From the NCBI GenBank assembly GCA_963575745.1, contig CAUYUJ010000290.1, positions 62,001-115,722 of the forward strand: a stretch of DNA of 53,722 nt. The letters run 5' to 3'. Made by a program: the position numbers and the translations under genes. The stretch is from Prorocentrum cordatum. Lineage: Eukaryota. The notes under the pieces were generated by a model, which did no database searches, was not told where the DNA came from, and worked only from the letters and a program-made list of their open reading frames with translations. Below, piece by piece: positions 1-53,722 of the stretch. Positions within the stretch are counted from its first letter, which is position 1. Each line of letters opens with the position of its first letter.

Positions 1-2
1 CC

Positions 3-2186
3 GCAAACCACTCCGCCTGTGGCGATAGCTCCGAGTTTGCCGCTGGCCCATTTCAGGGCGCCCCAGAGGCCAGACCCGACTGCGCTGGCTCCGCCCGAGA
101 CAGTGTCCCTGAGTTTGGCGCTGGTCCACCTGAGAAGACCCCTCAGGGCGGTCGCGGCGTCGTATGCTATTGTGCGTCGGGGCGTAGTGGACACGGATGG
201 GCCTGGTGCCGCAGCTTCACGGCGTCGTCGCTGCCGGTAGCTGGGGTCTCGGCTCGGCGTCGGCAGGTGCCCGTCGATCTGGTCCTGGTACGGCATGGCT
301 ACCAAGATGGCGTACGTGACCGCGAAGAGGCAGATGAGACAGCCGCAGCGTCGAGAGGCCGCTGCGCTGTGCGGGGCCTCATGGGAGCCGCTGGCGTCGG
401 GGTCCGCGTCCTCGATGGGATCGTTGTCGAGGCCAGCCTGCCAGTGGTCGACGGGGCTGGAGTTGGAGTCAGTCGAGTTAGCTCGGCGGACAAGGGTGCG
501 GGACGGGGTCCTGCCACCTGAGGTCTGAAGACGCCCAGGTCCAGCCAGTGCTGCAGCGGGGCTGAAGCCGCCACTGCGCGGGCTGGTGGGAGCTGGCGGT
601 GCGGTGGCATGGCCTGGCTCGTCGGCGGCGGTGGCACCTTCGGCGTCGCTGAGCTGTGCGCTGGGGTCGGCCTGGGCCGAGTTGTTGGGCGCACTGCTGC
701 GCGACCGGGAGCGCCCTGTGTGGGGATCGCTGTCACGGTCGCGCTGGGCAGCGTCACTTGGCGGTGGCGTGCCGTCGGGGTCCTGGGTTTCCGTGTCGTG
801 GATGGAGTCGTTCTGGCTATCGTCCGACACGTGGAACGAGTCCAGGGATATGTTGCTGATATCGCTGGCAGCTGCGTGCTGGAGCAGAAGCGGTTCAGCG
901 TCGGCCGCGGGCTGGTCACACGTGGCGTTTTGGGCGGGGGGGCCAGCGGGCGGTGGTAGGTTTAGCGGTTCCATCGGTGCCGCGGCGAGCTCCGCCTCGA
1001 CAAGCGGCTGCAGGTCTGGCGGGTGGTGCGAGATCGCATCCACGAGATACGCCAGGGCGTCTCGGTCGGGCGGAGGGAGGCCTCTTGGCAGCAAGGCGTG
1101 GGCCCGTGAGAGGTATGGCGGCAGTGGTGCCGCGAAAGCCTCAGGGCCGACGAGCTGGGCACGAGCGCCCTGGTATTCCAGAAGGAGGCCAAGGTAGCGG
1201 GTGGGGTACTCGTGGCTGCCCTGGATACGAGTGAGGTTGCGGTTGGTGCGCTGTCTGTCGGGGCCCGCTCTGTGCCAGATATCCTCGCACATGTCGACCG
1301 CGGTGCGGTGGCGCAGGGCGTCGTTTTTCTCCGCGGAGTCCTCCTGGAAAAGGTGGTCGTACTGTGGCAGATGGAGCGTCGCCAGGACGTGCGGGACGCA
1401 GTCCTCGAGCCATGCCCAGTAAACGTCCTGATGGTCCTCACCTGGTGCCCACGCCGCGGCGCACGGGATGAGCCGTGCTCGGATGTTCATCAGGTGCCAG
1501 AAGGCGGGGTCCTCATCAGGTTCACCCCTGGCGCACAGAGGGGAAGCGGGACTCTCTGTGTTGCTGGTAGTCAGGCCGTGTGCGTGGGTGCTAAGCACGG
1601 CCATAATTAGCAGCCCACATAGCGTGTTGGGCTCCACGGTGATGCACAGGTAGGGCACGAGGAGCCAGATGGCTCGCAGCGAGGCGCCTGTGGTCTGTGG
1701 GGGCCACGGTGGAGCCGTCTGCGGCGCTGGCTCAGCGGCGTGGTTTCCAGCGTGGCACGACCCACCGCTGTCAGTAATTTCGAAGCTGTCAGGTCGGCAC
1801 GCTGCGGGGGTGCCACACTCTGGAGGGTACACGGTGCGACGTACGGCGGCAGGCGTCGTGGTCGGTGATAACTCTCGCAGGTGGTCGTGCGCGGCGTGCG
1901 TTGCCTCATGCGGGGGTGGTGGCAGCCAGGGCACTGCAGCGGGGCTGAAGCCGCCACTGCGTGCCTGGGCCTTGCCAGCGGCCCTGTCGAGGATATGCTG
2001 CACGACGGTCGAGGGCACGCTGAAGACAGGGTGCCATCGAGGATATGCTGTACGACGGTCGACCGCAGGCGTCGTATTGAGTGATGGTAGCCCTCGTAGC
2101 TGAACTTGCATGCGGTGCGAGGCGTGGCCGGAGGACGCAGGAGTCAGCTCAGCTGCGGCAAAATCGGCGACTCGACTGCGATGCAT
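3..2186 (-). CDS. Long second ORF (>=728 codons, 3'-incomplete), unknown function, with one hydrophobic segment
   Basis: Manual translation shows no stop from 2369 to the window start; first ATG at 2186. Contains DEDPAFWHLMNIRARL, YWAWLEDCVPH, CGCLICLFAVTYAILVAM. It is absent from the ORF track because it has no stop inside the window. Confidence 0.65.
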   Translation of the reverse strand, partial: MHRSRVADFAAAELTPASSGHASHRMQVQLRGLPSLNTTPAVDRRTAYPRWHPVFSVPSTVVQHILDRAAGKAQARSGGFSPAAVPWLPPPPHEATHAAHDHLRELSPTTTPAAVRRTVYPPECGTPAACRPDSFEITDSGGSCHAGNHAAEPAPQTAPPWPPQTTGASLRAIWLLVPYLCITVEPNTLCGLLIMAVLSTHAHGLTTSNTESPASPLCARGEPDEDPAFWHLMNIRARLIPCAAAWAPGEDHQDVYWAWLEDCVPHVLATLHLPQYDHLFQEDSAEKNDALRHRTAVDMCEDIWHRAGPDRQRTNRNLTRIQGSHEYPTRYLGLLLEYQGARAQLVGPEAFAAPLPPYLSRAHALLPRGLPPPDRDALAYLVDAISHHPPDLQPLVEAELAAAPMEPLNLPPPAGPPAQNATCDQPAADAEPLLLQHAAASDISNISLDSFHVSDDSQNDSIHDTETQDPDGTPPPSDAAQRDRDSDPHTGRSRSRSSAPNNSAQADPSAQLSDAEGATAADEPGHATAPPAPTSPRSGGFSPAAALAGPGRLQTSGGRTPSRTLVRRANSTDSNSSPVDHWQAGLDNDPIEDADPDASGSHEAPHSAAASRRCGCLICLFAVTYAILVAMPYQDQIDGHLPTPSRDPSYRQRRRREAAAPGPSVSTTPRRTIAYDAATALRGLLRWTSAKLRDTVSGGASAVGSGLWGALKWASGKLGAIATGGVVC

Positions 2187-2814
2187 GTGTCGTAGTTGAC
2201 GAGAGCGTGCTCGTAGGAGACGTGCTGGTACTCGGCGTAGGCATAGTAGTAGCCGTCGAAGTCCCAGGGGCGCAGCGCGTGGGGCAGGGCCCCTGGTGCT
2301 GCTCAGGCCAGGCGCTCGCGGGGGCGCCCAGCAGCCCGGTGCCGCGCGGACCAGCGGCGGCGGTGCTGTTCACGATCGGGTCCAAAATGGCGCTGTGATC
2401 GTATTTGTAGATGCTGTCATCGTAAAGGTAGAAGTACGTCCTACGCTCCGCATGTCGCAGGAAAGCCTCTCCTCCGTGCTGGGGCGCACCGCCTGAAGAC
2501 GGGTGTGCTCCAGCCAGCGAGGGGAGGGCCAGGCCGCAGGCGAGGCGCCGCATGATGGCGAGGCCTGGCGGGCGGCGCGAGCGATGAGCCGAAAGCTGCG
2601 TGGCAGCACACGTCCTCATACACCCCTGAATGCTCATGTACATCGCTACAATCACGCCCCCTGCAAGACTACGGGTGTCCCTACACCAGAGAGCTTGCGC
2701 GTGCTGCTGCCAAAACAGACATGAGGTAACAAGAAAGAGATACGACGCGAAGAGGGGAGCGGTGCCTCTGAAGGCGCTTCCTCGGAGGGCTGAGGCTGGC
2801 TCTCTGAGGCACCT

Positions 2815-5387
2815 TCAATACGGGTCCTGGGTGGCCCGACCCTTGTCCTTGCCTTTGTCGGCCCCTGGGGGCCCCGTCCCTGGGGTGGCCTGGCCTGGCT
2901 GGTCGGTCGCCCTGCAGGCTGCCGCGGGCTCGGCGGCCGCTGCGGCTTCCTCCTTCTTAACTTCCAGAGTGGCCGCTTGTGGCAGGTGGATGGTGCCTCC
3001 CGTGAGGTGCCCGAGGAGGGTCTGGATGTCGCCGCGCAGTGCAGCGGCGTCGGCGGTTGCCGTCTGTTGCTGGGTGACGACGGTGGCGAGCCCCCGTTCC
3101 AGCCCTGAAACGTGCTCCGTGAGTGTGGCCTGGGAGGAGAGAACGCCCGCAAGCTGCATCTGCATGTTATCCACCGTGGTGGCTAGTAGCTCGTGCTGCT
3201 GTTCCATGTGCTGGATGCGGGTCGTGGCAGCATCGGGCGGTTTAGAGGCCGATGCGAAGCGCTCGCCGAAGGTGTTGAGTTCGTGGGAGGCCTCGCTGTA
3301 TTCATCGCCTGATGAGAGGATCTCGACGTCAACGACGTCACCTGGTACTTCGGCGGCTGTGGCAGCGGCGCCTTCGGTGTGGCCCCCTCCTTCCGCCGCG
3401 GCCGTGCCAAGCCAGGGGTCGTGGCCACCTGGTCCTGGGGCGGCCGTCGGTTCAGCGGCTCCGTCCGTGCCGTGAGGGGGCGCAGAAGAGCTGCGGCCTG
3501 GGGCGCGGGGTGGCCTTGCGGGCGGCGTGGCGTCACGTTTCCCGCTGGAGGAGCGGTGGCGCTTGGCTAAAGGCTCCTCCTTGGGGGTCAGGAGCGGTGC
3601 GACGCCCTTGCCTTTGGGCGTGGCAGTCATGAGGTCGTGGAGGTAGGGGCTCTGGGCCGCTTTGGTGAGGAGTGTGCCGGTGGCGGGGCTGAAGCCGCCA
3701 CCACCGGCTGGCGGCGTCGCAGGCTCTGTGATGGTGGTAGGCGTGACGATGGTAACGTTGTCCCGCTTCGGCGCCACCTCAGCCAGCGGGGCCTCGGCGA
3801 TGCTCCACGGGATGGAGCACCCCGCGACCTGCACCGTATAGGTGAGTGGGGGCCGATGGGCGCGCACTAGGGCAAACTGGGCCGCAGTGGCTGGGTCCCA
3901 GGCGGTGTGGTAGACCTCACAGTCCCATTTGACGGACGGGCCCGTGAGAGTCTTGGCGAGCTGGGTCAGCGTGGCGTGGCGTGACGCAATGCCAGTGATG
4001 CGGTAGCGCGTCTTGGCGAGGGTGGCCTCGCAGCCGCGGATGCTGACAGCAGCGGCCTTGGCGACGTCAGACCCCCGCGGAACACGGATCCCCAGCAGGC
4101 CTGACTTGCCGTGCCTGACGACTCCCAGGGCCTTGAGCTCCACCGACTTCTGGAACGCGTCTGCCATCGTGATGGGCTGGTCCTCAGGGAACCACACGGT
4201 CTGATACTTGTCGGCGGTGGGCTCGTCTGCACCTACGTTGCTGAGGTCGTAGGTGGCACCGAGTTGCCCTGATCCCGCCAGGACCTTGTCGACCGCTTGG
4301 AGACTGACGCCGAAGGTGGCAGCCAGGGACCTCTTTCCGACGCCCGATCCAAACCTGCCTAGGCTTTTGCAGGGTTCGAGGATGGTGACGGCTTTAAAGT
4401 TGCCGTGGAAGAGGGCCTTGAAGGTGTCCTGGAGCTGGCCATCGAGCTCCTGGCGGCGAGCGTCTTTCTTGGACTCCTTGTGCTTTTGGCGCGCCTTGTC
4501 CTGTGGAGCGGAGTCGCCTCGAAAAGGGCCCTTGGCGCGTGGACCACCGTTCACGGGGGCACCTCCCGAGAACTGGTCCTCGAAGGCCTGGTGCATGGAG
4601 GGGACTGCGGCAATGGCCTCGGTCTCGTGTATGGTCGCCCGAATCCAGCAGACGTGGTCGGCGGGGTCGATGGTGGCGACGGCTACCTTTTCCGTGCAGG
4701 CGACCTCCTTGGTGCCCAGCTGGTACACGATCACGGGGACGTGCGTGTGGACCACTTTGGGCGCCTTGGGGTGGCGCTTCAGGACGGGGACGGCGAGCTC
4801 GGTACCGACGTAGTTGTCGTTTTTCGGGCCCATGACAGCAATCGCGAGCTGGCCCGTGGCTCGCTTGCCCTGCCCGAGGTGGTGTTGCAGCAGCCGTTCG
4901 CCACTCTCGAAGTCGTGGAGGCTGATGCTGGGCTTGTACGTCTTGCCGTCGTCAGGCGAGGTGGGTTCGGCAAGAACAGGGACCTTCCAAAAGGCAGGGT
5001 CCAAGGCATGAATTGGGTGTCCGCAGCCTGAAGACGTGCGGAGCCCGATGGTGGGTGCGATGTGTCACCGCCAGTGCGCTTAGGCTTGCTGCGCTGGTAG
5101 TGGTCGAGCGTGTAGCTGATCTGGTTGGCGGCGCACATACGGATAAGGGCGCTGCCAAGCTTCTTCGTGTTGGACTTGTGCATGTCGTACTTTGCCTGGA
5201 GCTCGTCCGCGTTCAGTTCGGCTAGCCCGTTATAGGCGGCCGTGGGGCGGTCAGACCCCGCTTGCCTGAACGCTGCGATGCAGTCCTGCTTGCGTTGAAG
5301 GAGGGACCCTTCAGCAGCAGGGCGCGTGGGGCGGGAGCTCGGAGGCTGCTTTGAAGAGCGACGGCGCTCCGGCTTCTTGGGGGCCAT
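2815..5387 (-). CDS. ORF1/gag-like protein with one frameshift near 5005-5060
   Basis: ATG at 5387 (MAPKKPE...) in one frame joins the 729-aa ORF 2815..5004 (LDPAFWKVPVL...GLLGIRVP...RYRITG). It has a C-terminal coiled coil (IQHMEQQHELLATTVDNMQMQLA) and ends ...QDPY*. Confidence 0.6.
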
Positions 5388-5539
5388 TGCTGCGGGCACT
5401 CTGGTGCGGAGAGGTGACGCGAATCAGTAGGGTCCTGCTGGGACCCCTCCGGTCTCGCGAGGCCTGGGAGTCTGACTCCGAGGCGGGGCGCTTCGCGTCG
5501 TGGCTGCGGTCTGAGTGCAGAGCACTCTCGAGCCGAGAC

Positions 5540-5780
<241 letters not shown>

Positions 5781-5809
5781 CAGATAAACGGGGGCAGAAA
5801 CTCACATCC

Positions 5810-6690
5810 TGAAACTCAACCGCGCGAGCGCCAGCCCGCTAGGGTGCGCTGGCCGCGGCGCGGCTCGCCCCCGCCCTTCGTCGACGCGCTGGTGCGCAGC
5901 GACAACTGCTGCCCGCCATTCGGCCCTGCCTCTGCGCACCCGGGCCCGCCGCCGCGCGAGCCTCGCAGCGCAGCCTCTGGCCGGCAAGACGGCAACTCGT
6001 TGCAGCATCTCGCGCCGCGCTGCGGCTGGCTCCAGCCCCGCCTTTGCTGCCGCTGTCGCCGCGGCCGCCCGGAAGGCCGCGTCCGCGCCCCCCCGTCTGG
6101 TTGCGCCTGCGCTTGTCCTGGTCGTGCGTCTCGGATGGGAGACCTGGCGCCGAGGAAGTGTCGGCCCAGCGGCCTGGCCCAAGGGCGTTGACCACGGCGA
6201 AGTCGAAGCACGCTCACTTCGCGTGCACTGCCCGGCTGCCGTCTGGGAGCGCCGTGACGAGGGCGAGGTGCGGGATGGCCGAGACGTCGGCCGGCCTGCG
6301 CTCGTCCTGTTCCTGGGGGCCCTCCTGGGGCAGTAGTCTTCGAAGACGTCCTGGATGCTGATATGGGCGTCGGTCGTCTCGCCGCCGCCCATGCAAGACA
6401 GGCGGTGGATTCCCTTAGCATCCATTGGCATCGCGCGCATTGGGCGCGCCAGCCCCTCCTCCAAGACATCGACGCCAAGCCGGGGCGCGACGTTGTCGGC
6501 GAACTGGCTCGGGGAGAGTTGCATGTCAAGTGTATTCGATGGAGCTAGTTGGTACAAGGCGCTCGCTCCCTGAGCTGAGCGCGCGTTGAGTCGCACCCCG
6601 TCAGCTGGCGGGCCCTCTTCACGCCACTTGGCCGCCGCCGTGTCGCGAAGCGCCTTGCCCGGCTGGGGCTGCGTCAGGTGCTTCCGCTCC
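5810..6690 (-). pseudogene. Decayed 3' end of a CRE/R2-group non-LTR retrotransposon (zinc knuckle + restriction-like endonuclease)
   Basis: Across frames: RLNARSAQGASA..PS..L...F..N.APRLG, DAKGIHRLSCMGGG...AHISIQD, RRPADV, CFDFAVVNALG. This is the typical CCHC + PD..D layout of REL elements, with frameshifts. Confidence 0.7.
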
Positions 6691-6829
6691 AGTGTCGTGC
6701 CGACAGCGCCTTTTGGGGTCCTGCTTCTCCTGCTGCCGCGCCGCCCTCCCCTCTTGACACTTCGCGTACCCCCGACAGCCCATCCAGTAATGATGCCCGG
6801 GCGAGTTGAGGTGTTGTTGCGAGAGTATC

Positions 6830-7170
6830 TCGGAGGTCTCCAGGAACCATCTTGGGGCTCTCTTGGGGCCCTCTTGGGGCGCCGCTGGGGCCCTCGTGGG
6901 GCTCTCTTTTGGGAGGTCTTGGGGCCCTCTTGGTGCCGTTGATGGGGGGTCTGGGAGGCCTCTTGGGGCCGTATTGTGCCCCGTGGCTCAAAAGGATGGG
7001 GCCCTCAATTCTGGGCGCTCTCCCCCCTCGGGCGCTCGATGAGGGCGTCTTGGGGTGCTCTTGGGGCGCTCTCGGGGCGCTCTTGGGCGCTCTTGGGGCT
7101 CTCTCGAGGCCCTCCTGGGCCCCTCTTGGGGCTCTCCTGGGCCGTGTTGGGGCCATCTTGAATCCCCCGG
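6830..7170. repeat. ~11-bp GGGGCCTCTTG-type minisatellite
   Basis: Degenerate tandem units; same family at 16080-16630 and 24160-24880. Confidence 0.85.
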
Positions 7171-7399
7171 GGCCCGTCGGGCGCGACCCGAATAGCTCTT
7201 AGCCAACTCCAGTAAAGCTGGGCAAGACATCCATTTCAAACAGAAGCCCAAACATGTACCACGACAGAAACGACGTGTAAAACAACGCGATCGTGTGATT
7301 AGTTTTGGGCTAGTTGCCAGGGGTACTTTTGCGCGGCAGCGGCGCTGTGCAGTAGTTGCCAGGAATGCTTTTCGAACTCGTTTCTGATTACTTGAATTC

Positions 7400-8200
7400 T
7401 CGTGCCAGAAACCAACCCCCGCGGGGGCAGGGGCCTCTGAAGTGCGGCAGTCCGCCCGCGGGCGCGGGCGGCGCGGTCTTCGCGACAGGCGCGGTCGCCG
7501 CGGCGCCGCCCGAAGCGCCCGCGGCCGCCGGGGTTGCGGGAGCTGCGAGTGGCGCCGCTCCAGCGGCGGGCGCGGCGGCCGGGGCGGGCGGCGCCGGCGC
7601 CGCGGCGCCGGGGCCAGCTGCGGCGGCAGGAGCGCCCCCGCCAGGGGTCGCGACGAGCCCAGCGAGCCCCCCGGCCGCGCCGGGCGGCGCGGCTGCGGCG
7701 GCGGCGCCAGCGGCGGCAGCCGCCGGCGCGGCGGGCGACGCTGGCGCGACGACGCGCCCAACCGTCTTCAGGGCGAGGCCAAGCGCGCCCTTCGCCCCTG
7801 CCGATGCGGCCGCCGCCTCGGCAGCAGCGGCAGCGCCCTGAACGGACAGACCTGGCCCGGCCCCGCGGCCGCCGAGGCGCCCCCGGCAGCCTTGCCAGCG
7901 GGGATGGCGAACTCTCTGATGGCCGCGCCGTTGGCGGCGATGACCTCCGCGACGTAGTGCCCGTCGGGCGTCGGGGCCCCAGTGCCGAACGGTGGGGCCA
8001 GCTCGAGAGCGATGATGAAGCGCTCATGCCCGATCGTCGCGCTGGCAGCCGCGGGCGGCGACGCGGCGCAGCGCCGGCGCGAAATCGCCTTCGCCCAGGT
8101 AAGGTTAACCAGCCCAAGAGGATGGCCCGTTGCAGCCGCTGCCGTCGCCATCGCTGGCCCGCGGCCCAGGCGCGGGCAATGGTCGCCCGGGGGCGCGGCG
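7400..8200 (-). pseudogene. Decayed DIRS-like gag N-terminal fragment
   Basis: GHERFII...PTPDGHYVAEV followed by an Ala/Pro-rich linker. It parallels DHESTLA...VLPPDGGDWKE at the start of the element at 36384. Confidence 0.45.
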
Positions 8201-9019
8201 GTGGATCTGGACATATACCCACCTCGCATAGTGTCAAACGCAGGGCTCTCCCTCCCTCCGCCTCCCAGAAGCCCGCGTGTTGTTTTCTGTGGAGACATGG
8301 GCATCTGGATCTCTCGACCGTGCCCCCAGAGCCAGCTTTCATCGCAGACCGTGTTTCGACGGTCCCAGGGGAAATCAGTTGTAAGTTGGTCTTAGACAGC
8401 GCATGCGATAAGGCCCCCATTCGTATTTTGTAAGAACCGCTTTCTCTGTTCTGGAACCGTCTCGTGCCGACGTTGTAGACAGTGCGACATGTGCCGTGCC
8501 GAAGTTCTAGAATGCCAGCCGTGCCGTGTCACGCCGTACCGAAGTTTCAGAATGGGAAAGATGTGCCACCCGCGTGCCGTGCCGTACCGTGTCCGCCGAA
8601 ACACTAAGATGCGAAACGTTTTCAGCCCGCCCGTCCGCGTACCTTGCCGTGTCGTTCCGAGCTTAACAGAAGGCCGAAGTGTGCCGTGCGCGCCGTGCTG
8701 GTGCTGTGCCGCGCCGTGCTGTGTGTACGTGCCGGTGGCGCAAGGAAATGTTCGTGGCCCGACAGATTCCCTTCCCTTCAGGCAATCATGTCTTGTATTC
8801 CCTCCGCAGGTTGTGTTTGTTGTATTGCCCCTCACAAGGGGTACAGTTCTGCCTCCCGCAGGGGGTATTGTTTCGCCTCGTGCAGGCAGTCGTGTTTTGA
8901 CCTTGTCATAGAGTATTGTAATGCCACCCAAAAGCAGTATGCATTGTTTTGCCTCTTGCAGACCGTTCTGTTTTGTATTGTCTCCTGCAATGAACATTAT
9001 ATTGTTTCTGGAGTGCGAC

Positions 9020-9590
9020 TGCCTGGGCCGCCTGCCTGCCTGCCTGCATTCCATGCCCCAGTCCGTGCAAGTCCTCTGGGCGCCCGGACTGGGCATGCAG
9101 GTGGGCACTCTGGGCAAACCCCTATGACCGCCAACAGGCACCGCCCCAGGCAGGCAGGCACCGCTCCAGGCAGCAAGGCGCCCGGGTCTTGCTGCAGACG
9201 CAAAGCAGTTGTTTCGGATCTTGCCGTGTGGCGCTTGTGATCCAAGACAGGCGCTCCAGGCTGGCAGCCCCCATGCAGGCATCTCCCATGCAGGCGACCC
9301 CCAAGTAGGACCCCCCCCCCACGCAGGCACCTGCCAGTCAGGCCCCTCCCCAGGCAGGCAAGCCCCCAGGAAAGCGGGCCCCCCCAGGCAGGCCCCCCCA
9401 GCGGGCAGCCCAGGCAGGCACTCCAGGCAGGCAGCCCTCAGGCAGGCAGCCCTTGGGCAGGCACCTCCCAGGCAGGCTCCTCCCAGGCAGGCACCCCAGG
9501 CAGGCACCCTTTAACTTGGGTAACTGGAGGAACCCAGGCCCTGCCTGCGTTCTTCCTGACTGCCTCCTTTCTTGCCTGGGCTGCCTGCCA
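9020..9590. repeat. CAGGCAGG-type short tandem repeats, partly inverted
   Basis: Repeated caggca/gcctgcct units. Confidence 0.8.
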
Positions 9591-9773
9591 AACAATACAA
9601 TACTCCCTCCGAGCCGTGACGTGTGTGCCGTTCCACGCAGGCCTTTAGGTTCTGGTGGTGTCTGGGGTCTCTGTCTGGGGTCTCTACGCACGGTGTAATT
9701 TCAAGACGTTGGATGGCTGTGTCTCTGTCCTGCCTGACCCCTCCCCCCCTCTGCTTTCCCAAGCTGCCAGCAG

Positions 9774-9836
9774 GAGTGCGATACTGCCGTCGTCGAAGCT
9801 GAAGTCTTCCGGACGCTTCGCGCGCGGGAAGAGAAG
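9774..9836 (+). CDS. CDC5L: CDC5L/Cef1-like splicing factor, third-from-last exon (ECDTAVVEAEVFRTLRAREEK)
   Basis: 63 bp; pyrimidine tract plus cag|G acceptor, AAG|gc donor. It aligns by eye with the CDC5L C-terminal [21 protein letters not shown] segment. Confidence 0.75.
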
Positions 9837-9904
9837 GCCCGCGGCCAAAGGGATGCGCTTGGATTTCCTTGCCTGTGCAGGCAGAGGAACAGGCTCGGAG
9901 GAGG

Positions 9905-11088
<1,184 letters not shown>

Positions 11089-12127
11089 TAGCTCAAGTCG
11101 TACCACAAATCGAGCTTAAAAGCATCTTAGTATTCGGGCCCCCGCTTAGGTCCGAGGGTGGGGGAGGGGAGAGATGGAGGGGATGGACCTTCCTTCAAGG
11201 TCATCTCCAGCAATTCAAATTCATGCCAGATGCTGGGGAGGCCCATATCGCCCCATGTAGCATTGTAGAATGACTCCGGAATCGCGTACCTTAGACATGT
11301 ATTGGAAGCACACCTGGGGCGCACGAGGGCCCTGGATCGCCATACCCGAAAACAGCCATCGAATTCGCGGTAGCGGCGCAGGACCAGAGAGCCAGAGAGC
11401 TGGACAAAGCAAACAGGTCCAACTGGCAACTCATTACTCAGCTTTTTCTCCAGCAAGTTGAAATTCCAGGTGTCCAGCGTGGGCGTAGGCAGCATCGCTT
11501 CACATGGCAATTTCTCCATAGGCCAGTACTTCTTTGGCAGTGCCTGCGAGGAAATGATTGGATTGTTATCAGAGCCGACGGGGAGGGAGGAGGACGAGGA
11601 GCGCAGGCATGATGTCTGTCCGTTCTTCCTCCGCTTCTCCCTTTCACTTCTCGCTCTCGCCCTCCCCCGCTCGCCTGGCCCTCCCCACGCTTCCAGTTGC
11701 CCAACCCATCCCCTTCTGGCCCTGCTTCCCTTTAACCCTTCCCCTCGTCCCGTCCATCCGCCGCTTCTGATCTAAACCGACTGCGATCCGATGTTGTGAT
11801 CGAGTGCGCTGACGTATGGATGACAGTTCACATGACCATGGGATTTGCCGTTGCAGATGTGCAGTCTTAGACTGTATGTGAGGGCCGTTAACAATTCGGC
11901 CAGAGTGGCGTTGGGCTGTTCGAACCTTTGCGTATATTTCCATTTTCTCTTCCCGCATGTTCCGTCCCCCGGAGGGAGCGTACTTATGTGTCGCAACAGT
12001 GTGCGAGACGCACGAGGCGCGAGGCGCACGGGAGCGCGACGCACAGGAGGAACAAGGATTAGGCGAAACGCACAGGAGGATCCATTGCATGTCGCCTGAT
12101 CGCGCTGACGCTTCCGTGCGCTCGGAG

Positions 12128-12178
12128 GCCATCACCAGCAGAGTCGACGAGCTGCGGGAGCTCGTGGACAGGGAGAAG
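12128..12178 (+). CDS. CDC5L: CDC5L/Cef1-like penultimate exon (AITSRVDELRELVDREK)
   Basis: 51 bp; ag|G acceptor, AAG|gc donor, phase 0. Resembles AIPRRLECLKEDVQRQQ. Confidence 0.78.
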
Positions 12179-12775
12179 GCGCTCCCAGAGGGGGGAGAGG
12201 AGGCGGAGATTGTGGAGCATGTATGCGGTCAATCACGCTAGTTAGGATGCAGTCTTTTCCCAGGGTCGCTCTTTTTTCTTTGCCTGTCTGTTCATGCATG
12301 CTTGACCCGCCCTTGCCTGTTCGGCTCATCCTTGCCTGCTGGGCCAAGTGGTTTTGCACGTCAATCTTGCACTTGTTATGATTGACTGCAGGACGTCGTG
12401 ATATGGCTTGGCGTGGCGTTCAATGCTCCAGCGCAGCAAGGCACTACAGTACTTAGCAAAGAACGACGGTTCGGAACGAAGGTCCGGAATAATGTCACAA
12501 AGCTTGCACTCTGAGCAGGGCATGGCTCAACATCGAGTGGTGCATCACTGCTTGGCGTGGCATCGTATGGCATTCGCATGTTTGCGGGCTTTCTTTGAGA
12601 GCCAGACGGCGATCTCAGCTTCTACGCCAGGACCTGCCGCGAATACCCAATGCCTGAATGAGTCCCAAGAAATGTGCTTGCGCACTGTCCGGTTTGACCC
12701 ATTGTTGCTGCCGCTTGAGCAGATCCAGCTTGCCGCTGCCTCATTCGAAGCCGCTCGTCTCGGAATCGCCAGCAG

Positions 12776-12853
12776 GCACGGAACGCTAAGTTGCAGGCGC
12801 GGTACAAGGAGCTCAAGTTCCTCGAGAGGAAGATCGACGAGAAGCTGCAGTGA
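12776..12853 (+). CDS. CDC5L: CDC5L/Cef1-like terminal exon (ARNAKLQARYKELKFLERKIDEKLQ*)
   Basis: cag|G acceptor, TGA at 12851-12853. Resembles EREKELQHRYADL. Confidence 0.78.
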   Translation, partial: ARNAKLQARYKELKFLERKIDEKLQ

Positions 12854-13399
12854 GTGCCACACGCTGGGCGCGGGGGGCCGGGCTGCGTCTTCTCCCAGCT
12901 CATCAGGCAGCCCCTGCGGGATCATGTGCGGCGGTGCGCACCGGCGACGTTTCGAAGGCGCGTCACGTATAGCAGCGCACGCCGACCAGCAAAGCCTCCT
13001 CCTCCGCCCTCGTCGTCCTCTTCCTTGAGACCGTTCTTTTATCCCCTGATGATAACGGGCGTGACGGGGGGGGGAGGGGGGAAGGGGGCCAGTCACGTCT
13101 CGATTCGCGCCGAGGCTGAGTGGGAATGCTCAGGAACGGCTAGTATCGGGGCGAATCGTGACGTGAGGGGCGGAGGCGGGGCTGGTCACAGGCGTTATCG
13201 CGAATCATAGAAAGCGAGCTCCTTCCTCACTCCTTCTATCTCGGCCTTGCCAAGACTGCAGCTTGCCACCCACGCCGTTCGTTCCCAACCATCCTGTGGT
13301 GCTGGGTCCTCGTTTTGAAGAGACGGTCCCCGCGTTCTCTTTCCTCCTCCCCCTCCTCCCTCCTTCCCCTCCTCCCTCCTCCCTGCGTTTCACCCACCT

Positions 13400-14630
13400 A
13401 GTACAGCGTTTCGTGGCCCCAAGCGGAGCTCCACAGAAGGCCCCAGTGCCACCGCCCGCATGCGTCCCCAAACCCGATTTGGCACACCCCTCACACGTTT
13501 CGTGGCCCCGTAGGGAGCTCCACCGAAGGCCCCAGTGCGACCGCCCGCATGCGTCCCCCAAACCCAATTTGGCACACCCCTCACACGTTTCGTGGTCCCA
13601 TAGGGAGCTCCACCGAAGGCCCCAGTGCCGCCGCCCGCATGGGTCCCCCACACCCATTTCGGCACACCCATTTCGGCACACCCCTCCCAGGTTCCGTGGC
13701 CCCATAGGGAACACTAGGGAACTCCACCGAAGGCCCCAGTGCCACCGCCCGCATGCGTCGTCCCCCACATCCAATTGGGCACACCCCGCACACGTTTCGT
13801 GGCCCCATAGGGAGCTCCACCGAAGGCCCCAGTGCCACCGCCCGCATGCGTCCCCCACGCCCAATTTGGCACACCCCTCACACGTTTCGTGGTCCATAGG
13901 GAGCTCCACCGAAGGCCCCAGTGCCACCGCCCGCAAGCGTCACCCACACCCATTTCGGCACACCCCTAACACGCTTCGTGGCCCCATAGGGAGCTCCACC
14001 GAAGGCCCCAGTGCCACCGCCCGCATGCGTCCCCCATACAGAATTGGGCACACCCCTCACACGTTTCGTCGTCCCATGGGGAGCTCCACCGAAGGCCCCA
14101 GTGGCTGCGCTCGCATGACACCACCGCGCCCATTTGGGCACACGGCTCACACGTTTCACGGCCCCAGATGGAGCTCCACCGAAGGCCCCCGTGGCTGCGT
14201 TCGCATGACACCACCGCGCCCACGTCGGCACACCCCTCACACGTCTTGCGGCCCCATAGGGAGCTCCACCGACGGCCCCAGTGGCTGCGTTCGCATGACA
14301 CCACCGCGCCCAGTTCGGCACACCCCTCACACGTCTTGTGGCCCCATAGGGAGCTCCACCGCAGCCCCCGGTGGCTGCGCTCGCATCACACCACCGCGCC
14401 CATTTCGGCATACCCCTCACGTCTTGTGGCCCCATGGTGAGCTCCACTGGAAACCCCACTTGCTGCGTTCGCATGGCACCACCGCACCAATTTCGGCACA
14501 CGGCTCACACATTTTGGTGTGGCCCCATCACCGCAGGCCCCAGTGGCTGCGCTCGCATGACACCACCGCGCCCATTTCGGCACACGGCTCACACGTTTCG
14601 TGCCCCATAGGTAGCTCCACCGAAGGCGAT
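13400..14630. repeat. ~90-bp tandem satellite, about 13 copies
   Basis: Unit GGCACACCCCTCACACGTTTCGTGGCCCCATAGGGAGCTCCACCGAAGGCCCCAGTG... recurs at about 13481, 13571, 13868, 13957, 14047, 14137, 14227, 14317 and onward. Confidence 0.97.
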
Positions 14631-16079
14631 AACAACAAATGCGTTACTCACAACTTCGTATGGTCGGGTCCTTCGCCAGGGTAATTTCGTTTTTGTTTAG
14701 GCCCTGGAGGGTAGAGACGTATGGTTTGGGGATGGAAGCTTGTGAAGCGGGGTTTGATGTTGGGTGGCGTCCGGCGTTGGCTGCAAACGTTCCTGGGGGC
14801 CCCTGGGGGCGGATCCTGCTCATCTTGTCGCCTGGTGCGGATTCCGCGCCTGATTTCCAAATGCTGCGACCCCGTTAAGTGGGCGCTTCTGGAGATGCCA
14901 GCGTGCCGTCAATGGTAGGCTGCGCCGTGCTGGCGGGGGTCCCAGCGCAGGTGGATACCCCTCTGCCAGGCCAGCCAGCCAGGTGAACTGGGCCAGCACT
15001 GGGGCGAGGGGAGGCGCGTTTCTTGTCTGGGTAGCGCCACCCATTGGGACCCCGTTGCATGCCGAGTCTGGGAATTGACGCTGGTGCTAGCTGGAGGCCA
15101 CGATGACGCCAGCAGATAGTGGATTTGTTCGCCTATGGCGGGCAATGTGGAGAGGTGATGGTTGGAGCCAGAGTGGCCTCTGAGTGTGTATGGGGAATCT
15201 TACGTCCGCGGGCCCTGCTGGTGTAGGTGGTCGACCTGTGCCAGGCCGCAAAGAGGTTCCAGTATTTGACGTAATGGTCGCAGGAAGTCACCGCAGGGTC
15301 TTCGGAGAGGAACATCGACATGGGTTGGCTCGAAAAACAGCGCCATGTTGCGTGGGCGAGATGCCTGGAACCTTCGCGGGCGCTCGCTTGGTTGTCATCG
15401 CGGGCAGATGTCGTGCGTGAGCGCATCGGCCGTCAGCTGTTCATAATCAAGCGTTTCAGAATATGCGATTTCATGAGCACGGGCACGCACATTCACAGAC
15501 GTAGTACGTAGACTCAAACAGGTGCACTTACGCATGTACGTGCACATTCACATGCGCACGCACCGGCCGGAGGAGTGTCTCCCGCTTCATGGCGCATGAG
15601 AGGGTAGCTGAAAAGGGCGCCGTGGTTGTCACGGAATGCAGGAGTCTCATCTGGCGCAGACCAGATGCTTGTGGCCACAAGCTCTACATAAACAGGAGGA
15701 GCATTGCCGAAGTGACAATTGCGGAGGAGGAAGTCGATGACAGAGCCGATATTCATCTCCAGGCGTCCAAAGCTTGAGTACCACCAATCCGCTGCGCGAC
15801 TAAAGTACGCTGAAAGTGCCTGATAGCAAAATGACCCCTTCTCTTTGCGGTGGAGTCCTTTGCATGTCTGATGCCGGCAGTCTGGGTTGTACTTGCTGTG
15901 GCAAGGACCGCGACGAGGCTCTCGCAGCTTGGCAAGCCGAGCTCCAGACGTGTACCAGATACGGTCCGTGCGATCAACGATGAAACAGTCCAGGTGCACA
16001 TCTTTCATATACCAGAAACCTGGCCCTGGCGGCCCCGTGGACGACGACCATCATGGGCACCTGAAATACACGAATTCCC

Positions 16080-16630
16080 CCCTCCCCCCCAGGGGCCTCC
16101 CCAGGGCCTCCCCAGAGCCTCCCCAGAGCCTCCCCAGAGCCTCCCCAGAGCCTCCCAGAGCTTCCCCAGCCCCCGGAGCTTTCGGGTAGGTTCCAAATAG
16201 GTCCCAGACGGGCCAACGTGGCTTCCGGACGGCTGCAGATGGCGTCAAGACGGTCCAAGAGGCCCCCAAGACGCCCTAAGACGGCCCCAAGAGGACCCCA
16301 ACGAGGGCCCGAAGAGGCAATCATTGTCCCAATCCCGTAGGGAAAAACGTACATTTCTAGCACATTCGTTGTTTTCATGTGCGCAGCGTCCCAGATCCAC
16401 GAAATGACGCAAGAGGTCTTCACGAGGGCCCAATACGGCCCGAGAGGGCCCCACGACAGCCAAAGAGGCACCCCCAAGAGGGCGCGAAGAGGGGTCTTGG
16501 GGCCTCTTGGGGGTCTCTTGGGTGCCTCTTGGGGGCATCCTGGTGGCCTCTTGGGGGCCTCTTGAGGTCTCCTGGGCACCTCTTGGAGCTCTCTTGGAGC
16601 GCCCTTGGGAGCCTTGGAGCCCGTTTCTTT
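16080..16630. repeat. 11-bp minisatellite family, in both orientations
   Basis: (CCTCCCCAGAG)n, then CCCCAAGAGG units, then the inverted GGCCTCTTGG units. Confidence 0.85.
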
Positions 16631-16789
16631 ATTGCTTGGGGCATGACGGGCGTCATGGCCCCGCTCCCCCCCTCCCCCCCCTATGACGTAACGCTCCCCC
16701 CACCAAGTGCGCTCCGGGCACGGCCGCCGTGCGCATTGGGATCCGCGTAGGTGTCCCCGTAGGAATCCGCATAGGTGTCTGGTCCGCAG

Positions 16790-16851
<62 letters not shown>

Positions 16852-16860
16852 CGTCGTCGT
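16790..16860. repeat. (GTC)n microsatellite
   Basis: Direct reading. Confidence 0.97.
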
Positions 16861-16982
16861 CGCTCGTGGTTCGTCACTCGTCGCTCATCGTCGTCGTGCG
16901 CGCGGACGCGGCTGGAGCCTGTTTTTAAGTCCGGGCCGATGACGGCAATCACCTGGGGGGGGAGGGGGTCGATGACGTCGAA

Positions 16983-18010
16983 CATGTAGGTGGCGATATG
17001 CACCACAACGCCTGTGTACAACACAGTGCCCGCGTGCACCACAGCGCCTGTGTACACCACACCGCCGATGTACACCACAGCAGCCGCGTGCAACGCAGCG
17101 TCAGTTTGTGCCACCGTGCCTGCGGGCACAGCAGCTCTTGTGTACACCACAGCGCCTCCGTACACCACATCGGCCGTGCGCAACACAGCACCAGTGTACA
17201 CCACAATGCTTGCGTGCATTGCAGTGCCTGTGTACGCCACGGCGCCTGTGTGCACCACATCAGCCGTGTGCAACGCAGCACCATTGTTGTGTATAGAATT
17301 TCAGAAGGAATCCTTGTGACAAAATGGAGCGCGTGTGGATTCCAGAGAAAACAATGGAAAACAAATCCTCATGGACGAAGGAGCGCCGCTGGAATCTACG
17401 AGTCCCCCCCAGTCCGCCCGCATCACCCTAACTCCCATTTGCGTCCAGGAGGCTCCAGCTAAACTGGCCGTCCGAGAACCAAGTGGACCGATTCAATCGA
17501 CCATTCTGCGGTGCACGCTGAGATGCGCACGTGCGTTGTAACGCCAAGCCGCACGACAGGGGGTAAGGAGGAGGAGGAGGAGGAGGAGGAGGAGGAGGAG
17601 GAGGAAGACGAGGGAAAAACGTCGCATTCGATTCTCAGAACTTTCCTGGCGTGGCGTTCAGTTGTCCGCAGCAGATCCTGACGTACATGCTCCTTCTACC
17701 TGTCTTATGCACGCAGGCACTGCGGTGTACACCAGCGCTGCGTTGCACGCGGATGCTGTGGTGTAGACAGGCGCTGTGGCGTGCACAGGCGCTGCGGTGC
17801 ACGCAAGCACAGTGGTGTACGCAGGCGTTGTGTTGCACATGGCTGCTGCGGTGTATGTACACCAGCGTTGTAGTGCTCCCAAGTATTGTGGTATACGCGG
17901 GCGGTGCGTTGCACACGGCAGTTGCGGTGCGCAGTGGTGCACACGCGCGGTGTGGTGCACGCCAGCGCTGTGGTGTACACAGGCGCAATGGGCAGATCGC
18001 CACTTACATG
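16983..18010. repeat. Foldback structure: two inverted arrays of an 18-bp minisatellite
   Basis: TGTACACCACAGCGCCTG units at 16995-17290 and their reverse complement at 17700-17990. Outer ends CATGTAGGTGGCGAT / ATCGCCACTTACATG. Confidence 0.85.
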
Positions 18011-18519
18011 CTGCTCGCGTCGTCGTCGTCGCTCGTCGCTCGTCGCTCGTCGCGTCGTGCGCGCGGGCGCGGCTGTGGTGCCGGAACCACACGGCGGGGG
18101 GGGGGCGTCACGTCATACCCCCCCCCGCCCTCCCCCCCCCCCATGACGCCCGTCATCGCCGAACATAAAGAAACTCGCTCTTGGGGACCATCTTTGGGCC
18201 ATCTTGGAGGACATCGATTAAACAAGAGGGGAGCTCCAATTTAGCACCCCCCCAAGAGGCCAAAATGGGGCCAACACCTTAGTGAAATATGTGAATTTGG
18301 CTCTCTCGCCGAGTCCGTTTTGGACGCTCTGACACCTCGCGACTGGACCCGTCCAGGTCCAGGGGAGGGGTAGGGGTAGGGGGAGGGGTCAAGCTACCCA
18401 CCCGCCCGCAAGCCGTCTAGCTCACTCCCACCCGCCCTCCCAACAAATAGTAACACCCGAGCCTGAGTATGTTCAGCGGTCGTCTTTGGATGGGCAGCTA
18501 TTGAGAACCAAAGCCGACC

Positions 18520-18725
18520 CCAGGTGCGCGACGCTTGGGCGAGGTGTGCCACGCGTGCCAGGGGCGCCACGCGCGCCAGGCACCCCTGGGGCCCGACCGT
18601 GCCAGGCACGCCTGGTGCACCAGATGCGCCACGTGCTCCGAGTGCGCCAGGTGTGCCGCACACTCCAGCCGCGCCAGGTGTGCCACGTTAGGGGCACGTG
18701 CAGAGTACGTCAAGTGCGCCTGCGC
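18520..18725. repeat. 9-bp GTGCGCCAG/C minisatellite
   Basis: Degenerate tandem 9-mers. Confidence 0.75.
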
Positions 18726-19404
18726 ACGTGACAGCATACATCGGGAAACATGTCCGCCCCCGCCATCCTTTTCGAAAGCCAATGCCCATCATTGTGTCTG
18801 GTGGGCCGCGCGCCACCAACCCCGCTGTCCCTGTCAAAAACCACTTGACAGTGATCGCGGGCTGACCGCGCATGATCCAGACTTAGCCGCGAGGTGCATG
18901 TTGGATTGTTTTGTTTGTCAGGGATTGTAGTCCTGCGCGCAGCAGGAATTATGCTGACACCTCCGCCGTCCCTGTCAGAAAACAATACAAATTGCTCGCG
19001 GGCCTCACGAACATGATTCAAGACTTTGCCCCAAAGTGTACTTCGCATTGTTTTTTTACAGGGATGGTGTGGGGTGGGTGTGGGGGGGCGCATCGGGTTG
19101 GCCGCGCATCCTCCAAATGAGGAGGCATAATGCGGTGCGTATTGCTTTTTGACAGGGATGGTGGGGGGCGGGCCCTCATGGAGTCGGCATGGTTGCGGGT
19201 TGGTCGCCGGCCGGCTGGGACAGGGGCTTACATTAACAAGGAACAGTAATCAACCCCTCCCCGAAGGGGAAGAAGGGCAGATGGGAGACAACCATCCTAG
19301 AACACCTACTCCCTTAAAAGGGCTGGTGGGATTCGAAGGCGAACCTTGTAGCTTTGTGTTATAGGAGAATGCGTGTTGCCGAGGCACGCGCACACACATG
19401 TGGA

Positions 19405-19445
19405 TCGGTAGCATTTTTGCTCAAGACATCAGCATTTTGGCGAAC
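19405..19445 (+). other. Dinoflagellate spliced-leader relics (two, in tandem)
   Basis: TCGGTAGC-ATTTTTGCTCAAG (19405-19425) matches 19/22 of TCCGTAGCCATTTTGGCTCAAG. A more decayed AGCATTTTGGCGAA follows at 19431. Confidence 0.85.
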
Positions 19446-19471
19446 CAGTATTGCCTGGCGCGGTTGAGCCC

Positions 19472-22400
19472 ATGGCTGGCAACTCGCAGGCAATGTTGCG
19501 TCGGGCTCAGGGGCTGGCGGAGTCGTTACTTGAGCAGTTCGGGAGAGGTGGTCAGCAGCCGTCGAGCGCCACATTGTTGGCTCACCTCCGCAGCATGGAC
19601 AGCGACCCAGGAAGCGAGGTAGGTGCGCGGCCTCGAACGCACACATCTGGCAGCGCTGTTCCCTCGTGGCCATGCGCCCAGCCAGATGCCGCCGCAGAGC
19701 TGAGACACAGACCTCGGAGTGGCCTCGCTCAGCGGTGGCAGCGCGCCGCAATGTGGTCGGTGGCGGTGGGCCTGCGCGGGTGCGGCCTTGGCTCGCGGTG
19801 GGGCTCCCTTGTTGGCGCGTGGCCCGCAGACGAGGGCGGCTGGCTGGCCCTGCAGTCGAGTGTGGCGGATGCCGCGGGGTTCCTGGCGGATGTCCGCAGT
19901 GACAATGCCAGCCTCGTGTGTGCTCGCGGGGGCGGGCCGCGCCCGCTGGCTTCAGAGCTTGCGGCCTCGGCGCTAGACGCGCTGGAAGTGAACATGACAC
20001 AGGAGAAAGGCGGGGATGACGTGGACGACGAGGCAGCACAGGCGGCGTCCCCGCGGTGTCCTCGCTGTGGTCGTGCAGCCGCGGACGATCCAGAGGCGCA
20101 GGGGCGGCTGGCCGAGCTGCGGGTGCTGCTAGGGCAGCGGCATGGTGATGAAGACGCCGAGCTCGCCTCCTCCGCGCTGCGTTTCTCTGCCCAGGCCGCC
20201 GCGGACTGGCTGGAGGCGCCCTTGGCTGCCAGCGCTGCAAGCTGCCCGATGGCTTCGTCGAGCGCACGCTCCCGTCTTGCCGCCGCGTGGGACGGAGGCG
20301 GCCTCAACGCGCTAGTAACCGCCGCCGAGTCTCTCGAGTGTGGGGCATGCGACCTGGCGGGCGCGGCGGCTTACCTCGCAGAGCAGGCAGGTGCTGCCGA
20401 CGCGGACGGCCAGCCGACCGTCTGGACGGCCGTCAGCTCCCTGCTGGTGACGCGCTGCTGGCAGGCCGTGGACTTGAGCCAGCTGCTTGCGGCGTGGCGT
20501 TCCTTGGAGCTCGCCGTCTGGCGAGGCCTCGGGCATCCGCTGCTGGCGGAGGTAGCTTCCCAGCACATGGTGAGGCTGCTGCGCTCTGGGCGCTCAGGCC
20601 GGCTGGTCTCCGCTGAGCTCGCGGCTGGCCTGTGCGGCGCCCCAGCGGCGCTGCGCGGCCTCGTGGGCGAGCTCGGGCAGCTGCCGGCAGGCCCTGAGGC
20701 GGAAGCGCTGAAGGCGGGCGCGGCTGGGGATCCCTTGCGCGCGAGCCTCCTGTACCTTAATCTTGCGTCTGCAGCCCCGAGCGCCGCCGAGGTGGCCTCT
20801 GGCCTGGCTCACGCAGGCCTCTGGCTGCGGCAAGGGCTGGAGGCTACTGGCGACGTCCACGAGGCGGTCTCGAAGGCGCTAAGCGTCGTCCGCGCGGCGC
20901 ATTATATTGCGATGTCAATGCTGACCCTGGGGCAACAGTACATCGTCCTAACAGTTTGCGCATCCGCGCTCAGGCCCGTCGCGGGCGTCGCGACGCACGA
21001 CGGCGGGCTGGAGTCTGCAGTCAAGCACAGACTTGCTTGGCTTGCCAGGCAGATCCCCTTCTGGCAGCCGCCCTTGGTGCCGGCAGCACGAGTTCAGCAG
21101 ATTGGGGCGATCGCATCGCGGCTGCGTGCTGCCTTTGTTGCCAGGCTGCGGGCACTGGACCCTGTGGAGCTGAACACCGTGCCAGGTGTAGCGCAGGCGG
21201 CAGCTCTCGGACTCTACGAAGCATCTGTGATGGATGGCTCACTTCGGGAGGCGGAGCAGCGCCACCCTGGGGCGCTCGGCGCGGCCCTCGGTGAGGCAGG
21301 CGTGGCCGCGCAGAGCCTGCAGGAGGACCCTTGGGCGGCGCTGCCACAGCCGGCCGCGCCGCGGCAGACGCGCTTCGCCGCCTTGCGAGGCTTGAAAGTG
21401 GACCTGGCGACCGGTTTCGCCGAGGTGCTGCTCGAGCGGCCGCGCCCAGGGCAGGGCGCCGGGCGAGGGCACATCTCGCCGGCGCTGCTCGCCGACGCAC
21501 TCGCGATCGGGGGCGGGCCCCTGTCGCTGCGACTGGTGCCCAGCGAGGCGGCAGCCCCGCCCAGCTCCTGGTTGCGGCCAGGGCTGCTGCAGCGAGCGGT
21601 CGTTGCCCCGGCGGCGGCGGCGGACAGTGCCCTGAAGGGGCAGCTGCTGCACGCGGCGCTCTTGCTGCGGAGCCTGGCCTCGCAGGAGGCGCAACTGGAG
21701 CCTGGGCCTGCCATGGGAGGCGCGGAGCTGCGGCTCAGGTGTGTGGACAACGCTTACAGTGTGCATCGGCAACCGCACGGGCTGCCGCTGGAGGTGCGGC
21801 TGGGGCCGCCTCGCCTGGAGGTCGCGCCTCTCGGCCAGGAGTTTGACTCGGCGGCTGTTGGGCGGCTGGCCGCGGCCGTCACCGAGCAACTGGGCCGTGC
21901 GGGCGGGGAGCTGGTGGCGCAGCTGTGCTCGGCCCGCGCGGCCCAGACGCTGCTGGCTAAGGATCCCGAGCAGCTGGCGGCCGTGGCCGTTGGGGCTGGG
22001 CAGGAGGTGCGACCTACAGCGGCCCAAGAGGGGTCCTCGGCGGCTCCACGATCAGCGGTGCAGGCGGGTGCAGGGCTCCTGCATGTCGCCAGCCACCCCA
22101 GGAGAGCCGCCTGGTTGGAGCGCCTGGCTGACGTGCACGCCAGTATCTTTCGGGACATGGGCTTCGTGCATTTGGACTCCGCGGGGTGCTGGGACGAGTC
22201 GCACACGTTCGGCAGATGTTGCAGCGTGGGCGAGCACGCCGAGGGCTGCTGGCAACGGGGTTTCACCCAGGAGAGGTGTTGTCGAAGCCTCAGCGTTTCC
22301 GACCTGGACGGAGCCAGCGCGGAGGACGTCGTTGCCGCGCTGCTGCGGCCCCTGTGCGATCAGCTGCCCGCGCTGGACGGCGTCGCGCCTGCTGTGGTCG

Positions 22401-23827
22401 CCTGGCTCCGCGATCCCACGGGCAGCTTGGATGGACGCACGCTGAGCGGCATCCTCGCCGACGCCCTGGATGACGCGGCGCAGGCCTGCACTGGCGGCGT
22501 GCGGCACCAAGGGCCCCCGGAGGACGACGGCGGCCAGAGTCCCGACGTACGTCCACGTCTCGACGAGGTGCCGGTGGCTTGGGTGTCAGGGCCGCTGCTG
22601 CCGCAGCCGTGGCAGCCGTCTGTCGTCCTGGAGCCGGTGCCGCGCCCAGAAGAAGTGGCGCCCGGGGCGGGGGGAGACACGGCGTGGCCAGAGTTGGGCG
22701 ATGGCGTCGAGGCGCTCACCTTGCAGGAGCTGGAACGCCGTGCGCAGCAGGAGCGGGCCCAGTCGCGGGAGGTCCTGGAGCTGGTCGGCGCGGCGCCAGA
22801 GGTGCGCTCGCTGCGCAGTCTCGGGGAAGAGCTGCACAGGCACCTCGAGCGGCTCGGCCGTGCCCGTGCGAGAAGGCACCGCGCGGCCGAGAGGGCGCGG
22901 GCATCTGGCGGCGAGCCTGGCATGCGCAACCCTGACTCCGCTGGACGGCAGGCGTCTGGCGCGGCTGGCGGCCGCGGCTGCCACGACATGGACGGCCTGC
23001 ATGCTGGGCAGGTTTTGCACATCCGGGCGGAGGGCACCCAGGGCGCCTTCGCCGAGGAGGCCGAAGTCCTGAACATTCTGGAGGCCGCGGGGGAGAGCAG
23101 GATTGACGGACACCTGCATCGCCTTCGCCTCCTTCGGTCAGGTGCCACGTCCGTCTACAACCTGTCCGATCCAAGGTGGTCCGTTGCCAGGCTTGGCACT
23201 CAGGAGGACGGCACCATCTGTCAGGGTCTCCAAACCACCGCGAAAGCCGAGCCCGGGGCGAGGTGGCCCGACTGCATCGAGCAGGGTCAGAGCCTTCCTG
23301 GCGCGGACGGCGCAGGCGTATTTGTCAACGTGGCCGCCTTCGGCGCCACCTCCGGCTGCTTCCGAGAGGATTGCAGGCACTCCGACCACTTCGACTCCGA
23401 CTCCCCCGCCCATTGCGCACGCACCTGTGGGCTGGTGCGGGCGTGCCGCTGGTGGTCGTTCTGGTCCTCGCGCATGGGCGGCGGCACATGCTGGCTGCGA
23501 CGGCATGCAGAGCAGCGCGTGAAGATGGCAAGCAGCGTGCTCGGCCCCTCTTCCTGCATACCTCCAGCGGTCAGCTCTTGGGGGCGTGCTGCACCTGGCA
23601 CTGGCGCCCGCCGAGGCGACGGAAACGCCGATGCACATGAGCCCACCCTTTTCGACCTGGTTGGCGGCCGCCGCGGTCTAGGCCCAAGCCACCCATACCA
23701 TCAGTGGGACCTGGTGAAGGTGCTGGAGGCCTTCGGGCACCTGACGCCCTCGCAGGTCGAGGCGAAGGAGCCGTCCCGGCTGCGGGCTTCCGCACTGCGC
23801 TTCGCGCGGAGGGCGCAGAGGTCGTGA
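19472..23827 (+). CDS. Intronless 1451-aa protein with a paired CW-x7/8-CC motif and a C-terminal PAN/Apple-like domain; probable retrogene
   Basis: Stop-free 4.35 kb; ATG 46 nt after the first SL relic. CWDESHTFGRCC..CWQRGFTQERCC at ~22190-22283; CIEQG...HCARTCGLVRACRWWSF...TCWLR...GPSSC at ~23270-23560. Confidence 0.8.
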   Translation: MAGNSQAMLRRAQGLAESLLEQFGRGGQQPSSATLLAHLRSMDSDPGSEVGARPRTHTSGSAVPSWPCAQPDAAAELRHRPRSGLAQRWQRAAMWSVAVGLRGCGLGSRWGSLVGAWPADEGGWLALQSSVADAAGFLADVRSDNASLVCARGGGPRPLASELAASALDALEVNMTQEKGGDDVDDEAAQAASPRCPRCGRAAADDPEAQGRLAELRVLLGQRHGDEDAELASSALRFSAQAAADWLEAPLAASAASCPMASSSARSRLAAAWDGGGLNALVTAAESLECGACDLAGAAAYLAEQAGAADADGQPTVWTAVSSLLVTRCWQAVDLSQLLAAWRSLELAVWRGLGHPLLAEVASQHMVRLLRSGRSGRLVSAELAAGLCGAPAALRGLVGELGQLPAGPEAEALKAGAAGDPLRASLLYLNLASAAPSAAEVASGLAHAGLWLRQGLEATGDVHEAVSKALSVVRAAHYIAMSMLTLGQQYIVLTVCASALRPVAGVATHDGGLESAVKHRLAWLARQIPFWQPPLVPAARVQQIGAIASRLRAAFVARLRALDPVELNTVPGVAQAAALGLYEASVMDGSLREAEQRHPGALGAALGEAGVAAQSLQEDPWAALPQPAAPRQTRFAALRGLKVDLATGFAEVLLERPRPGQGAGRGHISPALLADALAIGGGPLSLRLVPSEAAAPPSSWLRPGLLQRAVVAPAAAADSALKGQLLHAALLLRSLASQEAQLEPGPAMGGAELRLRCVDNAYSVHRQPHGLPLEVRLGPPRLEVAPLGQEFDSAAVGRLAAAVTEQLGRAGGELVAQLCSARAAQTLLAKDPEQLAAVAVGAGQEVRPTAAQEGSSAAPRSAVQAGAGLLHVASHPRRAAWLERLADVHASIFRDMGFVHLDSAGCWDESHTFGRCCSVGEHAEGCWQRGFTQERCCRSLSVSDLDGASAEDVVAALLRPLCDQLPALDGVAPAVVAWLRDPTGSLDGRTLSGILADALDDAAQACTGGVRHQGPPEDDGGQSPDVRPRLDEVPVAWVSGPLLPQPWQPSVVLEPVPRPEEVAPGAGGDTAWPELGDGVEALTLQELERRAQQERAQSREVLELVGAAPEVRSLRSLGEELHRHLERLGRARARRHRAAERARASGGEPGMRNPDSAGRQASGAAGGRGCHDMDGLHAGQVLHIRAEGTQGAFAEEAEVLNILEAAGESRIDGHLHRLRLLRSGATSVYNLSDPRWSVARLGTQEDGTICQGLQTTAKAEPGARWPDCIEQGQSLPGADGAGVFVNVAAFGATSGCFREDCRHSDHFDSDSPAHCARTCGLVRACRWWSFWSSRMGGGTCWLRRHAEQRVKMASSVLGPSSCIPPAVSSWGRAAPGTGARRGDGNADAHEPTLFDLVGGRRGLGPSHPYHQWDLVKVLEAFGHLTPSQVEAKEPSRLRASALRFARRAQRS

Positions 23828-24159
23828 GCTTGCGGGCGCAGTCCTTCTTCTCTCTCCCCTCTTACTGGCGGGCTGGGCCGCGCCCAGGCGCTCGTGGGCG
23901 GGCGCGCAGAGCTGCCCCTGCCAGAGTGGAAAAGGCTCGGCGGGCGCTTCTTGATGCTTCGTGTTGCTGTACTGTACTGTCGCTTCTTGATGGTTCGATT
24001 CGCAAGCGAGTTGTCATGATGCGGGACGCAGAGGAGCACTGGTGGACACAGTTGAGCACTGGAGGATGAAAAGGAACTGAGGAGGATGTAGATAAATATG
24101 AGGAGGAGGAGAAAGAGACAAGGGCGGAGGAGGAAGCCTCTCGATGGCATCTTGCGGCG

Positions 24160-24880
24160 CTCTTGGGGCCAAACAGGGCCGTCGTCCAGATGCTTCTTTG
24201 GGAGGCCCTGGGGTCTCTTGAGAGGCCGTCCGGGGGCGCCTGGAAGACATTTTTGAAGCCTTGTAGGCCCTTTTGAGCCTCCGTGGAACCTCCTGGGGTC
24301 TCTTGGGGGCCTTTTGGCTGCATCTTGGGCCATCTTGGGGGCCTCTCGGGGCCTCCTGGGGCCCTCTCGGGGCGGAAGGCTTGAGGTTTCGGTTCGTGGT
24401 CCACATCTTGGGCCCCTCTTGGGGCCGTCTTGGGGCTCTCTTGGGCTGTCTTGGGCGTCTCTTGGGCCGTCTCGGGGCCCATTTGGGCTCTCTGGGGGCC
24501 TTCTTGGGGGCCTCTTGAGCCGTCTTCGTGCGCTCTTGGGGGCCTCTTGGGCCGTCTTGGAGCATCGGAAAGCCGAAAATGCGACAAGGCCAAAATCCTT
24601 CCAAAACCATCGTAAAATTTATGATGTTGGCCTCTCGGGGCGCTCTTGTGAGGCCTCTTGGAGGCCACTTGGAGCGTCTTGGCGGCTTATTGGGCCGTCT
24701 TGGGATCATCTTCGGCGTCTTGGAGCGTCCTTTGGGCGTCTCGGGGGCCTCTTGAGTAGTCTTGGGGGCCTCTTGGGGCCCTCTTGGCGCGCTCTGGGCG
24801 GCCTGAGAGGCCGTACCCAGGAGGAAAACCATCTCTGAGTAGACCTTCCCGGGACCTTCCCGGGACCTTCCCGGGCTGCG
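24160..24880. repeat. 11-bp GGGGCCTCTTG minisatellite element flanking the LINE insertion
   Basis: Degenerate tandem units, ending in (GACCTTCCCGG)x3. Confidence 0.85.
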
Positions 24881-25050
24881 GTCGGGGTACTTTTCGCCGG
24901 GGGACCCCCAGGCCAGGGGCCGCTCAAGCCCTTCTGGCCCAAGCTTCTGCTGAGCCAGATCACCTTGTGCTGTTACCATTTGTGTGCTGGCTTGAGAGCC
25001 TCCTTCTGGAGGTTAAAGCAAGGTCTCACGATTCTTTCACCACCTCAGCC

Positions 25051-26289
25051 ATGGCGCCTGCGTCCAGTGCTGTGGCTCCTTGGAGGCGCTCTGCAGCTGC
25101 TCCTGCTGACGACGACGCCGCTTGGTCCGCTTTCTCGGCTAACGGGAAGACGTGGACATGCGGCAGTTGCGGTTGCAAGCGTAACAAAAGGTCGTGGTGG
25201 TTCTGCAAGCATTGCAAGAAGTACCGTGCTGCACCCGACCCCGACACGTATGCCCCCCCCTCGTGGGGAGGCAGTTGGCACTCGAGCGGGGCGGGAGGAC
25301 ACAGCGGCTGGCCTGGCCTTCCGCTACGTTCTGGACCTCAGTTCGACTCGAATGCAGGTCGTCTCGGAGGCGGAGGCGGTGCTGGTCAAGGCTGGGGTGC
25401 GCCTCAGCCCGTGGATCACGGCAACACCTCCATTCCCGAGTTGGAGAATTTGGTGGATTTGCTCACGAAGTGCGGTGACACGATGGGGGCGAGGAAACAT
25501 CAGTCCATCCTGGACCAGAAGCGCCGTGCTGCTGCAGCCCCAGCTGTTCCGCTGCAGGCCAAGGTCAACAAGGCGTTCCATGATCTTCGCCAGCTTCGTG
25601 AGCGCACCGACAAGGCCTGCAATGTCTATGAGAAGATGGAGGCTGAGTTGGCTGTGCAGCGGAGCCGAATTCAGACCCTCACGAATGAGCTCAAGCAGGC
25701 GGAAGAGGTGCACACGGCCCTGGTGGAGCAGCTTCACAAAGAAGTCGCACTCCCTTCGGTTCCAGGCCCGCCTCCCGCCGCTTGTTTGGACATTGCGGCC
25801 ATCATCCAGGGCAAGGCTGAGGAGATCCCGATTTCGATCGACTCACTGCTGGCTCCTCAGCACGACTACGAGATCGCGGGCGATGACCTCGAGGAGGCAA
25901 ATCGCAGGGCGCAGGAGCTCGAGCAGTCTCTTCAGGATGCAGTTCGCAAGTTGTTCGGAGATGCGCTGGTCAGGGCCAAAGCCTTCCAGGCAGACCAGAA
26001 GATGCTCGAGGGGTTCGCTGCCAAGAGGAGGCGCCAGGACGGAGACGAAGCAGCAGAGCCAGCCGCGGGAGACGGGGATCCCGTTCCTCCTGCCGCCGCC
26101 GCCGCCGCGGGGGGCGACAGCGGGGCTGCTGCTGGAGCTGCCTCCTCAGCCCCCCAGGCCGAGTCGCCAGGGGACAGCGTTGCGGCAGATCCCGATCGCG
26201 CAGATGCTCGAGCTCGTGCTGAACGCCTGCTGTCACAGGCTTCCCCCCCCGCAGCCGAGGGGCAGCGGGGGGGCACCGCGACAGCCTGA
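25051..26289 (+). CDS. LINE ORF1: RanBP2-like zinc finger + coiled coil
   Basis: W-x-C-x2-C-x4-N-x6-C-x2-C (WTCGSCGCKRNKRSWWFCKHC), plus a heptad-rich central helix. Confidence 0.85.
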   Translation: MAPASSAVAPWRRSAAAPADDDAAWSAFSANGKTWTCGSCGCKRNKRSWWFCKHCKKYRAAPDPDTYAPPSWGGSWHSSGAGGHSGWPGLPLRSGPQFDSNAGRLGGGGGAGQGWGAPQPVDHGNTSIPELENLVDLLTKCGDTMGARKHQSILDQKRRAAAAPAVPLQAKVNKAFHDLRQLRERTDKACNVYEKMEAELAVQRSRIQTLTNELKQAEEVHTALVEQLHKEVALPSVPGPPPAACLDIAAIIQGKAEEIPISIDSLLAPQHDYEIAGDDLEEANRRAQELEQSLQDAVRKLFGDALVRAKAFQADQKMLEGFAAKRRRQDGDEAAEPAAGDGDPVPPAAAAAAGGDSGAAAGAASSAPQAESPGDSVAADPDRADARARAERLLSQASPPAAEGQRGGTATA

Positions 26290-26683
26290 CTATTCTCGCC
26301 CGAGCCACATCGACGGTCTTGGGCCCGTTTTTGCGGGCCAGCCGTCTTACTTGTCTAACTTTAGTCTCTCGGCCTCTCGGCCTCACCTCCGTCGTTTCCT
26401 CCGCTCCCGTGGTGCGTGTCCCTCAGGCTGTGGCCTGAAGGCTGCTGTTCGTCACACTTGCTGGAGGGCCAAACGAATTTTGTCTGGTGATGGTCAGAGG
26501 CTCGACTCCCTGCAGGTTACCCTTTCCAAGCCTGCCGATTTTGCTCGGCCTAGCCCAGCTTACCCAGTGTTAGCTGCGCCTGGCTCTCAGTGCCCGATTG
26601 AGGTGGTGCCAGGCCCCAGGATCTCCCAGGCTCCCCTCCCGTGCTCTTTCCCTGCCCCTCCTGGCCTCCTGGAGCCTGAAGGG

Positions 26684-29600
26684 ATGAGCTCGGTCGCTTT
26701 GTCAGTCCGAACTCTCAACTGCAACAGTTGGGGCACCCTTAAGAAGATGTTACCTCACACGCCTTCAGCGGTCCTGATGGTGCAGGAACACAGATTGGCG
26801 GGTAGTGAAGAAGTCGCCCAGGCCTCCTCCTGGTGTGCCCGTAATGGCTGGAAATCGTTGTGGACCCCAGCTACTCTCACGGATAAAGGCACGTCAGGGG
26901 GCACTGCTTTGCTTGTGAAAAGCTGGCTTGGTCTGTTTCCCCCCCCCTTCTGGACACGCTATCGTTCCTGGTCGGGCCACTCACGGGATCATTCAGGTTC
27001 CTGGTGGTCTCAGCTACCACATGTTTTCGGTTTACCTGCATGATGGGGAAGGTTTGACTGAGCGTAATCTGGAGCTCTTGAGTTGCGTAGGCGCCTGTGC
27101 TACTACGAGCTGCTCCTGTTTTGTCGTGGGAGGAGACTTCAACGTCTCTCCTTGCGAGCTGGAGAGCAGCAAGTTTGTCTCCCAGCTTCAGGGCCAGATC
27201 ATCATTCCTGGAGGTCACACTCATTTTGGTCAGGGGGCCCCCTCCACCCTTGACCACTTCGTTTGCAGTGGGGGGCTTGGAAAAGCTGTGGACTCCTGCT
27301 GGATCGATCTGACGACGGAGCTTAGTCCCCATCGTCCCGTGGAGCTTCAGTTCCACCGATCCCCTGCCACCCTCAAGGCCCTCAGTTTTAGGAAGCCACC
27401 GCCGCTGCCGAGAGACCGAGTCATAGGTCCGATGCTTCCCCCACCGTGCTGGGACCATGTGATCTCGCGAGCTCAGGCTGGTCTTGATGCTGTCGCCGCA
27501 GGCGACGCCGAGGCTGCCCTCAGCCACTTGTCGCCGGCCTATGGAGCGTGGGCTGATAAGGCGGAGGAGGAGCTGGTCCACTTGTTGGGGGCGGATCTGG
27601 TGAAGGCAGGATGCAGGAGCAAGGGGCCTCAGCTCGTGTGGCGCAGCTTAGTAGGCCGAGATTCTCAGCCAAGGTATCCCGAGCACCGCGCCATCTGCTG
27701 GCTGGTGGCTCAGTTTCGCGCTTTTATGGGGCTGCTGCGGGCCGACCAAGGTTGTGGGAGCCAGGCCGCCAGCTTGCATGCTTTGCTTGCTAGCCCTCCT
27801 CCCGCGATTTCTCGGCACTCTAGCAAGTATGCCTCTTCATTCAGCCGTGTTAAAGATTTTACTGCTGCTTTGCAGGGCGCTCTCCGCCAGGCCCCTTCTG
27901 AGCAAATTGTGAAAGGTGATGAGCTCCTGTGCACCCTCATCACTGTCTTGGAAGGGGCCAACGGGGAGTATCGGTCCAAAGCGCAGTCTGACTGGAGAGC
28001 CTGGCTCACGGAGGGCCTTGATCAAGGGGCTCGTCGGGTGCACGCGATTGTCCGTGACCCCACCCCCTGGGTCCCTACCACGACCCTCGCCAGAGATGGA
28101 TCTGTTGTTGCCGACCCCCTTTCTCTGTTGTCCCACGAAGGCACCAAGTTTGCCAAGTTTTGGGATGTCGGAGCTGGCAATCCTGTGGGTTGCACTTTGG
28201 TGGAAGCTCTCCCCAGGGCCGATCCCGCTCAGTTGCGGGCTGTCAGCAAGAAATATAAGAGAACCTCGGCTGTCACTTATGACGGGTTTGATTGCCGTCA
28301 CTATCACCTTCTGTGTGACGACGGACTGGTTGCGCTTGGCATGCTCTTTCAGCTGATGGAGTCGGTTGGCCAACTTCCGCGCCAGATTTCTGCGGTGTTG
28401 CTTGCCCTGCTCTCGAAACCCAGCGGTGGCTACAGACCGATAGGGGTGTTCTGCTCCTGGTATAGGGTCTGGGGACGCCTCAGGCGTCCCCTTGCCTTAC
28501 ACTGGGAGCAGCAACACCCCCGTCGGTACTGGGCTGCGGGGGCGTTTCGTGGAGCTGCGGATGTCGTCTGGCGTCAATCGTTTCGCGCTGAGACGGGGAC
28601 CTCTAGAAAGGAAGAGAGTGCCAGCGTCTTCTATGATATGCTCAAGTATTATGAGACGATTGACTTAGACGTTTTAGAGCAGCGATGTCACCAACATAAT
28701 TTCCCGACTGTGCTGACTAGGCTTACCCTTTATGCGTATAGGTGTGGCCGCTTTGTCTCCATCGCTGGCATCCTGGATGGGCCGCACTTTGTGCGGAAAG
28801 GAGTCATTGCGGGCTGCAGCATGGCCACTACTCATATACGCATTTATGGTTTGTCTTCGTTCGAAAAGCTCCCCTCTGTCCCCTCTGTTGATTTTGACAT
28901 TTATATTGACGATACTGGAGTGTCTTGCACGGGGTCCAGAGCACATGTTGTCTCGTCCATTGTTACCGTCTCTCTCGCTCTTCATCATGCTATTACTGAT
29001 GAGAATGAGATGAACTGTCAGCTTGCTCTCGACAAGATTTGTACCGTTGCGTCCTTCAAAGGCCTGGCCACCGCGCTGGCTGCGGCCCTGGGGCAGTTTG
29101 GAGGCAAGTTCACTGCCTCGACTGTGAACCTCGGAGTCGACTACAGTGCTGGCACCTCGGTCAGGGCCTCAGGGCGGAGCTCGAAGCTCAAGAGCCGTGT
29201 GGCGCTGCTCTGCAGGAAAGCCCGTCGTCTCAAGCGTCAGGCAGGTTACCTTGGTCGCAAAGCCCTCAGAATTTTCGCTGCGGGCCCCCTCCCTGGAGGG
29301 GCCTATGGGGCGGACATCCTGGGGGTGAGCGACCAGGTCCTCCTAACCATGAGGCGGCAGGCTTTCAAGACTGTGAGGCCTTTTGCCAAAAGTAGGTCTC
29401 TCACGGCGGTCAGCCTTCTGTCGGAGGACCCGTGCTGGCGAGCTGCTTCGGCTCCCATCCTGCGTTGGAGCAAAGAGGTCTGGCTGGCCCAAACTCGCGA
29501 GTTCCCCTGGTCCATTCCTCATAGGGAGCTCCGAGACGGTTTCAGGAGTGTGTTTGCGCTGCCTAGGGTTACTTGGCCTACTGTTAAGGGCCCCGTGTCT

Positions 29601-31535
29601 GCCCTTCGCCTTACCCTCCTTCGCCTCGGTTGGACCATGGTTGACTATGCCACTATCTTGGACGACCGAGGTTATCGTTTGCAGCTCGGCCTGATTCCCC
29701 CCGAGTTGTTGGAAACTATGTGCAAAGAGGCCTACATGCGTGGGCTCGAGCGGGATCTTGGGGGCAAATGGGGGCTGGATTGCAGGGCGTGTCTGGACAT
29801 TCCCAGAGCTGCTTGTGTCAGTAAGAAGTTCTCTCCTGCGCAGAGGGGCTGGATTCGGGCTTGCTCTTGTGATGCCATCTGGTCTGCGGACAAGGCCTTG
29901 GCATGTGGGTATCAGGTAGACCCGCTTTGTCCTCTTTGCTCTGCTTCGCCCGACTCAGTGTTTCACAGGCTTTGGCAGTGCACGGCGACGGAAGTCCTAG
30001 AGTCGCGGACTCAGCTGGTCCCGGCCTCAGTTGTGCAAGATGCCATCGCCGTGTGGACAGCTCAGGCGGAACCCGACCCTCATGTGCGAGCTCTTTATAC
30101 CAGAGGAGCTTTCGCTCATCCCGCCGACGTGTTGCCGCGTCCTGTTGAGGAGGGAACGAATGCCCTTCAGTTCGTTTGGCATTGTGACGAGCTTCCTAGC
30201 CCTGAAGGTCCCAGGGTCCCAGTGAACGGGGAGATGTGGGGGCACGTCTTTATAGATGGGTCCTGTCAGCGCCACCCGATCAAGGAATTGTCTAGAGCTG
30301 CCTATGCGATTACTATGAATGCTGAGGATGGCACGTGCCTTGGAGAGGCGAGAGGCCCTGTCTGGGCTCATCTTCCTCAGACGCCTCAGGCGGCTGAATA
30401 TGCTGCCAGATGTGTTGCCGCACAGTTCTTGGTGTTGCCGACCACTATTTATTCGGACTGTGCGAACGTTGTGTCTCACAGCACATTGCCCTTGCCTGAG
30501 AGGTACTCGGGCAAGAGGTCTTATTCAGGAATGATCATGTGTGCCAACAACTTTGAGGGCCGCCTTTTGGAAGGAATTGTTAAGGTCAAAGCTCATTTAG
30601 ATGTGCACCAGGAGGGCATCTCCGAGAGAGAACGTTTCCTCAGGCGTGGAAACGCTGATGCGGATGTGGGGGCTAAACATGCCCTTCAGCTTCACCCATC
30701 AGACCCGACCGAACTTGCCAATGTGGACAAGCTTGTGGAAGCGGCCAGGGGTTATTGCATCCTTGCTGCTAACTTGCTTCCTCTTTGGCCTGAGCTCTCT
30801 CTCGACGTTCCCTATCTCCCTCCTCCTCCTGCTGGGCATTTAAGCTCCCGCAGTAAGGTTGGCCATCGTTGGGAAGTCTGGGCTGACGTCTGGAGGTGTG
30901 CGGTGTGCCTCCGCGGGAACAGGGGCTCGTCTCGGCCCCCCCCTGGAAGGTGCCCCCAGGATTCCAAGCTGCATGCGGCTAGGCAAGATGCCCTTGGGCA
31001 TAGGACTGTTGCATTCGACTGTTCTGACAAGACAGTGCTTTTCATATGCCTTAAATGTAAATGCCACTCCACAGGTGGCAGGATTAGAGGCCTAGGCGAA
31101 GTTTGCAAGAAGCCCACCCGTGCGGGCCGTCAGGGTTGGGCCGCCTTGTGCAAGGGTATTCACCCGCAGTACTCCAAGTCCAGCAAAGGTGTCACAGTTG
31201 ATGACACCTCGCTTGTGCGTTGCTTCAACTCGTATTTGGTTTCGAATCCTCAATTTTCGGAGGAAGATGTTTCTAGCTCTGTGCCCTCTGGCCCGTCTGG
31301 CAGTGCGGCCAGCGCTGGAGGGCAAGAGCGTCCCAGCTTCACAGTTCCAGCTATTGCAGCCACTGCCTGCGCTCATGCCAGCAGCGTTGCGCCCAGCTCT
31401 TCCTCGAGTGATGTGGTCGCCTCGGCCTCAGCCACCAGGGAGTGCTTGAATCGCATTGCTGCGTCTCTCCGCTGCGAAGCGGAAGACTTGGGAACGGGTG
31501 GGACAGTGGAGGTGGGGTCGGGAGATTCGGATTGA
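26684..31535 (+). CDS. LINE ORF2 (endonuclease, reverse transcriptase, zinc finger, RNase H) with a single frameshift at the C9 run ~26939-26947
   Basis: APE: LNCNSW, VQEH, GGTALL, SVYL, GGDFN, TLDHF, SPH. RT: KPSGGYRPIG, DMLKYYE, GVIAGCS, YIDD. CPLC..HRLWQC. RNase H: FIDGS, AAEY, YSDC, KVKAH, GNADAD. Confidence 0.93.
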
Positions 31536-32279
31536 ATTTCAGTGTTCTCGCCTGCCTTTCTCTTTTGGCAGGGTTGAACCTGTTGTTCGTGCGTTGGCCT
31601 TCGGAGCCTCTCCTTACTTTCAGTTTCTGTTCTCAATCTTATCCTCGGCCGTGCTTTGCTTCCTGGGCTTTCAGGCTGTTGTGGCATAGGTTGCTGCCCG
31701 CGACCTAAGCGGCGACCGCCTGTCCGCTTAGGACGCTCTCCGCGTTGCCGATTTTTGCCAGTTGAGGGTCAGCTGGTGCCTGTCCTCGCCTGTCCGTCGC
31801 CTCTGTGACAGGCTTGGCTCTTGTTTGGCGAATTTATTTCTTTTTGTGCACTGTCTCTGGCATGTCTGGCAGACAGTGGGAGCCCGAGCCGAGGGTCGAT
31901 CCGTGCGGGGAGGGGGCCATAGTGGGCGCTCCGAAAGGAACTCGCGAAGCCCCCTCCCCAAAGCGGCTCTCGCCGAGGCGAGGTCTTTCAGTGCTGGCAG
32001 GTCCCGCCCTGCCAGTTCTCTGCACTATGCGGTGGGTCCGTGGAGATCAAAAAAAAAGGCCAGGGGCCGCCCCGCGCGCCCGAACTAGAAGAATTGTGAA
32101 CCAGTTACCAGAGATTTTAGCACGCCTCTGGCCCGTTGGGCCGGCGAATTGCGCGCCGTGGGGCTGAGCATCTGATTGCGGGCTGCTGCGGAGCAGGCGT
32201 GCACAGGCGCGCTGCATTCCGTGTGGGGCACGATCTACATGAAGGGGGGCGCCGAATAATGCAGATGCCTTCGCGCGAG

Positions 32280-32890
32280 CCCGCGGCTGCAGGTGGAGCT
32301 CCATGTGGGGCACGGCCCGTGTGAGGCATGTGCCAGCATTGGCGGAGGGGCGCCATGCGAAGCTGCCCATTAGGGCCATAGGTGGAGCTCGTTCCAGGGC
32401 ACGATTCGCGCGAGTAGTGTGCCGACATGGGTGGAGGCTCGATTTGCAAACCTTGTCTCTGGGGCTGTAGGTGGTGCTCCCCGTTGGGCACGTTCCGCGT
32501 TAGAGATGTACCGCGATGGGCCGGGGGGCGCTATGCAAACCTTGTCTCTGGGGCCGTCGGTGGAGCTCCCTGTGGAGCACGGTGAGCGTGAGAGGTGTGC
32601 CGAAGTTGGCGGGGGCTGGCGGGATGTGAACTCCCTGCAGAGCACGATCCGTGTGAGAAATGCGCCGACGTTAGTGGGGCGACACTATGCGAAGCTTCCC
32701 CTTCAGTGCAATTACCTGCGGGGCAGTGCTATCCGCGTGAGCGCTGTGCCGCTATGCAATGGGGCCGTAGGTAGAGCTCCCTGTGGGGCACGATCCCTGT
32801 GAGGGATGTGCCGACATAGGTGGCGGGCTGTAGATGGAGTTCCCTGAGGGCATGATCCGTGCGAATGATGTGCCGAAATAGGCGGGGAGA
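32280..32890. repeat. Diverged, inverted copy of the ~90-bp satellite
   Basis: GGTGGAGCTCCCTGTGGGGCACGATCCGTGTGAG..TGTGCCGA is the approximate reverse complement of the 13400-14630 unit. Confidence 0.8.
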
Positions 32891-34439
32891 CGCTATTCAG
32901 ATATTTGTTCCCACGATAGCGCAGGTGTTCCCACGTGGTGATCGTGGTGGGATGGCGTGCGTACCCATCCGCTGATTGATGTGAGGCTGGCTTTGCCTCG
33001 GCTAGAACATAAGTGCGCGAAACGTGCGTGCTTTTCTAGTGATGATATGTGGTGCAACCTATGTGGTGCTGACTACTTGCTACAATCGATGGCGTGCCAG
33101 ATATGGGTGCGTTCAATGTGTTGCAAAACGTGGGCGGCGATAGTTGTATGCATCCAGAAACGCCAGCCGCCGCATGGGGCGCGCCCGAGTCGCCCGAGGG
33201 CACCCAACGGGCGAAAACTCGGAACGTCCAGCCAGCGCACAGGGCGCCCACGAGGCGCCCACGGGCTCCCTTCGCACAAAAACCTTGAACACCGAGCCAA
33301 CGCACGGGCGCCCACGAGGCGCCCATGGACACCCACCGGGCCCAAACCCGGAACATCAAGCGAGTTTCAGCACTACAAACTGAGAATACCTAGGTGCAGA
33401 CCTTGGTTTGGGAACTGGGGCTCGTCCGGAAATTTCAACTGCGGCTCCCGCCAAGAAACACCCATAAGGCTCTAGCGTGTCAATCGGGCATCGCAACGTA
33501 TTGCAGGCACCGTAAGGCACTATCGACAGGTACCACCCATGGAGCAGCAGGGCGGCAACCAGCAATCGCAACACATGGAGCGTAACATATTTGAGCGTCG
33601 TATGTATCAAGGCACGGGGTACCACCCATGATGTACCAGGGCGACAGCCGCCAATCGCAACGAAGTGGGGTATTACAGGGCACCGCCCGTGGATCGCCAG
33701 GGCGGCACCGAATACATCAAATTCCTTCCGAAGCATGTGCGAAACCAAAGTGCAAACATCATTTAGGGAAGAATGAAGATCAGGAACATTACCACTACCA
33801 GCTATTGCGTAATCGTTCGTTCCGCTGTGCATAGGCGGATCAAAAAAAAAGGCGGAGGAGAAGGACGAGTGGATGGAGGAGGAGGAAGGGCATGTCGCGA
33901 GAGGTCTTGCACTCGGTGCCGACGGACCGAGCGGGCGTCGAAGGTCCCTGGTTTGTTGCCTCTGCCGCGTGGGCGCGAGAGCACCCCCATCCATCTTCTT
34001 CGTCGTCGTCCTCCTCCGTTTCCTCCTCCTGCGAGTTACGGCGTTGAAGCGGCGGGGATCCCGGCGCGGGCGTTCAATGTTGAAGGCCGCCAGTGGCCTG
34101 GAATCGGTCGATATCGAACGACCTGCGCAATCAGAAAGCCGTGATTGTTCAAGGTTTGACGATCCGCGCGGTGTCAGGAATCAACGTTGACGTCGTCACG
34201 ATCTTTCCCTTTCATGGTCCTCCTCATGCTGCTGTGCTGCTGCTGCTGCTGCTCCTCTCCTGAGCGCGAGATCATCCGGGCGCAGCGCCCAAGACCGCCC
34301 CTCGCGCCCGGGCCGCTGCTGGAAGCCCCGAGCCATGTCGAGCAAGTTCGCCAAGAGCTTCCAGATCCCGCCGGACCTCCATGGAGGAAGGAAGGAGGAG
34401 GAATGGACGAACATGGAGGATGGGGATCAAGGAGTTCGA

Positions 34440-34565
34440 TGTAGAGGACGAGGACGGGGAGCAGGACGAGGAGGAGGACAAGGAGGAGGACGAGGAGGAG
34501 GAGGACGAGGAGGACTAGGAGGAGGAGGACGACGAGGAGGAGGAGGAGGAGGAAGAAGAATAAGA
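34440..34565. repeat. (GGA)n microsatellite
   Basis: Direct reading. Confidence 0.95.
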
Positions 34566-34669
34566 GAAGCAGGATGATGGACCGCGATGAGGAACGAGGA
34601 CGGATTAGGAGGCGTGCAGGGCATTGGCACGTGGTTTGTGATACCAATTGTATTGAGTGGCTCAGAGCA

Positions 34670-35067
34670 GGGTGATGGTCATAACGGTGATGTTGGTGGT
34701 GATGATGATGATGCTGATGATTGAGATGATGATGCTGATGATGATGACGATGATGATGCTGATGATGATGATTATGATGACTGATGATGACTGATGATGA
34801 TGACGATGATGATGCTGATGATGATGCTGTTTCTGGTGATGAGGATGCTGATGATGATGATGATGCTGATGATGATGATGATGCTGATGCTGATGATGAT
34901 GATGAATATGATGATGATGCTGATGATGATGATGGTGGTGGTGATGATGATGATGACGATGATGATGATGATGGTGATGACGATGATGATGCTGATGATG
35001 ATGCTGCTTCTGGTGATGATGATGCTGATGATGCTGATGATGGTGATGATGATGATGATGGTGATGG

Positions 35068-35116
<49 letters not shown>

Positions 35117-35214
35117 GGTGGTGATGATGATGATGACGATGATGCTGATGATGATGCTGATGATGATGATGCTGATGATGCTGATGCTGATGCTGATGAT
35201 GCTGATGCTGATGC

Positions 35215-35249
<35 letters not shown>

Positions 35250-35458
35250 GTGATGATGCTGATGATGATGATGGTGATGTTGATGTTGATGATGCTGAAT
35301 ATGATGATGATGATGCTGATGATGATGATGATGCTGATGCTGATGCTGATGATGATGATGATGCTGATGATGATGATGGTGGTGGTGGTGGTGGTGATGA
35401 TGATGATGAGTATGACGATGATGCTGATGCTGATGCTGATGATGATGATGATGCTGAC

Positions 35459-35494
<36 letters not shown>

Positions 35495-35616
35495 TGACGA
35501 TGACGATGACGATGATGATGACGATGATGATGATGATGATGATGATGCTGATGATGATGATGATGCTGATGCTGATGATGATGATGATGCTGATGATGAT
35601 GATGATGATCATGATC

Positions 35617-35691
<75 letters not shown>

Positions 35692-35698
35692 CTGATGG

Positions 35699-35739
<41 letters not shown>

Positions 35740-35816
35740 CTGATGATGATGATGATGATGTGATGATGATGGTGGTGGTGGTGGTGGTGGTGGTGGTGGT
35801 GATGATGATGATGATT

Positions 35817-35906
<90 letters not shown>

Positions 35907-35918
35907 CTGATGATGGTG
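34670..35918. repeat. Degenerate (GAT)n array
   Basis: About 1.25 kb. Confidence 0.98.
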
Positions 35919-36383
35919 GGGGTGCGTGCACGGGCATGATTCGCGGGGAGTGGGGTGTCGTAGCGTCAGCAGCAGAGCGGTGCAGCGTCGCTTGCTTTGC
36001 AGCCCCTTTTGGTTCAGGGCGACATGTTCGTCCATGTCCCGCCGAACCTCCCTGCTTGGGCGATTCTCGGTTGCAGGTAGCCCACCTCGGCCAGGAGTAC
36101 GTGTCTGAGGTGGCCTGGGAGCGCGAGGCCGCCATATCGCGCTCGGCGGGAGGATCACCGCCCGCTCCCGTACCCGAGGCACCCTCGGGACCGCTCGGCC
36201 TCGAGCCGACCTGGCCGTCCGTCGAACCGCTGGAGTGCCCAGTGGCAGAGGCGGTGGAGGAACAGGACACGCTGGCCTGGAGCTGGTCGCTCGCCTGGTG
36301 GGTCGGGCACGTGGCTGGAGGCGTGCTGTGACGGCTCCGCCGCGAACAGCGCCAGGCCGCGCAGGCCGAGCACACCAGCGGAG

Positions 36384-39300
36384 ATGGCGGCCGTGCTCGT
36401 GCTTCTGCGCCTCGCCGCAGGGGAACAGGAGTTCTGGACTAGGGCCGAGGTCGGCTCCAGAGTTCGCGTGAGCTACAACGACGACGGCGTGGACCACGAG
36501 AGTACCCTGGCGCATCCAGGACCTCGACAGCAGCCAGACGGCGCGGAGCCTGTCGACGCTACTATGTGGTGGGTGCTCCCGCCTGATGGGGGTGACTGGA
36601 AGGAGCAGTTGGACGGGCGGGACCCTCAGCATGGTCCTAGCTGTGCTCGGCCACTCTTGGCTGACGGCTACCCTGCCACGGGCGCGGTGGCTGGGCAAGT
36701 TCAGGGGGCGCCCCTCGCTCGACGAACTTTTGAAATTGGGTAAGGGATGCCGTGACATCGAGACAGCTCGTGGCCAGGGTTTGGGTGATTGGCCTGAGTA
36801 TGCGCTCGACGAGACAGTACGTCGCCACGAACTTGCCTCTCTCCTTGCTGGACCCGTCGCTGCTGTTCATGCAGGTGGGGCCGGCGCCCCTTCTCCTGAC
36901 AGTATTTGGGTGCTGGTGGAACCGTGCGGTAGCCAGAGTATGAGCGAGGAGTTAAAGATGAATGCCTCCGACGTCACCTGTCGACGGGACGGCCTGGAAC
37001 TAATTCGGGGCGAGGTGATTTGGGTGAAGAAAATCGCAGTGGCTGATGCTTTGAGGTTCGCCAGCGCACAGGTGTCCCGTTTCCATTGTGGTCTCGGAGG
37101 CTATGATGATGCAGTTGTTCGTGCGGCGGAGAATGAGGCGGGAGGACGTCTGGGACTCGAGGGAGTTGACAGATGCTGGTGGAGGAGGCCGTGCGCCAGG
37201 GGGCCGTATGCCAGCTGGACCTGCGGAGGACACGCGCACCTTGAGCATGGGCTTCGACGGGCGCGGCGAATGACGCAAAGACTGGAGGACGGTGGTGAAT
37301 GAGATCTCGGCGGAGTCTTGCGAGGGCGACCCGGTCGAAGGTCCAGTCTCAGTGGTGTTCGAGCGAAGGCCATGTACAAGAACGGCGGGGGCCCGATGGG
37401 GCGGCTCTCGGAGCGGTCGCGGGAGCACCGCGTGGGGCGCCAGGACCGCCTTTTCCACGAGATGGATGTGCTGTGCCATAGCCTGCAGCTGGCAGGCAGC
37501 TGCGATCAGCTGAACGTCGGCGGGCTCCGCTGCATGGAGAGGCTGGTGAGGCGCATTCAGGTGATCACGGGCGCGTGCTCGGAGCCGGGCGCGCCTGCCA
37601 GTTGGCGCATGGTTCGGTGCCGAACAGGAGATTCAGGTCCAGGCGACGCGGCCGCCCCCGAGTTGAGGAGTTTCGGAGATCGACGGGCCAGGAGGGGCGC
37701 GGAGTTTCCCAGCGCAGCGGGCCGTTGACGACCCGAGCAGACTTCCGACGCTGGCGCTTCGGGGAGCGGCCGATGATGACGCGGGAGTTCGCCGTTGGAA
37801 CTGGCCCAGCCAGCGGCGTCAGAGAGATGGGGCCCCCCGGGCTTCCGCCCAGGGGCGGGGCTCGCGACAACTCCCCGCTGCCCCAGGGGGGGCTGCCGCC
37901 GAGCCAGGAAGGGGTCAGGGCGGAGTCTCGATCGACAGCGTCGGTGACCGCTTTGCGGTGCTCTTTTAGACGAGGCGATTGATGGCTTCTACTGGCTGGC
38001 AGGAGGCGACGCGGGGTCATCCCCCTCCCCGCCGCCAGCCTCGCAGTTCGACGTCGCGCAGCGCGTTGAAGGGCAGGTGGGCAACGTCGCGCGTCCGATG
38101 CGAGGCGAAGTTCTACAGCCTCCTCATGCAGCCTTGCGAGAGTTGATGCGTGGGAGGTCACCCTATGATGGCGGCCCTCCCCAGGATGTGCTCGACCCTT
38201 GCCAACCTGGACTGCCTACGCTTCCCGAGGGCGTCGCCGAGGCCCCAGCGCTTCGCGAACTTCTGCGGAGGCGGGCGCGCCAGTGCGTGGAGGTGCAGGG
38301 CGAGCGCATGCTGCGAGACCGTGAGAGCGCGCAACAGGCGCCGGGGCGTTGCCCGCGAGCGCCTTTCAGCGAGCCTTCGCTGGTGCGGAGCCGGCGGCGG
38401 CGCGGCGATTTGGCCGGGGATCTCGGTCGACGCGGGCCAGCGTCGTTCACGCGCCAGGTCTCGGAGATGGCGGGCATCTTCTTTGCGAGGGAGAACGGGG
38501 AAGACGCGTGTGTTTTTAGATTGTCGTCGGAGCAATGCTTGGCTGATTTGACCTCCACCTGTTCGGCTTTTGACTGCCGGGGGGCTCTCGGCCGTCGAGC
38601 TCGAGGAGATGGGGGGGGCTAGCGACCACCTGCAGGCCGCCTCCATGGCCGCGCTGGAAGAGGTGGAGTTCTCGGCGGGGGTCGCCGACGTGAAGGGCGC
38701 CTTCCATCGTGCGCGACTGCCCCCTTGGATGAAGAGGCTCTTCGGGCTGCCAGGGCTCGAGGCCAGTGATCTGCAGCTGCGCGGTGCCGAGTTGGAGGGC
38801 CATCCTCTGAGCTGCGACGACGTGCTCTACCCTGTCCCTGAGGCGGCGCCGATGGGATGCGCGCGGGGCCTCTACCCGTGCCGGAGCGCGACCGAGCTCC
38901 GGTGCCAGCTCGCGCCGAGCCTGCGACTGCGAGGGGCCCGGCCCTTGAGCGACTTAGTAAAACCGCCGGCGCCGAGGGTCGCGGCGGGCCCAGAGCAGGA
39001 GGGGCACTGCGTGCGCGTCGACAGCGCGGGCGTGATCGAGCAGAGTGGCGGCCGCGTGAGCAACGGCCTAGACGAGCTCGCCCAGGCCTTTGAGAAGGTG
39101 GCCTCAACGCGCGCGGACGAGAGGCGCGAAGCGATGGCGTCGAGGTGCTGGGCGTCGTCTTGGACGGGCGAAGGCTTCAGGCCCAGCCGTCGCGGAAGAG
39201 GCTCTGGGTGGCGCGCCCGGCGATCACCTGGGTGGTGCAGTTGCGGGCGGCGCGGAGAGGCGACCTTCGTTGGGCCATTGCGCGTGCCTGGGCATGGCGC

Positions 39301-41385
39301 GGCGCCCCGTGCTGTCGGCATGTCGCGCATGTTCTCGCTTCGTCACTGACGTGAACGGCGAGCCAGCTCCACTTTGGGAGACTTGTCGGGGTGAGTTGCT
39401 CGCCATCCGTGGGTTGCTCCCTTTGATCGTCTCTGACTGGTGGCTTTCGTGCAATCGATGGGCCCAGTGTTCGGATGCGACTGAAAGTGGCTTTGGGATC
39501 GCCGGTAGCTTCTGGGATCTCGGCTCCTTGAATGCCGTGGGCCGCTGTCGTGAGAGGGGGCGGTTCAGGGCGGGGGGGGGGGGGGGCGATGTTCGTCGTT
39601 CGGATTTAACAGCGGCTGGCACTGAGGACTTCCTGGAAATGGCGGGGGGGGGGTCGAGCTCGCGGTTGACGCGGGGGAGAAGGAGTTGACCGAATCGAGT
39701 TTGCGCAGGAGAAACTACGAGATGGACCCCGACTTCAGCGAGGTTCCGAGCGAGCTGCTTCTTCATCGGCTTCGGCGGATGGCAGGCCGGGACGTGGAGA
39801 TACAGCGGGCATATGGTCTATTAGAGGCCCGTGCTCTAGTCGAGTCTGAGAAACTTATGGCGCTTACCCGTTTCGGCTATACCGCTTGCCAGGTTTTGCT
39901 TGTCGATAATATCGACGTCGCGCTGGCGTTTGATAGAAGCAGATGCCGAAGCTTTGCTATTTTGCTGCAGATCCGCAATTTCACCGCCTACCTTCTGAGT
40001 CGAAGTGCGAGGGTGGTCGTTCGCTGGATCCCGAGTGGGCTGAACAATAGTGGCGAAGGATCGCGGGTCGAGGGTGGGGGCCTTCAAAGATTCTGACGCG
40101 TCTGATTTTTGTTTCTCTGCCTGCCTCTTCTCATCCTCCTTTTTTCAAGCTCTGGCGACGAGGGCGATCGTAGACTAATTGACCTTTTTGAACCCACCCG
40201 TGTCTGCGCGAGAGGAACCTTTGGCGAATCTACATGTTGCTGTGGATCCCAGTAAGGATGAGTCTTTCCGATGGCGATTTTCAGTCTTGTCGCAGTCTGA
40301 GTTGCGGGTCCCCCGTTCGGTCCGAATTTTGGCTCGAACTGGCGTTGAGTTTCCGTCATCGCAGGAGCGAGAATGCAGTCGGGCCGGCGACCGCGGGCCC
40401 CTCGGCGCCATGCCCTTGCTGACCCCGCCGCCCCTGGCGCGGGCGCCCGCCGCGCTGGGGGCGGCGGCTCGCAGCCTGGGGGCGGCCGCGGGCGAGGCGC
40501 CTGCGGGCGCCCGAAGGCGCGTCGCTGGAAAGCCCGGGCGGTCGCCCGACCCGATCTCGAGCGGCGCTGCCGGCGAGTCCGAGGCCGCCGCCGCTGCCGA
40601 GCGGCAGAGGGCGTCGTCGAGGAGGTCAAAGCGACGGCCTTCAGCGGCGGTGCGATCGATAGCAGACGTTGTGCCGATCGACCGCTGCCTGGAGTCCAGC
40701 GCGGTGACCCCGCGGGTGCGATTTCAGCACCAGAGAGTTCTCGAGCAGCTCAAGGAGAGGTGCGACCGCCAGGACTCTTTCGAGCTGCCGTCGGAGACGA
40801 TGGGCGCCCACTTGGTCTTATGCTTCACGTCCTTCTACTTGCAGGGCGAGCAGGCCTCGACAGGCGCGTGCGCGGCGGCGGCGGCGAACCTCTTCCACCC
40901 GAAGTTTGGGGGCTGCGGGCAGAGGCGCTGCCGCGGATGTGGAAGGCGCTGAAGGGCTGGGAGCGGCTTGCGCCCGGGCGAGCCAGGGTGCCGGAGCCGC
41001 TTCGTGGTCAGCGCATGATGGCGGCGTTATTAACGATGGCTGTCTCGATCCACCTGCGTCCGCCATCGCTCTGCAGGCTGCTCCCTGGGGATATCGCGAG
41101 ACCATGCAATGGCCGCTTGCGCGGCGGGCTGCCGATGCACCCTCGGGAGCGCGCGACGCCCGACAAGGCAGGGTGTTCGACCTCAGCGTGAGGCTCGACT
41201 CGTCGTGGCTTCTGTTTCTCATCCCCGTTCTCGGCGACATGCAGCGTCAGAACCCTCGCCAACCAGTCCGGGCTTTCGATTGTCCTCAGCTGTTGCGCCA
41301 GATGAAGGACACGCGCCAGCGCCTCCAGCTCCGTCGGGTCACGCCCTGCCAGGCGAAGCACTCGGGCCCGGTCGTCGACCGCGCC
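36384..41385 (+). mobile_element. Decayed DIRS-like tyrosine-recombinase retrotransposon (gag-like, RT, RNase H, YR)
   Basis: gag-like: RTLSMGFDGRGE, HEMDVLCHSLQLAGSCDQLN..RRIQ. RT: GIFF, LDCRRSN, ADVKGAFH, PMG, RVDS, LGVVLD. RNase H: SDATESG, LLEARA, LVDN, RWIPSGLN. YR: KALKGWERLAP, HLRP, K.GVFD, QAKHSG. Many stops and frameshifts. Confidence 0.85.
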
Positions 41386-41544
41386 GCGAGCGCGCGGCTG
41401 GTGCCAGTTGAAGAACGTGGCGCGGCGCGTGAAGGGCGCTCGCCTGGGCCGTCCTTGTCGGCGCGCGGGCTCTGCGCGCCGCTTCTTGGGGCCCTGTCTC
41501 CGCCGTCGTGCTTACGCTGTCTGGGGGCGGGGGGCTGGCCGAAA

Positions 41545-41637
41545 ATATATATATATATATATATATATATAACTAAAAACAATATATATATATATATTAC
41601 TTTTTGGTTATGTATATATATGTATATACATGTATAA

Positions 41638-41673
<36 letters not shown>
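41545..41673. repeat. (AT)n microsatellite cluster
   Basis: Direct reading. Confidence 0.95.
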
Positions 41674-41675
<2 letters not shown>

Positions 41676-42879
41676 TTTTTCTTCTCCTGTCGGAGACCTT
41701 CCTGCGGCCCGCGGCCTCGAGCTGCGTGCAGCCTGGGGGCCTGCCTGGGGCCCCGCGCGGTCCCATCGTCGCGATAGTGCTCTCGATGGGGCTGCAGGGG
41801 CAGCCGCGCCCTCCTGGGCCGCCTTGCCCGGGGCCGCTGATCTGCGGGCGCAGCTGCCCCGGGCGCCCACCCCCCCCCCGACGCGGGTAAACGCGACGTG
41901 CCCCAGGCCGGTCTCCTGTCCGCCGTGCCCGACGCCGGAAGGCGCCGACGGCCCCGGGCCTTCGACCAGGCGGGCGGCTGCCGCGGCTGGACAAGGCAGC
42001 CTACAGGCTCATGGATGTAGTTGGCCTGGGCGACGCGAAGGGCTGGCCCTGGGGGGCGGGGCGGCGGCGGGCGACTGGCCGGTGGAGGTCGTGGGCGCCG
42101 TGGTGCCCGACTGGAAGTTGGCGCCGCTGGACGCGATGTTTGGGCGCCGCTTCCCGGCTCGGCGGGCGCCGGTGGGCCGCGGAGGAGCGGCGCCTAGCGG
42201 CGGCCCTCCGGGGGGCGAGGCGACAGAGGCGGCCGGCGGGGTTGCCGGCGGCGGCGGCGCAGTTGAGGGTTGCCCTCGGCGCGGGCCGAGGCGGCAAATC
42301 ATGGGGGCCGTTTCGTAACACCCTGGCGAATCTCAGCTACTATTTAGTGCTGTTTCGCATTGCTTAGTGCGGTTTAGTGCGGCGCGTGTCTTCCCTCTCC
42401 CTCCCCCGCCTTTCCACTCCCAGCTGTTCCTCCGCTTCCCTCATGGTGCCCCCGCGTCTTTCTCTCCCCATTCAGGCCCGTGCTGCCCGCGCGCGATTTT
42501 TAGCGACGTTCCCTCCCGCGTGACAGGTCGTTGCGTTGGGGCGAGGGGTTTGCGGCCCCAGCGCGCGCGCTCCCGAACTCCCCCATGGGGTGCGGTTGGA
42601 TACCACCAGCGCGATTTCTCCCGGCATGCCTTGCTTATCGGGCCCGCCCCGTCGCGGCGCTCGGGGCGCTTCGCCGCTGCTCGCAGCAGAAAAGCTTCAG
42701 AGCAGAAGCAAGGCGGCAGCGACAGGGCGGCGGTGAACGCTGCCGCTGCTGGCGCTCGCCGGCCAGGCGGCGCCGCAGGAATGTTTTCGCGCGTGCCCGC
42801 TCGAGGAAAGTGAGCCCCCCAGCTTGGATCCTCGATAAATCGCGAGGTCTGGAGCCCCGACCGCGACACACAAAAGCGT

Positions 42880-43285
42880 TCCGCGCGCAGGAATTCCGAG
42901 GATGTCTCGCGCGTGCCGCGTCCCGCGAGCACGAATATGGAGGATGTCTCGACTACATCGTTTGTTTTTAGGATTTCTTTTGATTTTGCCAGGATGTCTC
43001 GAGCGAAACGCTTGGTTGTCATAATTTGTTGAAGATGTCTCGAGCGAAACGCTGGTTTTGCAACATTGGGGGATGTCTGGAGAGGCCTCGTGGGGGCCAG
43101 AATTCAAAGGATGTCTCAAGCGAAATGGTTGTTTTCACGTCCCGCGCGCATGACTTCCGAGGATGTCTCGCGCGTGCCACGTCCCGCGCGTAGGAATTTT
43201 GAGGATGTCTCGACTAATTCGCTTGTTGTTCCAAGAATTCCTTGGATTTTGGCAGGATATCTCGAGCGAAACGCTTGTCCCCAGC
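42880..43285. repeat. GGATGTCTCG-anchored minisatellite (~40-45 bp)
   Basis: GGATGTCTCGAGCGAAACG and variants recur about 9 times. Confidence 0.85.
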
Positions 43286-43289
43286 ACAT

Positions 43290-44041
43290 TCCGTAGCGCG
43301 TCCCCTTGGCACGTCCCGCGGTGCGTCCCCATGGCACGTCCCCTGGCACGTCGTTTGGCGCGTCCCTTGAGACGTTCCGCGGCGCGTCCTGCTGGCATGT
43401 CCCCCTGTAAATTAGCTCTGGGGCAGCTACTTTGTGTTCAGGCAGCTCGAGCTTAAGGTCCAGATCAGTTCGGTCAGGACTCGGATGCAATGGAGGACTC
43501 GATCCACGACGCTATAGAGCACAATCGCGGCATGGCACATCGCAATTCAGCACGGCGCAGCACAGCACAGATTTCGGCACGGTGCATCAAGATCGATACA
43601 TACAGCATTGCAACTTGGCGCGTTCCTTGGCACGTTCCGTGGGGCGTCCCTTGGCGAGTCCCCCTGGCACGTCGCGTGGCGCGTCCCCTGGCACATCCCG
43701 TGGCACATCCATTGGCACGTTCCGTAGCGCGTCCCCTTGGCACGTCCCGCGGTGTGACCCCATGGCACGTCCCCTGGCACGTCGCTTGGCGCGTCCCTTG
43801 AGACGTTCCGCGGCGCGTCCTCCTGGCATGTCCCCCTGTAAATTAGCTCTGGGGCAGCTACTTTGTGTTCAGGCAGCTCGAGCTTAAGGTCCAGATCAGT
43901 TCGGTCAGGACTCGGATGCAATGGAGGACTCGATCCACGACGCTATAAAGCACAATCGCGGCATGGCACATCGCAATTCAGCACGGCGCAGCACAGCACA
44001 GCCCTCGGCAGGGTACATCAAGATCGATACACTCAGCATTT
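43290..44041. repeat. Recent direct duplication (~320 bp, offset 431 bp)
   Basis: 43290-43610 is near-identical to 43721-44041. Confidence 0.93.
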
Positions 44042-44749
44042 CATTTGCCCGTCACCCAATCAGGTGTCTTTGAAAACGTTGCCATGCGTTACAGCTCTGT
44101 ATTCCTTTCCGGGTTCGTGGGTCGATCATGCTTTTCCCCCCCAAAGTTTGAGCGAACATCCGGTTTTGGGATGACAACGGACCTTGACTGTGTGTGTGCT
44201 CATCGCAGTTGCTCTCTCTATATATACATATATATATATTCAGTCCCCGCGACGACTCTGTTCTGTTCACGGGATCGTTGCCACAGTAAGCTAATTATTT
44301 TATTCCTGGCGCTGCTCCCCGCCCCAGCTCTGAAGCAGCGTGGGAGTACGGGCGCATGACTGATGCCAGAGGGCGCCCGTTTCGTGGCTCGTGGGGCCGC
44401 TTCCCTGTCGGCGCGCGGGCGCCTTGATAACTGCGCGTCGCTCCTTGGGGCCTTGTCTCCGCTGACCGTCATGCTTGCACTGCCTGGGACGTGCTGGCCA
44501 TGCCACTGAGCTTTCTCTGTAACTGCACTTTTTTGGCTCCCACCGCCAGCCCAAGGCCTCTATTGGTTTTCAAACCTTCTTTCGCATGCTGTGCTGTTCA
44601 GGGACTCAATGTGTGTGAGCACACAGCAGTTGCTGTGTGTGTATATATATACAGTCCCTGCGAAGACTGTGTTATGTTCACGGGAAAGTTGCCACAGTAA
44701 ACTAATCACTTTGTTGATGGCGCAGTTTCCCGTCCCAGTTCTGAAGCAG

Positions 44750-44977
44750 CATGCTGATGGTGATGATGATGATCATGCTGATGCTGATGCTTATGCTTCT
44801 GATGATGATTATCATATTGGTTATGATGAAACGTATGGCGGTGATGCTGCTGATGATGATGCTGATGCCCATGCTACTGCTGATGATGACGATGCTGATC
44901 ATATAGGTGATGATGGATATGACGATGATGGTGATGATGAGGATGATTGTGGTGATGCGTCTGATGATGATGATGAT

Positions 44978-45008
<31 letters not shown>

Positions 45009-45190
45009 ATAATGAAACTGGTGATGATGATGATGATGATGCTGATGATGATGAGGATGATGATGATGATGATGATGCTGATGATGATGATGATGATGAA
45101 ACTGGTGATGATGATGATGCTGATGATGATGATGATGACGGATCTGTTGATGATGCTGATGTTGTTGATGGTGATGATGCCGATGATGAC

Positions 45191-45257
<67 letters not shown>

Positions 45258-45700
45258 GTGATGATGATGGATGATGATTGTTGAGTTGTATGATGATGAT
45301 GATGATGATGATTAATGATGATGATGTGCTGATGCTGATGCTGATGATGATGATGATGATGATGTTGATGACTGATGATGATGATGTGATGATGATGATG
45401 GTTGATGAGGTTGATGGTGGTGGTGGTGGTGGTGCTGGTTTGGTGGTGGTGGTGGTGGTGGTGGTGATGATGATGATCGATGATGATGAGGGAGGAGGAG
45501 GAGGAGGAGGAGGAGGAGGAGGAGGTGGAGGAGGAGGAGTGAGGAGGAGGAGGAGAGGAGGGTGAGGAGGGAGGAGGAGGAGGGGAGGAGGGGAGGAGGA
45601 GGTGGAGGAGGAGGAGGAGGAAGGAGGAGGAGGAGGAGGAGGAATAGAGGAGGAGGTGGAGGAGGAGGAGGAGGTGGAGAGGAGGAGGAGGAGGAAGAGG
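44750..45700. repeat. (GAT)n array grading into (GGT)n and (GGA)n
   Basis: Direct reading. Confidence 0.97.
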
Positions 45701-46307
45701 CTTGGTGGAGGAGATGTTGGGAGGACGAGACAGGGTATGGCAAATAAAGCAGACCACGCCAGGAATACCCAGACATCCTCAAGGACTTCACCCGGGAGGC
45801 CTGTCTCGCGGTTGGGTTTGACATACATTGAGTTGACCTATGACACCCTTTGCCGCAATGTGAGGGGCCAGGATAGGGAGAAGTAGAGGAGGAGGAGGCG
45901 GAGGAGGATGAGGAGAAGGAGGAGTTATCGGCAGGACGCGGGGTTGGTATCATTGATGGTTTGGGAGAGTGAGATGTATCAGCGTGTGAGAAGCGACGCT
46001 CGTTTTTGAGTGGAGACTGCTGGGTGGCGCGCAGAGATTGATGAGAATGTCAACGTCTAATAGACGACCTTCGCTTCCTTCCCGTATTATTGTTCCGCCT
46101 GCATGTCGCCCGCATGCCGCCCGCATGCTTGTGTAGGGCCGACTTGCTGCCGACACACCCTGTGAAAGCGAGAGTGCTGGATAGCTCAGTGTTTGCCCCT
46201 CGTCTCACTTGTTTCTTATCCGTAAGCATTGCGGCTCCCAGGGCCCTTGAGTCTCAGGCGACATGCGACAAATATCAGCGCCTATCTCAGAAGTTGCATC
46301 TTCACAT

Positions 46308-46319
46308 TGGTAGCAGGAA
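46308..46319 (+). promoter_or_regulatory. Primer-binding site, tRNA-iMet type
   Basis: CA-T-TGGTAGCAGG: a TGGTAGCAG is complementary to the ...CUGCUACCA 3' end of initiator tRNA-Met, about 160 bp upstream of the gag ATG. Confidence 0.75.
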
Positions 46320-46478
46320 CTGTTCGACCCACGGACACGCCTTCGCAGCACCGAAGAGAAGCAGCTCGCAGCATCGAGAGAAGCAGCTCGCGGCATCGAG
46401 TTCGGCGGACAGACCGCCACACATTAACAAGTACGAGGCCGGAGATCTACAGGGAGATCTGCAGCAGGACCGGCAAGG

Positions 46479-48140
46479 ATGGCTCCCAAGGTGGACCCGT
46501 CCGAGGAAGCAGCAGAAGGTGAGGAAGGACGTGCCCAGCAGCAGGGAGGACCACACGTTCCAGCGCCCGCCTTCGACCCACAGACGATGACGATGAAGGA
46601 TTACAGGAGGCGAGTGGCGATATTCAAGATAAGAACCAGACTGCCCCTTGAGAGGCAGGCCGCGGAGCTCTACGCAGAACTGAAGGGCGACGCCTGGATT
46701 CATGCAGAGGACCTCGACCCGACGGAGCTTCAGAATGACGAAAGGGTCCAAGTGTTGTTCGACTTCTTAGCAGATAAGTTCGACGACGAGAAGGTGATGG
46801 AGCTCGGGTCCGAGCTCAAGATTTTCTTCACACGCATGCGCCGCGACAGCGGCGAGGAGATCAGGGCTTTCATCAACCGCTTCGACACGCATGTGTCGAG
46901 ACTTAAGACAATGCAAATCGAGTTCCCAGATCAAGCGCTGGCGTGGTTGATCATGTGGTGGCTTGGCCTGCCGCCAGATCGAGAAGCTGGAGTATTGAAC
47001 GCCAATCAGAATAAATACGACCTCGAGCCTTTACAGAAGCATACATTGCTTAACGTGAAGGACGCCAAAGCACTGGACAAGCACAACCCCCGGAGGCCAG
47101 CACCCATGACACCACTAGCGCCCCGAGGCCCACCAGCACGACCTCGACGATGGGGAGCTCACATCACCGAGAACGACGAAGAGGAAGATCTCGAGGTGTA
47201 CGAGACCCAGGTGGACGACGATGACCTGCAGGAGAGGTTACTTGAGGAGCACGAGGAAGCGGAGGCCGAAGTTTACAAGTTGGAGAAAATGCTCGCCCGA
47301 GCGAAGGACAGGGTCAAAAAGACGCCAAGCAAGCTAGAGGATTTTATCATAGAGATGGGCTACCTGGGCGCGGACCTGGTAAAGGACCTGGCGGGAGAGG
47401 CACTCCTGGAGGCGGCAGGGGGCCCGGCGGCAAGGGCTCGGGCCGCATCGAGAAGCTAAAGGCGAGGACTCACTGCGCAGTGTGCCGGAAGCTGGGGCAC
47501 TGGAAGGGCGACCCCGAAGTGTGCAGGGGCGCCAAGTAAGGAGCACGCGACGACTGCCGACGACCATGACGAAGGCGACCAGGGACCAGAGCAGTATCTC
47601 ACGAGCTGGAGCAGCAAGGAGAAGCATATCGAGAAGCATACGTTCTTCATCAACAACAACGTGCTGATGACCGGCACGGGCACCGTGAACGTCATCATGG
47701 CTACGAAAGAGGAGCTGCTGCAGCAGCGCGGCGGCAAACTGCTACCATACTCGTGCTGCGCCAAGTCCGTTGGAGGGCAGGTTTGGCATGGCGACGTCAA
47801 GAAGCGGCTTGCGAAGGTGGGCCTTGGGCCGATCGAGTTTGACGAACATGAAGTTTTCAGGTTCGGCGCTGGGAAGCCAGTCGTGGGCGCGATTGGAGCG
47901 CTGGTGCCGCTCGCTGTGCGCGGGCGCCCCTTCGCGCTGAGGATATCCATCGTGCCGCGCCTGGTCCCCGCGCTGCTGTCGCAGACGGCTGTTGGTCAGC
48001 TGGTTGCAGTGCGCGACCGTGAGGTGGTGGCTGGCGAGAGCGCCATGACGTTCAGGAAGCTGGGGGTCTCCAGCTTCGAGCTCGGACAGACCGAGAGCCG
48101 GCGTCCGAGTTTCGATGCGCTGGGCTTCGACAGGGCTTAC
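46479..48140 (+). pseudogene. copia gag, zinc knuckle and protease (frameshifted)
   Basis: DYRRRV..LKGDAW..RRDSGEEIRAFINRF; CAVCRKLGHWKGDPEVC; YSCCAKSVGG (catalytic D lost), FRFG, PALLS. Confidence 0.85.
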
Positions 48141-49679
48141 ATGTTTACCGTGGCTCCAGACGTGGGCCCCGGCCAGACAGAGATCAGGCTGCTTCCGCCA
48201 TCGCGGCGCTGGTGGGAAGAACTCGAGAGGAGCCCCCGTCATCATCGCTCGCAGGATCATCGCGCTATGGAGGCCTCTCAAGAACAGGTGCGAGATGTTC
48301 CTGGTGGGCCTCCAACGGGATCCCAACGGGCCCCGCGTCAACCACATCAAGAGCGACCCGAGTCACGAGGAGCCGAGCTTCAACTTCTCGAGGGATCCGA
48401 ATCAGCACGAGCTAAGCTTCAACGACTGCGAGAGCGACCCCGAGTCATTGCGAACTAAATTTCAGAAAGCCCCAGGAGCACCCCAACGAGAACCCTGGTC
48501 GGGCCAGTTTCAGGAAACGGATAAGCGTGCCGAAGTGCAGAAACCCATGCAAAAGCAGCAAGCACCAGCGCCAGCAATATGCGCGATTCCACATGACGGA
48601 CGATGATGAAACAGTTCGGCCTCAGCCAAATATGGTTCAGACCGTTTCAGGTGATTCCTCAAGATCAGTGTTTCCATTCATGCGCGGATGCCCCTCAGCG
48701 TGCTGGGGTGGATCCAGGGTTGGGGCATCTTCGATGTCGGCGCCAACAAGAGGTGCAACACCGTAGCGCTGATGCGCTGGGAGCAGATTTTCAAGCTGGC
48801 GTTCTTAGCCATAGCGATGACCAGGCACCCGGCGGTGGCCATCATCTGCCACAACGGGCGCCGCCGCGGCCAGGGGGAGATCCTCGAGAGGCAGGCCGAG
48901 GCGCCAGCGCCCAGACGACTACCACCACTGGGGACTGTGGTCAAGGTGGAGTTGCAGGAGGAGATGGAGAGCAACGGGCTGGAGTTCCAAGGCCTGGGCT
49001 GCAGAGAGATGCGCGTGATCCTCGGCGAGCAGCGGATCGAGAACGGCCCGAGCCGCAGAGGAGCTCGAGCTGCAGATCCAGAACTCCTGGGACTCGCCAA
49101 GAAGTCACGAGCAGAGGTGGCCCAGCTGGCCAGGAAACGCAACGGGAAAGTTACCGACGACATGCTCGAGGACAAAATCGCGCGTTTGTTGCTGGGGCAG
49201 ACACCGAAAGCAGTCAAGAAGGAAGAGGCCAAGGACGAGGTACCGCTGCTTACGACTTCGAAGGTTGCTTCAGCGACCAGGAGTGCTTCCTTGGCCCGTC
49301 GGAGCTCAGGAAGGGGGCAACGAGCAAGACCAGTGGGGCCACAGCCCTCGGAAGATTCAGAGAGCGACGAACCGCCAACCAGGAGAAGGAGCTCATCGAT
49401 CAGCGACATGGCTATTGCAGCAGAAGACATCGGCGTAGAGGAGGACCAGACTTGGGAGATGCTAGTTCCGAAGGGGAAGAGAAGGGAACCGCGGGGGAAA
49501 AGCGCGAGATGAAGCCGGGACATATCCAGCGCTACAAGGACATGATCAAGGATACCGTCAGTTCCCTGACGTGGCAGACCGCGTTCCTCGGCACCTTTCT
49601 GGCGAAGCCGCTCTTCTCGGGAGGCAAGGCTATCGTGCAAGATCACTGCGACGTGTTCGACGTCAAGACCGACCCGAGC

Positions 49680-50300
49680 TACGACTTGATGCAGATCCTC
49701 GCTGGCGAGGCCGTCATCTCAGAGGAGTTCAGTCGAGCCGGACTCAAGGTGTGCGAGCCCATAGATCAGATCTACAACCTGCGGAGCGCCCAAGATCGGC
49801 GAGATATTCTACAGCTCTACCGCGCATGCAAGCCGAAGCTCTTCGCGCTGGAGTGCCCCATCACACTCTGGGCACAACTTACCAGTGTGAACTATCGAGG
49901 CGAAGCTAAACAACAACAACTACGTCGCCAGCGTCTCTGAGATCGCCCCCTACTAGACTTCGTGGATGAGATCGGTATGATGCAGCTGAACAGCAAGCGA
50001 GACATCCTGTTCGAGAATCCATTGACGTCGGAGGTATTCAAGCAGTCCCAGATCAAGCGTTTAAAGGAGCATCCCCGGGTTAAAGATGTGAAGGTCGACA
50101 TGTGCCACTTCAACCTACGACGCCAGCAGTCTAACGGAATGGTCAAGATGCCGACGAAGCTTGGTCTCTAATAACTCCTACGTCAAGCGGCTGAGCAGGC
50201 AATGTGACGGACGTCGCCCGCATCACCAACTGGAAGGAGCTCACTGCGCGCGCAGGGCAGGGCGATGCACCAGAGAGTTCGCGAAGGCAGTCTTGCAAGC
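49680..50300 (+). pseudogene. C5 cytosine-methyltransferase-like domain within the copia polyprotein
   Basis: Motif I-like MQILAG, EPID, motif IV region KPKLFALECP, motif VI FENP, VDMCHFNL, K.PTK, C...H..LEG. In-frame stop at 49938. Confidence 0.7.
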
Positions 50301-50679
50301 ATACCAGCACAGCAACATGACCTACATGATGGAGAACGGAGTCTACGCGACCGGCGATTTGATGGATCTTATGGGCGGCGAATCGGACGAGCGGTTCTAC
50401 TACGAGAACGTGGGCGATTTTACCGAGATACTGGTCAAGTTGCCAGATGGACCTGACTGGGGCCGCGTAGGCAGAAGAAGGGTCGTTGACCTCGAGACCG
50501 ACGCGGTGGTGCAGGACTTCGAGAAGGCCGATGCCACCGCGGATTTGAGCAAGCCGAAGTTGGATCGCGCTGCCAAGCTGAAGATTCAGCTATGGTACAA
50601 GCCAGAACTTGTTGCAGAGGACATCGGGGCCAAGGCCATCCAGTTTGGACCTGGATGTTCAGAGTGCTCAAGCAAGGAC

Positions 50680-53600
50680 CTCGCAGCTCTACGACAACTT
50701 CACCAGAACTTGGGCCACCCCAGCAACGAGGATCTTGCCAGATCGTTCAGGATGCAGACCAGAGGTAGTGAAGGCCGCGAAGTCTCTATGATGCGCGACG
50801 TGCATGGGCAAGGCTTGGAAGAAAATCGCGAGACCAGCTAGATTTTCCCACGCAGCCGACTTCAATGAACAGATTGGTTTGGATCGTTATACGATCAAGG
50901 ATGTGGATGGTCAGTCATGGGATTTCTTATCGGTGGTGGATTTGGGTACGACGTTTCACGTTGTGGGCATGATTGAAAGTCATCATTCGGAAGTCTTGGT
51001 TAAGGTATTCACTCAGATATGGACAGGCTGGGCAGGGCCACCAGCAAGTGCAGTCGTGGATTTGGAGCGTGGATTTGGTTCGGTCTTTCAGGATGCGCTT
51101 GAAAAGTTCAATTGCGTGGTCGTTCCAGTGGCCGGCCAGGCAGCATGGCAACGCGGGCGGACTGACTGCCGAGGAGGTTGGTGAAAGGAGTTGGCCGAGA
51201 GAACCATTTCGCACGCCGCGGCCTCGGGTGAGTCCGACATGCGCATCGTCGCTTCCGTGGTCACGGGGGCCAAGAATGCACTGCGACGTCAATGTGGTTT
51301 CAGTCCAGAACAGTGGGTTTTCAGCAAGAGCTCGCGACTACCAGCTGATCTAGTGGACGGAGCTCACCATGGCGCAGCGCGTGCAGGAGCCGAACTACAA
51401 CCGATGGAACGACAGCTGAAGATGCGGACCGACGCCCGCGAGGCTTGCATGGAAATGCAGAACGATAACGCGCTACGCAAGGCACTGCTGGGCCGTGCCC
51501 GCGTGCACCCCCATCCGCTTGAGCAAGGGGGCCTTTGTTTCTACTACCGCCAGCTCAAGAAGGGCTCGATCGAAAAGGGCACCTGGTTGGGGCCAGCCGT
51601 GATCGTGGGGCAACAAGGCCAGAGCTACTGGATATCGCACGGTGGTTTCACCGAGCTCGTAGCTCCAGAACACATTCGGCCAGTTACTACTGAAGAAGTC
51701 TGGTGGCCGGGAATAGACGATCAGCATGGAGAGGCCCTCGACCAACTTCAGCGACTACGCCGTGACACAGACGCCAGCGCCGACGCGGAGTGCGAAGATC
51801 TTCGAGGAGAACAACCACCGCCAACAGCATAAGAAGAACAAGTTGTGGAGATGGAGGCGGATGCTGCAGGGGCCCCCGCCGAGGATGCATCAGGAGTTCG
51901 TGATGATGTTGAGCTCTCACCTGCAGAGGAGCTCCCATCTGGCCAAGCTCACGCGCCCTCATTATCGCCTGCCCCGCTTTCAACGCATACACCCAGACAA
52001 GTGCAGGATAACCCTGTACCCAACTACGAGGACTGGAACCGCGAGAAGTTTCAGCGACGCCGAGCAGCCTACAGCCCCCTCGATGACGTACCACATTGCA
52101 TTCGAGGGAGCCCGCAGCAAGAAGAAGCTGCCCACCGCGTCGCTGGACGACAAGCCGCTCGACAAGCGGGGCAGCCTTACATCGTCAGCATCACCGGTGA
52201 GAGCGACCGGGGTACTGCCACCAACTCCAGCTTCGCAGTAACGCTTCGTGGAGCTCGAGCTCAGAGCGAAAGGCTCAGAAATAAGCTTCAAGACAAAGAG
52301 ATCGCTTGGAAGGACATCCCCGAGGAACACAAGCCAATCTACCGAAAAAACCATCGCCGAGCACTAGGAGGAGTGGAAGAAGTTTGGTTCCGTGGAGGCG
52401 CTTTCGCTGGAGGAATCTCAACAAGCCCGGGGCGAGAATGACAGCAACCGCTTCGTGTTCCGTGACGAGAATGTCAATATCCGCACCGAAGCTAACCCCG
52501 TGCCGGTGAAGGCCAAGGCTCGACTATGTGCTGGAGGACATCGTGATCCAGATCTACAGACAGGAGCTCTACGGACAGACGTTTCTACAGTGACGCGAAC
52601 CAGTTCGCTACTGTTCTTTATCATGGCGGCGCGTTTCGACTGGGGCCCAGTGCGTGCCGACATCATGTCCGCGTTCATGCAGGGGGGGGGGCAGCCCAGA
52701 GACAGATTTTTTTAGTGGAGCAGCCGCCCCAAGGTCTACCAGGACTTCAGCCAGGACAAGTATTGCGCATCGTCGAGGGCATTTTTGGACTGGCGACTGC
52801 CCCGCGACAGTGGTGGGCTACTCTCAAGAACGCACTGCTTAGGGTTGAGCTCGTAAGCAAGGATGGCCACAAGTTCCACTTAGTTCAAAGCCTGATGGAT
52901 CCAGTTTTTTTTGTCCCACATGGCTCAGACGGAACTCTGCAAGCTATTGTGTGTGTGTGTTCGCATGGATGATTCACGGATTGCTTCCAGTACTCAAGCC
53001 AGCTATGATGTAATCGAGAAGCTGTTTCCGTTCGGAGGTTGGCAAGGGCTAGATTTCATTTTGCGGTAAGGATGTTGTTCAGCGTTCAGACGGAGCAAGT
53101 CGAATGGGCGAGTCAGTGTTCGCCGAGAAGCTAGAACCGCTCGAGTTGACCAAGGAGCGCGAACGAGATCTAGGATGCCCTGCCACTGAGATCGAGATCG
53201 CCGAAAACCGGAGCTCGATTGGCAGTTTGGGTTGCCTCGCTACGCAAACTCGACCAGACCTAGCTGCGGGAGTTTCGATGGCTCAGAGAGTACAGAACTC
53301 GCCGACGGTGGCCGACCTGATCGAGACGAATCGCATCGTATCCGAGGCCAAGCGTTACAATGAGACCGCCATCGCGATCCCGAAGTTGCAGGGCGAGCTC
53401 TGCATTCTAGTGAGGCGGGATTTTTAATGTTCGCGGCCGAGAAGAGGGTCATCCAGGACGGAGAAGGCAAGGCAGCTTTGGTTGACTGGCGGCCAGCTAC
53501 AATTCGAAGGGTACGCCGAAGCACATTTGCAGCAGAGACTATGAGTGCAGTGGGTTCTATGGGAGCAGCTATTGTTCTGCGTGCTTCAGTTCTTAATATT

Positions 53601-53722
53601 TTATTTTCCGAAGATGAGCATCGGCAGCTTCGATAATACTTTATGCCCGATTCAGTGTGTATCGGACTGTGCTTCTTTATATGATACAATTCGCCGAAAA
53701 GGAGCTGTCAAACTTCCAGCTG
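50680..53722 (+). pseudogene. copia integrase, RT and RNase H (multiple lesions)
   Basis: LHQNLGHP..CATC; FNEQIGLD, VVDLGT, WAGPP..VD; WLGPAVIVG; KARLCAGG..DPD, DIMSAFMQG, IFGLATAPRQWW, QTRPDL; RRSTFAAE. Confidence 0.92.

What the first reader, a model, noticed from the sequence alone, without database searches (positions are those of the whole stretch)
24911..24945. Full-length LINE whose exact 5' end is spliced-leader sequence: a trans-spliced retrotransposon
Seen: right after the left TSD (GGCCAGGGGCCGC) the element begins (GC)TCAAG-CCCTTCTGGCCCAAG. This is the 3' end of DinoSL followed by a 12/15 match to the 15-nt relic CCATTTTGGCTCAAG. Known: that 15-mer is what remains when a genomic SL copy is re-trans-spliced at its internal AG. 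Inference: the LINE RNA is SL-trans-spliced, copied into the SL, and the copied SL's AG serves as the acceptor in the next cycle. That would let the element be cut out of read-through transcripts without its own promoter. The GC shared by TSD and SL looks like second-strand microhomology.
Basis: partly seen in the sequence, partly recalled or inferred. Interest (0 to 1): 0.8.

Follow-up and report, generated by a model that had tools for sequence, protein, structure and literature searches.

The report
LINE retrotransposon starting with spliced-leader relic
A recently inserted 7.1-kb jumping gene in what looks like a dinoflagellate genome begins with the tail of the host's spliced leader and a worn second copy of it, which suggests its RNA was processed like a host messenger RNA before being copied back into DNA.

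Summary
A 7,134-bp non-LTR retrotransposon lies at window 24924-32057 on the + strand. It is bounded by an exact 13-bp target-site duplication and ends in A9. It has an ORF1 and an ORF2 with endonuclease, RT, zf-RVT and RNase H regions. ORF2 is broken once, in a C9 run where other copies have C8.

Its first 20 bases are TCAAG followed by CCCTTCTGGCCCAAG. That is the last 5 nt of DinoSL and then, in exact register, a 12/15 match to the 15-nt DinoSL relic. The chance of this composite at a fixed position is about 5e-9. About 6e-4 are expected in the whole window, and one was seen in 300 simulated windows.

A near-complete DinoSL lies 5.5 kb upstream on the same strand, in front of a 1,451-aa ORF. 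This shows the genome makes SL-tagged retrocopies.

The best reading is that the LINE RNA was SL trans-spliced at least twice in its lineage and the SL was copied by target-primed reverse transcription. I could not test fresh splicing in each cycle, reuse of the copied AG as acceptor, or independence from a promoter. No RNA run was listed, and no other 5' junction could be reached. The finding is an expected corollary of known dinoflagellate biology, but I found it in no paper I searched. Interest is moderate.

The parts
24911..24923 (.). Left target-site duplication, GGCCAGGGGCCGC. Its last two bases, GC, could equally be the SL bases that precede TCAAG.
   Evidence: Exact repeat of 32058-32070; sequence.
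24924..24928 (+). TCAAG, the last 5 nt of DinoSL and the first bases of the insert.
   Evidence: Paralogous host-repeat contigs lack it.
24929..24943 (+). Degenerate 15-nt DinoSL relic, CCCTTCTGGCCCAAG. It matches CCATTTTGGCTCAAG at 12 of 15 positions and sits in exact register after the SL end.
   Evidence: relic definition from PMC12014239 passages.
24944..25050 (+). Rest of the 5' UTR. The 127-nt UTR has no ATG before ORF1. Further relics here are not statistically supported.
   Evidence: Sequence (score 34 against a null of 31.2 +/- 3.4; 16 of 65 control segments scored as high or higher).
25051..26289 (+). ORF1, 412 aa. It has an N-terminal Cys-rich knuckle (W.C..CGC.RNK......CKHCK) followed by a coiled coil.
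   Evidence: 96 relatives at E<=1e-3 among 1.84 billion representatives; the motif is seen in the fetched relatives. No Pfam family reached its cut-off.
26684..31535 (+). ORF2. The APE-type endonuclease spans about 26687-27400, RT about 28413-28949, zf-RVT about 29871-29993 and RNase H about 30246-30488. The frame is broken once in the C9 run at 26939-26947.
   Evidence: Pfam: RVT_1 3.7e-5 and Exo_endo_phos 0.0046; zf-RVT 8e-4 and RNase_H 0.0038; all are below the curated cut-offs. tblastn of P0001 switches from frame +2 to frame +3 at about 26944-26946. Other copies lack 1 base at 26939 in X1, X2 and X3. The nearest Atlas clusters carry RVT_1, RNase_H and Exo_endo_phos.
31536..32048 (+). 3' UTR. 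The bin 31709-31975 is over-represented in reads: depth 156 against about 10 for the body in X2.
32049..32057 (+). Poly(A) tail, A9.
32058..32070 (.). Right target-site duplication, GGCCAGGGGCCGC.
19406..19425 (+). Context: a near-complete DinoSL copy, CGGTAGCATTTTTGCTCAAG (2 substitutions and 1 deletion against the 21-mer). It lies 46 nt upstream of the ATG of a 1,451-aa ORF at 19472-23827, on the same strand as the LINE.
   Evidence: A search for the 21-mer with 3 or fewer mismatches expected 0.00 by chance.

Best explanation
The element is a young, near-full-length APE-type LINE with ORF1 and an ORF2 holding EN, RT, zf-RVT and RNase H regions. Its RNA intermediate carried the dinoflagellate spliced leader. 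I propose the following history. In an earlier cycle an SL-capped LINE mRNA was reverse-transcribed into the genome. When that copy was transcribed, a new SL was trans-spliced at the AG inside the copied SL, which left the 15-nt relic. The relic then drifted to CCCTTCTGGCCCAAG in the master lineage. The RNA that made the present copy again bore an SL joined directly to the relic. Target-primed reverse transcription at ...A|GGCCAGGGGCCGC copied it from the poly(A) tail up into the SL and stopped or was joined 15-17 nt short of the RNA's 5' end, leaving TCAAG or GCTCAAG. Shown here: the anatomy, the TSD and poly(A), the SL and relic register and their statistics, and the use of DinoSL retrocopying in this genome. 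Inferred: that the last-cycle SL was freshly spliced. Also inferred: that any copy keeping the terminal AG of the SL fragment offers an acceptor that would regenerate the same SL-relic mRNA from read-through transcripts of the surrounding + strand gene array.
For: The TSD, A9 tail and domain content are. The composite SL-end plus relic sits exactly at base 1 of the insert; it has a per-position probability of about 5e-9, and simulations gave 1 hit in 300 windows anywhere. Both boundaries are the ones splicing would give: the outer fragment ends at the SL exon's last base, and the relic begins right after SL position 7, as the published definition of the relic states. The same pattern of a truncated CTCAAG followed by the relic dominates published retrogene transcript 5' ends (PMC12014239 passage). 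A near-full DinoSL lies at 19406-19425 before an ORF on the same strand, and another SL-like stretch lies at 36004 before an ATG. Relic-like 15-mers are enriched in the window: 6 found against 1.41 expected, and 0 of 100 shuffles reached 6. Song et al. 2017 report 'RNA-dependent DNA replication' enriched among genes preceded by DinoSL relicts (PMC5585692 passages). In run X1 a contig at element-like depth (26.3) covers 24953 with only one difference there (A>T). By my reading of its distance to the contig end, it starts at about 24923. If so, the SL-like start is shared by a copy whose neighbouring contig is about 3.5% diverged (16 differences in 463 nt). This is a hint only.
Against: Only one copy with a 5' junction was available. 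No RNA evidence exists here; that attempt is listed under Tried and rejected. The outer SL fragment is only 5 nt (7 with the ambiguous GC), so a fresh SL in the last cycle rests on a short string. An inherited genomic SL fragment that was transcribed from upstream and then 5'-truncated would look the same. The relic has 3 mismatches. Further relics deeper in the 5' UTR are not supported. None of the 18 related metagenome loci reaches an element 5' end. None of the 106 stored relatives shows SL-encoded peptides in its first 150 residues. The neighbouring SL-tagged retrogene shows no TSD or poly(A), so a link between LINE machinery and retrogenes is not shown.
Confidence: 0.65

Rival explanations
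1. The SL is inherited rather than fresh. The SL-derived bases are old DNA carried in the family's 5' UTR from one or two ancient trans-splicing and retroposition events. Present-day copies are made from RNAs that start at an upstream or internal promoter; a TTTT/TTTG motif in SL relicts has been proposed to act as a promoter. Under this reading TCAAG is simply where this cDNA was truncated or joined.
For: The relic is degenerate although the insertion is young (exact TSD, open ORF1), so the relic at least was inherited. The X1 contig hint suggests a diverged copy has the same first bases. Song et al. 2017 propose that SL relicts retain a promoter motif (PMC5585692 abstract passage).
Against: The relic here has lost the TTTT run (CCCTTCTGG). 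The insert begins in exact SL register rather than at an arbitrary base upstream. Dinoflagellate nuclear mRNAs are generally reported to be trans-spliced.
Confidence: 0.25
2. Template switching. At the end of first-strand synthesis the LINE reverse transcriptase jumped from the LINE RNA onto an SL-bearing host mRNA or onto SL RNA. This would make a chimeric 5' end without the LINE RNA ever being trans-spliced.
For: Template-switch chimeras are known for L1 (recalled, not checked here). SL-bearing RNAs are abundant in these cells.
Against: A jump would not be expected to land so that the SL exon's last base abuts the relic and the relic abuts the body in exact splice register. A jump onto unspliced SL RNA would bring intron sequence, and none is seen.
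Confidence: 0.05
3. Chance resemblance, or an SL-gene-specific LINE like SLACS, CZAR or CRE of trypanosomatids that sits inside an SL RNA gene.
For: The outer fragment is only 5 nt and the relic matches at 12 of 15.
Against: The joint probability is about 5e-9 at the fixed position. The flanks are an 11/21-nt satellite and a repeat with no SL gene sequence: the 21-mer has 0 matches at 3 or fewer mismatches, the only near-full SL lies 5.5 kb away, and the TSD is unrelated to the SL.
Confidence: 0.02

Closest known systems
DinoSL-relic retrogenes ('recycled' cDNAs; DinoRL) of dinoflagellates. Slamovits & Keeling 2008 is recalled and was not read. I read passages of Song et al. 2017 (PMC5585692), PMC12014239 and PMC7245778.
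   Same: It has the same signature: an SL or truncated SL followed in register by the 15-nt relic at the 5' end of a retroposed unit. The truncated CTCAAG plus relic pattern is reported for retrogene transcripts.
   Different: The tagged unit is the autonomous LINE itself, with an exact TSD and a poly(A) tail, not a host gene. The papers I searched treat retrotransposons only as the presumed source of reverse transcriptase, and one review favours LTR/copia elements (PMC6050394 passage).
SymbioLINE and other dinoflagellate LINEs (de Mendoza et al. 2018, PMC5890265, passages).
   Same: It has two ORFs, ORF2 with Exo_endo_phos, RVT_1 and RNase H regions, TSDs and conserved UTRs.
   Different: ORF1 here has no DNMT; it is a Cys knuckle plus coiled coil. 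A9 is present, whereas SymbioLINE-Dnmt elements are described as lacking poly(A). That paper has 0 occurrences of 'spliced leader' or 'DinoSL'. The ORF2 relatives found here are only 31-40% identical and are unnamed.
LINEs that are cut out of host co-transcripts or use special 5' ends. R2 with its 5' self-cleaving ribozyme is recalled. L1Tc with its internal Pr77 promoter giving unspliced transcripts in a trans-splicing organism comes from PMC1874656 (title and abstract from the search listing only).
   Same: It solves the same problem: an element without a conventional upstream promoter must define its RNA's 5' end inside longer or read-through transcripts.
   Different: Here the proposed solution is the host's SL trans-splicing, with an acceptor that is re-copied at each cycle, rather than a ribozyme or internal promoter. 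This part is inferred and not shown.
SLACS, CZAR and CRE, the site-specific LINEs in trypanosomatid SL RNA genes (recalled).
   Same: They are LINEs physically associated with spliced-leader sequence at the 5' side.
   Different: Those elements insert into SL genes. This one lies in an unrelated satellite-rich repeat, and its SL bases are inside the TSD-delimited insert.

Membership tests
APE-type non-LTR retrotransposon (LINE) | Reverse transcriptase domain | tested here: met
   Pfam RVT_1 E 3.7e-5 at 24 bits, below the 29.6 cut-off. 8 of 8 homologues found are 31-40% identical over 91-97% of the RT region, and 6 of those 8 carry precomputed PF00078.
APE-type non-LTR retrotransposon (LINE) | Apurinic-type endonuclease N-terminal to the RT | tested here: met
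   Exo_endo_phos E 0.0046, below the cut-off. tblastn of P0001 residues 55-260 aligns to 26687-27290 across one frameshift.
APE-type non-LTR retrotransposon (LINE) | Target-site duplication and a 3' A-tail (TPRT hallmarks) | tested here: met
   Exact 13-bp TSD at both ends and an A9 tail. Empty paralogous sites appear in 4 of 4 runs.
APE-type non-LTR retrotransposon (LINE) | Multi-copy family with a 5'-truncation gradient | tested here: inconclusive
   There is one copy in the window. Contigs 96-99% alike occur in 4 runs. X1 depth rises from about 25-60 at the 5' end to about 100-300 at the 3' end, but contig depths are not copy numbers.
DinoSL-tagged retrocopy | SL-derived sequence at the 5' end of the retroposed unit, followed in register by the 15-nt relic | tested here: met
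   TCAAG plus a 12/15 relic at bases 1-20 of the insert.
DinoSL-tagged retrocopy | The host is a dinoflagellate that uses the canonical DinoSL | tested here: met
   A near-full DinoSL lies at 19406-19425 upstream of an ORF. No taxon name was available from any tool, so the taxon is inferred from this.
DinoSL-tagged retrocopy | Transcripts carrying a new SL joined to the relic | not testable with these tools
   No listed run is on record as RNA.
SymbioLINE-Dnmt | DNMT domain in ORF1 | tested here: not met
   ORF1 gave no DNMT hit in Pfam.
SL-gene-specific LINE (SLACS/CZAR/CRE type) | Insertion inside an SL RNA gene | tested here: not met
   The flanks are an 11/21-nt satellite and an unrelated repeat. 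No SL sequence lies outside the insert.

The most novel reading that the evidence does not exclude
Dinoflagellate LINEs of this kind may have no promoter and depend on the host's spliced-leader trans-splicing to be cut out of read-through transcripts of unidirectional gene arrays. Each new copy would carry, in the copied SL's terminal or internal AG, a heritable and self-renewing trans-splice acceptor. The same TPRT machinery that copies the LINE's own SL-capped RNA would also make the thousands of DinoSL-tagged retrogenes. That would settle which reverse transcriptase drives dinoflagellate gene 'recycling'.
Probability: 0.3. Interest if true: 0.75.

Novelty: new variant of a known kind. Interest (0 to 1): 0.5.

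Why it matters
Dinoflagellate genomes hold thousands of retrogenes tagged by spliced-leader relics. The passages I read say the reverse transcriptase behind them is unknown, and one review leans towards LTR/copia elements. Here a LINE carries classical TPRT hallmarks (exact TSD, A-tail) and the SL-relic tag on the same insert. This shows in a single molecule that LINE-type retroposition in this genome can copy an SL-bearing RNA almost to its 5' end. It makes LINEs a concrete candidate for the retrogene machinery. It also suggests a way for a LINE to define its RNA 5' end without an internal promoter or a ribozyme. Both ideas can be tested directly with the source assembly and with SL-primed or full-length cDNA.

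Tried and rejected
1. Other copies in the window: there are none. BLASTN and TBLASTN of the element gave only self hits.

2. Own genome: none is held for this window.

3. Earlier findings of this scan: 3 look-ups, by place, by words and by sequence, returned nothing.

4. Related loci. ORF1 in metagenome contigs: 304 pattern matches, 0 confirmed. The ORF2 alignment A1 in viral contigs: 13 pattern matches, 0 confirmed. A1 in metagenome contigs: 18 loci, all fragments. Only L007 and L017 reach the endonuclease, and neither contains an element 5' end. Scanning all 18 loci on both strands for the relic (3 or fewer mismatches) and the SL (5 or fewer) gave 2 minus-strand relic hits and no plus-strand hit.

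5. Protein searches for 5' ends read through into protein. ORF1 at near lengths gave none. The 5' UTR plus ORF1 N-terminus at shorter lengths gave 109 candidates and 0 hits. 0 of 106 stored proteins have SL-encoded peptides, with at most 1 substitution, in their first 150 residues.

6. RNA evidence: no RNA holder is listed among the 14 runs. This says nothing about expression.

7. Laid contigs: no loose end at the 5' junction appears among the 24 shown, and 488 more are not shown. No exact-TSD empty site (a skip of 7,147) appears among the 15 joints shown, and 87 more are not shown. The shown joints skip 7,151-7,157 and so come from paralogous repeat copies that differ by a few bases.

8. Additional relics deeper in the 5' UTR, for example CCATTT..TGGCTTGAG at about 24976, looked suggestive by eye but are not supported. 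The summed alignment score was 34 against 31.2 +/- 3.4 in 65 control segments, 16 of which scored as high or higher; 123 of 500 shuffles also did.

9. TSD or poly(A) for the neighbouring SL-tagged retrogene: the best shared word was only 8 nt and there was no A-run of 5 or more.

10. Rfam on the window at gathering thresholds: 0 matches.

11. Pfam on 12 other long ORFs: 0 families.

12. Literature. I read passages in 9 papers. None states that a LINE's 5' end is DinoSL. Subscription papers such as Slamovits & Keeling 2008, and supplementary files, were not seen and may bear on this.

Full report
What is there. Window 24924-32057 (+ strand, 7,134 bp) is a discrete insertion. The 13-mer GGCCAGGGGCCGC occurs exactly twice in the window, at 24911-24923 and 32058-32070. 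The second copy follows ...GGAGATC and nine A's at 32049-32057. Inside lie five parts:
- a 127-nt leader with no ATG;
- ORF1 at 25051-26289, 412 aa;
- a 394-nt spacer;
- ORF2, from the ATG at 26684 to 31535;
- a 513-nt 3' UTR.

ORF2 gives weak Pfam hits to Exo_endo_phos (E 0.0046), RVT_1 (3.7e-5), zf-RVT (8e-4) and RNase_H (0.0038). All are below the curated cut-offs. Three results back these hits. Eight unnamed homologues are 31-40% identical over 91-97% of the RT region, and six of them carry PF00078. P0001 aligns by tblastn from the endonuclease to the C-terminus. The nearest ESM-Atlas clusters carry RVT_1, RNase_H and Exo_endo_phos.

The endonuclease frame switches from +2 to +3 at about 26944-26946, inside a run of nine C's at 26939-26947. 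Contigs in X1, X2 and X3 all lack one base there. This copy therefore has a homopolymer frameshift, either real or an assembly error.

ORF1 has an N-terminal Cys knuckle and a coiled coil. It belongs to a family with 96 relatives at E<=1e-3 among 1.84 billion representatives.

The insertion site. The element sits in very abundant repeat DNA. An 11/21-nt satellite, (GGGGCCTCTTG)n, lies upstream. The flanks have contig depths of thousands to tens of thousands in four runs, against single to low-hundreds depths for the element body. Contigs from paralogous copies of that repeat pass from ...CCCCCAGG directly into GGCCGCCCCGCGCGC. This shows as loose ends at 24912 in 4 of 4 runs and as joints from 24902-24909 to 32060-32062 in X1 and X2. 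These act as empty sites and place TCAAG inside the insert. They skip 7,151-7,157 bases rather than the 7,147 expected from the exact TSD, so they are paralogues that differ by a few bases, not the allelic empty site.

The 5' end. The insert starts TCAAG CCCTTCTGGCCCAAG. DinoSL is DCCGTAGCCATTTTGGCTCAAG (PMC7245778 passage). [quoted passage not shown] The insert therefore begins with the last five SL bases (seven if the GC of the TSD is counted), followed in exact register by a 12/15 relic.

With the window's base composition, the probability of this composite at one fixed position is 5.3e-9, and 5.7e-4 are expected over both strands of the window. 300 first-order Markov windows produced one hit in total. 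The real window has one, at the first base of the element. The same paper notes that retrogene transcript 5' ends are dominated by a truncated CTCAAG followed by the relic, which is the pattern seen here.

I looked for further relics deeper in the leader. One stretch at about 24976 looked suggestive, but the score does not stand out from controls, so I do not claim it.

Does this genome use DinoSL? No taxon name was available. However, 5.5 kb upstream on the same strand lies CGGTAGCATTTTTGCTCAAG at 19406-19425. It differs from the 21-mer by 2 substitutions and 1 deletion. It lies 46 nt before the ATG of a 1,451-aa ORF at 19472-23827. Another SL-like stretch, preceded by AG, lies at 36004 just before an ATG. 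Relic-like 15-mers are enriched in the window: 6 were found against 1.41 expected, and 0 of 100 shuffles reached 6. The host therefore makes SL-tagged retrocopies, and the LINE is co-oriented with them.

Mechanism. The two boundaries are exactly those that SL trans-splicing produces: the SL exon's last base abuts the relic, and the relic starts after SL position 7. I therefore read the 5' end as the footprint of at least two rounds in which the LINE's RNA was trans-spliced and then reverse-transcribed.

The insertion is young: the TSD is exact and ORF1 is open. The relic's three changes must therefore have been inherited from the master lineage, whereas the outer TCAAG is unaltered.

The copy lacks the first 15-17 nt of the putative SL-capped RNA. 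This is ordinary 5' truncation or microhomology-mediated joining. The shared GC is compatible with that, but it is only 2 nt.

A consequence follows, which is inferred and not shown. Any copy that keeps the SL's terminal AG offers an acceptor which, if used, regenerates the same SL-relic mRNA. The feature could therefore perpetuate itself in read-through transcripts of the + strand array.

What I could not do. I could not see a second 5' junction or any RNA:
- There is no other copy in the window.
- No genome is held for this window.
- ORF1-based and ORF2-based scans of metagenome and viral contigs returned only 18 fragments, none with an element 5' end.
- Protein searches designed to catch 5' read-through fragments found nothing.
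- None of the 14 listed runs is on record as RNA.
- The single read-laying run showed contigs 96-99% alike over the body, but its tables were cut before the junction details.

One hint comes from that call. In X1 a contig at depth 26.3 covers 24953 with a single A>T change, 31 bases from its end. If that end is its left end, the contig starts at about 24923, and the SL-like start would be shared by a copy whose neighbouring contig differs at 16 of 463 bases. This cannot separate an orthologous locus from an independent copy.

Rivals:
- Inherited SL DNA transcribed from elsewhere, with no fresh splicing in the last cycle. This cannot be excluded with one copy (about 0.25).
- Template switching onto SL-bearing RNA. 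The exact splice register makes this unlikely (about 0.05).
- Chance, or an SL-gene-specific LINE. The statistics and the flanks effectively exclude both.

Known or new. SL-relic retrogenes are well known. Song et al. 2017 noted that 'RNA-dependent DNA replication' genes are enriched among SL-relict genes. De Mendoza et al. 2018 described dinoflagellate LINEs with the same ORF2 domains, TSDs and conserved UTRs, but that paper never mentions the spliced leader. In those and in passages from nine papers I found no statement that a LINE's own 5' end is DinoSL, nor that trans-splicing serves LINE expression. Subscription papers and supplements were not seen.

I rate this a new variant of known kinds. 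It is an expected corollary to a specialist. It is also a clean single-molecule link between TPRT hallmarks and the SL tag, and a testable idea for promoter-less LINE expression. Interest: 0.5.

Noticed in passing
window 19404-23827 (+): This looks like an SL-tagged retrogene. A near-full DinoSL lies at 19406-19425, followed directly by a second, more degenerate SL-like stretch at about 19426-19445. Then comes a 1,451-aa Ala/Gly/Leu-rich ORF (19472-23827) with no Pfam family. No TSD or poly(A) was found for it.
   Followed up: partly
window 35990-36030 (+): GCAG CCCCTTTTGGTTCAGG resembles an SL relic that kept its internal AG. It lies 6 nt before an ATG at 36025. It may mark another retroposed gene on the + strand.
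   Followed up: no
window 24289-24804 and 24842-24875: An 11/21/32-nt satellite, (GGGGCCTCTTG)n, and a (GACCTTCCCGG)x3 repeat lie upstream of the insertion. Contig depths there reach 31,748 in X1 and 36,882 in X2, against tens for the LINE body. This is one of the most abundant repeats in those samples.
   Followed up: partly
window 31709-31975 (LINE 3' UTR): The 31709-31975 bin of the 3' UTR has much higher contig depth than the body: 156 against about 10 in X2, and 301 against about 100 in X1. This could reflect many heavily 5'-truncated copies, or a non-autonomous element that shares the LINE's 3' tail.
   Followed up: no
L007:1-786 (+), metagenome contig: A related LINE (ORF2 34% identical) has an upstream ORF encoding an AlkB-like 2OG-Fe(II) oxygenase (Pfam 2OG-FeII_Oxy_2, E 1.5e-24). 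This is a nucleic-acid-modifying enzyme in the ORF1 position, reminiscent of the DNMT in SymbioLINEs. The contig is cut inside this ORF, so the element's 5' end is missing.
   Followed up: partly
protein P0011 (representative library): This 220-aa fragment is 97% identical to ORF1. Its first 31 or so residues match the overlapping +1 frame of the window (the 25250 frame). Another copy of the family therefore carries an indel near the ORF1 N-terminus.
   Followed up: no
window ~9800-12000, ~34000-36000, ~44000-46000: These are long tandem arrays with 9-18-nt spacing, lower GC (0.48-0.50) and strong GC skew (up to 0.5). They dominate the repeat finder's output.
   Followed up: no
window 46428-47456 (+): A weak match to the copia-type gag family (Retrotran_gag_2, E 0.0042, below the cut-off), followed by further + strand ORFs up to about 49940 with no Pfam family. 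It may be a degraded LTR element.
   Followed up: no
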